A program made the translations under genes and the position numbers. The notes under the pieces were generated by a model. The model was given only the letters and a program-made list of their open reading frames with translations. It was not told the origin of the DNA and ran no database searches. Shown here in pieces: positions 1 to 64,000 of a stretch of 64,000 nt of DNA. Position 1 is the stretch's first letter, and each line of letters begins with the position of its first letter. The stretch comes from a candidate division FCPU426 bacterium (lineage in GTDB: Bacteria > Oederibacteriota > Muellerivitia > Muellerivitales > Muellerivitaceae): assembly GCA_963738405.1 (NCBI GenBank), contig CAVTWJ010000020.1, positions 64,453-128,452 of the forward strand, read 5' to 3'.

Positions 1-693
1 GCACTCTATTTCGCGGGTGCCGACTCCATTAATTCAATCCTCCAGGGATGCTTGGTCAAGGGCGGGCGCATTATTTTTAACGACTGCTCGCCTACGATTA
101 CCCAATGCGCCATCTATGGCTCAAAAACCGGTGTGGAAGTTCTATCCAATTCCCAGGCCCAGATCGTTGGGAACCGGATCACGGCCAATGGGGTTGGTAT
201 CGCCCTTTTATCCGACACGTCCAGCCCTGTTATTTCCAAGAATGAAATTTACAACAATAATTTCGGGATTTACTTCAAGGACTTTGGGATGCCCATGATT
301 TCCAACAATCAAATTTATAATAATTTAAAGTACAACATGGTCAATTATTCGGCTAAAACTTTGGCGGTTCCCAATAACGATTTTCGTTTCGCGGACGCCC
401 AGCAAATTATGCGGACCATTTATGACGGCGCCTACAACCCAAGCTACGGGCGGTTGAATTTCCTGCCCTATGTTGGAATGGCCGCCGGCCAAGCGGCTCC
501 CGCCGTGGCTTCCGCCGCGGTAAGCCAGGCCCAACCCGAGGTTCAAGAGGAAGATTTCTGGAGTTATGGCCGGCCCTTCGATGCCATGAAGGTCAGCAAC
601 CTGGATTCCAAGAAACAAAAACCCTCGAGCGCCATCAAAATTCTTGCTGTCGGGGCCACGGCGGTTGTAACCGTCGTTCTCCTTTTCCTCTAG
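1..693 (+). CDS. Right-handed parallel beta-helix (NosD/PbH1-like) protein with C-terminal hydrophobic anchor; 5'-partial
   Basis: Frame 1 is open from base 1. It has repeated 'SxPxIxxNxIxxNxxGI' beta-helix units and ends in KILAVGATAVVTVVLLFL. Confidence 0.7.
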   Translation, partial: ALYFAGADSINSILQGCLVKGGRIIFNDCSPTITQCAIYGSKTGVEVLSNSQAQIVGNRITANGVGIALLSDTSSPVISKNEIYNNNFGIYFKDFGMPMISNNQIYNNLKYNMVNYSAKTLAVPNNDFRFADAQQIMRTIYDGAYNPSYGRLNFLPYVGMAAGQAAPAVASAAVSQAQPEVQEEDFWSYGRPFDAMKVSNLDSKKQKPSSAIKILAVGATAVVTVVLLFL

Positions 694-876
694 CCCGCCC
701 GATTCGCCTGGGCGTCTAAAAGACAGGCTTTTTCCTTTGGCCGGGAAGACTCCCGGCCACCCCATAAAAAATGTGTAACAGAGGCGGGCGCATTGATCCT
801 AACGCTGGTTTTAACCGTTGGTTTAAAACTAGTTTTGGATGAATAAAGAGAATTAATTCATTTTTTGGAATTCCAT

Positions 877-1242
877 ATGTACCTGGAAAAACGCAAAGAA
901 AACAGGGTTCTATTATCCCTTCCCGTTCGGTTTAAAACATTCAATCTCGAGCGTCTGCCCGAGGAAGTGAAAGACGACCAGCTGGATCAAAAGGCCCAGA
1001 TTCAGGATTTAAGTCTGGGGGGGCTCCAGGTGCTTTCGGCGGTCCGTTTAAACGAGGGGGATGTCTTGGAACTAGAAATGGATATCCCCGGCAAAAAAAC
1101 AGCCCGGTCGGTGGCGAAGGTGATGTGGAGCCGGGAAGTGCCCCCGGGAGGGTCCTGGTATTGCGGAATCCATTTTATCCCGGTCAACGATGAGGATTTG
1201 TCGGACGTGCGTGATTTTTTTGAGTCCGGAAAAGGTGTTTGA
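877..1242 (+). CDS. PilZ domain protein (c-di-GMP receptor candidate)
   Basis: RxxxR (RKENR) and DxSxxG (DLSLGG) motifs are present, as is 'AKVMWSRE...GIHF'. Start is ATG 877 (TTG 865 is possible). Confidence 0.85.
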   Translation: MYLEKRKENRVLLSLPVRFKTFNLERLPEEVKDDQLDQKAQIQDLSLGGLQVLSAVRLNEGDVLELEMDIPGKKTARSVAKVMWSREVPPGGSWYCGIHFIPVNDEDLSDVRDFFESGKGV

Positions 1243-1616
1243 TGTTCTCTCCCTCGGAAAAACCCAGGGCTATTCGGGTTCCAGTCCGCATCCCCATGAG
1301 GGTGCGCTTGTTGAGCTCGCCGATGGGGGAAAAGCCCGAGCTTGAACTTCACAATGGGAATAATTTGATGTCCAACCTGAGCCGGTCCGGTTTTTTCCTT
1401 TCCACCAAGAATTTTTTTGAGATAGGGTCCCATTTAGAGGTGGAATTCCCATTGGAAAACCTGGAAGAGGTGCTTCGAGCCGAAGTGGCGGTGGTTCGGG
1501 CCAACCATCAAAATTTCCCCAATCAGGGGCGCTTCGAATATGGTTTGAAGTTTTCAGGGATGCACCCCCATTTCCGGGAAGTCTTGAACAGTTATTTGAC
1601 CGTTTTTGGGGCGTAA
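1239..1616 (+). CDS. PilZ domain protein, RxxxR degenerate
   Basis: Contains NLSRSG, 'AEVAVVR' and 'YGLKF'. The N-terminal motif reads PRAIR. Overlaps the upstream PilZ gene. Confidence 0.8.
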   Translation: MMFSPSEKPRAIRVPVRIPMRVRLLSSPMGEKPELELHNGNNLMSNLSRSGFFLSTKNFFEIGSHLEVEFPLENLEEVLRAEVAVVRANHQNFPNQGRFEYGLKFSGMHPHFREVLNSYLTVFGA

Positions 1617-1651
1617 AAACGGCGATTCAGTCGCCGAAAGGCATCCTTTCG

Positions 1652-1680
1652 TTGCCTGCCGATACCCCCCGTGCTAGAAT
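1652..1680 (+). promoter_or_regulatory. sigma70-type promoter for the skp-lpx operon
   Basis: TTGCCT-17bp-TAGAAT with an extended -10 TG; SD AAGGAG precedes ATG 1711. Confidence 0.55.
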
Positions 1681-1710
1681 CCAGCCTTAATTTTTTCACA
1701 AGGAGATTCC

Positions 1711-2229
1711 ATGCGTTTCATTTCGATGTTTTTAGCCGCTTTCCTCGCAGCTGGTTTGTCTTTCGCTGGAGATGTCAAAATCGCGACTGTCGATCTGTCC
1801 AAACTTCTAAAGGATTATCCCGGAAGCCAAAAGGCGATGGATAAGCTTCAGGACATTGGCAAAAAGAAATACAAAGAATTGGTCCCGATGCAGGATGAGT
1901 TGAAGGATATTCAAAACGAGCTTCAAAACAACAGCTCGGTTCTTTCCAAAAAGGATAAGGAACAAAAGAAGGAGTTGCTGGAGATGAAATACGAGCAATT
2001 CCAGAAGGCCAAGTCCCAGGTGGATGTGGAGATCCAGGGCAAAGAGGATGAGATGACCCAGGAAGTGCTGGGTGAAATCAAGGATATCGTCGGTAGCGTG
2101 GCCAAGGACAAGGGTTACGATTTGGTGATGGACGCCAAAACCACGGCCTATGCCAAGGGCGGGGTGGATTTAACGGACGAGATCGAAAAAGACTCCAAGT
2201 TTACGGCCGACAAGGCGGACTCCAAGTAA
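1711..2229 (+). CDS. skp: OmpH/Skp periplasmic chaperone
   Basis: Signal peptide, KIATVD, a coiled-coil body and 'KDKGYDLVMD...DLTDEI'; lies upstream of lpxD. Confidence 0.9.
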   Translation: MRFISMFLAAFLAAGLSFAGDVKIATVDLSKLLKDYPGSQKAMDKLQDIGKKKYKELVPMQDELKDIQNELQNNSSVLSKKDKEQKKELLEMKYEQFQKAKSQVDVEIQGKEDEMTQEVLGEIKDIVGSVAKDKGYDLVMDAKTTAYAKGGVDLTDEIEKDSKFTADKADSK

Positions 2230-2251
2230 ACGGGGAGGGTAGGGATATTCC

Positions 2252-3289
2252 ATGGCTTTATCCTTCACCCTTGAGCAATTAGCAAAAGAAATTGGGGCGG
2301 CCTTCACGGGAGATGGTTCCATCTCCCTTCATGGTTTGGCTCCCCTGGATTCGGCGCAGGAGGGATATTTATCCTTCCTGACGAATCTGAAATACTCAAA
2401 ACTGGCTGAGACCACCCGGGCCTCAGCCATTCTTTTAGAAAAACCCCTCGCGGGCGTTTCAAAGCCGTTCCTCCTCATCCCTAACCCCTACGCGAAACTT
2501 CCCAGACTCATCCAAATGTTTTATCCCCCTTCTCCTCAAGAACCGGGGATTCAAGAAGGGGCCTGGGTTCATCCGAAAGCGACGGTGGATCCCTCCGCTA
2601 CCCTCTATCCCGGAGTCGTAGTGGCCGCGGGGGCCAAGGTGGGAGCCCGAAGCTTGCTTTATCCAGGGGTTTTCCTTGGGCAGGACGCTCAGGTAGGTGA
2701 GGATTGCATCCTTTATTCCAACGTTACCGTGCGGGATAGATGCCTGTTGGGAAACCGAGTGATCCTCCAGCCGGGGGTGGTCATCGGCGGGGATGGGTTT
2801 GGTTTCGCGCCGGATAAGGGAAGCTATGAGAAAATACCCCAGGTTGGGAATGTGGTTTTAGAGGATGATGTTGAATTGGGATCAAATACCTGTGTGGATC
2901 GTGCGGCCCTGGGTTCCACCCGTATCGGCAAGGGCACCAAACTGGACAACCTGGTTCAGATTGGGCACAACGTGGTGATCGGTGAAAACACGATTATTGT
3001 TTCCCAGACCGGAATTTCGGGTTCTACCCAAATCGGCAACCATGTCGTCATGGGCGGCCAGGTGGGCTTGGCAGGCCACCTGAAGATCGGGGATCACGTG
3101 ACCTTGGCCACGCGCACGGGGGTGATGGAAGACATCCCGGAAAAGGGCGTCTATTGGGGTTCGCCCTCCGGCCCCATGGCCGTTGAGATGAAAAATGTGG
3201 CGGCTTACCGTCAGCTTCCTGATATGGTTAAGCGCCTACGCCGGCTGGAAAAAGCCATCGAAAGAATTGAGAAGGGCGAAAAAGCATGA
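2252..3289 (+). CDS. lpxD: UDP-3-O-acylglucosamine N-acyltransferase
   Basis: Hexapeptide repeats, GGDGFGFAP, KIPQVGNVV, KLDNLVQIGHNV. Confidence 0.96.
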   Translation: MALSFTLEQLAKEIGAAFTGDGSISLHGLAPLDSAQEGYLSFLTNLKYSKLAETTRASAILLEKPLAGVSKPFLLIPNPYAKLPRLIQMFYPPSPQEPGIQEGAWVHPKATVDPSATLYPGVVVAAGAKVGARSLLYPGVFLGQDAQVGEDCILYSNVTVRDRCLLGNRVILQPGVVIGGDGFGFAPDKGSYEKIPQVGNVVLEDDVELGSNTCVDRAALGSTRIGKGTKLDNLVQIGHNVVIGENTIIVSQTGISGSTQIGNHVVMGGQVGLAGHLKIGDHVTLATRTGVMEDIPEKGVYWGSPSGPMAVEMKNVAAYRQLPDMVKRLRRLEKAIERIEKGEKA

Positions 3290-4593
3290 GACCCCAGAGA
3301 ACCCTTGCCAAGCCGGCTCGGTTCGAGGGCCGGGGCCTGCATACCGGTAAAACCGCCCAAATTACGGTCTTGCCGGCCCCGGAAGATTCCGGCATATCCT
3401 TCTATCGGACCGATCTTCAGGCTCTTATCCCCCTGACCCCCATGGGAGTTACCAGCACCGCGAGGGGAACCACCTTGAGCGGCGAAAAGGGGGCCAGCGT
3501 CCATACCGTGGAACATCTTCTTTCGGCGGTCAAGGGGATGTTTTTGGACAACCTAACGATTGAGATTGATTCGGAGGAAGTGCCGATTATGGACGGCAGC
3601 GCGGAGCCCTTTTACCGCGGGATGGAAGCCAGCGGTGTGGTGGATCAGTCGAAAATGACGGACCCGATAAGGGTCACGGAACCTTTTGAGATGTCCTTTG
3701 GTGATATTCAAGTGATGGCGGAGCCCGCTGATGAATTGGAATTGAATTGCCATGTTTCCTTTCCTTCGCCGGGGCTGGAAAACCAATTTTTTCGTTTCCG
3801 TCTCGAAAAGGGATCCTTTGAAAGCCAGTTATCCCGCGCCCGAACCTTTTGTTTTGAGGAAGAGGTGGAGGCGCTCCGCCGACAAGGATTGATCAAAGGC
3901 GGGGACTTAAACTGCGCCCTGGTCATCGGTAAAACCGGGATTTTGAACCCACCGCTTCGTTTTGAGGACGAGATCGTGCGCCACAAAACGCTCGACCTCC
4001 TGGGCGATTTGGCGTTGTTGAATAGGCCCCTTCTGGCCAAGATTACGGTTAAAAAGGCCGGCCATCGGTATCACGTGGAGCTGGCGAAGGCTATTTTCCA
4101 AAAATTCGGCAAGGGACAGGAAGCGTCCGGCGCCCCTAAGGGAGAAGCGAAGATGCTCAATATTATGGCGATTCAAAAGGCCCTGCCGCACCGGTATCCT
4201 TTCCTTCTGATTGATCGGGTGTTGGAACTGGAAGAAAAAAGGGTTGTGGCGATCAAGAATGTGAGCATCAACGAACCCTTTTTCCAGGGGCATTTTCCGG
4301 GACACCCCATCATGCCGGGCGTGCTGGTCATCGAGGCGATGGCCCAAGCGGGAGGGATGATTTTTCTTCATAACAGCGACGGCAAGAAAATCCTTTATCT
4401 GGCGGCGGTGGACAAGGCGAAATTCCGAAAACCCGTCGTTCCGGGGGATCAAATCCGCTTCGAGGTCGAGGTGCTGGTGTTGAAATCCAAAGTCGGAAAA
4501 ATAGCGGGCAAGGCCATTATTGACGGGAAAGTGGCGGTTCAAGCTGAACTCACCTGTGCCATCGTGGACAGGGACGAAATACCCCAGGAATAA
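3286..4593 (+). CDS. lpxC/fabZ: Bifunctional LpxC deacetylase / FabZ dehydratase fusion
   Basis: LpxC motifs [23 protein letters not shown] and AGH are followed in frame by FabZ motifs [13 protein letters not shown] and [22 protein letters not shown]. Confidence 0.95.
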
Positions 4594-4596
4594 ACC

Positions 4597-5382
4597 ATGG
4601 CCGATCCGCAAACTGAAATTCACCCGACCGCCCTTGTTCACCCAAAGGCCCAGTTAGGATCGGGCGTGAAGGTGGGACCCTACGCCATCGTTGATGAACA
4701 TGTGAAAATAGGGGATGGAACCACGATTGGGCCCCATGCCATTGTTACAGGCAGGACCACCCTAGGGCGAAAAAACCGAGTTTTTTCCGGCGCGGTGATT
4801 GGAAGCGAACCCCAGGACGTGAAATTTCATGGGGAAGAAACCTTTCTGGTCATTGGCGATGAAAACCTCTTTCGGGAACATGTCACGGTCAACCCCGGGA
4901 CGGGAGAGGGCAGCAAGACGGTTATCGGCGACGACAATTGGTTTATGATTCAAACGCATGTGGGCCATAACTGCGTTATTGGAAGCCATAATAAGCTGGC
5001 GAATTTGGCCACCCTGGGAGGCCATGTGGTCATTGAAGACTATGCCACCATCGGGGGCGTGACCCCGGTTCATCAGTTCTGCCGGGTGGGTTGTTACGCC
5101 ATGATCGGCGGGGGATTCCGCGCCGTCCAAGACGTCGTTCCCTACATGATCGCCGGGGACGAACCTCTCAGAATCCATGGGATCAACCAGGTGGGTTTGG
5201 AACGCAACGGGTTTACGAAAGAAACGATCGAAGTTCTCAAGAAGGCCCATAAGGTCATTTTTCGAAACAACCTCATCCTGAAGGAGGCCCTAAAGGCCCT
5301 CCAAGAGGATTTTCCACAACTGCCTGAAATCAAGCACTTGATCGAATTCCTTGGCTCCTCCCAACGCGGCATTGTCCGTTAA
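4597..5382 (+). CDS. lpxA: UDP-N-acetylglucosamine acyltransferase
   Basis: IHPTALV, PQDVKF, HVGHNC, VHQFCRVG. Confidence 0.96.
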   Translation: MADPQTEIHPTALVHPKAQLGSGVKVGPYAIVDEHVKIGDGTTIGPHAIVTGRTTLGRKNRVFSGAVIGSEPQDVKFHGEETFLVIGDENLFREHVTVNPGTGEGSKTVIGDDNWFMIQTHVGHNCVIGSHNKLANLATLGGHVVIEDYATIGGVTPVHQFCRVGCYAMIGGGFRAVQDVVPYMIAGDEPLRIHGINQVGLERNGFTKETIEVLKKAHKVIFRNNLILKEALKALQEDFPQLPEIKHLIEFLGSSQRGIVR

Positions 5383-5385
5383 GCC

Positions 5386-6195
5386 GTGAAATCCATCGAA
5401 CCCATCGGTTTGGTCGCAGGAGCGGGCGGTCTTCCTCTTTACTTCGCGCAAGCGGCTCAAAAGAATGCCCAGCCCCTTTATCTGTTCGCAATCAAGAATG
5501 CGGCTGACCCCCGGCTAGAAGCTTTTTCCGAGGAAACCCGATGGGCTTCTCCCGGCCAGGTCGGATCCCTGATTTCCTTTTTTAAAATAAATAACGTCCA
5601 TCAATTGGTTTTTCACGGCAAGGTTCAACATGCGTCTTTTTTTAAAAACATCCGCTTGGATTGGAAAGGACTTTCTCTTTGGTCCAAATCGGCGGACAGG
5701 TCCGGGCCGGGATTGCTGAAAAGGCTTGGTGAGGAACTTGAAAAAGAAGGTCTGCGGGTTTTGGATGGCCGATACGAAATGGGTGATCTGTTGGTGAAAA
5801 AGGGATTTTTGACCCGAACCCGACCTCCGAAAAATGCAATTCCACATTTAGATAAAGGGCTTGGTCAAGCACGGGCCCTCGCCAAACTGGGGATTGGACA
5901 GTCCATTGTGATCAAATCCGGGGCTGTGGCGGCCGTGGAGGCCATGGAAGGCACGGACGAAACCCTTTTACGGGCGGGGAAATTGTCGGGCAAGGGAACG
6001 GTTTTGGTAAAGACGGCCAGCCCGAATCAAGATTGGCGCTTTGATGTTCCGACCATCGGGTTGGAGACCCTTCAAAATCTCGCGAAGATCAAAGCTTCGG
6101 GTTTGGTTATGGAAGCTGGAAGAAGCTTTCTTTTGGACAAAGAAAAAACCCTGCAATTTGCCGAGTCTAAAAAAATATTCATTTTTGCAGTCTGA
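5386..6195 (+). CDS. lpxI: UDP-2,3-diacylglucosamine pyrophosphatase LpxI
   Basis: GLVAGAGGLP, IGQSIV, AVEAMEGTD, QDWRFDVPTIG; lies downstream of lpxA. Confidence 0.9.
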   Translation: MKSIEPIGLVAGAGGLPLYFAQAAQKNAQPLYLFAIKNAADPRLEAFSEETRWASPGQVGSLISFFKINNVHQLVFHGKVQHASFFKNIRLDWKGLSLWSKSADRSGPGLLKRLGEELEKEGLRVLDGRYEMGDLLVKKGFLTRTRPPKNAIPHLDKGLGQARALAKLGIGQSIVIKSGAVAAVEAMEGTDETLLRAGKLSGKGTVLVKTASPNQDWRFDVPTIGLETLQNLAKIKASGLVMEAGRSFLLDKEKTLQFAESKKIFIFAV

Positions 6196-6270
6196 GAAAA
6201 ATCGGGTAAAAGTCAGTTTTGGGGAATTGGAAGAAGCCCTTTTTCTCTTAAGGGTTCCAACGGTATTCGG

Positions 6271-7359
6271 TTATTGGTTTCGCCTTAAGATCAGCACCGG
6301 TCCCATGATTCCAAAAACCAGATTGATGCTCCAAATCGCTATAAAGGGGGGGACCACCCCCGAGTCCCCGAGGGTGTGACCGATCTGCATCCCGCCGATG
6401 TAAGCCAGACCCACCAAAAGACAAATCCCGAAACTGGCAACCACCCCGCTGTATTTGCCCATGGACCAGCCCCATGGAACTCCCAGGAGAGCTAAGATCA
6501 AGCATCCGAATGGAAAGGCCAGCTTGTTGTGCAGTTCCACTAGTTCTTTGTGGCAATCCAATCCGTTGCGTTTCAATTGCTGAATATGGACGGCCAGCTC
6601 GGCGATGGATAATTCGGATGCGTCTTTTTGATCCTTCATGAAATCGGATGGTTTTTCGGGCAAATCCATCGAGGTTTGGTCGAAAGATTGCGCTGAAATT
6701 TCGTCATCGTTTCCGTTAAAGGTTCGAAGGTAGCCGTTTGTGAAAATCCATTTGCCGTCCTGGTAATGGGCGCTTGCCGCGTCAAGCCGTGATTTTAAGT
6801 GAGACGCGTTATCGAACTGAAGAATCAACACATCTGTCATTTGGTTCTTAGAACCATCGAAGGTGCCAATGTGGTAGAGGGCGTTTTCCCCGCCCCTGAG
6901 GGATAGGTTTTGTTTGAAGGTTTCCATGGAGGCTTCGGTTTTATGCTCAATCTCGACCTCTTTCGTTTGGCGCTCCATTTGATTGGCCTTCGGCACCACC
7001 ACTTCCGAAAAAAGAAGGCTGCCGATACAAATGGCGATTCCCATGAAGAAAAAGGGTATGGCGGCATGGTAGATGCTGGCCCCGCCGGCTCTCATGGCGA
7101 TCAGTTCGCTGGTTTTGGCCAAACCGCCCAGTGAGATAAGGACCGCGAAAAGAACGGCCAGGGGGAAAATCATCTGTATCAGCGATGGAACCTGGAAAAT
7201 GAAATATTTGAAAGTGAGCCAAAGGCCTGGGTGGGAATTCAGTATAAAGTTGATATCTTCCAATACTTTCGCGATCAAGATCAGAACCGTGAACCCGGTG
7301 AGCGCCAGGAAGAGCCAGATTAAAAATTGATGAAGGATATATCGGGTAAGGATTTTCAA
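6271..7359 (-). CDS. lptG: LPS export ABC permease LptG
   Basis: YjgP/YjgQ architecture, 'SELIAMRAGGAS', 'KLAFPFGCLILALLGVP'. Confidence 0.88.
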   Translation of the reverse strand: MKILTRYILHQFLIWLFLALTGFTVLILIAKVLEDINFILNSHPGLWLTFKYFIFQVPSLIQMIFPLAVLFAVLISLGGLAKTSELIAMRAGGASIYHAAIPFFFMGIAICIGSLLFSEVVVPKANQMERQTKEVEIEHKTEASMETFKQNLSLRGGENALYHIGTFDGSKNQMTDVLILQFDNASHLKSRLDAASAHYQDGKWIFTNGYLRTFNGNDDEISAQSFDQTSMDLPEKPSDFMKDQKDASELSIAELAVHIQQLKRNGLDCHKELVELHNKLAFPFGCLILALLGVPWGWSMGKYSGVVASFGICLLVGLAYIGGMQIGHTLGDSGVVPPFIAIWSINLVFGIMGPVLILRRNQ

Positions 7360-7363
7360 TGAC

Positions 7364-8527
7364 TTAATGTCCCTTTTTTAAATGCTTTTTTTGACGGCCC
7401 CGGTTCGGTGAGGCTTGCGCCCGGAAAGCGGATTGCTCTGAAACAACCAAGTAATAGATAAAAAAGCCCGCCCCGACTAAGAGGATATTGCCGCCCCAAA
7501 TTCCGGTCATGAGGCTGATGTAATCCTTTTGGGCCAAAATATCCCCCAAGGTAAACATGAGGTAATAGACGAAGATCATGACGAGTCCAAGAACAAATCC
7601 GATAAAACCCTTGGACCGGATCCACAGGCCCAGGGGAGCGCAAAACCAGGTGAGCGCAAGGCAGGCAAAGGGCAGGGAAAGGCGTTTTTGGTACTCCATT
7701 TGCATCCGCTTTTTTAGGACCGGGTCCGGGGTGGTGTCGATGGAGCGTCCTAATTCACTTAAATCTTGATCTTCATATTCCTTTTTAACGTCCGACATTT
7801 GGGCGAGTTGATTTTCCAAATTGAGGCGGATGATGTAGCGGTCAAAGTAGAGTCGGTTGTAGGTTTGCCCATTGGTGTTGACCCAGGTCATCAAACCATC
7901 GTCCAATTGAAATGACATCTGCTGGGTTTTGGGGTTCGGGACAAGGAGGCCATGCTGGGCCAGGGTGGTTTGGACAGGCGCGTGGGGTGAAACACGGTTG
8001 AACATATGCACGTTGGCGAAGGTGCCGTTGGGGGCGAGTTGGTCAATGTAAAACTGGTACCCCTCAAAAAGATCGATGAATACTTTTTCTTTGATGGCCA
8101 TGTCGGCGCGGTTTTGAAGGATTTTGAAATGGATTTTCTTAAAGGTGAAGTTGGCCGCGGGAAGCAGCTTGTCGTTGAAGAATATCAGCAGACAAGTTAA
8201 GAGGGCTCCGAAAACCAGCAGGGGAAGAATTAAGCGGAACAAGTGAACCCCCGCGCTTTTGAAGGCTGTCACTTCCATATCCGAGCTCATTCGGCCGAAG
8301 GCCAAGAGGGTCGCCATCATCAGGGACATGGGGACGGTGGTTGAAAAAACGAATGGAACCAAACTGAGATAAAGCAACAGGGTATCGCCAAGAGGGGCTT
8401 GTTTATTGATCACCAGATCCAGAAGGACAAATACTTTATTGGTCATGAAAAGAAGAGTGAGGATGGTCACGCTTAATGCGAATGGAGGCAGGGTTTCCAA
8501 TAAGACATAACGATAAACGGTCTTCAA
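7364..8527 (-). CDS. lptF: LPS export ABC permease LptF
   Basis: 'FGRMSSDMEVTAFKSAG' and 'RLSLPFAC'. Probable start is TTG at 8527 (LKTVYRY) after AAGGTG, rather than 8629. Confidence 0.88.
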   Translation of the reverse strand: MKTVYRYVLLETLPPFALSVTILTLLFMTNKVFVLLDLVINKQAPLGDTLLLYLSLVPFVFSTTVPMSLMMATLLAFGRMSSDMEVTAFKSAGVHLFRLILPLLVFGALLTCLLIFFNDKLLPAANFTFKKIHFKILQNRADMAIKEKVFIDLFEGYQFYIDQLAPNGTFANVHMFNRVSPHAPVQTTLAQHGLLVPNPKTQQMSFQLDDGLMTWVNTNGQTYNRLYFDRYIIRLNLENQLAQMSDVKKEYEDQDLSELGRSIDTTPDPVLKKRMQMEYQKRLSLPFACLALTWFCAPLGLWIRSKGFIGFVLGLVMIFVYYLMFTLGDILAQKDYISLMTGIWGGNILLVGAGFFIYYLVVSEQSAFRAQASPNRGRQKKHLKKGH

Positions 8528-8876
8528 AAAGGCACCTTTGGAGGAAGGCTCTCGATAAAAAGGCGCCTTCGGAATTGGAAAAGAATTGAGCGGGCCCTCC
8601 AAGAGGGGTCTCGAAGGGCAGTATAACATGCCGCAAGGATGGTGAACCGGATGAGGAGTTAGGCGTCCATTCGGGGCCGCTATCCGACGAATGGGTCGAA
8701 GTCAGCGGTTCTGAACCCGAGAGCAAGATATGCTTATATTATGTGAAAAGCTGGCGGCTTAAATCCTATCGAGGAAACGCCGGGGGGTTGTTATGATTTT
8801 TGCTCGGCATCGAGGAGATATTCCGGTTCAATGGACCGTGAAACCGCGCTTTTATTTCAAGGGTCTGGAAGAGTTC

Positions 8877-10025
8877 ATGAGTGAAGCCTGGAACCGTTTT
8901 TTTTCTCTCGACTTTGAGGAGCATTTTGCCCGTTCCTCGCTGAGATTGCTGGGGGTTTGGAACCCCCTTTGGACTTTCTTCGTGGGGCTTTTTTGGGGGG
9001 AGTGGGAGTTAGGTTCTTTTTTATTCCGCTGGGTCTGGGGGTTGGCCGAATCAACACTCGCCACCCTTGTCGCTTTACTGGTCATGGCACTATTCCGCTG
9101 GGCGGACCGCCGGGGATGGTGGAAAGCCCTGCCTTTCTTGGGACATCCTGGGGGCGGGCGGTATCTCATCCTCATGGCGGCCCTGGTTCCGCCTGGAATT
9201 ATCCTGGCCCTGAGCGGAATGGTGGGGGCGATTAACCTGTTTTTTCCCGGGGATCCCATGGCCGCCCAATTCCACTGGGGCTATTACGGGAAGGGGGTTT
9301 TTGGCGGCTGGCTGTTGTTGCTGGTGTTTTTCCTTTTTAAATCCTGGCAGGACACGAGGGACGAGGCGAGGCTCAGTCAGTTGAGGGCCAGGGAATTGGA
9401 GAAAGAGCGTCTCCAAGCCCTATTGAACCAACTCAAGGATCAGATGAACCCGCATTTCCTCTTTAATACGCTCAACACGGTCGCGGCGCTGATTCCTGAA
9501 AATCCCGCCAAGGCGGAACTGGTGGTGGTGAAACTTTCAACCCTCTTTCAGGGCATATTGGCCTCAACCCGCAGGACCCACCATCCTCTCGCCAAGGAAT
9601 TGGAGTTTTGCGGGGATTACCTTGAGATTGAACAGGTTCGGTTTGGGACCCGATTGAATTGGAAGGTGGAGCTGGACCCGAATTTGGACGCTCAAAAAAT
9701 CGAGATTCCGGTGCTCTTACTTCAACCGATCGTCGAAAACGCCGTCAAACACGGCCTTTCCTCCCTAGCGGCGGGCGGGACGGTTTGGATCAAGGCTTTG
9801 ATCCATGAAGAATCATTGGAACTAACCGTTGAGGATGATGGCGTGGGTTTTGGGAAGTCGCCTTACTCAGGCTCCGGAACCGCCCTAGGCAATTGCCGTA
9901 AGCGGCTTGAACTCGCCTATGGCCCACAGGGCAGTTTGACGATTCAAACGAGGGAAAGCGGCGGCACCCAAGTAACAATGAAATTGCCCGCCTTATCCGC
10001 GGGAAAGTTTGGAGGGGAAATATGA
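8877..10025 (+). CDS. LytS/YehU-family membrane sensor histidine kinase
   Basis: Hydrophobic N-terminus, QMNPHFLFNTLN, LQPIVENAVKHG, VEDDGVG. Start is uncertain (8793 or 8877). Confidence 0.92.
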   Translation: MSEAWNRFFSLDFEEHFARSSLRLLGVWNPLWTFFVGLFWGEWELGSFLFRWVWGLAESTLATLVALLVMALFRWADRRGWWKALPFLGHPGGGRYLILMAALVPPGIILALSGMVGAINLFFPGDPMAAQFHWGYYGKGVFGGWLLLLVFFLFKSWQDTRDEARLSQLRARELEKERLQALLNQLKDQMNPHFLFNTLNTVAALIPENPAKAELVVVKLSTLFQGILASTRRTHHPLAKELEFCGDYLEIEQVRFGTRLNWKVELDPNLDAQKIEIPVLLLQPIVENAVKHGLSSLAAGGTVWIKALIHEESLELTVEDDGVGFGKSPYSGSGTALGNCRKRLELAYGPQGSLTIQTRESGGTQVTMKLPALSAGKFGGEI

Positions 10026-10771
10026 TTCGTGTTCTTTTAGTGGATGATGAGGCGCCTGCCCGCGCCCGGCTGGCGAGGCTCCTGGCGGATATTTCGGATA
10101 TACAGGTCGTGGGTGAATCTTCCAACGGCCTGGAGGCTCTGACGGCGGCCCAGGAACTCAAGCCGGATTTGGTGTTTCTGGATATTGAGATGCCCGAACT
10201 GAACGGCTTGGAAGTGGCCGAGACCTGGGCAGGGAACGGACCCGCGGTGGTTTTTGTGACCGCCTATACAGAACACGCCTTGAGGGCTTTCGAGGTTTCG
10301 GCCCTCGATTATTTGGTGAAACCCGTGGCATCCGAAAGATTATTGGAGGCTTTGGAAAAAGTGCGCAAGCAGAAGGCGCAACCGGGTTTGGAACAATTCC
10401 AATCTTTCTTGGAAAAATTCCAAGAGAAAAAAGTGAAGCGCCGTATGGCGATCAAATGCGGCTCCAAATACCGGGTTTTGGACCCGGAAAAGGTGACGGC
10501 TTTGGTGGCGAAGGACCATTACGCCGCCCTGTTGGTGGAAGGTCAGGAAATATTTTGCGACGACAGCTTGGATCATCTGGCTCAAAGACTGGATCCCTCC
10601 CGTTTTTTGAGGATTCACCGCGGAGCCGTGATCAATCTGGATTTTCTTAAGGAACTGGAGCATCAAGGGGACCGGAAATACTTGGCGGTCCTTTCCGATG
10701 TCGCTAAAACCAAGCTGCCCGTCAGCCGGGAAAGGCTGGACGAGTTAAAGGAAAGGCTGGGTCTTGGATAG
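10022..10771 (+). CDS. LytTR-family response regulator
   Basis: REC domain (VDDE, FLDIEMP, FVTAY, YLVKP) plus LytTR domain (FLRIHRGAVIN, LPVSRER). ATGA overlap with the kinase. Confidence 0.95.
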   Translation: MIRVLLVDDEAPARARLARLLADISDIQVVGESSNGLEALTAAQELKPDLVFLDIEMPELNGLEVAETWAGNGPAVVFVTAYTEHALRAFEVSALDYLVKPVASERLLEALEKVRKQKAQPGLEQFQSFLEKFQEKKVKRRMAIKCGSKYRVLDPEKVTALVAKDHYAALLVEGQEIFCDDSLDHLAQRLDPSRFLRIHRGAVINLDFLKELEHQGDRKYLAVLSDVAKTKLPVSRERLDELKERLGLG

Positions 10772-13700
10772 GATTTTTTTTTCTCATGGCTCCAGACCCT
10801 TCAAGTGGGCCCTGCTTATCTTTTTGGCGGTGGTTCCGCCGGGGTTTGCCCAAACCCCGATTTCAACCCCGGCCACACCTGATCCCAACTTAAAAACTTT
10901 AAGTCCAGGGGAAGAAATCCAGATTCTCCAAGCGATTGATTCCCAGAATAAGGGCTCGGGGTCAACGACCCTCGACCCTTCCGGCCCCATTACGACCGTG
11001 CAAAACCAAACCAGCCCGGTTTCCACTCCCGGGGCCGGTCAGCCGATCGCCTCGCCCGTTATTCCTTCATCAACCGTGACGGTCTCCGCTCCCGCAGGAC
11101 CGCCCCCGATTCCGACGGGTCTCAGTGTTTTGGTCCTAAAAGAAGGCGTTTATCTCGCGTGGGACGCGTCCTCTCCTTCCGCTAGCACGGTTTCTTACAA
11201 TGTTTACCGTTCGACAACCCCTGGTACGGGGTACCGGCAAATCAACCTGAGAACCCAGACTGCGCCCTATTTTCTCGACGGGGTCCCCTCCAGCAGTTCA
11301 CCCCCTAAAAACGGCGAGAATTATTTTTACGTAGTGGCGGGCGTAGATTCACAGGGGCGGTTAAGCGATTATTCGGATGAGGTTTTCGTTGCGCCCCTGG
11401 GAATGGAAATTCCCGAAACGGCGGAAGAAAAGGCCGAAGAGGCCAAAAATGGTGCCGTGACCGGGGCGCCTAAGGAAACGGAACAAGAACTCAATATCCC
11501 TGAGCAAAAAATCGTAAATCTACAGCTTCCGGCCGATACCCAGCTTTCCATTCAGGGCTATAAGAAGATCGAGGCCGATTTTTCGTTCCAACACTTCACC
11601 CACCCGCAGGGCAGCAGCGCGTCCGACAACAATACCACCCTGGTGAACCAGGAGATGGTTGTGAACTTGGAAGGGAAGGTTGGGAAAAATGTGGATGTGC
11701 ATGTCGACTACAGTGATGTCAACCGGGCGGGAGGGGTGGACCAAAGCAAACAGGAAATTTCAATCGTGTACCACGGTGAAAGCGACAGCCCAGTTCAGGA
11801 AGTGGCTTTTGGCGATTTGCAGATGAACCTTCCCAACACGGAATTCGCGGGTTTCAGCAAACAGCTTTTTGGGCTTCAGGCCAAGTTGAAATTTGATAAT
11901 TTCCGGGTCACCTCCTTTTTCGCCCAAACCAAAGGTATCGCGGAGACCCGGGTGTTCAACGGCAACACGGGGCAGGTGGATAAGGTTTTCAACGACATTG
12001 ATTACATCAGGGAAAGATATTTTCTGATTACCAAAGAATTCATTCCGAGCGTCAACGCGGGGGTCACCCAAAACCTGGCCCTGCCCCAGCCGAACAGCGA
12101 ACAAATTTGGGTCAATGCCGGGACGGGTCAGTCCGTTTTTGCCATTGGGAATAATTTTATCGGGCCCTATGAGCACTGGCTTCCGGGCCGGGACTACACC
12201 ATCGATTACAACACTGGCATCATTACCTTTATTAGGGCCTTATCGACCAGCGCCCAGATTGTGGTGGGCTTTACCAACAAGAATAACGTCAACCACGGCT
12301 TGAACGTTTATGGGACGACCCCCGCGAGCATCACTCCCATTTTAAGTAATTCCAATGATATTGCCCAATTCCAGGTTCCTCCAACAGGCATCATTGATGA
12401 TCCCAAATTCGCTCCCTTCGACATTTTGATCAAGAACAACAACAACACCACCAGTTCCCTTTATTTGGTGAATTATTTCGACTTGGGCCGGGACAAGATT
12501 ATTCCCCCCCAGCAAGACCCTAATTTCGTTTTTCAAGTCGTGGATCAGGGCACTAACAACGTGCTGCAGACCGGGCAGGGAGGTTTGGGAAGTTCTTCGG
12601 CACCCTGGGCCTTTGTCATGAATCAGGATTTCAACTACCTGGTGGTCAGCAATATGAACAACGCTAATGTGACTGTTTCCGCAGGGGTGACGGCCAATTT
12701 CGCGGAAAGGGCTTTCGTGGACCCCAACGTCGACCCCGCCCTTGGCACCTCCGCGAACGGCATTTACGATGAAGTGACGGTTCCCAACAGCCTCAAGCGG
12801 ATTCACTTGGTCTATAAAACCCAGCTCAATTATTTTCAGCTCAATCGATTTAACATTATCCGCGGTTCGGATACGGTCTTTTTGGACGGGCGAAGATTGC
12901 GCCGGGATGTGGATTACACTTTGGACTATACTTCGGGTTTTCTCGATTTTCCGGATAAAAGCATATTGCGCCCTGACAGCCAATTGGTGATTTCCTATGA
13001 ATACGCCCCTTTTGGTTCCTTTAACCAAAACAACATATTGGGAACTCGGATCGAATACGACGTCAACGATCACCTGTTTATTGGGTCCACCTTTTTGAAT
13101 TCCACAAGCCAACAACCCCAGGATATGCCTCAAATCGGCTCCACTCCTGATTCGCTGACGGTACTCGACGCGGATTTCAAATACGATTTAGGCCAAGATG
13201 ATTTGCAGAACATCACTGGTCTTATTCCCGGCCTTTCTGATTGGAAGCCGCCGGTGAGTGTCAAGATTTCCGGTGAAATTGCCGAAAGTTATTTCAATCC
13301 CGATACCTATAACATGCAGGGGGAACAAGGCGTTGCCATGGTCGATAACATGGAGGGCATCGATAATAACAGTGGGCCCAATATGAATTCGGCCAATTGG
13401 ATCGCCTCCTCCGAACCCCAACCGGTGGGCTTTTTGGGGAATACGACTTATGACAGCAGTGACACCCCGGCCAATAACCGTATCCGTTTCAGAAACGGCC
13501 CCGTCACTTTCGGGACAGCTCCTGTTACCTCAACTATACCTGGCGCGGGCGGCCATATTTTCGCCGGAGTTTTGGGTGGTTCGGGTACCAATAATGAACC
13601 GGACGCCATTCCAGTGCTTCAGGTGCCCTATGCCAATCTCACGAATCAGACCTGGGGGGGTGTCAGGCAGACCCTCTCTGCCACGGGCCTGGATCTTTCC

Positions 13701-16670
13701 AACACCAATTACATGCAGGCTTGGGTCTATAACGACGGCAACCCGAAGTGGATCATGATGGATTTTGGCGTCATGAGCGAAGCCAATAATGTGGACCAGA
13801 GCGAAGCAATCGAGGCGGAGCAGCTTCCCCTGACACCCGCGACGGATATAGGGCTTTTAACCAATTATTTCATCCCGGGAGGAGGCGTTTCACAAGTGGG
13901 AGGTTCCGGAATTTCGATCACTGACGAGCCCAATGGAACCCAGGAGGGAGCCAATAACAACATCCTCGACACGGAGGACACCAATGCCAACGGAATTTTA
14001 GATACCCAAGACGCCTATTACGAATATGGAATTCAAGCGAACTGGAAGGGATGGCAGATCGTCAAAATACCCGTTAATTTCACCCAGCCGGACGGCATCT
14101 ATCAGACGGATCAACAGGTGAATTATTTTTTTCACACCCAAAGCCCATTCGCGACTCCTTCCTTGATTCGGACGATTAGGTTTTGGATGACTGGACAATC
14201 GGCCGCTCCCACGAGCGGTTACGTTCTGTTTGAAAACATCCAATTCAACCGAAATCTCTGGCAGTTACAGGTCGACCCGACAGCCAATATCAATCAGGGG
14301 GTGACGGTTAATACCAGTAAATTTGACGTCAATTCCATTAGTCAGGACCAGGACCCGGGGTATGTTGCCACTGACCGGTTCATAGTTATTCCCCAAGGGA
14401 CGTCTGATTCTTCCATTCTCGCAAAAGAAAAAGCCCTAAAAATCACCTACAACCTTTCCTCCGCGGACTTTAATCCACCCGGTGACGTGTCCGGGGAACC
14501 CATTTATTACGCGACCCGCTATTTCAACCAGGGTGTGGATTTTACGGATTACTCAAACCTTGCCATGGATATTTATGTCCGGACCCCCAATGTCCAACCT
14601 GGTGAAATCCTTTTTATGCGTATAGGAAATGACCAACAGAATTATTACCAATACAACATGCCCCTTTTGTCCCAGTACGCGGGGGGATGGAATACCATTT
14701 CGGTGCACATCGACGGCTCGGACGGCAACCGACAGACCGTCGGCACCCCCTTCATTAACCGTGCAACCCAGATCAGTTTTGGCGTCCTTTCTCCCAATCC
14801 CCCCAACGGCCTGACAAAGGAAATTTGGATCAATAACCTGCGGACAAATAACCCGAACCAGAGGTCCGGCTTGGCCCGTCGTGCCAACGCCGCTTTTGTA
14901 CTTGGCAACAACTTTGCGACGGTTAATACCCGATACCGGGAGGTGGACTCGGGTTTCACCCAAATCGACCAAACTTCAAATCATTTTCAACATTCCACTC
15001 AATATGGGGTGGACTATACTTCTAACGCAGTAAGCGTTTTTGGGCAGCCCTTGGCGACCCAAATGTCCTACACCAACCAAGACAACTACACCGAAGCGGC
15101 TCTTCTGCAAAACCCCTATTACAGCGCTTTGCCCCATACCCAATCGGAAAATACAACGGGGTCCATTACCTATACAAAAGACTTAGGAGCCGCTTGGGGC
15201 CGTTTGACGAATGTTCGTGTCTCCGAAAGCACCTACTCGGAGAACGACACCTACCAATCCGCATACCTTTCTCAGCCTGGCATTCAGGGGGACACACAAA
15301 AAGGGAATCAAACCTATACGGTTGCCTCTACCTACGACGCTCCCACCCAACTGTTCGGTTTTCCGGTTGGTTCCAACCAATTTTCGGAGACGGATATCCT
15401 AACCATCGATACTCAAAACTTTTCCAATTCCTCTCAGCCCCTTGTGCCCTACAGTCGAACCACAAAAAATCAGACCTACGGCTGGACCAACACCACCGAA
15501 ATATTCAAGAACCTCATTTTTACGCCGGGATATAACCTAAATCTGGTGGACGCAGTGGGGAACACGAATTCGCCTGGCGTGGCCGGTAGCGTGACTCAAT
15601 TCACCAATTTCCAGGAAAGGGACCAGCCCAAGGGAGGGTTAACCTACCGGGGAATTCCCGGGGTCATACCGGCTGTGAACTATACCGGTTCGGAGCAGAT
15701 TGACAATGTCAGCTACACGGAGGGTCCCCGGCTCAACAATTCCAACAGCATCAATTATTCCCTGAATCTTTCTCCGTCACTTTGGTGGGATCCCTTCCAA
15801 AAGATTGGGTTGACGGCCTTTGCGGGCCGAACGGAAAGCGCGTCAGCGGCGATCCCCAATTTCCGGGCGGTCCGACCCTTGAGTTTTCAGGAGATATGGC
15901 TGATCGCCCCGCCGAACGATATCGCCTTGAATTCGACCAAATCCCTTACCGATCAGATCAATTTCAGTTTCAGGCTTTTTGATTTCTGGGACTTCAAACC
16001 CACGGGGTCCTGGACCACCCAGTTCAACCTGTTGTCGGCCGGAACCAACCCGGTGGAACAAGACAGTGATACCCTTGGTTTTACAACCGTCTTCAACCAT
16101 AAACTCGCCACTTTGCCTTACCTAAACTTTGGGTTGGATTCCGCCCAATTCCAGTACACCCGCACCGATTCAACGCAATGGGACACCCAAAGCCCGCCCC
16201 AGATTTCAGGCCAGACGACCAATGAAACCTATTCTTTTACGGTTCCCTACGACATCGCCCAATTAGCCACTGGGAATTTTCATTATCAGCATATGGACGG
16301 TTTTACCAACACCAGCGGTATTCTGACGACCCAGTTGGATGACCAAGCCTCGGTGGAGTACAACCAAAAATTTCTCGAAAACACAATTCTGCACATTCCC
16401 TTTACCCATTGGAAAATAAAATTTGATCAGGCGATCGAATTGCGCCTCGTGTTTTTGACGGAGATCGTGAATAACGAAAGCCCGGCCTACCAGCTCAACG
16501 ATCTTCAGACCGAAAGGTATCGTGGTACACTCACGTTGAATTACAACGCTTTGAAGAATTTAAGGGTCGGCTTGGGCGGGGTCTACGAGGTATTTGACGA
16601 GGACAAACCCTATCAATACTTAAGTTACGACATGTGGCAGATTAATATTTCCGGCGAAGCGAGATTTTAA
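10764..16670 (+). CDS. sprA: SprA-like giant outer-membrane beta-barrel (T9SS translocon homolog) with N-terminal Fn3 domain
   Basis: Signal peptide. SprA-type segments include 'VVNLEGKVG...ISIVYHGESDSPVQEVAFGDLQMNLP..FAGFSKQLFGLQAKLKF', two 'GSD/E.V...DYT(I/L)DY..G' repeats, 'ILGTRIEYDVNDHLFIGSTFLN' and DTEDTNANGILD. The long beta-strand C-terminus ends in Phe. Confidence 0.8.
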   Translation: MDRIFFSHGSRPFKWALLIFLAVVPPGFAQTPISTPATPDPNLKTLSPGEEIQILQAIDSQNKGSGSTTLDPSGPITTVQNQTSPVSTPGAGQPIASPVIPSSTVTVSAPAGPPPIPTGLSVLVLKEGVYLAWDASSPSASTVSYNVYRSTTPGTGYRQINLRTQTAPYFLDGVPSSSSPPKNGENYFYVVAGVDSQGRLSDYSDEVFVAPLGMEIPETAEEKAEEAKNGAVTGAPKETEQELNIPEQKIVNLQLPADTQLSIQGYKKIEADFSFQHFTHPQGSSASDNNTTLVNQEMVVNLEGKVGKNVDVHVDYSDVNRAGGVDQSKQEISIVYHGESDSPVQEVAFGDLQMNLPNTEFAGFSKQLFGLQAKLKFDNFRVTSFFAQTKGIAETRVFNGNTGQVDKVFNDIDYIRERYFLITKEFIPSVNAGVTQNLALPQPNSEQIWVNAGTGQSVFAIGNNFIGPYEHWLPGRDYTIDYNTGIITFIRALSTSAQIVVGFTNKNNVNHGLNVYGTTPASITPILSNSNDIAQFQVPPTGIIDDPKFAPFDILIKNNNNTTSSLYLVNYFDLGRDKIIPPQQDPNFVFQVVDQGTNNVLQTGQGGLGSSSAPWAFVMNQDFNYLVVSNMNNANVTVSAGVTANFAERAFVDPNVDPALGTSANGIYDEVTVPNSLKRIHLVYKTQLNYFQLNRFNIIRGSDTVFLDGRRLRRDVDYTLDYTSGFLDFPDKSILRPDSQLVISYEYAPFGSFNQNNILGTRIEYDVNDHLFIGSTFLNSTSQQPQDMPQIGSTPDSLTVLDADFKYDLGQDDLQNITGLIPGLSDWKPPVSVKISGEIAESYFNPDTYNMQGEQGVAMVDNMEGIDNNSGPNMNSANWIASSEPQPVGFLGNTTYDSSDTPANNRIRFRNGPVTFGTAPVTSTIPGAGGHIFAGVLGGSGTNNEPDAIPVLQVPYANLTNQTWGGVRQTLSATGLDLSNTNYMQAWVYNDGNPKWIMMDFGVMSEANNVDQSEAIEAEQLPLTPATDIGLLTNYFIPGGGVSQVGGSGISITDEPNGTQEGANNNILDTEDTNANGILDTQDAYYEYGIQANWKGWQIVKIPVNFTQPDGIYQTDQQVNYFFHTQSPFATPSLIRTIRFWMTGQSAAPTSGYVLFENIQFNRNLWQLQVDPTANINQGVTVNTSKFDVNSISQDQDPGYVATDRFIVIPQGTSDSSILAKEKALKITYNLSSADFNPPGDVSGEPIYYATRYFNQGVDFTDYSNLAMDIYVRTPNVQPGEILFMRIGNDQQNYYQYNMPLLSQYAGGWNTISVHIDGSDGNRQTVGTPFINRATQISFGVLSPNPPNGLTKEIWINNLRTNNPNQRSGLARRANAAFVLGNNFATVNTRYREVDSGFTQIDQTSNHFQHSTQYGVDYTSNAVSVFGQPLATQMSYTNQDNYTEAALLQNPYYSALPHTQSENTTGSITYTKDLGAAWGRLTNVRVSESTYSENDTYQSAYLSQPGIQGDTQKGNQTYTVASTYDAPTQLFGFPVGSNQFSETDILTIDTQNFSNSSQPLVPYSRTTKNQTYGWTNTTEIFKNLIFTPGYNLNLVDAVGNTNSPGVAGSVTQFTNFQERDQPKGGLTYRGIPGVIPAVNYTGSEQIDNVSYTEGPRLNNSNSINYSLNLSPSLWWDPFQKIGLTAFAGRTESASAAIPNFRAVRPLSFQEIWLIAPPNDIALNSTKSLTDQINFSFRLFDFWDFKPTGSWTTQFNLLSAGTNPVEQDSDTLGFTTVFNHKLATLPYLNFGLDSAQFQYTRTDSTQWDTQSPPQISGQTTNETYSFTVPYDIAQLATGNFHYQHMDGFTNTSGILTTQLDDQASVEYNQKFLENTILHIPFTHWKIKFDQAIELRLVFLTEIVNNESPAYQLNDLQTERYRGTLTLNYNALKNLRVGLGGVYEVFDEDKPYQYLSYDMWQINISGEARF

Positions 16671-16671
16671 G

Positions 16672-19600
16672 ATGGCTTTTTCACTGGGAAAGGGAAGGGG
16701 ATATGAAGTGATGGGGCGTAAACGAAATCTACTTACCGCGAATGCGGCCCTTTGGGTGGCGCTTTTGGCCCATTTTGGACAGTGCCAATCCCTTCCCGCC
16801 CCGACAGGTCTTGCGGCAACTCCTGGAAACGGGGTGGTCAATCTATATTGGAACCCTCTGCCATCGGCCACGGCCTTTTTCATTTATCGGGACGAATATG
16901 GAACACCGACCTATAGCTTTACCCCAACGCCCAGTTTTACCCCTACTTTTACGGGTTCGCCAACCGATGCGACGACCGACACGACGACCCCGACCTATTC
17001 TCCGACCGGAACTCCCACTCCGCTGGCCACGGTTTTGGCCTCGGGCCAAGCTTCCTTAACCGATTTTCAGGTAGTGAATGGTGATTCCTATGTTTATACC
17101 GTCTTGGGGTTAGATTCTTCCGGTAATTTAGGCGCTCCCGCCACAACGGTCGTTAACCCTTTCGCGCCGCCCCAGGCCATCTCAACTTTAACCGTCCAGC
17201 CGCTCCATGCAGGGGCTTTGGATCTTTCCTGGCCTCTCCCTCTTTCTTCATACCCTGTGACAGGTTACGCCATCTATCGCTTGGCCATCACCTTTACTCC
17301 GAATCCATCGGGCACGCCTACGCCCACACCCAGCTTTACTCCAACGCCCTCTTATACCCCGACCGTCACCTTTTCCCCGACCCTTACCCTGCCCGCAGGA
17401 ACCTATACCTCCACCCCTGGCAATACCTATACCTTTACCAATACCTTTACCCCCACCATAACTTCATCGCCAACGCCCAGCTTTACCCCCACCGCAACTT
17501 TTGAACCGACGCGCATACTTGCTTCGGATGTTATTTCCCAAGGGGCATTGATCGGAAATTCCTCAGGCACATCTTTTTCGGACCAGCCTCAGCCCTTGGG
17601 CCCAGGGGAATATTATTACGTGGCAATCGCGGAAGACGCGAACGGTAACCCCGGGGCTATCCCAACCTATTCCAGCATTCCTAATTGCCCTCAATTGTCA
17701 AAACCCTTTGCCCCGGCCTTGTCGGGGAATTTAATCTTATCGGTTACCCCGACGCCCACCAATGGAATGCTTTATGGGGTTAGGCTTCAATGGACGGGAC
17801 CCTTGGCTTCGGAAGGAGTGACGGCTTACCAGGTGTTTGCAAACGGAACGCCCCTTGCGACGGTGGTGGTCAGCCCAACGCCTCAGGTGACCTGTGTTTA
17901 TGACGATCAAAGCGTCCCCTATTCAGCAAGCCAGGCCAACCAAACCCAATACTCGGTAGCGGCGGTTAACGGTAATGGGGCGGTGACATCCAATTCCATT
18001 TCAGAAAATATTTATGAGCCTATTCTTTATGGGCCGATCCAAGTCACCCCGGTAGCTGCCGCCAATAACGTCACCATCAGTTGGAATCAGGCCCTGCCGG
18101 GGACCTATGGACTGGCCGGGTATCAAATATTCAAAAGCTCAAACGGTATCCCTGGGACAGGCACCCAATCACCCACTCCCTTGCCCATGGCCAATATTGG
18201 CATTACGCCGGGAGTCACGCCGACTTTGGTTTATGTGGATTCGCCCGTTACCAACGCCTGGGGGCTCAGTTATTGGGTTCAGCCCTATGCGGCCGTGACA
18301 ACCGGAGGTGTTTTTGCGGGGGCGACACCCTCTTTATTAGATATCGGCCCTACTCCTGTCGCGACGGTATCCGTTGCGGTAACCACTGGAAACAATGCAT
18401 TCGCGGTGACTTGGTCTGGGGCTGAAACCGGTTTTTACGGAACTCCGGTGGCTTACAAGGTCTACCGGGAATACACAAACGCCTCCAGCCCCACGCCGGT
18501 GGCGACAGTGTCTTATTCCCAAACAAACTATACCGATTACGCGAATGGGGTTTCCCTGAGCACCAGCATGAACTATCAGGTATCGGTTTTGGATCATTTA
18601 GGAAATCCATCCGATCTTTCACCATTTTCTAATGCTGTGGTTTCATCCTCCGCTTCCGCGCCGGGTCTTCCCTTGCAGCCCTTTGGGTTGCCGGTGCTGG
18701 GTGGCCCCATTACTCTGACTTATTCCTGGCTGTTGAACCCTCTTTCGGACGGGGTAACGGCTTACAACCTATATGGGCCTGATTATTTAACTCCAGCCCC
18801 CAACACCCCTACGCCCGTGGCTATCTATGCCCCAACCACCACTCCCACCTTTGAGGTTCCGGCCACGCCTTGGGCGGTGAATAACTATTATGTCGTGGCG
18901 CAGAATCAAACAGGGAATAGCACGCCCACGAACCTTTCAAGCCTTGCCGTATCCCAATACTCGGTTTCGGCGGGTGTTCCTGTTCCGACCCAGGCCGTGA
19001 CCCTCTCCTGGAATTTTACCGTACCTACGACTACCCCGGCGCCTCTTGATAGCTTTGATGTTTACCGATCGGTGACCCAGGGGTCGCAGTTTACTTCTCT
19101 GGCGGTTGTTCCTTATCCAACCATGGTTTATACGGACAATACGGCTTCGGCGGGCCAATCCTTTTATTACCGGGTAACCGCAAGGTCAAACGGGGTTGAA
19201 AGCTCTTTGTTTCCCGACATGACACCGGCACCCGAGGCAGGGGCCTTTACTTGGCCCAACGCTCCGGCCAGCCTATTGGCCAATGGGGCGGTTTCTGAAA
19301 CTACTCTTACCTGGGTTTCTAACCCTGTAACAGAAGGAGTGCAATTTTATACGGTGTACCAAAACGGAACGCCTGTCGCCACGGTGACTCCGGCGCCTGT
19401 TTCGGTCCTTAATTCGGTAACCGTTCCTGATTTTCCGGGCGCTGGAACGGGATATCAGGTTGTGGCTCAAAGTCCAGAGGGCAATTCATCAGCGGCCCCG
19501 GCTTCCGTTTTGCTTTCTTTTAGTTCGGGGCCGATCCTCGACCTGACGCCCCCTCCAGGATTTACCCCGACGCCTAATGTCACCCCAGCTTATCCACCGG

Positions 19601-21471
19601 GCGTCTGGGTTTCGGGCTTCACTTTTAGTTCAAATCCGGCTGACGGCGGAGTGAATTCCTATACCATTTATCGAAGCATTAATCCTACACCCACCTCCAC
19701 CTGCGTGACTTGTTGGAGCAATGTAGGTTCTGTTTCTGCGCCGACCTCTTTAACCGCTGCCACGCCCGTATTTGTGGATACAAACGCAGTCAGTGGCTTT
19801 ACCAATTACTACCAGATCGTTCCCCAGAATGGTTTCGGATTGCAGGGAAATCCCAATCCGCAAACCGGGGTTTCAATCACTTATTTTCCAGCCGCTCCCG
19901 CAAGCTTTATAGCTCAACCCTCTGCATCTGCCATCAGCCTGGCCTGGGCTCCGGTCGGAAATGCTCCCGTGACCGGTTACGACATTTATCGAAGCACGGC
20001 TGCTTTCGCCCATATGACCCAACTAGCGGGCCAACTGGCCGTAACAACCTATACCGATAACGCTGTGACTTATGGTTCAGCCTATTTTTATTGGGTGGAT
20101 GCGGGAGCCCAAGGGGTTACCAGCGCTCCGGCCAGCGTGACCGCCCTAGCTGTATCCGCGCCCACCCTCTTTTTAACACCTGGCGCCGCCATGAATAACT
20201 TGGCCTGGAACCCGGTCGAGGTGCCCACCGGAAGCCCTGTGTCGGGCTATTCCATCCAAAGCGAGACCTTTCCCGCTACACCGGTTCCCAGTCAGACTCC
20301 AGGATTCACTCCCATCGGTCCCGCCATTGTGGAAGGATTGAATAACACGACCTATGCCGACACAAGCGTGTCCGATCCCAATTCTTACGCCTACCAGGTC
20401 GCTGTAGCGGCACCCAATCCCTGGGGAGGAAGACCCATTTTGGGACCCTTTTCCAACCCGGTGAGCGTGATAGTGTTGCCTTTGCCGGTCGCCAATTTGG
20501 AGGCGGTGTCTGGAGATGGCTTGGTTCAATTGCGTTGGAACTACCAAGGCAACCAAAAATTTACTTATACCATTCAACGAAAGTTGGGTTCGGCTCCTGT
20601 TTCGGCTTATCAAACCATCAAATCCGGGTTTCAAGGCATCAATTACACCGACACGGGAGTTTTGAATAAAACACTTTATGATTACCAGATTTATAGCGTG
20701 GATGCCTCGGGATTGTCCTCCTCCGCCGCGATGGTTCAGGCCCTGCCCGCCGAGCCGCCCTATGTTGGAAACACAAAAGTATCTCTCGCTCAAAGTCAGC
20801 AGGGGGATCAAACGGGGAATCAATTGACTTGGGCTCCAGCAAATAACCCCGCCACTTATCCATACTTTGATCCGACCAAAATGTATCCCTTGGGAGGATA
20901 TTATGTTTATCGGTCTTCCGATGGGGGGGGGACTTACCAGTTGGTTACGGTGGTGCCAAGTTCCCAGGGAACTACCCAAACCTCTATTAGCTATTTTGAT
21001 CCGGTTCAACTGGTAAACGGTTCGGCCTATACCTATTTGGTCTGGGCTTTTGACCAACCGGCGGGCGTGAATACGAGTGAAGTCAATATGGTTCACGAGA
21101 CGCCCTATACCCCCATAACTGCTTTTCCATTGACGGCTGGGGCGGCGCTGGATCGTAATGCAATAAGGCCCAATGGCGCTTTGGATGAACAGTCCGTCGG
21201 GATACGGTTTGTGGTGACAAGTCCAGGTAAGGTGGAAATAAAAGTTTATTCCCTGTCGGGGACTTTTATCAAAACTATCTTAAGTGACCCTAATGTTCGT
21301 GTTGGAGTTTGGGGCACCTATCGCATTAATGGAACCTTGAATGACAGTGACTATCATGCTTCCTGGGACGCGCGCAATATGCAGGGGAATCTGGTCGCGT
21401 CAGGTGTCTATCTGATAACGGTGGAAATGAACGGGCACCAAGAAATTGATAAAGTGGCAGTTATTAAGTAA
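16672..21471 (+). CDS. Large secreted Fn3-repeat, Thr/Pro-rich protein with C-terminal FlgD-Ig/T9SS-CTD-like domain
   Basis: Signal peptide and many 'L.W...Y.IYR...YTD...Y.Y.V.A' Fn3 units. C-terminus reads 'NAIRPNG...VEIKVYSLSGTFIKTI...WDARNMQGNLVASGVYLI...KVAVIK'. Start is 16672 or 16711. Confidence 0.85.
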   Translation: MAFSLGKGRGYEVMGRKRNLLTANAALWVALLAHFGQCQSLPAPTGLAATPGNGVVNLYWNPLPSATAFFIYRDEYGTPTYSFTPTPSFTPTFTGSPTDATTDTTTPTYSPTGTPTPLATVLASGQASLTDFQVVNGDSYVYTVLGLDSSGNLGAPATTVVNPFAPPQAISTLTVQPLHAGALDLSWPLPLSSYPVTGYAIYRLAITFTPNPSGTPTPTPSFTPTPSYTPTVTFSPTLTLPAGTYTSTPGNTYTFTNTFTPTITSSPTPSFTPTATFEPTRILASDVISQGALIGNSSGTSFSDQPQPLGPGEYYYVAIAEDANGNPGAIPTYSSIPNCPQLSKPFAPALSGNLILSVTPTPTNGMLYGVRLQWTGPLASEGVTAYQVFANGTPLATVVVSPTPQVTCVYDDQSVPYSASQANQTQYSVAAVNGNGAVTSNSISENIYEPILYGPIQVTPVAAANNVTISWNQALPGTYGLAGYQIFKSSNGIPGTGTQSPTPLPMANIGITPGVTPTLVYVDSPVTNAWGLSYWVQPYAAVTTGGVFAGATPSLLDIGPTPVATVSVAVTTGNNAFAVTWSGAETGFYGTPVAYKVYREYTNASSPTPVATVSYSQTNYTDYANGVSLSTSMNYQVSVLDHLGNPSDLSPFSNAVVSSSASAPGLPLQPFGLPVLGGPITLTYSWLLNPLSDGVTAYNLYGPDYLTPAPNTPTPVAIYAPTTTPTFEVPATPWAVNNYYVVAQNQTGNSTPTNLSSLAVSQYSVSAGVPVPTQAVTLSWNFTVPTTTPAPLDSFDVYRSVTQGSQFTSLAVVPYPTMVYTDNTASAGQSFYYRVTARSNGVESSLFPDMTPAPEAGAFTWPNAPASLLANGAVSETTLTWVSNPVTEGVQFYTVYQNGTPVATVTPAPVSVLNSVTVPDFPGAGTGYQVVAQSPEGNSSAAPASVLLSFSSGPILDLTPPPGFTPTPNVTPAYPPGVWVSGFTFSSNPADGGVNSYTIYRSINPTPTSTCVTCWSNVGSVSAPTSLTAATPVFVDTNAVSGFTNYYQIVPQNGFGLQGNPNPQTGVSITYFPAAPASFIAQPSASAISLAWAPVGNAPVTGYDIYRSTAAFAHMTQLAGQLAVTTYTDNAVTYGSAYFYWVDAGAQGVTSAPASVTALAVSAPTLFLTPGAAMNNLAWNPVEVPTGSPVSGYSIQSETFPATPVPSQTPGFTPIGPAIVEGLNNTTYADTSVSDPNSYAYQVAVAAPNPWGGRPILGPFSNPVSVIVLPLPVANLEAVSGDGLVQLRWNYQGNQKFTYTIQRKLGSAPVSAYQTIKSGFQGINYTDTGVLNKTLYDYQIYSVDASGLSSSAAMVQALPAEPPYVGNTKVSLAQSQQGDQTGNQLTWAPANNPATYPYFDPTKMYPLGGYYVYRSSDGGGTYQLVTVVPSSQGTTQTSISYFDPVQLVNGSAYTYLVWAFDQPAGVNTSEVNMVHETPYTPITAFPLTAGAALDRNAIRPNGALDEQSVGIRFVVTSPGKVEIKVYSLSGTFIKTILSDPNVRVGVWGTYRINGTLNDSDYHASWDARNMQGNLVASGVYLITVEMNGHQEIDKVAVIK

Positions 21472-21500
21472 GCCCTTTCGGGTTCTTATGGGAGAACAGA

Positions 21501-22208
21501 TTGAGCACCCCGCTCTGGAATAAAAAGTTAAAGTGCCCTTTTTGCGCGTTTGAATTTGAGACGACCCGGTTACGTTCCTCCGTCATCAAGATTAAGGAAA
21601 AACAAACTGATTTCGGAAACGTCTATGATGGGGAATGCGCCTATCTGTATGCCGTTACGGTTTGTCCCCAATGCACCTTTGCGGCTTTAAATAAGGATTT
21701 TGATACCGTCCGCGCCGGGGCCGAGCCAATGATTATGGAAGTCTGCCGGCAGATAAGCCAATCGGCCAAAAAGAAACCTGAAATCTTCGCCTTAGGATCC
21801 TCCACGCCCGAAGTGGCCATTAAACGGCATGAAATGGCTATCACCTTCATGAAGATACGAAAATATGGGGATTTAAGTACCCTGGCGGGTTTGTCCCTTC
21901 ATTTGGTCTGGATATACCGGTTGATGCAGGATTACGACAATGAAAAACGGGCCTTGGCTCAGGCAGCTAAAGCCTACGAGGAATATTTTGACAAGGGAAG
22001 CCGGTTGCCGGAAAACCTGGGCGAGCCTGGGGTGCTTTATTTAATTGGCGAATTGTACCGGCGGCAGGGCTTATTTAAAGAAGCCAGACGTTTTTATGAA
22101 AGGGCATTGGCCAGCAAGGAAATTAAAGCCTTTCCCCGCATCGCTGAAATGACGAGGGATATGATGTTTGCCGCGAAGCAGCAAATGGAAATGACAGGTA
22201 CGGATTAG
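21501..22208 (+). CDS. DUF2225-family protein (Zn-ribbon + TPR)
   Basis: CPFC...TDF...Y.VTVCPQC.FAA and 'LYLIGELYRRQG..EARRFY'. Confidence 0.8.
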   Translation: MSTPLWNKKLKCPFCAFEFETTRLRSSVIKIKEKQTDFGNVYDGECAYLYAVTVCPQCTFAALNKDFDTVRAGAEPMIMEVCRQISQSAKKKPEIFALGSSTPEVAIKRHEMAITFMKIRKYGDLSTLAGLSLHLVWIYRLMQDYDNEKRALAQAAKAYEEYFDKGSRLPENLGEPGVLYLIGELYRRQGLFKEARRFYERALASKEIKAFPRIAEMTRDMMFAAKQQMEMTGTD

Positions 22209-22213
22209 TCCCT

Positions 22214-22978
22214 TTGCGGGGGATCGTCTTGAACTCATGGAAACCTTTCAAATCAATATCTAAAGCGTTAATTGACAATCTTTTCCCAAAGCTGTGTGAA
22301 TATTGCGGTTTGACATTTGAAGAAGGTTTTTCGAATGTCCTGTGTGGTTCCTGCTTTCGTTCCATGCCGCACTACCGAGATCCGGTTTGCTCCCACTGTG
22401 GTGAATCCTTGGAACCGGGAAGTTTTGAGGGTGCGTTACTATTCCGTTGCGTGGAATGTGGAGAGGGAGCCTATTTTTTAGACCAGGTTCGGACCTTTGG
22501 GGAATATGTTGGAGCCTTGAGATTGCTCCATCACGCGTTTAAGTTTGAAGGGATGGAACATTTAGGGTTGGCTATAGCTGAAAGAATGGCGAATAACATT
22601 CCAGCGGGGTTCCTACAACCTGAAACCATCTTATGCCCTGTTCCTTTGAGCCCAGAGCGGGAAAGGGAACGGGGATATAATCCGTCCGAAAATTTATGCC
22701 GTCATCTTTCCGACGGAAAAGGTGTTCACTGGGAAAATCTCTTAAGAAAAATGAAGTCGATTCCACCCCAGATGTCGTTGACGCGTAAGGAGAGATTAAT
22801 GAACCCTGTGGGTGCCTATGAAGTATTGAGGGGAAAGGCCGTGCCGGTTCGAGTTGTATTGGTTGATGATGTCTTTACCACTGGGGCAACGCTGGAAGAG
22901 TGCGCAAAAATATTGAAACAATCTGGCTGCCAATGGGTTGGTGCTGTTCTTTGGGGTCGGACACCACGTTATTTTTGA
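22214..22978 (+). CDS. comF: ComF/GntX family phosphoribosyltransferase-like protein
   Basis: Double zinc ribbon, PVPLS..RERERGYN, VLVDDVFTTGATL. Confidence 0.9.
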   Translation: MRGIVLNSWKPFKSISKALIDNLFPKLCEYCGLTFEEGFSNVLCGSCFRSMPHYRDPVCSHCGESLEPGSFEGALLFRCVECGEGAYFLDQVRTFGEYVGALRLLHHAFKFEGMEHLGLAIAERMANNIPAGFLQPETILCPVPLSPERERERGYNPSENLCRHLSDGKGVHWENLLRKMKSIPPQMSLTRKERLMNPVGAYEVLRGKAVPVRVVLVDDVFTTGATLEECAKILKQSGCQWVGAVLWGRTPRYF

Positions 22979-23046
22979 AAAACTACACAACAAACCTTTT
23001 CGGCAACGAACCTTTTTGTCAGCTAGTTCTATATGATCCTTATCTA

Positions 23047-23076
23047 TTGACCCCTTTGGCCCCCTTCTGATAGCTT
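23047..23076 (+). promoter_or_regulatory. Probable gap promoter
   Basis: TTGACC-18bp-TAGCTT with TG extended -10. Confidence 0.45.
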
Positions 23077-23244
23077 AACCGAACTTTAAACCCCTGATTT
23101 TCAAGGAAAAACCAGGTTTTCATCGATCGGATCACACAATAGGTTGTGAGGGTGATTCCCGATACGAATAGGGGTTACGGTTTTCCTGGAGGCGGTGAAG
23201 GCCCGCTGAAAAGCGGTGAATTAAGTTAAAACCCCCGGTTCTAA

Positions 23245-24276
<1,032 letters not shown>

Positions 24277-24373
24277 AGCTGCCCTTTAACATTATGAGCC
24301 GCAGGTGAAAGCATGACCCAAAATCCGCTTAAGTTTTTCGGGGAATGATTTTGCCTGCGGTTTTTTATTTGAG

Positions 24374-24844
24374 GTGATCGCATTGGATTTGCACCCGGCG
24401 GTTTGGTGGACTGTGGTGGCGCTGGTATTCTTCATATTGGAAATTACCACTGCGTCCTTTTTTTTCCTGTGGATCGGGGCGGGGGCATTGGTCACAGTGG
24501 TGGTAACCTTTTTTTCCGTACCAGCCTGGGTGGAATACGCCGTATTCGCGGTTTCTTCGGTGCTGTTAGTGGCCCTGAGCCGGCGTTGGGCGGGAACCTT
24601 TTCAGGGAAATCGCCCCAAAAGGCCAATGTGGACGCTCTTGTAGGTCAAATCGGCCAGGTCACGAAGGTCTATTCCCACGCACCCTGGCAGGGTTACGCG
24701 AAATTTGGCGGGGAAGTTTGGCGAGTGGAATGCGAAAACGAAACGCCGCTGCGGTTGGAAGAGGAAATAAAAGTTTTGGCGGTTAAATCGAACATTTTGG
24801 CGGTCCAAAAAATCGCACAAAATCAAGGCCCGGAGAAAACATAG
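24374..24844 (+). CDS. nfeD: NfeD-family membrane protein (short form)
   Basis: Hydrophobic N-terminus and OB-fold 'NVDALVGQIGQV...GEVWRV'; lies upstream of an SPFH gene. Confidence 0.85.
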   Translation: MIALDLHPAVWWTVVALVFFILEITTASFFFLWIGAGALVTVVVTFFSVPAWVEYAVFAVSSVLLVALSRRWAGTFSGKSPQKANVDALVGQIGQVTKVYSHAPWQGYAKFGGEVWRVECENETPLRLEEEIKVLAVKSNILAVQKIAQNQGPEKT

Positions 24845-24920
24845 TAAAGCAAGCCCTTGCGCCCAGCCGGACGGGCGTTGGGAGCGTCGCAACCTTCAAA
24901 TGACTTTAAAGGAGTAATCT

Positions 24921-25850
24921 ATGCCAGAATCCGTGTCAGGATTTTTCTTGCTGGTTCTTGTTGTTTTCGCCTTGATCTATGCCTCCCGGGCTATCCGGAT
25001 TGTCCGCCCCTTTGAAAAGGGCTTGATTGAACGCCTCGGAAGGTTCACCCGCACCGCCGATTCAGGTTTAACCGTTCTTTTCCCGCCCTTTGAAAATATG
25101 CGCAAAGTGGATATGCGCGAGCAAGTTATTGAGGTTCCTCCCCAGGAAGTCATCACCAAGGACAACGTGGTGGTGACGGTGGACGCCATTATTTATTTTC
25201 ACGTCAGCGATCCATTCAAAGTGGTTTACAACGTGGCGAGGTTTGAAATGGCGGCTTTGAAACTGGCCCAAACCAACCTGCGCAATACCATCGGTGAGTT
25301 GGACCTGGACCAGACCCTCAACAGCCGCGAGCGTATCAACACTCAGCTCCGTGAAATCATGGATGAGGCGACGGACAAGTGGGGCGTTAAAGTGACCCGG
25401 GTTGAAATTCAAAAGATCGACCCCCCTAATGACATCGTGAGCGCCATGAGCGCCCAGATGAAGGCAGAACGTACCAAGCGGGCCGCCATTATTGAGGCGG
25501 AAGGCATTAAACAAGCCGCCATTACCAAGGCTGAAGGTGAAAAACAATCGGCCATTCTTAAGGCCGAGGGTGAGGCTGGAGCGATCGAACGGGTAGCGAC
25601 CGCTAATAAATTCCAAAAAATTGCCCTGGCGGAAGGTGAATCCCAGGCCATCATCACGGTGTTCAAGGCCATCCATGACGGAAACCCTACCCAGGATTTG
25701 TTGGCTTTGAAATACATGGAAATGCTTGGCGTCGTCGCGGACGGCCAAGCCACCAAAATCTTCCTTCCGCTAGAAGCCTCGGGTACCCTTGGTGCTTTGA
25801 GCACCATTGCCGAAGCCTTTAAAACAGACTTGAAGACGAAGCAAAAATAG
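24921..25850 (+). CDS. SPFH/Band-7 (QmcA-like) protein
   Basis: QEVITKDNVVVTVD, LAQTNLRNTIG, QMKAER.KRA. Confidence 0.92.
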   Translation: MPESVSGFFLLVLVVFALIYASRAIRIVRPFEKGLIERLGRFTRTADSGLTVLFPPFENMRKVDMREQVIEVPPQEVITKDNVVVTVDAIIYFHVSDPFKVVYNVARFEMAALKLAQTNLRNTIGELDLDQTLNSRERINTQLREIMDEATDKWGVKVTRVEIQKIDPPNDIVSAMSAQMKAERTKRAAIIEAEGIKQAAITKAEGEKQSAILKAEGEAGAIERVATANKFQKIALAEGESQAIITVFKAIHDGNPTQDLLALKYMEMLGVVADGQATKIFLPLEASGTLGALSTIAEAFKTDLKTKQK

Positions 25851-25926
25851 TTTTTTGGGGGGCGTACGGAGAGGTGAGGTTTTCCGTCACGGCAGGTTAG
25901 TTCATTCTCTTGTGAAAGGACGACCA

Positions 25927-27132
25927 GTGGCCATCTACAACAAAATGAGCGTTGAAGATATTAACCCGTCGGGAAAGAGGATTTTCGTCAGGGTGGATTT
26001 CAACGTGCCCCAGGATGAACAACTGCGGATCACCGACGACACCCGGATAAAGGAATCGCTCAATACCATCCAATATCTCGTTGATAAGGGGGGGCGGGTT
26101 ATTTTGTGCTCTCACTTGGGGAGGCCCAAGGGTAAGAAAAACGAAAAATTCACTTTGAAGCCGATTGCGGCCCGTCTTTCGGAATTGCTGAAAAAGCCAG
26201 TTGCAATGATGCCGGATTGCGTGGGGGATGCGGTCAAGGCTGAAGTGTTAAAAATGAAAAATGGCGATGTGGCCTTGCTGGAAAATGTCCGCTTTTACGA
26301 TCAAGAAGAGGGAAATGACCCGGTGTTCGCCAAACGACTGGCGGAGCTAGCTGAAATTTATGTCAATGACGCATTTGGAACGGCCCACCGGGCTCATGCT
26401 TCCACCGAGGGGGTTACGAAATTTCTGAAACCCTGCGTGGCGGGCTTTTTGATGATGAAAGAGATCAAGTACCTGGGCGGAGCCCTTTCCGAGCCTCAGC
26501 GTCCCTTCGTGGCTATCATCGGAGGCTCCAAAATTTCCACGAAGATCGATGTCATCAAGCACCTCATGGAGATCGTGGATATCCTTATCATTGGCGGGGG
26601 CATGTCCTATACCTTTCTTAAATCGGAAGGTCATGGAATCGGGAAGTCCATTGTCGAGGACGACAAAATGGAACTAGCGCGCGAACTGATCAAACAATCC
26701 ATCGAAACCGACGTTCCGATGCTTTTGCCGATCGACCATATTGTTTCGGACGCCTTTGACGCCAAGGCCAATGTCAAGACCGTTCTGCGGGGCGAGATTG
26801 GCCCGGAATGGGAAGGGATGGACATAGGCCCCAAAACCCTTGAAAAATACACCACCTTTATTAAGACGGCTAAAACGATCTTTTGGAACGGTCCTGTTGG
26901 CGTCTTCGAAATGGAGCCTTTTGCGGGTGGAACTCTGGCCATCGCCAAACTGCTTGCGGAAGCTTCCGAGCAGGGCGTGATCACCATTGTGGGAGGGGGG
27001 GATTCGGTAGCGGCGGTGACCCAAATGGGCTACGCCTCCAAAATATCCCATATTTCTACAGGCGGCGGCGCTTCGCTGGAATTTATGGAAGGGAAAGTCC
27101 TGCCTGGAATCGCGGCTCTAACGGATAAGTAG
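25927..27132 (+). CDS. pgk: Phosphoglycerate kinase
   Basis: VRVDFNVP, SHLGRP, DAFGTAHRAHAS, STGGGASLE. GTG 25927 follows SD AAAGGA. Confidence 0.97.
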   Translation: MAIYNKMSVEDINPSGKRIFVRVDFNVPQDEQLRITDDTRIKESLNTIQYLVDKGGRVILCSHLGRPKGKKNEKFTLKPIAARLSELLKKPVAMMPDCVGDAVKAEVLKMKNGDVALLENVRFYDQEEGNDPVFAKRLAELAEIYVNDAFGTAHRAHASTEGVTKFLKPCVAGFLMMKEIKYLGGALSEPQRPFVAIIGGSKISTKIDVIKHLMEIVDILIIGGGMSYTFLKSEGHGIGKSIVEDDKMELARELIKQSIETDVPMLLPIDHIVSDAFDAKANVKTVLRGEIGPEWEGMDIGPKTLEKYTTFIKTAKTIFWNGPVGVFEMEPFAGGTLAIAKLLAEASEQGVITIVGGGDSVAAVTQMGYASKISHISTGGGASLEFMEGKVLPGIAALTDK

Positions 27133-27194
27133 GTCATCGAGGACTCTTCTTCCCAAGTTTGTCTAAGGGGAAAATAATACCTTTGGAGTAATCA

Positions 27195-27944
27195 ATGCGT
27201 ATACCGATCATCGCTGGCAATTGGAAAATGTACAAAGGCGTCCGGGAATCAGTGACCTTTGTTCAGCAGTTGGCTGAAACCCTGAAGGATGTGAAGGACA
27301 GAGAAATTCTTGTGTGTCCCACTTTTCTGTCGGCCGCGAGCGTGGTGGACTCGCTTCGATTTTCTAATATTAAAGTTGGCTGCCAGGACGCCCATTGGGA
27401 AAACGAGGGAGCCTATACAAGCCATGTAAGTCCCGCCATGCTGAAAGACGCGGGAGTGACCTATGTCATTCTTGGACACTCCGAACGCCGTCAATATGAC
27501 GGCGAAACAGACACCACCATCAACCGAAAGCTTAAAAATGTTCTAAAGACGGGCCTGAAGGCCATTGTTTGCGTTGGGGAAACGCTCCATGAACGTGAAG
27601 CGAGAAAAACAGAAAAGGTAGTTGAATCCCAAGTGGCGGGCTGTTTCGAGGGAATCGGTTTAGGGGATCTGGCCCATATTGTCATCGCCTATGAGCCTGT
27701 TTGGGCCATTGGAACCGGAAAGACCGCGACACCAGAACAGGCCAATGAAGTTCATGCCTTTATTCGAGCCAAGATATCGTCAAAATATAACGCTGAGGCG
27801 GCACAAGCCATTAGGATTCAATACGGGGGAAGCGTCAAACCGGACAATGTGAAACAACTGATGAGCCAACCTGATATCGATGGCGCTCTTGTGGGCGGGG
27901 CGAGCCTGAAGGTGGATTCCTTCGCGGCCTTAGTGAAGTTTTAG
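27195..27944 (+). CDS. tpiA: Triosephosphate isomerase
   Basis: AGNWKM, GHSERR, AYEPVWAIGTG, YGGSVK. Confidence 0.98.
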   Translation: MRIPIIAGNWKMYKGVRESVTFVQQLAETLKDVKDREILVCPTFLSAASVVDSLRFSNIKVGCQDAHWENEGAYTSHVSPAMLKDAGVTYVILGHSERRQYDGETDTTINRKLKNVLKTGLKAIVCVGETLHEREARKTEKVVESQVAGCFEGIGLGDLAHIVIAYEPVWAIGTGKTATPEQANEVHAFIRAKISSKYNAEAAQAIRIQYGGSVKPDNVKQLMSQPDIDGALVGGASLKVDSFAALVKF

Positions 27945-28069
27945 ACCTCTGGCGGGTTATTTTCGGGTCCTTTTGAGCTGAAAACACCTTTGGTTTAAAA
28001 GATTTGTTGGATAAACCTAACCGGTTTCAATTAAAATAAACTTAGTTTCAAATTCCAGAGAGGGTACCC

Positions 28070-28453
28070 ATGAGCGTCCTATTTACCGTACTTTTTGCTT
28101 TAACATCAATTTTGTTGATTCTTGTTGTTTTGATTCAACAACCCAAGACTGCCGGCGGCTTGTTTTCCGGTACAGGTCAAAGTCTATTGGGAACCAGCGG
28201 AAAGACCTTTTGGACAAAAACGACCGTTATTATCGCGGCCGTGTTTATGGCTCTTTGCCTTATCCTAGGTGTTTTGCCTCGTTTGGAACAAACTTCCAAT
28301 CAATCCGCGGTAACGGACCTGATTCAGAAACAGCAAGCCGCTCAAAATCAAGCCGCCAACAGCCAGGCACCCGCCCCGGCTCAGGCCCCCCAACCCCAAG
28401 CGAAACCTGTTGCACCTTCCGGGGCTCCAGCGCCGGCGCAACCCAAGAATTAA
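28070..28453 (+). CDS. secG: Preprotein translocase subunit SecG with Ala/Pro/Gln tail
   Basis: Two TM helices with a 'VLIQQPK..GGLFSG' linker; follows tpiA. Confidence 0.88.
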   Translation: MSVLFTVLFALTSILLILVVLIQQPKTAGGLFSGTGQSLLGTSGKTFWTKTTVIIAAVFMALCLILGVLPRLEQTSNQSAVTDLIQKQQAAQNQAANSQAPAPAQAPQPQAKPVAPSGAPAPAQPKN

Positions 28454-28504
28454 ACTTTAGTTCAATATTCGAAGATCACTAAAAGTTAAGGTTGTGAAAA
28501 CGAT

Positions 28505-29569
28505 ATGATTACCGGCGGAAAATCCAGAGCGACCCTTAAACAAATAGCAAAATATTGCGGTGTGTCCCATACGACCGTTTCAATGGTCATTAACCAGAAC
28601 CCGAGGATTTCGGCGGATACCCGGGAAAAGGTGATGGCCGCCATCAAGAAGTACAACTACTACCCTAACGTTGCAGCCCGAAGTTTGGTGATGTCACGAA
28701 CTAATACTATTGGAATTTTCGGGACCATGTTCGATTCGCCTTATTACAACGAGATTATCCGGGGTATCGAGATGGAGTGCCGCCACGCCAGCGTGGACTT
28801 AAAAATTTACAATTGCAATGGAAGCCTGGAAGATTACAACGAAATCAATGAACGCATCCTTGGGGAACGCCGTATCGATGCTGTCATTGCCCTGTCCGTG
28901 CCTATGGAAGACGCCGTACTGGAACGTTTTCAAAACGAGGAACTGCCCCTGATTATTCTTCAGCCTGTCGCCATCGAGGGGCCCAACCACATTCTCGAGA
29001 AGATACCGACCCTTCAAGCTGAGGACCGGAAGGGAATCTATAAAGCGGTCGCCTACCTGATTTCCTTAGGGCATAAAAAGATCGGCTTCGTCAACGGCCC
29101 TGAGCACCTCAAGATTTGCCAAGACCGGCTTGCAGGCTACCGGGATGCCCTGCGGGATAACAACCTTCCGTTTCAGGAACAATTTGTGGCCTATTCCCAT
29201 TTCCGTCCCGATGCCTTCACTATGGACGCTGGGTATCAGCTGGGAAAAGAACTCATGGACCGGATTCCCGAAATCACTGCTATTTGCTGTGTCTCTGACA
29301 CCATGGCCATCGGGGTTATCAAGGCCGCCCGTCAAAAAGGGAAGCTTGTACCCGAGGATATTTCCATCATCGGTTTCGACGATACCTATGTGGCCCGCTT
29401 GGCCGATCCGTCTTTGACGACCCTTCATCAGCCGCTTTTGGAAATGGGTAAAGCCTCGGTGATTCTGGCCCACAACTTCCTCAACAAGAAACCCATTGAA
29501 TATCTTCACCGGGGTTTCGATGTGGAGTTGATCATTCGCGAATCCACGGGTAAGCCGCGTAAAAAGTAG
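28505..29569 (+). CDS. LacI-family transcriptional regulator
   Basis: TLKQIAKYCGVSHTTVSMVIN, YYPNVAARSL, VPEDISIIGFDD, LIIREST. Confidence 0.95.
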   Translation: MITGGKSRATLKQIAKYCGVSHTTVSMVINQNPRISADTREKVMAAIKKYNYYPNVAARSLVMSRTNTIGIFGTMFDSPYYNEIIRGIEMECRHASVDLKIYNCNGSLEDYNEINERILGERRIDAVIALSVPMEDAVLERFQNEELPLIILQPVAIEGPNHILEKIPTLQAEDRKGIYKAVAYLISLGHKKIGFVNGPEHLKICQDRLAGYRDALRDNNLPFQEQFVAYSHFRPDAFTMDAGYQLGKELMDRIPEITAICCVSDTMAIGVIKAARQKGKLVPEDISIIGFDDTYVARLADPSLTTLHQPLLEMGKASVILAHNFLNKKPIEYLHRGFDVELIIRESTGKPRKK

Positions 29570-29600
29570 CCTCCCCCCTCCCCGGACTGAAACCCTCGCC

Positions 29601-29606
29601 TATAAT
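29601..29606 (+). promoter_or_regulatory. -10 box of a probable leaderless lnt promoter
   Basis: TATAAT lies 6 nt upstream of ATG 29613; no SD. Confidence 0.55.
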
Positions 29607-29612
29607 GCCCTC

Positions 29613-31244
29613 ATGTTCAACAGGCTTAACATCTTTCAGCGTTTTGGGCTTTGCATGCTCAGCGCTTTCCTGGTTTGGTTATCTTTTCCCAATTGTTTCG
29701 AAAAAAGTCTTACCCCCTGGGGGGCGCCTTTAGCCTGGGTTGCCCTGATTCCTTTTTTTTTGGCCCTGGAGGGAACGACCCCTCGCCAGGCGGCTTTTTT
29801 AGGTTATCTTTTCGGTTTTGCCCAATTGGGTTCCATCCTTTATTGGATAGCGGTATTGGAGGAAGCCAAGTACCTGGGACCGCTCGGTTGGGCGGCGCTC
29901 GTGGGATATTTAAGTGTTTATTACGCCCTCTTCGCCTGGATTTTACGAAGGGCCACGGCAATGGGATTCTCCTCCCTTTGGATCACTCCCATCCTTTGGT
30001 TGGGTTGCGAATATTTACGAGGCTCTCAACCTTGGGGAGGGTTCAATTGGGGCGAGATCGGCTATAGCCAGCTCCCATATCCTAATTTGATTTTTTGGGC
30101 GGGCTTGGCGGGAGAATATGGAATCACCTTTTTCATCCTTCTCGTCAACGCCTATTGGGTGAACGTCCTTTTGAAGAGGTTCAAGGGGTTTTCCATGCCG
30201 GCGGGTGAATGGGCAAGACTTTTTTTCCCGGTGATTTGTATTTTCACCTTCGCTTCTATAGCGAATTTCATAATTTCCTCCACTCCTCTTCATTCTGTGG
30301 GAAGGGTCGCCCTATTACAGCCCTCGGTGAATCAGGAAGAAAAATGGACCAAGGCCTTTGAAAACGAGACTTACGACCGGTATGAAAACCTCATCCGAAC
30401 CTGCGCGAAATCCAATCCGGACCTCATTTTATGGCCCGAAACGGGAGCTCCGGATCTTCTAAAACTCAATCCCGCTCTCTTATCCCGCGTCTCCCGTATG
30501 GTGGTCGAAGGAGGCGCGCCAGAGTTGGTCGGCTGCTTGGACGTCAGTAAAGAGGCCCAAGGCGGGTTGGATTATTTTAACGCCGCGATGGAATTTGATG
30601 AAAAGGGGCGGTCGGGAATGTTGTATCACAAGCGCCACTTGGTTCCCTTTGGGGAATTTATGCCTTTTCAAAAGTATCTTTCGTTCCTTGGGCCTATCGT
30701 TTCCGATTTGGGGAATTTCACTCCAGGGGACCGATTTGAAAAGCTTTCCGCCCGCTCCTTTACCTACTCCCCCACCATTTGTTACGAGGCGATTTTTCCA
30801 GGAGATATGCGAAGAGCCTCTCAAACTGGGGCAGACGCTCTGGTTAATATCAGCAATGACGCCTGGTACGGCCACACCGCTGCGGCTTTCCAGCACGCGC
30901 AAATGGGAATCATGCGCTCCGCTGAGCTGCGCAGGCCCCTTTTGCGGGCCGCCAATACCGGAATTTCCTATATCACTGACCCCTTTGGAAGGTTGCTCAT
31001 CTCCACCTCCTTTTTTACCCAACAAACCGTGATCGGGGATGTTTTGGTTGTTTCTCATCCCATGACCTTTTATGCCGCCTGGGGAAATTGGCTTCCCGAA
31101 CTATGCCTTTGGATGACAGGGATATTGCTGCTATTGGGGATTCTTCGTAAACCCCCAATGATAAAAGATATTGTGGAGTCCCCGGTTTCCATGCCGTCGG
31201 TGGAACCACTCGCATCGGATCCGCCCAAGACGGTATTGGAATGA
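29613..31244 (+). CDS. lnt: Apolipoprotein N-acyltransferase
   Basis: WPE, KRHLVPFGEFMP, ICYE, NISNDAWYG, RAANTGIS. Confidence 0.95.
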   Translation: MFNRLNIFQRFGLCMLSAFLVWLSFPNCFEKSLTPWGAPLAWVALIPFFLALEGTTPRQAAFLGYLFGFAQLGSILYWIAVLEEAKYLGPLGWAALVGYLSVYYALFAWILRRATAMGFSSLWITPILWLGCEYLRGSQPWGGFNWGEIGYSQLPYPNLIFWAGLAGEYGITFFILLVNAYWVNVLLKRFKGFSMPAGEWARLFFPVICIFTFASIANFIISSTPLHSVGRVALLQPSVNQEEKWTKAFENETYDRYENLIRTCAKSNPDLILWPETGAPDLLKLNPALLSRVSRMVVEGGAPELVGCLDVSKEAQGGLDYFNAAMEFDEKGRSGMLYHKRHLVPFGEFMPFQKYLSFLGPIVSDLGNFTPGDRFEKLSARSFTYSPTICYEAIFPGDMRRASQTGADALVNISNDAWYGHTAAAFQHAQMGIMRSAELRRPLLRAANTGISYITDPFGRLLISTSFFTQQTVIGDVLVVSHPMTFYAAWGNWLPELCLWMTGILLLLGILRKPPMIKDIVESPVSMPSVEPLASDPPKTVLE

Positions 31245-31618
31245 AGTCTAAACCGGAACAGGGTTATGTCCCCATCGCCAAGGCAAAGGATTTTCGTAAT
31301 GGAAAAACATTCAAATTTAAGCTCAAGCGGCCCGACCGGGTGACGGAGGCTTTCGCCTTCAAGAGGGGAGAGTCCTATTTCGCCTATTTAAACCTTTGCC
31401 GCCATTGGAGTGTCGGCCTAGATTACGACGACAACGATTTTTTCTCGGAGGATGGGAAGTTCCTGGTCTGTAAAAACCATGGGGCGGTCTACGATCCCTT
31501 GACGGGCGCCTGCGGTGGCGGCCCCTGCGGGGGGGCGGCGCTTTATAAAGTTCCAGTGGTGGAATTAGACGGAATGATCTATGCCGATAGCGTCAATGTG
31601 TCCTGGGGTGAGATGTAA
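31241..31618 (+). CDS. Rieske [2Fe-2S] ferredoxin-like protein
   Basis: CxH (CRH) ... CxxH (CKNH), GAVYDP.TG.C..GPC. ATGA overlap with lnt. Confidence 0.88.
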   Translation: MKSKPEQGYVPIAKAKDFRNGKTFKFKLKRPDRVTEAFAFKRGESYFAYLNLCRHWSVGLDYDDNDFFSEDGKFLVCKNHGAVYDPLTGACGGGPCGGAALYKVPVVELDGMIYADSVNVSWGEM

Positions 31619-31646
31619 CGGCTTTTCCGGCGTCTGGGAATACCGG

Positions 31647-32702
31647 TCAGATGGGGTGAAGGCCCCGGCGGGTCAGCCCGGCATTTTCTGGCAATCCGAA
31701 CATCAGGTTCATGTTTTGAACGCCCACATGGGCTCCGCCCTTGCCGATCGAGTCCAAAACACTGAAAATCACAATCCGGCCCCGGACCTCATCCACGTCC
31801 AACCCGATATAGGAATAATTGGTGCCCGAAACGCTGTTCACCCAGGGGTAGGGCTTGTACTGCCAAGATACCCCTTCTTCTTTGGGCATATCGTAGACCT
31901 TCACAAACTCCTCTTTTTTATAAAAATCTTTGTAGAGATCCATCAATTGTTTGCGATTCACCTTTTTTATGGGAAAGGCGTGAATGATGTCCAGGATTCC
32001 CCGGATGATGGGAACATAAATGGGAGTGAAATGAACCTTCACTTTCTTTTTCGTCAGAAGACCCAATTCTTGTTCAGCTTCAAAAGTATGGCGGTGTCCA
32101 ACGACGTTGTAGGGAATGAGGTTGTTGCCGATTTCCGCATGGTGGGCAGGGCGGGAAAGGTCCGCCCCGATACCCGCGGTGCCCGAAAGGCCATCTATGG
32201 TGATTTTGGTTGTGTCGATGAGCCCCGCCTTAACGAGTGGCGCAGCGCCTAAAATGGCCGCAGAGGCGAAACATCCCGGGTTGGCGATGAGGCTGGCCTT
32301 TTTGATTTCTTCCCGGTGCAGTTCGGGAATGCCGTAAACGGCTTCCTGGGCGAGTTTCCAGCTTTTGTGCTTCTTCTTATAGACTTTTTCCCAAAGGGTC
32401 CGGTCATTCAACCTAAAGTCCGCGCCCAAATCGATCACCTTGGCGCCCTCTTTCAAGAATTTGGGGGCCAATTCCATGGGAACGCCCGTGGGCAGTGCCA
32501 TGAAAACCACGTCGCAGGGAGTGGTTTTGTCGGGACGTATGAACTCAATTTTTTCGCCGTAGAGGTTCGGGTGGTAATCGGCAATATTGGCTTCGCTTCG
32601 ACTGGTGGCCCAGGCGATCTCCGCATAAGGGTGGTCCATCAAAACGCGGAGGGCTTCGCCGCCCATGTAACCGCTGGCTCCGTAGATTCCGACTTTAAGC
32701 AT
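31647..32702 (-). CDS. argC: N-acetyl-gamma-glutamyl-phosphate reductase
   Basis: GASGYMG, VIDLGADFR, IANPGC, HRHTFE, KGGAHVGVQNMN. Confidence 0.94.
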   Translation of the reverse strand: MLKVGIYGASGYMGGEALRVLMDHPYAEIAWATSRSEANIADYHPNLYGEKIEFIRPDKTTPCDVVFMALPTGVPMELAPKFLKEGAKVIDLGADFRLNDRTLWEKVYKKKHKSWKLAQEAVYGIPELHREEIKKASLIANPGCFASAAILGAAPLVKAGLIDTTKITIDGLSGTAGIGADLSRPAHHAEIGNNLIPYNVVGHRHTFEAEQELGLLTKKKVKVHFTPIYVPIIRGILDIIHAFPIKKVNRKQLMDLYKDFYKKEEFVKVYDMPKEEGVSWQYKPYPWVNSVSGTNYSYIGLDVDEVRGRIVIFSVLDSIGKGGAHVGVQNMNLMFGLPENAGLTRRGLHPI

Positions 32703-32760
32703 GGCGCCTCCAGTGGGGCCGGTGATGCGGGATTCGGCGGGTCCCAGAAGGGAATGATGA

Positions 32761-32836
32761 TGGTGACCCCAACGGGATTCGAACCCGTGTTGCCTGGATG
32801 AAAACCAGGTGTCCTAGGCCTCTAGACGATGGGGTC
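32761..32836 (-). tRNA. tRNA-Glu(TTC)
   Basis: Reverse complement is GACCCCATCGTCTAGAGGCCTAGGACACCTGGTTTTCATCCAGGCAACACGGGTTCGAATCCCGTTGGGGTCACCA: cloverleaf, TTC anticodon, encoded CCA. Confidence 0.97.
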
Positions 32837-32867
32837 GAAGGCCGAAAACCGCTAGAAAAGAGGGGTA

Positions 32868-32896
32868 ATTCTACGGGGCGAGGGTGGGGAAGTCAA
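32868..32896 (-). promoter_or_regulatory. sigma70 promoter for tRNA-Glu (and probably argC)
   Basis: On the minus strand: TTGACT-17bp-TAGAAT. Confidence 0.75.
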
Positions 32897-33044
32897 GGAA
32901 AGCAGGACAGGCCAGGATCAAGGTTTTCTACATGCCGGTGTGGAACGGACGATGACCTGTCGTTATGATGTGCCGGTTGCGGGTGAAACACGAAAAAATA
33001 TTTCGACAGCTCAAAATAAAATTTACCGTTCGAGGGAGGGGAAA

Positions 33045-33596
33045 ATGTTTCGGACCCTTTTGTCCGTTCTAATTTGCGCAACCTTGATGACGGGATGCGG
33101 AGGGGATGATATGGCCAAAAAGAAGAAAGATGCCTCGCCGGCTGCCGTCACGGGCGGGACGAATCCGAGAGTTCACTTTGAAACCACCCAGGGACCCTTT
33201 ACGGTGGAATTGTTTTCGGATGTTCCCACCACCACCCAGAATTTTGTGGATTTGGTTTCGCGGAAATTTTATGACGGCCTCACCTTCCACCGTTATGTTC
33301 CGGGTTTTGTCATCCAGGGCGGAGACCCCACGGGAACCGGCGGAGGAGGCTCAGGCAAGAATATCCCGCTCGAAATCACCGCCCATAAGCATGTTTTGGG
33401 CGCACTGGGTATGGCCAGGTCACAGGACCCCAATTCGGCTTCCTGCCAGTTTTATGTCTGCCTGGATGCCCAGCCCTCCCTAGACGGCGGCTATTGCGTC
33501 TTTGGGCAGGTCATGGAGGGGATGGAGAATGTGATGAAACTGAGACAGGGCGATAAAATGACCCAGGTAACCCTGGTTCCGGCGGCCGCCCCTTAA
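33045..33596 (+). CDS. Cyclophilin-type peptidyl-prolyl isomerase, predicted lipoprotein
   Basis: FYDGLTFHRYVPGFVIQGGDP and GMARSQDPNSASCQFY; lipobox-like LMTGC; SD GGAGG before ATG 33045. Confidence 0.92.
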   Translation: MFRTLLSVLICATLMTGCGGDDMAKKKKDASPAAVTGGTNPRVHFETTQGPFTVELFSDVPTTTQNFVDLVSRKFYDGLTFHRYVPGFVIQGGDPTGTGGGGSGKNIPLEITAHKHVLGALGMARSQDPNSASCQFYVCLDAQPSLDGGYCVFGQVMEGMENVMKLRQGDKMTQVTLVPAAAP

Positions 33597-33662
33597 CACT
33601 ATCTAGGCTTCCAGGGGCTTGTGTATAATCTTTAAACCCTAGTTAAACGAGGCGGAGATTTT

Positions 33663-34700
33663 ATGGCGATCACGATCAAGGACGTGGCCCTCAAGGCAGG
33701 TGTTTCTGTCGCAACCGTATCCCGGGTTGTGAATCAAAAGGATATCCACAAGGTCGGCGTCAAGACCCAGCAGAGGATTGAAAAAATCCTCAAAGAAATG
33801 GGCTATTACCCCAATACCATGGCCCGGGGCCTCAAGACCCGCCGAACCTATAATATCGGGGTGGTCTTTTTCTGGTACGAAAGACCTAGCCTCAGCGATT
33901 TTTACCTGACCAAGGTCTTGGACGGGATCATCAGCTTCATCAGCGAAAAGAAATACAACATTTTGATGAACACCTTCAGCCGCAATATCCAAAACGAGGG
34001 TGTCTATACCAATTTCGTTAATTCAGGCCTGGTGGACGGTGTCCTGGCCATCGCCCCTCCGGTCGAATCCAGATTCTACCAAGATTTAAAAGAGGGATCC
34101 CTCCCCTACGTGTTGATCAATTACCAGGTCAATGACCCCAAGGTTTGCTTCGTGGACTGCCTCAACACCCAGGGCATCCTTGATTTGGTTGATCATTTGG
34201 TGGCCCTGGATCATAAACGCATCGCTTTCATCGCAGGTGACATCCAGTACTCTAAAAACTCACTCGACCGTTATAACGCCTTCATCTTCGCCTTGAAGAA
34301 AAAAGGAATCACCCATCATCCGGAGAATGTTTATTACGGCAATTGGACAGAGGCCTCGGGCGCCAAGGCGGTGGAAGCCTTTTGGAAAACTAAAAATCCG
34401 CCCACAGCCTTGATCGCCTCCAATGACACCATGGCCTGGGGGGCGATCAAAGAATTGCGCAAACAAGGTTTGCGGGTTCCCCAGGATGTGGCGGTTTGCG
34501 GTTTTGACGATTTGGCGACGGAGTCGGGGTTAACGACCGTCCACCAGCCTGCCTATGACATGGGGTATGAGGCGGCGAGGATGCTGTGGAATCAGATCGA
34601 AAAAAGGCCCTTGGAATATACCCATCGGTTTTTTCCCACCAAGCTGGTGGTTCGTGAAAGTTGCGGCTACTACCTGAAAAACCTGCACGAAAAAAAATAA
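33663..34700 (+). CDS. LacI-family transcriptional regulator
   Basis: TIKDVALKAGVSVATVSRVVN, VPQDVAVCGFDD, LVVRESC. Confidence 0.95.
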   Translation: MAITIKDVALKAGVSVATVSRVVNQKDIHKVGVKTQQRIEKILKEMGYYPNTMARGLKTRRTYNIGVVFFWYERPSLSDFYLTKVLDGIISFISEKKYNILMNTFSRNIQNEGVYTNFVNSGLVDGVLAIAPPVESRFYQDLKEGSLPYVLINYQVNDPKVCFVDCLNTQGILDLVDHLVALDHKRIAFIAGDIQYSKNSLDRYNAFIFALKKKGITHHPENVYYGNWTEASGAKAVEAFWKTKNPPTALIASNDTMAWGAIKELRKQGLRVPQDVAVCGFDDLATESGLTTVHQPAYDMGYEAARMLWNQIEKRPLEYTHRFFPTKLVVRESCGYYLKNLHEKK

Positions 34701-34755
34701 CATCCGCTTGGCATATTCTTTGAATCATATCCGAAGAAAGGTGTGTAAAGGTCCC

Positions 34756-37647
34756 ATGAAACTATTGGAAAAATTGAAATTATCTTTGGCGGCGGCTTTA
34801 TTTATTTCAGCGGGCGTTTCCTGGGCCGGACCCACGGTGGTGATCAACGATATCGCCGCGCCCCCTTCTTTGGACGGCGATTTTACGGCCTGGAACATCC
34901 AGCCGGCGGTTGTATTGAACCAAAAAGAACAGGTGGTCGCCGGCCAAACCGAGTGGACCGGGCCCGATTACGCCAGCGCCAATATCTACATCACCTATGA
35001 CCAGAACAATCTCTATATTGGCGCCGACATCACCAGCAAAACGCCCATGTACAACAGCCAGGAAGCCAGCAATATTTACAATGGCGACGCCTTAGAATTT
35101 TATGTCGGAACCGACCTGACAGATCCCAAGAGGACCTCCTATTCCCCTACCGACGAGCAGATTTTCATTTCTCCGGGTAAAAACGGCGATAACCCCGTCG
35201 CCTACAGCATGACGGACAAGGCCCCCATCCCAGATTCAAAGGTCACGACCAAGCTCACTAAAACGGGCTACACCCTCATGGCCCAGATCCCTTTGAAGTT
35301 TTTCTACAAGATCAACGTGGGCCCCGGGAAGTCGGTGGGCTTTGACGTAGGGTTGGACGACGTGGGGGCGGCATCCAAAGTGCGGGCTCTCCAGCTCACC
35401 TGGTCCCAACAAGATAAAAGCTGGCAGGATCCTTCCCAATGGGGAACTCTGACCTTCAAGGGCAATACGGTTTATGTGAATACAGCTCCCAAGGTGGCCA
35501 TGCCGGGCGCAGTGGTAACCGAAATGGACCCCAAGGCGGGCGCCAAGGGTGCCTCCACTGAGGGAACGCTCATTTGGGGATTTAACGGTGATTTGGGCGG
35601 GTTTACCGGGGCGGTGACCCAGGATACGGACATCTTCACCGAGGGAACCGGAGCCTTGGACGTAGGGACGGACGGCTCCGCAGGTTGGAATCAAAATCTG
35701 GCGGTTTGTACCACCGTGCCCATAGCCGATAAGTGGGAAACCTTCAAGGCCATCACGGTCGACGCTTACTTTCCCGCAAAAAGCTTGGCCAAGGCCGGCT
35801 ATGGGGAGCTTTACCTAGTCACCCAAAGCCCCGCCAATTCCTGGTACGAAATCAAGATGATCGCCCGCGAGGGATGGAATCATTTCAAGACCGAAGTGGA
35901 CGGCACCCAGTTCAAGGGAGGCATTACCAAGGTTTACATGGTGATCAATTCGGGCGGCCCCATCCAGGGAACGGTCGTGGTGGACAATATCCGGGGATTG
36001 GTCAAGGGCGCCACTTCTGTCCTGAAGGGCACCGTGACCGACTCGGTTTCCAAACCCATCGCGGGGGCCATCGTGGCCATCGCGAAAAAGCTGGCGAAGA
36101 CGGGCGCCGATGGAACCTATTCCATCGAGGTTCCCTCGGACGATTACACGGCCGAGGTCTTTTGCCCCGGTTATGTTCAATTCAAGCAAAACGTCACAGT
36201 GAAATCGGGCCAAGACAACCAGCTGAACGCCAGCCTGAAGTCGATGAACTCCACCCCCAAGAGCGCCGTCATCGATGTTTTCATGCAACCCAAAGACAAG
36301 GTTCGAACGATCAATCCTCATTATTTGTACGGCAACAACATCGCGGCTTGGTACGACCCCAAGTGGCTGGCCGATCCCGTAGCCTTGAAAGAGGCATCCT
36401 CCATCAGCAACTACATCCGTGTTCCCGGTGGTGCTTATGGCAACGTCTGGAACTGGAAAACGGGGGCGGTTTTCCGAAAAGACGGAGTAAATATCCAATG
36501 GACTCCCGATATGAAGTGGGCGGACATGGTGGCCTACTTGAAGGCCACGAATTCGGAACCCCTCCTGATCGCCAACATCATGACACTCGATGTTCAGAAC
36601 TGCCTGGACTGGATCGCCAACGCCAAGGCTCAGGGCCTGACGGTGCGTTATGTGGAACTGGGCAACGAGCCCGATTATGAACCCGAATTGGCCAAAAACG
36701 GGGAAACGCAGTATTGGACCGTGATCGACAACTATTGCAAGGCTTACCTCGAGTTCGCCAAGGCCATCAAGGCCAAGTATCCCGACATCAAGCTGATGGG
36801 GCCCTGTCCCGCCCAGGTCGAGAATCACGAGCGCAAGGAAGGCTCGCCCTGGCTGGCCGACCAAGCGGCTCCCTGGTGGGTGGAAAAGTTTTTGGAGGAA
36901 TGCGGCCCCTACGTGGATGTCGTCTCGGTGCATAGCTATCCCTATTGGAGCAATGACAGCGACGTCAATCTAATGTCTAAGACCGGGCATTGGGCCGAAT
37001 TCATCCCCAAGATCCGGGAAGCCATCAAGAAAAACATTCCGGACCGGGCCGATAAAATTGAAATCGCGGTCAGCGAGTGGAATTCGGGCGATGAAAACTC
37101 AACAACCGCTCGCCTCGTCAACGGGGTTTTCTGCGCCGATTACCTAGCCCAGATGGCCCTCTACGGGGTGAGTCAGTCCAACATCTGGGACATGATGACC
37201 CAAAAACCGGGCCAAGGCGGGGGTCACGGCGTGATTGATCCCAACGGGGACCCGGATCATCCCTTTGCCCTGCGTTCCACCTATTGGACCCTGGACCTGA
37301 TGGAACATCATTTTGGAACCGAGATCTACCAGGCCGTGACCGACCAGGATGATCTTTCCGCCTACGCCAGCAAGGGCGAGGGCAAAAAGTATTTGATGGT
37401 CGTCAATAAAAACTCCAAGACGGCCTATTCCGCGAAAATTAATTTAGGCGCCGGGCAGAAGGGCAAATCCAAACTTGATTTTTATAGAATTAGCCCCAAT
37501 GAGTTCCAGTGGAGCGAAACCCTTTACCGCGCGGTGATCAATTCGGGCCCCTCCCATCTAACGGGTTCCACGCCCGTGGGAAACCGCTTTTCCGCCACCT
37601 TTCCTCCCTATTCGGTAACCTGTATCGAAATAACCCCGGCCCATTGA
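34756..37647 (+). CDS. Secreted multimodular glycoside hydrolase: CBM9-like + CBM-like + CarboxypepD_reg-like + clan GH-A (GH44/51/79-like) domain
   Basis: Signal peptide and CBM9-like 'LDGDFTAW...YDQNNLYI..D...GDALEFY'. IRVPGG, acid/base ELGNEP, VSVHSYP and nucleophile IAVSEWN are present; C-terminal 'FPPYSVT'. Confidence 0.8.
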   Translation: MKLLEKLKLSLAAALFISAGVSWAGPTVVINDIAAPPSLDGDFTAWNIQPAVVLNQKEQVVAGQTEWTGPDYASANIYITYDQNNLYIGADITSKTPMYNSQEASNIYNGDALEFYVGTDLTDPKRTSYSPTDEQIFISPGKNGDNPVAYSMTDKAPIPDSKVTTKLTKTGYTLMAQIPLKFFYKINVGPGKSVGFDVGLDDVGAASKVRALQLTWSQQDKSWQDPSQWGTLTFKGNTVYVNTAPKVAMPGAVVTEMDPKAGAKGASTEGTLIWGFNGDLGGFTGAVTQDTDIFTEGTGALDVGTDGSAGWNQNLAVCTTVPIADKWETFKAITVDAYFPAKSLAKAGYGELYLVTQSPANSWYEIKMIAREGWNHFKTEVDGTQFKGGITKVYMVINSGGPIQGTVVVDNIRGLVKGATSVLKGTVTDSVSKPIAGAIVAIAKKLAKTGADGTYSIEVPSDDYTAEVFCPGYVQFKQNVTVKSGQDNQLNASLKSMNSTPKSAVIDVFMQPKDKVRTINPHYLYGNNIAAWYDPKWLADPVALKEASSISNYIRVPGGAYGNVWNWKTGAVFRKDGVNIQWTPDMKWADMVAYLKATNSEPLLIANIMTLDVQNCLDWIANAKAQGLTVRYVELGNEPDYEPELAKNGETQYWTVIDNYCKAYLEFAKAIKAKYPDIKLMGPCPAQVENHERKEGSPWLADQAAPWWVEKFLEECGPYVDVVSVHSYPYWSNDSDVNLMSKTGHWAEFIPKIREAIKKNIPDRADKIEIAVSEWNSGDENSTTARLVNGVFCADYLAQMALYGVSQSNIWDMMTQKPGQGGGHGVIDPNGDPDHPFALRSTYWTLDLMEHHFGTEIYQAVTDQDDLSAYASKGEGKKYLMVVNKNSKTAYSAKINLGAGQKGKSKLDFYRISPNEFQWSETLYRAVINSGPSHLTGSTPVGNRFSATFPPYSVTCIEITPAH

Positions 37648-37805
37648 GGGCCGGAGGTCTTTGGGGAATGGGGCCGAAAGAAGCTTGGAAACCCTTTCTT
37701 AAGCGCCGCTTCCGCCCTTTCTTTCCCTAGGACGAATTCCTTGGCCCGGCATAAAACCCTGTGTTAAATTGATTTTTCCAGTGCCTGTCCAAGGAGCCAT
37801 CCGAA

Positions 37806-39941
37806 GTGGCTGAAGATAAAGCAGTACTCATCAAAACGGCTTATTCCTACTATCAAAAAGGGGACTGGGACCGGGCCATTGAGGAATACCACAAGCTCGC
37901 CGATCTCGATCCCAAAGACCTCAACGTTCATAACATGCTTGCGGATATCTATGCCAAAAAGGGGGATGTCTCCGACGCCCTCCAGCAATACGACCTGGTG
38001 GCCCAGGGCTTTGACGAAAAAAATCAAATCGACAAGGTTTTGCAGGTTTACCGGAGGATGTTGAAGCTGGTGCCGGGCGATCCGGCCTTGTCTTCCGCGG
38101 TTCAAAGTCTTATTGAAAAATACATGGCTCGCGCCCAAGAATTGGAAGAAACGGACCCCTCGAAGTCGGCCGATATTTACCGGGCGATCCTGCGGGCGGA
38201 GCCTAGCCGGCCCGAGGCGACCTTCCAGTTGGCTCGGCATCTGATGAAGCAGGGCCAAAAATTGGAGGCCATTGAGGTCCTGATGAACTTGGCGTCCGGC
38301 CTGGACCCTCAAACCCAGACGGGCCGCTTGTCCGAAGTACTCCAGATGGTGGCGGAAATAGACCCTGGCAATGTGGAAGCCCGGGAAAATCTCACCCAGC
38401 TTTTTGTCAAATCCGGCCAGACCTCCTTCGCCTTGAAAAATTTGCAGGCCCTCATCGAAATCCATATCAGCCAAAACGATTATCCCAAAGCCGAACAATC
38501 GGCCCAGCAGGCCCTGGCCTTGGGTGACCAGAACACCTATTACCATTTGGGGGTCATTTACTTCAACCAGCAGAAATATGAGGAAAGCCGCCAGGCCTTT
38601 CAAAGCTTTCTCCAACAGCAGGAAACCCACGTGGGGGCGCTGAAGTACCTGGCGCTGGATTTTTTGAGGATGAATCAAAATCAGGAAGCGGTGAAGGTTT
38701 ATCAAAAAATCTTGGACGTTTATTTCAACGAAAACCTTCTAGACGAGGCGAGGGAAGTCAGGCAAACCATTTTGGAGCTGGATCCCGCTAACGAGTTGAT
38801 AGGCCAATACGCCCTGGATCAGGCCCTGGTTCCCCTCACGGCGGCCTCCGCGCCCGAGCCGGAGGCGACGCCCCCTTCCGCCGCCTCCCCGGAAACTGAG
38901 GAAGCGGATCAACAAGCCTATTTGATTGAGGCCCAGTCCTTCGCCGAAAAGGGTCTCTATGAGCAGTCCATCGATGTTTACCTGGACATGCTCAAGCGCT
39001 GGCCCCATCTGGCCGAAATCCGGACTCGTCTCCAGCAGGTTTATGCCCTTATGGCTCGCGGCAATGAACAGGCTGAAAAGTCGCCTTCCGCCGAGGAAAT
39101 CAAGACCGAATTGGAACAGCAGCTTCGGGAGCAGATGCGCCATGAACTCGAGGCCCAAGCGCGGGTTTCCAGGCAGATGCAGGATGACATGGAGCGCAAG
39201 CGGGAAATGGACCATCTGAAACTCAAGCAAGAGCTTGAATCCAAACTCATGGAACAGGTCCAAAGGACCCGGGAAGAGGAAATGCGCCAGCAGCTTTCGC
39301 GGGAATTCGAGGAAAAGCAAAAGGGACTTCAGCAGGTCAAGGAAGAGATGGAAAAAGAAAAACAGCGATCGCTTGAACACATGCGAAATGAAATGGAAAG
39401 CTCCCGGGCCGAGATGGAAAAACGCATCCGGGAACAGTTGGAAACCGAGTACCGGGATAAGCTGAAACAAGAAACCCAACACCGGGAAACCGAGTCCCAT
39501 GAGGCCCATGAGCAGGAAAAACGCGTGGTGGAGGCCCAGGCCCGTGAAAGGGAAGAACAGGTTCGCGCTCAACTGAGGCTGGAGGAGGATCACCGGCGCC
39601 AGCTGGAAACGCAAAAAAAGGAGCAGGAAGCCGCCAAAGCCCGGATCAACCAGGAGATTTTCCAGGGGATGGAACGCATCCGTCTGGAAAAGGAAAAAGA
39701 AGGAAAACAGTCCCAGGTCGTCCCGCCCCCGCAGGCCCCTTCGGCCCCCACTAAAGCAAACGGCGGAACTTCGGAGGCCATCGACGACCCATTTATCCGC
39801 AAGACCCTGGCCGACATCTATGCCGCGCAGGGCCTCTACGTGGAGGCGCTTAAAATTTACGAACGAATTTTGAGCGAAGAGCCTGAAAATAACGAAGTGA
39901 AAGAAAAGCTGAGGGACATCCTGCGAATGAAGGGCATTTAA
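37806..39941 (+). CDS. TPR-repeat protein with long central coiled coil and C-terminal TPR
   Basis: Many TPR motifs, an E/Q/R-rich stretch, and final 'TLADIYAAQGLYVEALKIYERIL'. Confidence 0.8.
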   Translation: MAEDKAVLIKTAYSYYQKGDWDRAIEEYHKLADLDPKDLNVHNMLADIYAKKGDVSDALQQYDLVAQGFDEKNQIDKVLQVYRRMLKLVPGDPALSSAVQSLIEKYMARAQELEETDPSKSADIYRAILRAEPSRPEATFQLARHLMKQGQKLEAIEVLMNLASGLDPQTQTGRLSEVLQMVAEIDPGNVEARENLTQLFVKSGQTSFALKNLQALIEIHISQNDYPKAEQSAQQALALGDQNTYYHLGVIYFNQQKYEESRQAFQSFLQQQETHVGALKYLALDFLRMNQNQEAVKVYQKILDVYFNENLLDEAREVRQTILELDPANELIGQYALDQALVPLTAASAPEPEATPPSAASPETEEADQQAYLIEAQSFAEKGLYEQSIDVYLDMLKRWPHLAEIRTRLQQVYALMARGNEQAEKSPSAEEIKTELEQQLREQMRHELEAQARVSRQMQDDMERKREMDHLKLKQELESKLMEQVQRTREEEMRQQLSREFEEKQKGLQQVKEEMEKEKQRSLEHMRNEMESSRAEMEKRIREQLETEYRDKLKQETQHRETESHEAHEQEKRVVEAQAREREEQVRAQLRLEEDHRRQLETQKKEQEAAKARINQEIFQGMERIRLEKEKEGKQSQVVPPPQAPSAPTKANGGTSEAIDDPFIRKTLADIYAAQGLYVEALKIYERILSEEPENNEVKEKLRDILRMKGI

Positions 39942-40000
39942 GCGCGGCCTTTTTTTGTTCCAGCCTTCCGACGATCGGGCTTTCATTTCCCGGAGTATCC

Positions 40001-41032
40001 ATGAATACCCAGCTTTTTAACTATCACCTTCCGGAAGAGCGCATCGCCCAGCGGCCACTCTCCCAGCGGGACGCCGCCCGCATGCTGGTGTTGGACCGTA
40101 AAACCGGGCGGGTGGAACATAGCCGGGTGCGGGACCTGGCCCAATGGCTTCTGCCCCACGATCTCCTGCTCGTGAACCGCACCCGGGTGATTCCAGCTCG
40201 GCTCTTCGCCCATAAACCCCAAACGGGCGCGCATCTCGAGATTTTTCTCCTGCGGCCCTCCGGGGGAGAAGGGGTTTGGGAGGCCCTCGTCAAACCCGCC
40301 CGTCGGGTTAAAAATCAGATGGTCCTCAAGCTGGAACCCAAGGGCGAGGCGGAAATCGTGGAAACCCTGGGGGAAGGGCATTTTTTGGTGGAACTGCAGG
40401 GGACCGGCCCCCTAAGGCCTTTTCTTTTCCGCCATGGACATGTTCCCCTTCCCCCCTATATCAAGCGTCCCGACGACTCAAAGGACCGGGAAAGATATCA
40501 AACCCTCTTCGCGCGGGAGGCGGGGTCGGTGGCCGCGCCCACCGCCGGGCTTCATTTCACCAAGGCGCTCTTGAAAAGCCTGTCCCAAAGGGGCATCCGC
40601 CAATCAGAAGTGCTCCTGCATGTAGGGTTGGGGACTTTTCTTCCCGTTTCCGCTGGGGAGACCGAGGACCATATCATGCATCCTGAAATCTTTGAGGTTC
40701 CGTCCAAGGCGGTGAGGGCTGTCAGGGAAGCCCGGAAAAATGGAGGCAGGGTGGCGGCCATTGGGACAACGGTGGTCCGTGCCCTGGAATCCTCCCGGGA
40801 TGAAAATGGGGAATTGACGGCCCAAAAGGGGGAAACCCGGCTTTTCATCACCCCCGGCTATTCCTTCGGCTCGGTGGATATCCTTTTCACGAACTTCCAC
40901 CAACCCCAATCCACCCTCTTGATGCTGGTCTGCGCCTTTGCGGGCCGGGAGAGGGTCCTGGGCGCCTACCAGGAGGCCTTGAAGGAGGGCTACCGTTTCC
41001 TTTCCTATGGCGATGCCATGCTGGTGGTTTAA
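40001..41032 (+). CDS. queA: SAM:tRNA ribosyltransferase-isomerase
   Basis: LPPYI, YQTLFA, AAPTAGLHFT, TNFHQPQST, YRFLSYGDAM. Confidence 0.97.
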   Translation: MNTQLFNYHLPEERIAQRPLSQRDAARMLVLDRKTGRVEHSRVRDLAQWLLPHDLLLVNRTRVIPARLFAHKPQTGAHLEIFLLRPSGGEGVWEALVKPARRVKNQMVLKLEPKGEAEIVETLGEGHFLVELQGTGPLRPFLFRHGHVPLPPYIKRPDDSKDRERYQTLFAREAGSVAAPTAGLHFTKALLKSLSQRGIRQSEVLLHVGLGTFLPVSAGETEDHIMHPEIFEVPSKAVRAVREARKNGGRVAAIGTTVVRALESSRDENGELTAQKGETRLFITPGYSFGSVDILFTNFHQPQSTLLMLVCAFAGRERVLGAYQEALKEGYRFLSYGDAMLVV

Positions 41033-41083
41033 GAGGGGCTTTCGGCCTTGATTCAAACCTCGGAGCTTGTCCCGATTCGATAG

Positions 41084-42277
<1,194 letters not shown>

Positions 42278-42323
42278 AAACGAAAGGGCCGAAGGCCCGG
42301 GTCGTAGGACCCCTCCCCTTTGC

Positions 42324-42352
42324 TTGAAAAAGCCCTGAAACTGTTGTAATTT
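42324..42352 (+). promoter_or_regulatory. Probable gltBD promoter
   Basis: TTGAAA-17bp-TAATTT. Confidence 0.45.
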
Positions 42353-42376
42353 AACTCCCCTTTACTTTGAGACCCT

Positions 42377-42405
42377 AAAGAGGCCCGCGTTGGGCCCTTT
42401 TTTTT
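42377..42405 (+). terminator. Intrinsic terminator-like hairpin directly upstream of gltB
   Basis: AAAG(A)GGCCC-GCGTT-GGGCCCTTT stem running into a T8 tract. Confidence 0.6.
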
Positions 42406-42430
42406 ACCTTTTTTTCCCGTGGAGTCGAAC

Positions 42431-45400
42431 ATGAACCAGACGCCGATCAACGTGAACCCCTCCGAAAATCTCCTCAGCCCCTTTGACGCGGGCAAAGATT
42501 CCTGCGGTGTGGGTTTTGTCGCTAACATCAAAAACAAGAAATCCCATGAAATCGTTCAGCAGGGCGTGGAAATTCTTCTCAACCTTTCCCACCGCGGGGC
42601 CTGCGGCTGCGAGACCAACACCGGCGACGGGGCCGGTATCCTGATCCAAATCCCTGACAAGTTTTTCCGTAAAAACGCCGCGCTGTTCAACCTGACCCTT
42701 CCGGCGGAAGGGGACTATGGCGTGGGGGCGGTGTTCCTCCCCAAGATTCCCGACCACATCCAGTATTGCGAGGAAGTTTTCGCCCGCGTGGTGAAGGAAG
42801 AGGGCCAAACCCTTTTGGGCTGGCGCCTGGTTCCCACCGACAACTCCGAAATCGGGCCCACCGCCCGTGCCTCCGAACCCGTGATGAAGCAAATCTTCAT
42901 CGGTAAATCGAAAGACATTAAGGACGCCGATGCCTTCGAGAGGAAACTGTTCCTCATCCGCAAAAGGGTGGAAAACGCCGTTGCCGCTTCCGTGCTCACT
43001 GAAAAGCACCTCTTTTACATGGCCAGCCTCTCCTGCCGTACCCTGGTCTATAAGGGTATGCTCACCCCCGGCCAAGTGGCCCCCTATTTCAGGGATCTCC
43101 GGGACCAGGACGTGGAATCGGCCCTGGCCCTGGTCCATTCCCGTTTTTCCACCAACACCTTCCCCTCCTGGGATTTGGCCCACCCCTTCCGCTATATCGC
43201 CCACAATGGTGAAATCAACACCCTCCGGGGAAACATCAATTGGATGCACGCCCGGGAAGCCCTCTTCGCCTCCGACTATTATTCGGCCGATGAAATGAAG
43301 AAGCTTTTGCCGATCGTGAGGGAAGGCCAATCCGACTCGGCCACCTTCGACAACGCCCTGGAAATCCTGGTCATGTCGGGCCGCAGCCTGCCACATTCGA
43401 TGATGATGATGATCCCCGAGGCTTGGACCGGTCACGCCACCATGCCCCAATATAAGAAGGACTTTTACCACTACCATTCCTGCCTCATGGAGCCCTGGGA
43501 CGGCCCGGCCTCCATCGCCTTCACCGACGGCAAGGTCATCGGCGCGGTTTTGGACCGCAATGGCTTGCGCCCCTCCCGCTATTACGTGACCAAGGACGAC
43601 CTGGTGGTCATGGCCTCCGAAGTGGGAGTCTTGGATATCGACCCCTCCCGCGTGGCCAAAAAGGGCCGCCTAGAGCCAGGTAAGATGTTTTTGATCGATC
43701 TGGCGGAAAACCGCATCATCGACGATACCGAAATCAAAGAAAAAATCGCCAAGGCCCAGCCCTACGGCGAATGGCTCAAGGAAAACCTGACCAGCGTTGA
43801 AAAATTGCCCGAGGCCCCGCACGTGCCCGAGCCCGACCACGCCACTGTCCTTAAGCGCCAAAAGGCCTTCGGCTATACGCATGAAGATGTGCGCATCCTT
43901 ATGGCCCCCATGGCCACCAATGGGGAAGAAGCCATCGGCTCCATGGGCGATGACACCCCCTTGGCGGTGCTGTCCAACCAATCCCAGCCGCTCTTTAGCT
44001 ATTTCCGCCAGCTGTTCGCCCAGGTCACTAACCCGCCGCTGGACGCCATCCGGGAAGAACTGGTTACCACCGTTAACACCACCGTGGGCCCTGAGGGAAA
44101 TCTGTTAAAGCCCACCCCCGAATCCTGCCGCCAGATCGAGCTCAAGAGCCCTGTGTTGGATAACGACGAGTTGGCCAAGTTCACCCACCTTTCCTATAAG
44201 AACTACAAGGCCATCACCCTGCCGATTCTTTATAAGGTCGCCGAGGGCGGGGCGGGATTGGCCAAGGCCATTGAGGAAGCGCGTGAAAAGGCCAGCAAAG
44301 CCGTGAAGGATGGCTATCAAATCATCATCTTGTCCGACCGGGGCCTGGATCACGACAACGCCCCCATCCCTAGCCTATTGGCCACCTCGGGTGTGCATCA
44401 CCACCTGATCAAAAAGGGGGAGCGCACCAAAGTAGGTTTGATTGTCGAATCGGGCGAGCCGAGGGAAGTGCATCATTTCGCCCTCCTTTTGGGTTACGGC
44501 GCCAACGCCATCAATCCCTACCTGGCCTTTGAGACGCTGGACGACATGATCCGCCGAAAAATTTTGTCTTCCGATATCGACCACAAAACGGCCGTAAAAA
44601 AATACATCAAGGCCGCCAACAAGGGCATCGTGAAGGTCATGTCCAAGATGGGCATTTCCACCATCCAAAGCTACCGGGGCGCGCAGATCTTTGAGGCCGT
44701 GGGGCTCAACGCCGAATTTATCGAAAAGTATTTCACCTGGACCGCCAGCCGCATCCAGGGCATCGGCATCACCGAAGTGGCGAAGGAATCCGAAAAACGC
44801 CACCGGGGCGCCTTCCCCGAACGGCCCTCGCGCGATATGGATCTGGACTGGGGCGGCAAATACCAATGGCGCCGGGAGGGGGAAAAACATCTTTTCAACC
44901 CCGACACCATCCACAAGCTCCAAACCTCGGTCAAAATCAAGAGTTTCAAATTGTTCAAAGAATATTCAAAAGACGTCAACGAGCAGTCCAAGGCTTTGGC
45001 CACCCTGCGGGGCCTCTTCAAGTTCAAAAAGGGAACTTCGATTCCCATCGACCAGGTGGAACCGGCCTCCGAAATCGTGAAGCGTTTCGCCACCGGCGCC
45101 ATGTCCTACGGCTCTATTAGTAAAGAAGCCCACCAGACCCTGGCGATCGCCATGAACCGCATCGGCGGCAAGTCCAATACCGGGGAGGGCGGGGAAGATG
45201 ATGACCGTTATATCCCGGAGCCCAACGGCGATTCCCGAAACTCCGCCATTAAGCAGGTGGCCTCGGGCCGTTTTGGCGTGACCAGCCATTACCTGGTTAA
45301 TGCCAAGGAACTGCAGATCAAGATGGCCCAAGGCGCCAAGCCCGGTGAGGGCGGCCAATTGCCCGCGAAAAAGGTCTATCCCTGGATCGCCAAGACGCGT

Positions 45401-46978
45401 TTTTCAACGCCCTTTGTCCAGCTTATTTCCCCTCCTCCGCATCATGACATCTATTCCATCGAGGACCTGGCGCAGTTAATCCATGACCTCAAGAACGCCA
45501 ATAAGTACGCCCGTATCTCGGTAAAGCTGGTGGCCGAGGTCGGGGTGGGCACAGTAGCGGCCGGAGTCTGCAAGGCCCACGCGGACCATGTCCTCATTAG
45601 CGGCCACGACGGCGGAACCGGCGCCTCTCCGTTAACCTCTATTAAGTACGCTGGAGCCCCCTGGGAACTGGGTCTGGCGGAAACACATCAGATTCTGGTG
45701 AAGAACAAGCTTCGCGACCGCATCGCGGTCCAAACCGACGGCCAGCTCAAAACCGGCCGGGACGTGGCCATCGCCTGTCTGCTGGGGGCCGAGGAATTCG
45801 GTTTCGCCACCGCGGCCCTGGTGGCCGAAGGCTGCATCATGATGCGCGTTTGCCACCTGGATACCTGCCCGGTAGGCATCGCCACCCAAAACCCCGAGCT
45901 TCGCAAAAAGTTCACCGGCCAGCCTGAATATGTAGTGAACTTCATGATGTTCATCGCCGAGGAGCTGCGTGAAATCATGGCCGAACTGGGATACAAAACC
46001 GTTCCTGAAATGGTCGGCCATTCTGAAATGCTCGAGATGAACGAAGCGATTGCCCATTGGAAGTCCAAGGGGCTGGACCTTTCCTCCATCTTCTATCGGC
46101 CCGAAGAATCCAACCAGGGGCCGGTTTATTGCGTGCAAAAACAGGACCACGCGCTTGATAAGGCGTTGGATAACGAAGTGCTCATGGAACGCTGTAAACC
46201 CGCGTTGGAGTCCAAAAAACCCGTCAAGTTCGAGGTGCCCATCCGAAACATCAACCGCACCGTCGGCACCATGGTGGGCGCCGAGATATCCCGAAAGTAC
46301 GGGGCCGAGGGCCTGCCGAATGACACCATTCAAATCACCTTCAAGGGCTCGGCGGGCAATAGCTTCGCCGCATTCGTGCCCCGCGGCATGACGATGCGTC
46401 TGGAAGGGGACGCGAACGACTATTTGGGCAAGGGTTTGTGCGGGGGCAAGATCATGGTTTATCCCTCCCCGGCCTCCACCTTTATCCCGGAAGAAAACAT
46501 CATCGTCGGCAACGTGCTCCTCTATGGCGCTACCAGCGGGGAAGTGTTCATTAGGGGCCGGGCCGGGGAACGTTTCGGCGTGCGTAACTCGGGCGTCGAG
46601 GCGGTGGTCGAGGGCGTGGGCGACCACGGCTGCGAATACATGACCGGCGGAAAAGTGATCGTCATCGGCGAGACAGGTCGCAATTTCGCGGCCGGGATGT
46701 CCGGCGGCATCGCCTATGTCTGGAACAAGACCGGCGATTTCGAGGTGCGCTGTAACAAAGAAATGGTCGGTTTGGAAAACCTGGAATCGGAAGACGTGAA
46801 ATTTATCCAGGATATGCTCCGCAAGCACCAGGACTATACTTCGAGTACCGTGTCCGGGAACATCCTTAAAAATTGGGAAAGTGTAGCCTCGCAGTTCGTA
46901 AAGGTCATGCCGGTCGAATACAAAAAGGCCCTGCAGGCCCAAAAGGACGCCTCGGCCAAGCCCGTGGCCGTCGCTTAA
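42431..46978 (+). CDS. gltB: Glutamate synthase large subunit
   Basis: [54 protein letters not shown] precedes ATG 42431. Confidence 0.98.
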
Positions 46979-46994
46979 GGTTAAGGAAAAAACA

Positions 46995-48440
46995 ATGGGA
47001 AAACCCACAGGTTTCATGGAATCGGGGCGGGAAGCCCAGCACAAGCGCCCGGTCGTCGAGCGCATCAAGGATTGGAAAGAATATGTGCTTCCGGCGGAAG
47101 CGGTGGAACTCACCACCCAGGCTGGCCGCTGTATGGATTGCGGCATCCCCTTTTGCCACCAGGGCTGCCCCTTAGGCAACATTATCCCCGATTGGAACGA
47201 CCTGGTTTACCGAAACCGCTGGCAGGAAGCCATCGAGCGTCTCCACGCCACCAACAATTTTCCCGAGTTCACAGGCCGCCTCTGCCCCGCTCCGTGTGAG
47301 AATTCCTGCACCCTGGGACTGGATGTCTATAAACAGCCGGTCACTATCAAGCAGATCGAGGTTTCTATTATCGACCGAGCCTTTCAGGAAGGCTGGGTCA
47401 AGCCCATGCCGCCCCCAAAGCTCACGGGCAAAAAGGTGGCGGTGGTGGGGTCGGGGCCGGCAGGGCTCGCCTGCGCCCAGCAATTGGCCCGAGTCGGGCA
47501 CAAGGTTACAGTATTTGAGCGGGCGGACCGCATCGGCGGACTTCTTCGCTACGGCATACCCGAATTTAAAATGGAAAAACGCCATATTGACCGCCGAATG
47601 GACCAAATGAAGGCCGAAGGCGTGGAATTTAAGGTGAATGCCAATATCGGCCACAATGTTCCGGTTGAGGACCTTCGTAAAAATTTCGACGCCATCGTTT
47701 TGGCGGGCGGTGCCACCCAGGCCCGCAACCTGCCTGTTCCCGGTCGGGAATTAAAGGGCGTTCATTTCGCCATGGAATACCTGCCCCAATCCAACAAGAT
47801 TCAGGAAGGTGACAAAGTCGAAAACCAAATTCACGCCGCCGGGAAGCACGTGGTTATTTTGGGTGGCGGGGACACCGGAGCAGATTGTATCGGCACCGCG
47901 CACCGCCAGGGCGCGAAAAGCGTCACATCGCTTGAGCTTTTACTGAAACCCCCTAACGAAAGGGCCGCTGACAATCCCTGGCCCCAATGGGCGAGAATCC
48001 TCCGCATCGCACCCGCCCATGAAGAGGGTGGGGAAGTGATCTACAGCGTTTCCACTAAGCAGTTTTTGGGCGAGAACGGGGTAGTGAAGAAGCTCCAGGG
48101 CGTGAAGCTGGAATGGATTCCCCAACCCGCTGGACCGCCTAAGATGCAGGAGATCGCTGGTAGCGAATTCGAAATCCCCGCCGATCTGGTGCTTTTGGCC
48201 ATGGGCTTCCTGGGGCCGGAGAAAAATCCATTATTCGAGAAGCTGGGCATTGAGCTGGACCAGCGCTCCAACGTCAAGGCCGACGCCAACAAGATGACCA
48301 ATGTGCCGGGCATCTTCACCGCGGGTGACATGACCCGGGGGCAGTCGCTGATTGTGTGGGCAATCGCCGAGGGCCGCGCCGCCGCGCGAGGAGTGGATTT
48401 GTATTTAATGGGCGAAACGACCCTGCCCAGTCCGATTTAG
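46995..48440 (+). CDS. gltD: Glutamate synthase small subunit
   Basis: MGKPTGF, RCMDCGIPFC, GSGPAG, GGGDTGADC, GQSLIVWAI. Confidence 0.98.
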   Translation: MGKPTGFMESGREAQHKRPVVERIKDWKEYVLPAEAVELTTQAGRCMDCGIPFCHQGCPLGNIIPDWNDLVYRNRWQEAIERLHATNNFPEFTGRLCPAPCENSCTLGLDVYKQPVTIKQIEVSIIDRAFQEGWVKPMPPPKLTGKKVAVVGSGPAGLACAQQLARVGHKVTVFERADRIGGLLRYGIPEFKMEKRHIDRRMDQMKAEGVEFKVNANIGHNVPVEDLRKNFDAIVLAGGATQARNLPVPGRELKGVHFAMEYLPQSNKIQEGDKVENQIHAAGKHVVILGGGDTGADCIGTAHRQGAKSVTSLELLLKPPNERAADNPWPQWARILRIAPAHEEGGEVIYSVSTKQFLGENGVVKKLQGVKLEWIPQPAGPPKMQEIAGSEFEIPADLVLLAMGFLGPEKNPLFEKLGIELDQRSNVKADANKMTNVPGIFTAGDMTRGQSLIVWAIAEGRAAARGVDLYLMGETTLPSPI

Positions 48441-48609
48441 TCCGCCAAAAAAATTTAGTTTTATAAAAAGGCGAACTGGTGGATTCCGGTTTTATGACCG
48501 GACCGGAATTGTTTGTGGGGATGTGGCCCGGGTTTGAGGATGTGTGACAGGGCGAAATCGACCCGGTCGAGGACGACAAGATCGCGAAGTTGTATTTTTT
48601 CGATCAAGT

Positions 48610-48648
48610 AAGGCCGATTCCAAACCGGGATCGGCCTTTTGTTTTTTT
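48610..48648 (+). terminator. Intrinsic terminator after gltBD
   Basis: AAGGCCGATTCC-AAACC-GGGATCGGCCTT followed by a T-tract. Confidence 0.75.
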
Positions 48649-48937
48649 GGCGCCTGATCGGGTTGCGCAATCCCTTGACACGCAGTTTTTGAAACATCAG
48701 GTCCGGACTATTTCTTTAAAAAGTTCAAAGGTAAAAGAATAACCTCTTGGTAACCTCATTGCCCCTCTGCCGCTATAAATAGCAAAGTTGCCAAGATTCG
48801 ATTTTTCCCATCGGAAAATCTTTTCTGGTTTAACGATTCGGGTGGGCGCAACATTTTCGGATGAAGGGGGATTTATTTTTCATTTTCACTTACAATGCGG
48901 CCCAATGAACCAGGTAAAACCCTCAAGGGGGATTTTG

Positions 48938-49711
48938 ATGAAACTTCTTTTAACCGGCACTATGTTGATCCTGATTTCCTCAAGCCCGGTCTTCGCCATG
49001 ACCGAGGCCATCTTCACTTCCGTCTCCGGCAAGGTGGAGATCAAGGGCCATAAGGGCCACATGCTGCGCATCGCCGAAAAAAACACCACCGTGGTGGAGG
49101 GCGAGCGGATCACCACCGGGCCCCATTCCCAGGCCCAGCTTCAATTCTTCGACGGCTCCCAAATGATCGTTTCCCCCGGCACCGACTTCTGGCTCGAAAA
49201 ACTGCAAAAGCCCGCGGCCAACGACAAGGTGCTCCAATTCAAGCTGGAATTCGGAAAACTCGTCGCCAAGGTTCAGAAACTCATCTCGGCCAAGTCTTCC
49301 TTTGAAATCGACGCGGGGGGCGTGGCTTGCGGCGTGCGGGGAACCGAGTATTCGATGTTTTACGATCCCAAGTCTGGCAAGGTCGACGTGCTGGTTTTGG
49401 ACGGCACGGTTTGGGCCACCGGCAACGGGCAGACCCAAACCCTCGGCGCCGGCCAGGGGGGAAGTTTTATCAACGGCAAGTGGAACCCCCCCGCCCCGCC
49501 CCCGCCCACAGGCGGCCGCCAGGGTTTTATCTATTCCAACCCCTTTTACGGTTTCCACGGCTTCGGCACGGATGATTTTGACAACCACCTGACCGATCTG
49601 GGCAAGGGCTGTCCGGGCGTGGCCGGCACGGTGGGTGATAACAACATCGCCGGGGCCGGCGCGCACAATCTGGTGTTGCAATTGCGCTTTCCCCAGTTCT
49701 TGGCGCCCTAA
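48938..49711 (+). CDS. Secreted FecR-domain protein
   Basis: Signal peptide, 'EGERITTGPHSQAQLQFFDGS', 'GVRGTEY', 'VLVLDGTV'. Start is 48905 or 48938. Confidence 0.85.
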   Translation: MKLLLTGTMLILISSSPVFAMTEAIFTSVSGKVEIKGHKGHMLRIAEKNTTVVEGERITTGPHSQAQLQFFDGSQMIVSPGTDFWLEKLQKPAANDKVLQFKLEFGKLVAKVQKLISAKSSFEIDAGGVACGVRGTEYSMFYDPKSGKVDVLVLDGTVWATGNGQTQTLGAGQGGSFINGKWNPPAPPPPTGGRQGFIYSNPFYGFHGFGTDDFDNHLTDLGKGCPGVAGTVGDNNIAGAGAHNLVLQLRFPQFLAP

Positions 49712-49753
49712 GACGCGGTTGGTTTTGAATCTTATTTTAAGGAAACAGGTTCC

Positions 49754-50923
49754 ATGAAACGCTTCTCCCGCAGCTTCCGCTATCTCGCCGCCGTCCTGCT
49801 GAGCTTCGCCGCCGGAACATCCCGCGCGGCGGAGGAGCAATTTCAATTGGGCTATGTGTTCGATACCTGGATCAGCAATTCGCTTTTCCACGGCACCGAG
49901 CACCGGATTCCCCTGGCCTACTATTTAACCGTGCCGAACCTGAGTCTTTCGCTCAATACGGCCTTCGTGGCGGGCGACTATGTGGAAGACGCCGACGCGA
50001 CGCAGGGCATCACGGGTTCGGAATACAAATCGAGCCAATTTTCAGATACCGGCTTGTCGGCCAACTGGACCCTTCCCTTGGGGCCGGGCGTGAAAAGCAA
50101 TTTCGCGGGAACCCTTAATTTCCCCACAGGGGACACCCACTGGGAAATCCAGCAACAAACCGGGTCTATCCCCTATGTTTTCGAGCCGACCTATTACCAC
50201 GGCCGGGGATGGGGTGGAAACCTCTTCTACAGCCTCTCCGCCTCCAACTCCGCCGCCGAATACGGCTTGGGGGCTGGCTATATGGCCACCAGCACCTATG
50301 ACACCGGCCTTTCCGCCGAGGGGCTGTTCAACCCCGGCGACACCGTCGCGGTATTTGGCACCATGGGCTTTCAAATGAGCGCTTCCGATGTTTGGGCCTT
50401 CCGTTTCGTGCGTACCTTTCCGCTGGAAGCCGTCTACGGCGACCCGGCGGAGGATTCCACCCAGGGCCAGGGCTCCATCGCGTCTTCCCAGTGGATCAGC
50501 CAGATGGGCCAGGACAAGCTGGTGATCAACGCCTCCTACAGCTTTTACAACAGCGGAAACGCCGCCAACACCTTGGCGCCCTACAATCTTTTACAGGACC
50601 CGGGGCCCTATTTCGGCGACAAAATCGAGGTGCATCCTATTTTGGGCTACACGATTGGGAAGGGAACGGTGATGGAAACGGGCCTGATCTGGGACCTGAT
50701 TCTCGCCAACGGTTATCCCGCTGTTTCCGGGGATGGGAATTATCAGGGCGGGGGCAACCTTTTCGGCGCGGAACAAAGCATCACCTTTCAGTTGGACGAG
50801 CGGACCTTTCTCAATTTCGCGGGCCTTTACCACTACATCGAAAACGACAACGCGGGAGTTAACGGGCAGACGATCACCTATCAGCTTTTCACTTTTGGAA
50901 CGAATGCGGGGTTCAAATGGTAA
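49754..50923 (+). CDS. Putative outer-membrane beta-barrel protein
   Basis: Signal peptide, amphipathic aromatic strands, 'LNFPTG' (transporter/MetA-like), C-terminus GTNAGFKW. Confidence 0.65.
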   Translation: MKRFSRSFRYLAAVLLSFAAGTSRAAEEQFQLGYVFDTWISNSLFHGTEHRIPLAYYLTVPNLSLSLNTAFVAGDYVEDADATQGITGSEYKSSQFSDTGLSANWTLPLGPGVKSNFAGTLNFPTGDTHWEIQQQTGSIPYVFEPTYYHGRGWGGNLFYSLSASNSAAEYGLGAGYMATSTYDTGLSAEGLFNPGDTVAVFGTMGFQMSASDVWAFRFVRTFPLEAVYGDPAEDSTQGQGSIASSQWISQMGQDKLVINASYSFYNSGNAANTLAPYNLLQDPGPYFGDKIEVHPILGYTIGKGTVMETGLIWDLILANGYPAVSGDGNYQGGGNLFGAEQSITFQLDERTFLNFAGLYHYIENDNAGVNGQTITYQLFTFGTNAGFKW

Positions 50924-51969
50924 AAAAATTATTCTGCGCGGCGCTGTTGGGCGGATTCCTCCTCGCGGGTTTTCAATGGGGATGCGGCAAAAGCGATAAC
51001 CCGGTGGTTCCGGCCAACTCGGCGGTTTTGCAATTATCCCTTCCCCCCGGCATCCTGAACGCCGCGGCTTCCAAGACCGTTAAAAAGGGCGCCAAGGACT
51101 CGATACCCAGCTCCGGCATGGGCATATTGGAATACAACCTGGTCACGGCCGGGGAGGCCCCGGTGACAGGCCAGATCCTCTACAACGACGGGTCCACGGT
51201 GGGAGACGTCATTTTGCCCCTTCCCAAGGCGGGCAAATGGGTGGTTTCGGCCGAATGGTTCGCGGTCGCGCCGTTTTCGGCGGGCGCGAGAAAAGGCGTG
51301 GCCTATATCAACCCCGGGCCTGGCATGGTCGCCACGGCTGAGTTCGCGGGCGCCGACATGGTGGATGTGCAGGGCACCACTTCCTTCACCCTGAACATGG
51401 AAGACATCGGCTACCAGGAATTTTCTTGTTATGAGGATAACGACATCACGGACCCGTTGGACGCGGACTATAACCTCGGCGGCGTCTCCTGGTATGATTT
51501 TTACACCTTCGATTCCGGGGTTGAATCGGCTTCCGTGTCGGGAAGCACGGGGGATGTGGAAGCTTCTTACGATACCACCACAGCCTCCACCTACTTTACG
51601 GCCCCATCGCCGCCCGCCGCTTTTTACATTCCGCCCCCCAACAACTACGCCTATTTGGGCAACGGCGACTTCGTGAATTTCCCCGTGATTTCCGACAAGG
51701 CGTCTTTCTTTGCCAGCACCCTCCAGGCCAAGGCGGCGGTGTTGGGTTCGGCCGGCTCCACGGTCGTCGGCGGCGACATCTTCGCGGTGAAGGTCCCCTC
51801 CACCGGGGGAATGGCCTGGGTTCAATTCGGCGCGCCGAATGTGGGGTTCCCTTTGACGAACGGAAGTTCGTTTAATACCTTTCAATACATCTACAACAAA
51901 ACGGGTTTGCCCTACATGAAGTTCGATGAAACCACCAACGGCCGGGCCAACTGCAACCTGAACCCCTAG
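50917..51969 (+). CDS. Lipoprotein of unknown function (C-terminal half weakly HmuY-like)
   Basis: Lipobox-like FQWGC; overlaps the upstream barrel gene. Confidence 0.65.
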   Translation: MVKKLFCAALLGGFLLAGFQWGCGKSDNPVVPANSAVLQLSLPPGILNAAASKTVKKGAKDSIPSSGMGILEYNLVTAGEAPVTGQILYNDGSTVGDVILPLPKAGKWVVSAEWFAVAPFSAGARKGVAYINPGPGMVATAEFAGADMVDVQGTTSFTLNMEDIGYQEFSCYEDNDITDPLDADYNLGGVSWYDFYTFDSGVESASVSGSTGDVEASYDTTTASTYFTAPSPPAAFYIPPPNNYAYLGNGDFVNFPVISDKASFFASTLQAKAAVLGSAGSTVVGGDIFAVKVPSTGGMAWVQFGAPNVGFPLTNGSSFNTFQYIYNKTGLPYMKFDETTNGRANCNLNP

Positions 51970-52045
51970 GTCTGGACTTCAAGTACAGACCTGCGATTTG
52001 GGTGTGCCGATTCCATAGGGAATCGGTCCCCTAGGTCAGGGCCTC

Positions 52046-52081
52046 AAGCCCGGTTCCCGATTGGGACCGGGCTTTTTTTTT
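52046..52081 (+). terminator. Intrinsic terminator between convergent genes
   Basis: AAGCCCGGT(T)CCC-GATT-GGGACCGGGCTT followed by a T-tract. Confidence 0.8.
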
Positions 52082-52946
52082 AGAAACCCATCTCCACCGA
52101 TAGCCCGGCATCGACGCCGGAATAATCCAGCGTGGCGTAACGGAAGGTGCCGGGGTTTGAATCAATGGCCCCATTAGGAACCGGAACAATCAAGTTGTAT
52201 CCCGCGCCCGTGTTAAAGACCGCCAGCGAATAGGGTCCTTCCGTTTTTAAATCCTCGTAATAACCCGATAGGCCGGAGGCTTGGATTTTCGAGAAGCTCG
52301 CGTAACGCCCCCGCGCGAACAGGTTCAAGGCGAAGGAGGGGGCGATTTGCACCTGCTCGGAAATTCCAACCGTTCCCCCGGCCGTATCCCCTGTTAAGGC
52401 TCCATTGATGGCGACTCCCTGTTGGGCGGGGTTGGTATAGGTCACGTTGTCGGTGTAATCCACAATGGCGTGGTAATAGCCCGCGCCGATGGAAAGGGTG
52501 GTGCGGTTTCCAGGGCCCTTGAGGACATCGAAGGCATAGACCAGTGAAAGGTCCGTCAGGTTGGGGCCGATGAGCTGGTAGGCGGAACTGCTGGAGCCGG
52601 TTTGGGAAAAGGTATTGGCCTGTGAGGATATGACCTCGAAATTCACCGATAGTTCGCTGGAATCATCCAGCCTTTTTCCGAACGAGGCCCCCATGAGGAT
52701 GCCGCTGTTGTCGGTGCTGACTCCCACGGTGGAACCCAGGCTTAGGTAATAGGTACCCGTGGATTTGGTGTTTTGGATCACGTCGCCCAGGAGCGAATAA
52801 TCGTAGCCCCCGTAAAGGCGGATGAAGCTGTTGCCGTCGGAGAAGAGATCGGCCGAGAGGGCGGTATCGGAAGGCCGGGCGAACCCCGAAACAGGAAGCA
52901 GGAGGGCTAAGAAACCCCAGGCGAATAACGTCGAAATCTTTTTCAT
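52080..52946 (-). CDS. Outer-membrane beta-barrel protein (8-stranded OmpA/OmpW-like with long loops)
   Basis: Signal peptide, 'LSIGAGYY', C-terminal 'LDYSGVDAGLSVEMGF'. Confidence 0.7.
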   Translation of the reverse strand: MKKISTLFAWGFLALLLPVSGFARPSDTALSADLFSDGNSFIRLYGGYDYSLLGDVIQNTKSTGTYYLSLGSTVGVSTDNSGILMGASFGKRLDDSSELSVNFEVISSQANTFSQTGSSSSAYQLIGPNLTDLSLVYAFDVLKGPGNRTTLSIGAGYYHAIVDYTDNVTYTNPAQQGVAINGALTGDTAGGTVGISEQVQIAPSFALNLFARGRYASFSKIQASGLSGYYEDLKTEGPYSLAVFNTGAGYNLIVPVPNGAIDSNPGTFRYATLDYSGVDAGLSVEMGF

Positions 52947-53181
52947 TTTTTTCTCCCCCGAAATATTGATAGCCGCCGACAGGATGGGGGAGGAACTGGG
53001 GAAAAATAAAGAGGCGGCGAGAGGGGGAAGGGTACACCGTTTAACGGTGGAGGCGTTGGGCCAAGCGGTTAAGTATAGGATAGTAGTTCACGGCGAGGGG
53101 CTGGTAGCTCTGCGGGAGAACAAATGATCCACCGCCCACCCGCGTCACAGGATTATGTGGTTTAATCCTTGAAAGGAAGAT

Positions 53182-53946
53182 ATGAGCGACGGACTGATTT
53201 ACCCCCCTATCGACAAAGAACCGCCTAAGAAACCCGCCCAGGTTCCGCCCAAACAGGCCGGGAAAAGGCTGGGCCTTTGGGGCATGCTGGCCCTGCTTTT
53301 CGCCTAATTCAAATTTCTGCTTTTGGGCCTGCTCAAGCTCAAGACCCTGCTTTCCATGCTTTTGTTCTTCGGGGTTTACTGGAACCAGTGGGGCTGGCCC
53401 TTCGCTCTGGGGTTTGTGCTTTCGATCTACATCCACGAAATGGGACACGTGTCGGCCCTGAAGCATTACGGCATCGAGGCCTCGGCGCCCCTTTTTATCC
53501 CCTTCGTCGGCGCCCTGATCCGGATCAAGCAGGCCATGCCCAACCCCATCCAGGACGCGCGGGTGGGATTGGCGGGACCCTTCTGGGGCCTGGGAGCGGC
53601 GGTGGTTTCTTTCGGCCTTTACTATTACACCCGCCAGGAAATATTTCTCGCCATCGGCCACACCGGGGCCTGGATCAACCTGTTCAACCTGATGCCCTTT
53701 TGGCAATTGGACGGGGGCCGGGGCATGAAATCCATGGACCGCACCCAGCGCTACCTGGCCATCGCGGCCATCGGTCTGGCGCTTTATTTTTCTCAAGTCC
53801 TTCTGCTGTTCTTTCTCTTGGGCTTCGCCCTTTTCCAGGCCCTACGAAAAGAAGTGCCGGATGAACCCGATTGGACGGGCCTGGCCCAATATGCTTTTCT
53901 GGTGCTGGCCCTATCGGCGCTTTGTATGATCCCTTCCGGCGCCTGA
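53182..53946 (+). pseudogene. M50 (site-2) family zinc metalloprotease interrupted by in-frame TAA at 53305-53307
   Basis: SD AAGGA plus ATG 53182 is in frame with HEMGH, AGP and NLFNLMPFWQLDGGR; codon 42 is TAA. Confidence 0.75.
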
Positions 53947-54022
53947 CCCTAAAGAAAACTATCTATTTCATCGAATTACCACTAACGTGGAGTCGTTTTT
54001 AATAAAACCCAAAGGAAATCCC

Positions 54023-54274
54023 GTGAACGATACGCTGAATACCCCGCAAAATATCCCGGCCGAAGCGCCGGTTGAGAAGGCCCCGGAAGCTGCCGCCGCC
54101 CCAGAAGCGCCCGTTGCCCCGGCTGCTGCCGCCACTGCCGTGCCGGCCGTCGCCGTGAAGATGGAAATCCCCGTCACCAAGGGAACCACGCCCGGAGGGT
54201 GGAACCGGTTTGCCGGTTATAACCGCAACGACGCCAAAAACAACAAGACCAAGGGCCCCTCGAAAAGGTTCTAG
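54023..54274 (+). CDS. Small Ala/Pro-rich protein with basic C-terminus
   Basis: SD AAAGGA plus GTG 54023; codon usage resembles the highly expressed genes. Confidence 0.55.
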   Translation: MNDTLNTPQNIPAEAPVEKAPEAAAAPEAPVAPAAAATAVPAVAVKMEIPVTKGTTPGGWNRFAGYNRNDAKNNKTKGPSKRF

Positions 54275-54343
54275 AGAGCGCCCCAAAGCATTAAGTGTCC
54301 TGATGGTGGGGGAAACCCATTCAAGAATCTCCTTCTAAACCCT

Positions 54344-54349
54344 TATAAT
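54344..54349 (+). promoter_or_regulatory. -10 box of a probable leaderless promoter
   Basis: TATAAT lies 6 nt upstream of ATG 54356; no SD. Confidence 0.55.
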
Positions 54350-54355
54350 GCCGCC

Positions 54356-56707
54356 ATGAATTGGATTTCCTCACCCCTTCTCAAGCGGGTTTTACTGACC
54401 GCTTGGGCATTCGCTTTCTGCCACCCCCTTCACGCCCAAACCCCCGCCCCCACGCCCATGACGATCGGCGAAGCGGACGGCAAAATCCGCATTGACGGCC
54501 ATTTGGAAGACTGGCCTCCGGCGCGGATGTTTCATCTCTACCAGAAAAACCAGGTCACCTCGGGGGCGCCCTTTTGGAAGGATGACGACAGCTTCAGCGG
54601 GCGGATATTCCTCACCTACGACGCGCAATTTCTTTATCTCTCCGCGGTGGTCACCAAGGTCAATCCGGTCGTCAATGAGGGGTCCAAACTTTCCCTTTTA
54701 AACGGCGACTGCGTGGAACTGCTCCTTTCCACGGGGCAGAACAGCGCGCGCCGAAACCGGCTGTCGAGGGGGGACTATCATTTGGGCTTTTCCCCGGGCA
54801 CCGACTGCAAATACCCCTCCCTCTATTGCTTCAATTTGGACCGTGAAATCACCGGCGCCCGGGTGGTAGCCCGCAAGGACCCGCGAGGCTATGTGCTGGA
54901 GGCGGCGGTGCCCCTTTCTTTTTTAGAGGGCCTCGACCTGGGCCAGGGTCAAAAGGCCCTGGTGGATGTGGTGCTGGATGAGGGAGGGTCTTTAAGCGGA
55001 AACCGCATCGTGCGCATGGACTACGCCTTGGATGATTTTTCCGCCAGCCATCCGGGGCGGTGGGCCGAAATTCAATGGACCGGAACGGATAAAGCGTCCA
55101 TCCCTTTTTCCGAATCGGGCGACCTGAATTCCGACCTGGTGGCCGACGGCACGGCGGGCGACACCTTTAGGGGTTTGCGGCCCGTGAAGGGTTGGGTGCT
55201 GGATGAAAAGGGAAAGCCTTTATCCGATGCCACGGTTTCGACCTGGCCCCGGACCCAAGAAATTAAGACCGCCGCGGACGGTTCTTTCGCGTTTGACGCC
55301 GTCAAGATTTACGACCGAACCCTTCTTTACGCCCGCGAGGATGGTTTTTTAACCAGTCTTTCGCCCTATACCCAATCGGCCCCGATCACGGTGCGGCTTA
55401 AGCCCCTGCCGGAGGAACTGATTCCCGAATCGGGGGAAGTGAGTCCCTCTTTTTTCGGGCTCAATGTAAAAGTACCGGCGGGGGGGATGGCTGCCCCGCC
55501 CGCTGACCCAACGGACGCGGTGAGCAAGCTGTCCTTGAAATTTCTCGATCTCTCCGGTCTCGACCCGAATAGCCAAACCCTGAGGGAGATGGAAAAAACC
55601 ATCGGCGTCTTTACCGCCTATTGTTCCCGGTTAGGCTGCACCCCTCTTGTGCGGCTTCCCCTGCCCTTCACGAGCGCGGACACAGCGGCGGCCTTGGTTT
55701 CTGGGGCCAAGGGTATGGAATATTGGGCCCTGGGGGATGAGCCGGATCGATTGGAAGGGATCAACGACGACCCCGCCCAGTCGCCCTTCAACGTCTACCG
55801 CTACATCAACGAGTTTCGGGCCGACTACAACGCCATGAAGCTGGTGAATCCCGGGATCGTGATCTTGGGCCCCGAATTGTCCGAAAAATACACCCACGCC
55901 GAGAACGATTGGCTGACTCCCTTTTTGCGTTATGACGGGGATATCGTCAACCTGGTCTCCATTCACCGTTATGCCGTGGCGGATATTTCCAAGGCGGATG
56001 ACAAGGCGGTGATGAAGGCTTTGCGGGATGAACCGGCCTTGATCAGAGGTTTGGAAGACAAGGTGGATGTGAATACCGACGTGACGGTGCCCCTGGTGGT
56101 GACGGGGGGAAATGTCTTTCCAGCTTCCGCGACGATACAAACCTTGATAACCCCGACGCCTGCCTCTTCGGCTCCCGCCACCGCTACCTTGACCCCCACG
56201 CCTGTCGTTTATCCCACCGCTATCTGGCCTGCCCTTTGGGCTGCGGAAGAAACAGGCCTGTTACTGTCGGCGGGAATTCCCATGGAAAATTTATCCGCCC
56301 TCTCGGGCCAGGGAAGCTTGGATGCCATGGTTTCGGGGGCGCCCCAGCCCCTCTATTGGGTGTTGGAAATGCTGGCCCCCTATTTGAAGGGAAAGGTTCT
56401 TTCGGCCCAAACCCACCTGTCGGACCTTTATGTTTTCGCTATCGAGGAAGAGGATCGAAAAACGGTGCATTTGATTTTGGTCAATACGGGAAACCGCTAT
56501 GTCCACCCTCGGATCAGCTTCAACGGCGCTGATGATGATGTGAGCGTTGTTTCGGACCTGTCCCTTGAGGCCGATTTGGAAGTTCCGGAGATGGGCTTGG
56601 CCCGCCTAACCCTGAGGGCCGATGGAAAACCCGGTGAATCGGAGGTTTATTTCTATAAATCGGCCCTGTCGGGGTCGGCCCCAATTCTCAACAAGGTCCA
56701 TCCCTAG
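54356..56707 (+). CDS. Secreted CBM9-like + CarboxypepD_reg-like + degenerate clan GH-A domain protein
   Basis: 'IDGHLEDW...YDAQFLYL...GDCVEL', 'ALGDEPD', 'VSIHRY' and 'LVVTGGN'. Architecture parallels 34756..37647. Confidence 0.75.
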   Translation: MNWISSPLLKRVLLTAWAFAFCHPLHAQTPAPTPMTIGEADGKIRIDGHLEDWPPARMFHLYQKNQVTSGAPFWKDDDSFSGRIFLTYDAQFLYLSAVVTKVNPVVNEGSKLSLLNGDCVELLLSTGQNSARRNRLSRGDYHLGFSPGTDCKYPSLYCFNLDREITGARVVARKDPRGYVLEAAVPLSFLEGLDLGQGQKALVDVVLDEGGSLSGNRIVRMDYALDDFSASHPGRWAEIQWTGTDKASIPFSESGDLNSDLVADGTAGDTFRGLRPVKGWVLDEKGKPLSDATVSTWPRTQEIKTAADGSFAFDAVKIYDRTLLYAREDGFLTSLSPYTQSAPITVRLKPLPEELIPESGEVSPSFFGLNVKVPAGGMAAPPADPTDAVSKLSLKFLDLSGLDPNSQTLREMEKTIGVFTAYCSRLGCTPLVRLPLPFTSADTAAALVSGAKGMEYWALGDEPDRLEGINDDPAQSPFNVYRYINEFRADYNAMKLVNPGIVILGPELSEKYTHAENDWLTPFLRYDGDIVNLVSIHRYAVADISKADDKAVMKALRDEPALIRGLEDKVDVNTDVTVPLVVTGGNVFPASATIQTLITPTPASSAPATATLTPTPVVYPTAIWPALWAAEETGLLLSAGIPMENLSALSGQGSLDAMVSGAPQPLYWVLEMLAPYLKGKVLSAQTHLSDLYVFAIEEEDRKTVHLILVNTGNRYVHPRISFNGADDDVSVVSDLSLEADLEVPEMGLARLTLRADGKPGESEVYFYKSALSGSAPILNKVHP

Positions 56708-56811
56708 GCCATAATTTACCGGGAGGATGTTTGATGGATTCCTGGGCGCGGGTTATGATCTACCTGTAAAGAGGTTGGCAATTAATTTCGAACTTTTCGG
56801 GAGCGCTTCTC

Positions 56812-57219
56812 ATGAGTGAAGAAAAGTCCTTAACCGAGGCGGAAAAGCAAATCCGGCGCCTGGAACAGCTGAGGCTTTCGAAAGAAAAGGATTCCAAGGT
56901 CTCCGCTGAAAAAACCTTTTTTCATGAAAAAACGGAAGTGCAGCGCACCACCGACCGGCTCACGGCCATGAAGAAAAAGGCCGCCCAAGGCAACGGTCGC
57001 AAACGCGTGAAGTTTGAGGGCAAGCGTAAAAGCGCCAAGCTAACATTGCTTCAATTGAAAGCCCTGGAGGAGATCCAAAACAAGGACCCCCAGATCTCCG
57101 CCAGCTACCTGATGCGCATCGCCTTGAACCACCTTTTGGAAATCGAGAACTCGGCTGAGGAAAATGAAATCGAAGCCAAGGCCCTTGAGATTTTGCGCCA
57201 GCTTAAAAGCCGGTCTTGA
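56812..57219 (+). CDS. Small protein, N-terminal coiled coil + ribbon-helix-helix-like C-terminus
   Basis: 'RKSAKLTLLQLKALEEI...ISASYLMRIALNHLL' fits the RHH pattern. Confidence 0.55.
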   Translation: MSEEKSLTEAEKQIRRLEQLRLSKEKDSKVSAEKTFFHEKTEVQRTTDRLTAMKKKAAQGNGRKRVKFEGKRKSAKLTLLQLKALEEIQNKDPQISASYLMRIALNHLLEIENSAEENEIEAKALEILRQLKSRS

Positions 57220-57280
57220 AAAGCCCCAACGTTTAATAGAATATCGTTCTTGTGAAAGAATACCTTGAAAGAGGTTTGTT

Positions 57281-57481
57281 TTGAAATTGCATGTCAACGG
57301 GGAAACTCGTGATGTTACCGACGGCTTGGGGTTGGAAGAACTGATCCGCCAACTGGGCATCAAAAAAGTGGCTGTGGTGGCCGAAGTGAACCGCCGGGTC
57401 ATCTCGCCTTCCGACCGGGAAGGCCTGAAATTGGCCGAAGGCGACCAGATTGAATTGATTACATTTGTCGGGGGGGGATAG
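57281..57481 (+). CDS. thiS: Sulfur carrier protein ThiS
   Basis: [21 protein letters not shown]. Confidence 0.93.
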
Positions 57482-57509
57482 GTTGGCCCAATCATTGGAA
57501 CAAATCAAA

Positions 57510-58277
57510 ATGAAAGATTCCTGGATCATCAACGGCAAAACCTTCACCTCCCGATTACTGGTGGGAACCGGCAAATACGCCACGAACGAGCTGATGGCTG
57601 ATTGTCTGGAGGCGTCCGGAACCCAGATCGTGACCGTGGCATTGCGCCGGATTCCGCTGGATAAGAAGGATGAGAAAAACCTTCTCGATTTCATCGACCT
57701 CAAAAAATACACCCTGCTTCCCAACACTGCCGGATGTTACAACACCGAAGAGGCGGTCCGGATCGCCCACCTTTCCCGCGCCGCCGGGCTTTCGGATTTT
57801 GTGAAACTGGAAGTTTTATTCGACGAGAAAACCCTATTGCCCGACCCGATCGCGACCCTGGAAGCCACCCACATTTTGGTCAAGGAAGGCTTTACGGTGA
57901 TGTGCTACACCTCGGATGACCCGGTGATGGCCCAAAAGCTGGAACAGGCCGGGGCCCACGCGGTGATGCCAGCCGGTTCGCCCATTGGCTCGGGGCAGGG
58001 GGTGCTGAACCCCAATAACATCCGCATCATTCTTGAGAAGCTTAAATGCCCGGTCTTGATTGACGCCGGGGTGGGTTCGGCCTCTGACGTGGCGGTGGCC
58101 ATGGAACTGGGGGTCGAGGCGGTGCTTTTGAATACCGCCATTGCCCACGCGAAGGACCCACTGAAGATGGCCCATGCCATGCGGGGCGCCACCGAGGCGG
58201 GAAGGTTGTCTTACCAGGCGGGGCGCATTCCTAAAAAGTTGTACGCCCAGGCTTCCACCCCCGAAAAGGATTTTTAA
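57510..58277 (+). CDS. thiG: Thiazole synthase
   Basis: [34 protein letters not shown]. Confidence 0.97.
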
Positions 58278-58284
58278 CCCCGCC

Positions 58285-58944
58285 ATGCCTCTTCCGCACA
58301 GCCTCCAAGAAAAACTGAATTCCGCCCGGCTTTACCTGGTGACGAGCCCAGGGAAACCAGGGGGAAGACCCTTTTTAACGACCGTGGAAGAGGCCCTCAA
58401 GGGAGGGGTCGATATCGTTCAGTTGAGGGAATACGGCATCACGGATTCCGCTTTTTTTGAGACGGCCTGCCGGTTGCGCAATCTGACCCAAAAATACAAC
58501 GCACTTTTCATCGTGAACAACCGGGCGGACATCGCCTATTTGACCGGCGCCGACGGGGTGCATGTGGGGCAGGATGATTTGCCGGTTTTCGCGGCACGGG
58601 AGATTGTGGGGGAGGGAAGAATCGTAGGTCTTTCGACCCATTCGCTCGTGGAGGCCCGGAGGGCCGTTGCCGAGGGCGCCAATTACATCGGTGTGGGACC
58701 TGTTTTCGCGACTCCCACAAAAGAAGGCGCTCTTGCGGTAGGCTTATCCTATGTGACCCATGCGGCGGAGATGAACCTGCCCTTTCCCTTTTTCGCGATT
58801 GGGGGTATTGACGCGGGAAACCTGGAATCGGTGATTCAAGCCGGGGCCGGAAGGGTTTCGGTGGTGCGGGCCTTGATGGACGCCAAAGATCCCCAGGCCG
58901 CGGCAAAAAGCCTGAGGGACGCCCTTAAAACCAAAGTTTTGTGA
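58285..58944 (+). CDS. thiE: Thiamine-phosphate synthase
   Basis: LYLVT, VQLRE, GVHVGQDD, GLSTHS, FAIGGI. Confidence 0.95.
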   Translation: MPLPHSLQEKLNSARLYLVTSPGKPGGRPFLTTVEEALKGGVDIVQLREYGITDSAFFETACRLRNLTQKYNALFIVNNRADIAYLTGADGVHVGQDDLPVFAAREIVGEGRIVGLSTHSLVEARRAVAEGANYIGVGPVFATPTKEGALAVGLSYVTHAAEMNLPFPFFAIGGIDAGNLESVIQAGAGRVSVVRALMDAKDPQAAAKSLRDALKTKVL

Positions 58945-59016
58945 ATTGGCCCCTTGAGTTCATTAAAATCCAAACCTTATAATTTTACATAGAGTTGATA
59001 CAAGGAAAGTGAGCCG

Positions 59017-59544
59017 ATGGTCCGCCCAATCGTTCTTTATCCCAATCCCATCTTGAAACGCAAGAGCAATCCGATAACCCAATTCGACGCTGAATTGAAG
59101 GCCCTGGCTGGGGAAATGACTGAGACCATGCGCGATGCTAACGGTGTGGGGTTGGCGGCTATCCAAGTCGGGGAAGCCATCCGCATGATGGTGATGGACG
59201 AAAACTATGACCAGGAAGAGAAGGGGGATTCCATCGCCCTCATCAACCCGGAGGTTCTGGAAGAAGACGGAACCGACTTATCCGAAGAAGGCTGTCTTTC
59301 CATCCCCGATGTGAGGGAAGAGGTGGAGCGAGCCCTGAAGGTGAAGGTGAAATTTAAGAACCTGGAAGGACAAGAAGAAACCCGCGAGTACGAGGGACTC
59401 TTGGCACGTTGTGTTTTGCACGAGATCGACCATATGAACGGCCAGCTCTTTATCCAAAAGATTCCTGCCGTGAAGAGGCTCTTTCACCAGAAACAACTCC
59501 ACCAGCTGAAGAAAAATTACGAGGAAGCGCCGGTCCGTTTATAA
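59017..59544 (+). CDS. def: Peptide deformylase
   Basis: GVGLAAIQVG, EGCLS, HEIDH. Confidence 0.97.
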   Translation: MVRPIVLYPNPILKRKSNPITQFDAELKALAGEMTETMRDANGVGLAAIQVGEAIRMMVMDENYDQEEKGDSIALINPEVLEEDGTDLSEEGCLSIPDVREEVERALKVKVKFKNLEGQEETREYEGLLARCVLHEIDHMNGQLFIQKIPAVKRLFHQKQLHQLKKNYEEAPVRL

Positions 59545-59633
59545 CCCTCTTCCGTTGAGATTCCCGCGTTATTGGTCTCGAATTCCCTTATAATTTCCCC
59601 ACCTAGCGAAGCACATTCAAAGTTGCCATCGGA

Positions 59634-60167
59634 ATGTCATTGAACACACACTTTAAAATCCTATTCATGGGCACGTCGGACTTTGCCGTGCCCGCCCTGA
59701 GCGCCCTCCGTGGCGCCGGATACCCTGTTTGTTTGGTGGTCACCCAGCCGGACCGCCCCGCCGGAAGGGGATTGGGCCTCAAGGCCTCCCCGTTGAAAAT
59801 TGCGGCGGAGGGGCTTGGCTTGGCCGTGTTTCAACCGGAAAAGCTAAGGCATCCGGAAGCGCTGGAGATTTTAAAATCCCACCAGCCCGATGTGACGGTA
59901 GTGGCGGCTTATGGTCAGATCTTGCCCCTGGCGGTTCTTCAAGTCGCCCGGGTGACAAGCCTGAATATCCACGGATCGATCCTTCCCAAATACCGGGGAG
60001 CGGCCCCCATCCATTACGCCGTCATGGCGGGCGAAAAAGAAACCGGTGTCACGATCATGTACATGAATGAGAAGCTGGATGAGGGGGATATGCTGTTGAC
60101 GAAAAAAACACCCATCGGGCCCGAGGAAACGACAGGGGAAGTTCACGACCGGCTTTCCCAATTGGGG
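59634..60167 (+). CDS. fmt: Methionyl-tRNA formyltransferase, 3'-truncated at junction
   Basis: FMGTSDFA, VTQPDRPAGRG, NIHGSILPKYRGAAPI, LDEGD. Homology ends at ...HDRLSQLG. Confidence 0.92.
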
Positions 60168-62190
60168 GTTGGCCAGTTTCAAAAAGCGGTCGGCATAAAG
60201 ACAAAGATAACTTCCCAGGGACTCCAGCGAATCGTGCTTTGGATTCATCGCCCAGACAATTTCGTCCAGGGACGAGACCATGTGCGTCGCCCGGTCGCCA
60301 ATTTGAGCCAGATGCCGGGGGAATCCGGGCCGCGACCGGGCCGGCGGCCAACATGCCGATCTCGGTGAGGCTGGAGCCGAGCTCATCATGCAAATCCTGG
60401 GCGATGCGGGCGCGCTCCTGCTCCATGGCCCGGTGCTGTTCAATGCTCTGGCGTTTCTCGATTTGTTCCTTCAGCTGCAACCGTGCGTTCCTCAACTTTC
60501 CGATGGAGCTGGTTGATCCAGAGCACTGTCACCGCCAGGCCGCAGGCCAGCGCGCCCACGATGATCATGGCGAGGCGTTCGAGGCGTCCACCAAGGCGGT
60601 GCCGCGCCAACGCCTGGATATCCGGCGGTGGAATTGAGCAGCAGTTCAAAGAGGAAGTATTCACGTGGCCCGAATTGCCGTATGTTGGCCACGCCAGTAT
60701 CGAATACACCCCGGTAATTCCAACGGCATGCCGGGCTGGCAACGATCCGCGGAATGTTGGCGTACCATTCAGGCGCGCTTCAAAAGTGCGGCCTTCGGAT
60801 TGCTAGATCTCCAAAACTCATTTCGCGATGTCTTGCCACGCGCTCACGAGCACGCCTGTTACACGAACCAGGGTGGAATCCAAGTCCGCGCGGGTCAATT
60901 CGTCCGCCGGCGGCGCATCTGGCCCGCCGGCAACGGCGCCTGTCCCCGTCCTGCACACCACCGCCTCGCGCAACACCGGCGAGGCTCCGCCCGATTCGGG
61001 AAAACCCGAAACATCCACAAGGTCGCCCACCCGGACGCCGTTCAATTCGGTGGCCACAAACCGCAGGCCGTTGCTTCCGGCCATCAAGAAATTTTCCGTC
61101 TCGCCGAGATGAACCACCTGTCCCGACACGCAGACGCGCTGAAACAAACTGGCCTGCGGATCGAACAGCAGCAGCTCGGACGGCGTCCGGTGCGGAACCA
61201 AAAAAACGTCCGCCGTCGCCGGCTGTTCCACCGTCAGCGCCGGATCACAAAGGCGGATTTCGCCGACCGTGACCCGGTGCGTCTCCTGCTCCCATTGGGC
61301 GAACAAAACGCCTTCCAATAAAATCATGGAATTCACGTGACCCGCCAGTTCGCCGGTCACCACGCCGTCCCGCGTCAAAATGACCTTGATGACGCCATCC
61401 GGGGTGAGCAGGCTCGCGTCGCGTTCATTGGCCGCAATCACCACACCTTTGAGCCGGACATACTGCGCGTCCAAACTTCCATTGAGCAATTGATCCCAAG
61501 CCGGGAGAATCGGTTCGGGCAATTGTCCCGGACCTAAGCGCAGAATTTTTTTTGCTTCAATCGTCGGCGCGAAGTAGCCCGGATGCCGTGACGCCTTCGG
61601 CCTCGATGAAATCACCCAATTGCGGATAATTGGTGGTGAAAACATACAGGCCTCGCGTGGCATCCTGAACCACGATGCCGTGAAAGCGTGATTCGACGCC
61701 GGTGACCACGCCGCGAATTTTCGCCGGCAGCGACCGTTCCGCTTCCGCGCGCGACAAACGGTGGACCTCTTCAGCCGTCGTCAACAGTGGCGGTCCCGAA
61801 AAAATTTGTTTCGCCCGTCGCGGAAGGCGGCGGCGCGTCGAGGATTTTTACCTGCCGCCAACTGGATGCCTGGAGAACGTGAGGAACTCTCGACCCATCG
61901 GCATTGTATGCGCCCCGGCAAATCCCCGTGACACTCACCCACCGGTTCATCAAGCCGGCAGGAGCCAGTTCATTCGCTCCGCCACGACCACATTCAAGCG
62001 GGCGCTGCCCACGCTCAACTGCAATTGCGTCCCATCATCCGCCGGTTCAACCTGCGTCACCCGCCCCTCCACTTCCGCCAAAAAACCGTCTTCCTGCGCG
62101 TTCAGCAATTGGCCGATGAAAATCCGGCGTGGCGCGCGCGCATCATTGACACTCGCGCCGCCGGCTTGAACCAAATCCGCACGCGTTCCT
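60168..62190 (-). pseudogene. Multiply frameshifted fragment of a HisKA_3 sensor kinase with repeated OB-like extracellular modules (probably foreign, error-prone sequence)
   Basis: ERARIAQDLHDELGSSLT, LDEIVWAMNP.HDSLE and 'KIRGVVT...VVQDATRG' are spread over many ORF-track frames. The HATPase domain is missing. Confidence 0.75.
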
Positions 62191-62549
62191 GCCGCCATAA
62201 TAAAGACCAGACACAAGACGGAACACGCGCCGATCATATGGCGGGAAATGACCGGGTGCTTGCGCTGGAAATTCCCGCCAACAAACCAGCAGAGACACAG
62301 CATGGAAGATACAGCGGCAGCAATCTTCTTCAAAGCAAGAGAGGTCATACTCAACGATACAGCATCCAATCCTCTACCATCAGCACTGAAAGACTAGTAG
62401 AAGCGGTTATATTTTCGGGTCGGAGCGGAGGTGTTTTCGTTCGTGTTCATGTTTATGCTTCCATGTTCGCACAATCACACGCCTGCTGTCCACAGAATTC
62501 TGCCGGCCGGGTGGCCAGGGAGAGAGAGAGAAAAAAAAAAAAATTTTTT

Positions 62550-63662
62550 CTCGATCCTGAAGCCTTGACCATCGGCTTCGCCCGCCGCATGGCGACATAT
62601 AAACGAGCGACATTGATGATTCGCGATCTCAGATCGAGTGGCCGCAATTTTCAGCAACAAAGATCGTCCCGTACAAATCATCATGGCCGGCAAAGCTCAT
62701 CCTGAAGACACTCCGGCCAAAGAACTGATTCGCGAAGTGATTCACTTCTCGCGCCGCGAAGATGTGAAACGGCGATTTGTCTTTCTGGAAGACTACGACA
62801 TGAACGTGGCCCGCTGGATGGTCGGAAGGCGTTGATGTCTGGCTGAATACGCCCGGCGTTATCTGGAAGCTTCGGGAACCAGTCGGTATGAAGGTCGACT
62901 TCAATGGTGGCATCAACGTCAGCATTCTCGACGGTTGGTGGGATGAGGCCTACGAGCCAAATATCGGCTGGGCAATCGGCCACGGCGAAGTATACAGCGA
63001 TACGGACTATCAAGACGAAGTCGAATCCACTGCGCTTATACGATTTGCTGGAAAAAGAGATCATTCCCACCTTCTACGATCGCGATAAAGATGGCAGACC
63101 ACGGCATGGCTGGAACGCATGAAAGCGGCGCATGTTGCAAACTCTGTCCGGAGTTCAGCATCAATCGCATGGTGCGCGAATACGCTACTTGCGCACTTAC
63201 TTCCCGGCTCAAAGCCGGTCAGGAGTTTCAGAAACGGAGCCGGAAAAAGCCAAACAGCTCGGCCAATGGAAGGCACACCTCAACCGGCTGCTGGAGAGAG
63301 GTGTTCATCGATTCGGTTGAAGCTCGGCGGCAGACAAGCTGCAAGTCGGCGACGACATGCGAGTGCGAGCCTGGGTTCACCTGGGCGAGCTCACAGGAGA
63401 AGATGTGTGCAGTGCAGATTTATCACGGTCCGGTCGATCAGAACGGCGAACATTGCCGAAGGCGGAATCGTCCCGATGACCTACACCTTAACGAAGGCAG
63501 CAAAGGCGGGCTTAGCCCTCTTTAGCGGTGCCATTCGCTACTTCAAGAGCGGTCGTCACGGCTTCACCGTTCGCATCGTGCCGCACCACGACGATCTGGC
63601 TCACCCCGTTTGAAACGGGATTGCTGCACTGGGCATCGGATCCAGTGAACGTGACGGCATAA
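62550..63662 (+). pseudogene. glgP: Multiply frameshifted C-terminal part of glycogen/alpha-glucan phosphorylase
   Basis: LTIGFARRMATYKRA, AGKAHP, FLEDYDM, (EASGTS)MK..NG..N.SILDGWWDE and RMVREY are spread over several frames. Confidence 0.85.
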
Positions 63663-63875
63663 CAAAGATCCGTTCCCTGGGTGACTATTGATCCAATGCC
63701 GCAACCGGTTTCGGCTTCCGAGCCATGGCTGGCAGACGCCTTCTCAGGCCCAGGACTGTCCGCCAAAGCAGCATAATAAAACCTGGGCGGTTTTATCTGT
63801 CGCCGCTAGTCTCATGTACACTAAGGCGAAAATTCGCTCTGCCCTCGCGGTTTCATAATTCAATTTGTCAGCTTG

Positions 63876-64000
63876 GGCTAAGTCCTAAAAGGGATAAGTT
63901 TGAGCGAATTTTGTGCCATCTAAGACTTAGCGAAGTTTGTGAGCGAGGCTAAGTCCCATAAGGGATAAATTTGAGCGAATTTTATGCCATATAGGACGTA
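63876..64000. repeat. Two tandem copies (period 71 bp) of a ~55-bp imperfect palindrome, REP-like
   Basis: GGCTAAGTCCtAaAAGGGATAAgTTTGAGCGAATTTTgTGCCATcTAaGACtTA at 63876, and a variant copy at 63947. Copy 1 is bounded by GCTAAGTC...GACTTAGC. Confidence 0.75.

Follow-up and report, generated by a model that had tools for sequence, protein, structure and literature searches.

An SprA-family barrel gene tightly linked to the gene of a giant Fn3 protein with a C-terminal Ig-like domain

SprA is, to our knowledge, the largest single-chain outer-membrane barrel, and it has been studied in Bacteroidota only. The canonical protein forms a barrel of 36 strands that is capped on its extracellular side and opens laterally; in the extended translocon its N-terminus folds within the SkpA chamber. 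The genes of known type IX secretion systems (T9SS) are dispersed. In two-partner secretion, a TpsB barrel serves a TpsA exoprotein that carries an N-terminal signal. FlgD is the flagellar hook-cap protein, and Thr/Pro-rich linkers together with many Fn3 modules are typical of extended surface proteins. According to PMC10994853, the conserved N-terminus of canonical SprA binds SkpA, and the release of substrate depends on PorV and on proton-motive-force input. The type A C-terminal domains (CTDs) of T9SS substrates have a glycine that opens strand 4 and a near-invariant lysine near the C-terminus, both described as functionally important (PMC11285876, PMC10994853). T9SS genes have already been reported from several FCB phyla outside the Bacteroidota (PMC11285876).

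The window, a 64-kb stretch of DNA, contains two large ORFs that a preliminary description had read as an SprA homologue and a CTD-tagged cargo, separated by 1 nt. Both were found at the coordinates, on the strand and with the lengths given there (Table 1). The SprA-like motifs quoted earlier all occur in the translation of the first ORF (NLEGKVGKNVDV, VQEVAFGD, FSKQLFG, DTEDTNANGILD and the terminal GEARF), and its two "DYTxDYxxG" segments lie at about residues 477 and 717 (about 12.2 and 12.9 kb). The tail motifs of the second ORF are present as well (NAIRPNG...IKVYSLSG...WDARN...VASGVY...KVAVIK). The observation is far above chance: relatives of the first protein number 36 (identity 44-77%), the curated SprA model is passed and the gene order recurs in related genomes.

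Table 1. Coordinates of the features of the locus within the window
Feature	Position	Strand	Basis and remarks
LytS-type sensor histidine kinase, first gene of apparent operon	8793..10025	+	PF06580 (His_kinase) E 3.3e-23, PF02518 (HATPase_c) E 8.9e-11
LytTR-family response regulator	10022..10771	+	Pfam Response_reg E 1.1e-22, LytTR E 7.9e-20
SprA/Sov-family outer-membrane translocon homologue	10764..16670	+	1968 aa, TTG start, terminal Phe, cysteine-free
Probable Sec signal peptide	10764..10850	+	residues 1-29, ...VVPPGFA/QTPIS; read by eye from translation
N-terminal Fn3-like domain of SprA-like protein	11103..11393	+	about residues 114-210; PDB 3mpc profile match
Stretch with sequence-detectable homology to canonical SprA	11520..14987	+	residues 253-1408; hhalign, per-window confidence high at 251-1400
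C-terminal barrel region	14988..16667	+	residues 1409-1968; SprA-like by predicted structure, no confident sequence alignment to canonical SprA
Thr/Pro/Ser-rich Fn3-repeat giant	16672..21471	+	1599 aa; translation and composition
Tandem Fn3-like modules	16801..21138	+	14 matches, residues 44-1489; jackhmmer
C-terminal Ig-like domain, FlgD_ig / T9SS type A CTD kind	21124..21468	+	residues 1485-1599, end ...DKVAVIK
DUF2225 / TPR protein	21501..22208	+	Pfam DUF2225 E 9.1e-39; 29 nt downstream of giant
ComF-family phosphoribosyltransferase-like protein	22214..22978	+	TIGR00201 E 7.3e-24, below cut-off

The claim that the first protein is a homologue of SprA/Sov proves correct; a curated HMM, a PDB profile, hhalign and a fold search all agree, and its membership of the family is established. 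The protein scores 238.1 bits (E 1.4e-70) on the NCBIfam model TIGR04189, whose cut-off is 200, and the model matches all 15 members of the clade (best E 8.1e-75). The clade profile finds F. johnsoniae SprA in the PDB (6h3i/6h3j, E 3e-28), with residues 259-1375 aligned to chain residues 152-1555. Alignment of the clade to 14 canonical SprA sequences by hhalign has a probability of 100% (E 2e-62) over 1092 columns, spanning residues 253-1408 and template residues 153-1546, at an identity of about 19-21% in the aligned part. Pfam SprA_N (PF14349) gives no match in the window protein at E <= 0.1 and matches two of the 15 clade members at E <= 0.01; the equivalent region is still homologous by profile-profile comparison. 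In the tree, the clade is situated on a very long branch (1.2 changes per column), and a long separate branch is common to it and to another clade of proteins of about 2020 aa.

Like SprA of Flavobacterium johnsoniae and Sov of Porphyromonas gingivalis (TIGR04189; 6H3I, 6H3J, 8GL6, 8GL8), with which about 1100 columns are homologous, the window protein is predicted to be a very large barrel made of one chain, with long strands; it has a probable signal peptide and ends in an aromatic residue. Canonical SprA, however, has 2300-2500 aa, and the clade is about 430 aa (about 20%) shorter. Roughly the last 520 residues of the window protein have no confident sequence alignment to canonical SprA, and a linker and an Fn3 domain replace the conserved SkpA-binding N-terminus (PMC10994853). 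The protein is a divergent member of a known family and not a new kind, because TIGR04189 already recognises it above the cut-off. The earlier picture of a divergent, shorter T9SS-like system with a partner thus stands as regards the shorter SprA homologue and its linked CTD-like giant, but not as something lying outside the described family.

The first 250 residues consist of a low-complexity linker and the Fn3 domain. They align to canonical residues 2-163 with a mean confidence of 0.2-1.3 out of 9, and the canonical SkpA-chamber N-terminus is undetectable there by profile alignment. Positions 97-196 of the clade profile match PDB entry 3mpc, an "Fn3-like protein" (E 8.5e-6). An HMM made from the Fn3 modules of the giant matches the N-terminal domain of four SprA-like proteins (L001, L004, L006 and L009; E 7.6e-11 to 1e-6) and gives no match to the window's own protein at E <= 0.01.

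An AlphaFold (AF2) model of residues 769-1968, which is 1200 of the 1968 residues, has a mean pLDDT of 81. Its residues 584-1198 (the last 615 residues) contain 26 strands of 10-19 residues each, a count that covers the modelled part alone. The top four Foldseek matches are SprA chains (8gl8_A, 8gl6_A, 6h3i_A and 6h3j_A; E 3.4e-38 to 1.1e-31, TMq 0.46-0.48), and the first other match (E 3e-5) is seven or more orders of magnitude behind them. The C-terminal 1200 residues are predicted to have an SprA-like fold.

The giant starts with a hydrophobic leader (read by eye) and is probably a secreted cargo or a surface protein. Over seven full-length orthologues, jackhmmer finds 13-14 Fn3-like matches per protein; matches of the modules to curated models are weak (fn3_4 E 0.0059; PelI Fn3 region E 4.7e-4). 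An AF2 model of the C-terminal 230 aa (pLDDT 87.8) is all-beta and has a beta-sandwich ahead of the tail domain.

The tail domain is of the Ig-like kind shared by FlgD and the type A CTDs, and it ends at the last residue in 8/8 giant orthologues; both its type and its terminal position are established. TIGR04183 gives 22.2 bits for the window tail (cut-off 23, E 1e-4) and matches all eight orthologues at E <= 1 (best E 6.9e-6); the PorZ and PorU C-termini likewise match the tail in every one of them. Among the Pfam models, FlgD_ig matches 8/8 tails, Por_Secre_tail (PF18962) 7/8 and CHU_C 4/8. The window tail falls below the Pfam cut-offs (PF18962, 15.9 bits, cut-off 27), FlgD_ig scoring better than Por_Secre_tail, and in the Atlas the named clusters closest to it are FlgD_ig/Por_Secre_tail (0.93-0.95). 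Two residues are invariant in the alignment of the orthologues: the glycine of "L-x-G-T", which follows a strand, and a lysine five residues before the C-terminal end. The tail thereby resembles the type A CTDs of RgpB, PorZ, PorU and RemA, being an extreme C-terminal, predicted Ig-like beta-sandwich of about 90-115 aa that keeps the glycine after strand 3 and the lysine in the last strand (PMC11285876, PMC10994853). It differs from them in scoring just under the curated cut-offs and in preferring FlgD_ig.

For the tail, the best match in Pfam and, by sequence, in the PDB is the Ig-like domain of FlgD (PF13860; PDB 3C12, 7EH9), the PDB match having E 4.7e-5. Unlike that of FlgD, the domain here is the terminal module of a predicted Sec-exported Fn3 protein adjoining a predicted secretion pore, and a Pfam scan found no flagellar genes near the giant. 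The orthologue profile of the tail finds 51,838 representative proteins, many of which have 5-21 internal tandem copies, so this kind of domain has no specificity for the T9SS or for secretion. Nor does a fold search with the tail model discriminate the domain type, since it yields generic tandem Ig/Fn3 matches (PorU at rank 5, PorZ at rank 24). The earlier assignment to the CTD/FlgD-Ig pattern is accordingly upheld at the borderline scores of the type A models, but not as a T9SS-specific mark. In the window and 15 loci, which together have 814 ORFs, the tail is found in the giants only, and it is absent from three other apparently secreted window proteins (1-693, 34708-37647 and 54356-56707). 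The full-length single C-terminal matches inspected in a library of 1.84 billion proteins all belong to this giant (7/7), as orthologues or as fragments.

The genes are closely packed. The kinase and regulator genes overlap by 4 nt, and the regulator stop and the SprA-like start by 8 nt; NCBIfam BtsR/LytR-like matches to the regulator are below their cut-offs. The two regulatory genes precede the SprA-like gene in 10 of the 12 related loci whose sequence extends upstream of it. The giant directly follows it in all ten loci whose sequence extends downstream, at an identity of 37-65%, which bears out and establishes the tight, conserved linkage of the pair. The spacing is 0-3 nt or an overlap in nine of these ten and 155 nt in one, which suggests translational coupling over mere neighbourhood. 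The SprA-family barrel is probably co-transcribed with the LytS/LytTR pair and with the giant. Next to a distant SprA-like gene (L014, 23% identity) there is likewise an ORF with a CTD (CHU_C 32.4 bits, above the cut-off of 27). The arrangement is analogous to that of TpsB and TpsA in that an outer-membrane barrel gene adjoins the gene of a very large repetitive protein and is probably co-transcribed with it. Here, however, the barrel is of the SprA family, its gene comes first and the proposed signal is C-terminal, whereas that of two-partner secretion is N-terminal. Pfam and NCBIfam gave no POTRA/ShlB or TPS-domain matches in the pair, and there is no homology to that system.

Further downstream, the DUF2225 gene, which had been mentioned earlier and is indeed present, is not conserved with the pair; among the related loci it occurs in the window and L012 only. 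The pair also has the ComF-like gene downstream of it in L001, L002, L004, L011 and L012. A longer region is syntenic in L001-L007 and L012 (lpxD-lpxC/fabZ-lpxA-lpxI, lptGF, kinase-regulator, SprA-like, giant, comF, gap-nfeD-SPFH-pgk-tpi), so the adjacency of the pair may reflect relatedness and not function. As stated earlier for gldKLMN and porV, no other T9SS gene was recognised: among window ORFs of at least 150 aa there is no recognisable GldK/L/M/N, PorV, PorU, PorP/SprF or SprE/PorW.

A host outside the Bacteroidota is plausible. The promoter argument advanced for it fails, the sigma-70-like matches in 8500-23400 numbering 10 against 12.6 +/- 3.1 in shuffles. Of 37 chosen starts, 18 have a Shine-Dalgarno-like motif in front of them, PilZ has no match among window ORFs of at least 150 aa, and the 64-kb window contains no rRNA. 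Database labels for relatives of the SprA-like protein, Tgt and LpxC-FabZ read only "bacterium", "uncultured bacterium" or "Proteobacteria bacterium". There are weak hints of FCB-group affinity in the fused LpxC-FabZ gene, a fusion as in Chlorobium according to PMC516016, and in a Candidatus Cloacimonetes entry among its nearest outside relatives, to which identity drops to 44-48%.

The explanation that we prefer, with a probability of about 60%, is that the SprA-like barrel exports the adjacent giant by way of the C-terminal Ig-like domain. Both proteins would cross the inner membrane by Sec, and the SprA-like protein would insert into the outer membrane to form a very large barrel. The giant would then be recognised through its type A CTD-like tail, which would be the export signal, and would pass through the barrel to the cell surface, where its approximately 13 Fn3 modules might act as an adhesin or a surface layer. 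The LytTR pair may regulate the system, and a PorV-like carrier and an energy source would be encoded elsewhere in the genome. This proposal is favoured by the SprA membership and SprA-like fold, by the tail matches with the conserved glycine and lysine, by the linkage in 10/10 loci and by the CTD-bearing ORF at L014. Counted against it are the absence of T9SS parts from the window ORFs scanned, the sub-cut-off score and unspecific type of the tail, the giants being its sole carriers among the 814 ORFs, the three tailless, apparently secreted proteins, the fold search of the tail, which does not discriminate, and the region-wide synteny.

It is also conceivable, though unlikely, that the lineage is FCB-related and has an ordinary complete T9SS, with the SprA-like protein as the general translocon and with the other parts and many CTD cargoes encoded elsewhere. 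The giant would then be one cargo, adjoining the SprA-like gene by chance because the regional gene order is conserved by descent. The dispersal of T9SS genes in known systems and the syntenic lpxD-to-tpi block agree with this, as do the reports of T9SS from FCB phyla (PMC11285876), the Chlorobium-like LpxC-FabZ fusion (PMC516016) and the Cloacimonetes entry. Against this, no second CTD-bearing protein occurs among the ORFs of the window and loci, and the three other apparently secreted window proteins have no tail. The close spacing suggests coupling, and the SkpA-binding N-terminus of the canonical extended translocon is undetectable.

This last feature would also fit the giant as a structural partner, for example a periplasmic or surface scaffold in the place of SprE/PorW, SkpA, cap-associated proteins or other accessory subunits, with a plain FlgD-like binding Ig domain as its tail. 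Non-terminal tandem Ig arrays predominate among the matches of the domain profile, FlgD is its best PDB sequence match, and in four or more orthologues the barrel has an N-terminal Fn3 domain like the modules of the giant. Nevertheless, this role is highly improbable: the Thr/Pro-rich linkers and about 13 Fn3 modules fit an extended surface protein, and the tail matches PorZ, PorU and TIGR04183 in 8/8 orthologues and lies at the exact C-terminus with the glycine and lysine of type A CTDs (PMC11285876, PMC10994853). Even less probable is a self-contained pair in the two-partner style, a barrel and its dedicated Fn3 substrate working independently of a motor, without GldLM, GldKN and PorV, in a lineage otherwise devoid of T9SS parts. 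The lack of other T9SS genes among the ORFs scanned, the single-cargo pattern across the window and loci, the shortened barrel with its altered N-terminus and the long branch common to the clade and the 2020-aa clade are consistent with it. Absence from 64 kb, however, weighs little against a genome of several Mb, and known SprA requires PorV and proton-motive-force input for substrate release (PMC10994853). That the lineage lacks the GldLM motor, the GldKN ring and PorV, and that a short SprA-like barrel with an N-terminal Fn3 domain of its own exports only the dedicated giant encoded beside it, under LytTR control, as a minimal, possibly ancestral type IX translocon that needs no motor and acts in the two-partner manner, appears improbable.

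Under the preferred reading, export of the giant by the adjacent barrel, the pair offers a simple translocon-cargo model for the recognition of C-terminal domains. The shortened SprA variant could reveal what the translocon can do without. Should a full T9SS be present in the genome, the finding would be a useful yet unsurprising widening of the known range of the SprA family. If the other machinery proves absent, it would bear on the origin of type IX secretion and on its reach beyond the Bacteroidota.

The 1968-aa protein encoded next to the Fn3-repeat giant is a true, strongly divergent and shortened member of the SprA family. It scores 238.1 bits against the NCBIfam model TIGR04189 ("T9SS outer membrane translocon Sov/SprA"; curated cut-off 200), which matches all 15 aligned members of its clade, confirming the homology proposed in the preliminary description. 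The motifs quoted there are all present in the translations of both ORFs. A Pfam scan of the protein gave no match, and the Pfam model SprA_N is matched by only two of the 15 clade members. Comparison of the clade profile with the PDB retrieved F. johnsoniae SprA (6h3i, 6h3j) with an E-value of 3e-28 over profile positions 259-1375. The profile-profile alignment to 14 canonical SprA sequences has a probability of 100% and an E-value of 2e-62, residues 253-1408 corresponding to template positions 153-1546. In a more global alignment high confidence is confined to residues 251-1400; the N-terminal 250 and the C-terminal ~520 residues have no confident alignment to canonical SprA.

The structure of residues 769-1968 was predicted from a 36-row alignment, the full chain being over the folding size limit. 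The model has a mean pLDDT of 81 and a pTM of 0.47, and its last 615 residues hold 26 strands, each 10-19 residues long. The top four PDB matches in the fold search are the SprA chains 8gl8_A, 8gl6_A, 6h3i_A and 6h3j_A (E 3.4e-38 to 1.1e-31, TMq 0.46-0.48), followed by MtrB at an E-value of 3e-5. A SprA-like predicted fold is thus supported for the C-terminal 1200 residues, with the strand count applying to the last 615.

A database search found 36 relatives with 44-77% identity, mostly 1820-2045 aa long and including several shorter fragments; the few named ones are annotated "hypothetical protein [bacterium]". Beyond these there is a steep fall to the canonical SprA proteins of 2300-2500 aa (E 1e-49 to 1e-7). 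A quick tree built by maximum likelihood from 26 rows and 1668 columns gives the clade branch a length of 1.2 changes per column. The clade groups, away from the canonical proteins, with the protein P0039 and a second long branch formed by the ~2020-aa proteins of the distant loci L014 and L015, a grouping that is uncertain because two long branches meet there, as the tree program warned. Compared with canonical SprA, the clade protein has many small deletions spread along its length and a C-terminal region that is ~280 residues shorter. At its N-terminus a signal peptide, recognised by eye, is followed by a linker of low complexity and then by an Fn3-like domain, for which the clade profile matches the "Fn3-like protein" 3mpc in the PDB (E 8.5e-6). 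The N-terminus of canonical SprA is described as highly conserved and as folding within the SkpA chamber (PMC10994853); the alignment to canonical SprA reveals no detectable trace of this region in the SprA-like protein. Literature searches retrieved no account of the clade, which does not prove that there is none.

Coordinates of the features discussed, in the window and in three related loci
Feature	Position	Strand	Remarks
End of NosD-like right-handed beta-helix protein	1-693	+	C-terminal end
LpxC-FabZ fusion	3286-4593	+	435 aa
LytS-type histidine kinase	8793-10025	+	overlaps regulator gene by 4 nt
LytTR response regulator	10022-10771	+	stop overlaps SprA-like ORF by 8 nt
SprA-like gene	10764-16670	+	1968 aa, TTG start
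Giant	16672-21471	+	1599 aa; 1 nt after SprA-like ORF
DUF2225 protein, then ComF-like protein	downstream of giant		spacings 29 and 5 nt
DUF2225/TPR gene	21501-22208	+	the DUF2225 protein above; between giant and comF
CBM9-like/CarboxypepD_reg-like protein	34708-37647	+	979 aa
FecR-domain group	48788-51969	+	three proteins
Unannotated ORF, barrel-like C-terminus	49754-50923
Unannotated ORF, barrel-like C-terminus	52080-52946	-	288 aa, ends ...SVEMGF; near FecR-domain group
CBM9-like/CarboxypepD_reg-like protein	54356-56707	+	783 aa
Gln-exposing signal peptides	10764-10850, 16672-16790, 54356-54450		by eye
L007, ORF pieces	9860-15848, 2120-3467
L014, ORF 5' of SprA-like gene	2-586	+	ends in CHU_C/Por_Secre_tail domain
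L014, SprA-like gene	991-7050	+
L015, SprA-like gene	163-6216	+

The SprA-like gene and the giant are preceded by skp, lpxD, the fused lpxC-fabZ, lpxA and lpxI, with lptG/lptF on the opposite strand, and are followed by gap, nfeD, an SPFH gene, pgk and tpi. These cell-envelope and housekeeping genes indicate that the host is a diderm with LPS. The promoter and terminator scan gave no excess over shuffles, so that the operon structure is deduced from spacing alone. The promoter matches that had been cited against a Bacteroidota host are no commoner than in shuffled sequence.

The LpxC-FabZ fusion scores 445 bits against the NCBIfam model PRK13188 (cut-off 465). Its identity is at least 52% within the lineage and 44-48% outside. 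All of the lineage retains the fusion, and the outside relatives, one of them named Candidatus Cloacimonetes, are fused too. Such a fusion is described in Chlorobium (PMC516016), and it might serve as a rare-event marker in placing the lineage. Relatives of the SprA-like protein, of Tgt and of LpxC-FabZ bear labels no more specific than "bacterium", "uncultured bacterium" or "Proteobacteria bacterium". An SD-like motif lies in front of 18 of 37 starts. The only Rfam match in the window is tRNA-Glu, with neither rRNA nor another marker RNA. Judged by eye, cleavage would leave Gln as the first residue of the mature protein for three of five signal peptides (...GFA/QTP, ...HFG/QCQ, ...LHA/QTP). 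The pattern is reminiscent of the "Q-rule" described in Bacteroidetes (PMC5837995), in a sample too small to conclude from. There are weak hints that the lineage lies in or near the FCB group, outside Bacteroidota; T9SS has been reported in other FCB phyla (PMC11285876), and the occurrence of a T9SS part outside Bacteroidota is not new in itself.

Thr, Pro, Ser and Ala abound in the giant, and charged residues are few. An iterative search on its orthologues delineates 13-14 tandem modules of ~100 residues, recognised weakly as Fn3 by curated models. The module HMM also matches the N-terminal domain of four SprA-like proteins (L001, L004, L006 and L009), and no further ORF in the window or the loci; the window SprA-like protein has no match at E <= 0.01. 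The last ~115 residues, the tail, are kept in all eight full orthologues. Eight of eight tails match TIGR04183 (T9SS type A sorting domain; best E 6.9e-6), the C-terminal ends of PorZ and PorU, and FlgD models; in Pfam, FlgD_ig is matched by all eight, Por_Secre_tail by seven and CHU_C by four. The resemblance to a T9SS sorting or FlgD-Ig domain noted in the preliminary description is borderline in the window tail, which has 22.2 bits for TIGR04183 when taken alone (cut-off 23) and Pfam scores below the gathering cut-offs. In the tail alignment a Gly behind the third predicted strand never varies, nor does a Lys five residues before the end; both features are described as functionally important in type A CTDs (PMC11285876, PMC10994853). 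The last 230 residues are modelled as two beta-sandwich domains (pLDDT 87.8). A fold search with the tail model gave tandem Ig/Fn3 structures of a generic kind (PorU ranks 5th, PorZ 24th); it was discarded as a discriminator, since such matches do not separate a T9SS CTD from FlgD. In a language-model atlas the tail neighbours clusters mixing FlgD_ig and Por_Secre_tail (scores 0.93-0.95), which is a lead only.

Several results moderate the cargo reading. The tail profile matches 51,838 representative proteins at E <= 0.001, many of them with 5-21 internal copies, so that the domain type, taken by itself, is a common Ig module instead of a signal for secretion. Seven of the full-length single C-terminal matches were inspected (189-712 aa) and all are fragments of orthologous giants, so short proteins with the same tail were rejected as independent cargoes. 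The eighth protein inspected, P0281, is subtilase-like and unrelated, and its Ig repeats are internal. The window and 15 related loci contain 814 ORFs of at least 80 aa, among which the tail is confined to the giants. It is lacking in three other apparently secreted proteins of the window, the beta-helix protein and the two CBM9/CarboxypepD_reg proteins. Among the window ORFs scanned, GldK/L/M/N, PorV, PorU, PorP/SprF and SprE/PorW are not recognisable, in agreement with the earlier statement that the window lacks gldKLMN and porV.

The beta-helix protein has no T9SS-type domain at its end and closes with a Lys-rich stretch followed by ~20 hydrophobic residues (...KKQKPSSAIKILAVGATAVVTVVLLFL), which suggests that this organism has another way of anchoring or sorting proteins by their C-terminus. 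The two secreted-looking CBM9/CarboxypepD_reg proteins share a common architecture, and neither has a recognisable C-terminal sorting domain. The FecR-domain group consists of a LipL45/Lsa33-like protein, a 389-aa protein ending ...AGFKW and a 350-aa probable lipoprotein. With their aromatic ends, the 389-aa protein and the 288-aa protein look like outer-membrane barrels. They are the two unannotated ORFs with barrel-like C-termini, which were tested and rejected as PorV/PorP candidates and have no Pfam, NCBIfam or PDB matches.

The species-representative genome collection yielded 15 loci, every one from a MAG, and 13 of these encode a SprA-like protein with 44-75% identity to that of the window. 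The giant lies directly 3' of the SprA-like gene in all ten loci with downstream DNA; in nine the spacing is 0-3 nt or the genes overlap, and in the tenth it is 155 nt. Ten of the 12 loci with upstream DNA have the kinase-regulator pair 5' of the SprA-like gene (absent in L009 and L011). Apart from the window, the DUF2225/TPR gene is present in L012 alone, the closest relative; elsewhere comF directly follows the giant. In L007 the SprA-like gene, lpxC-fabZ, gap and tpi are each split into 2-4 consecutive ORF pieces; as many unrelated genes are affected, these appear to be assembly frameshift errors and not real gene decay. The short SprA-like proteins of L014 and L015, from MAGs titled "bacterium" and "Nitrospira sp.", form another clade (2017-2019 aa, with 23-24% identity to that of the window, L014 23%), and neither matches SprA_N. 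The CTD of the L014 upstream ORF scores 32.4 bits against CHU_C (cut-off 27), and L014 adds a second, independent example of a CTD protein adjoining a short SprA-like gene.

The main rival explanation is a complete T9SS of the ordinary kind, the adjacency of giant and barrel having no special meaning. The lpxD-to-tpi block is syntenic in these genomes, so part of the conservation reflects relatedness. We regard this explanation as less likely than the preferred reading. Two further readings are improbable, to about the same degree: that the giant is a structural partner of the barrel, and that the two form a self-contained pair working independently of a motor.

The preferred reading, to which we give a probability of roughly 0.6, is that the giant is a cargo. 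It would be a substrate, or one among the substrates, of the SprA-like barrel, namely an Fn3 adhesin of the cell surface that bears a type A-like C-terminal domain as its tag and is produced together with the barrel under a LytTR two-component system.
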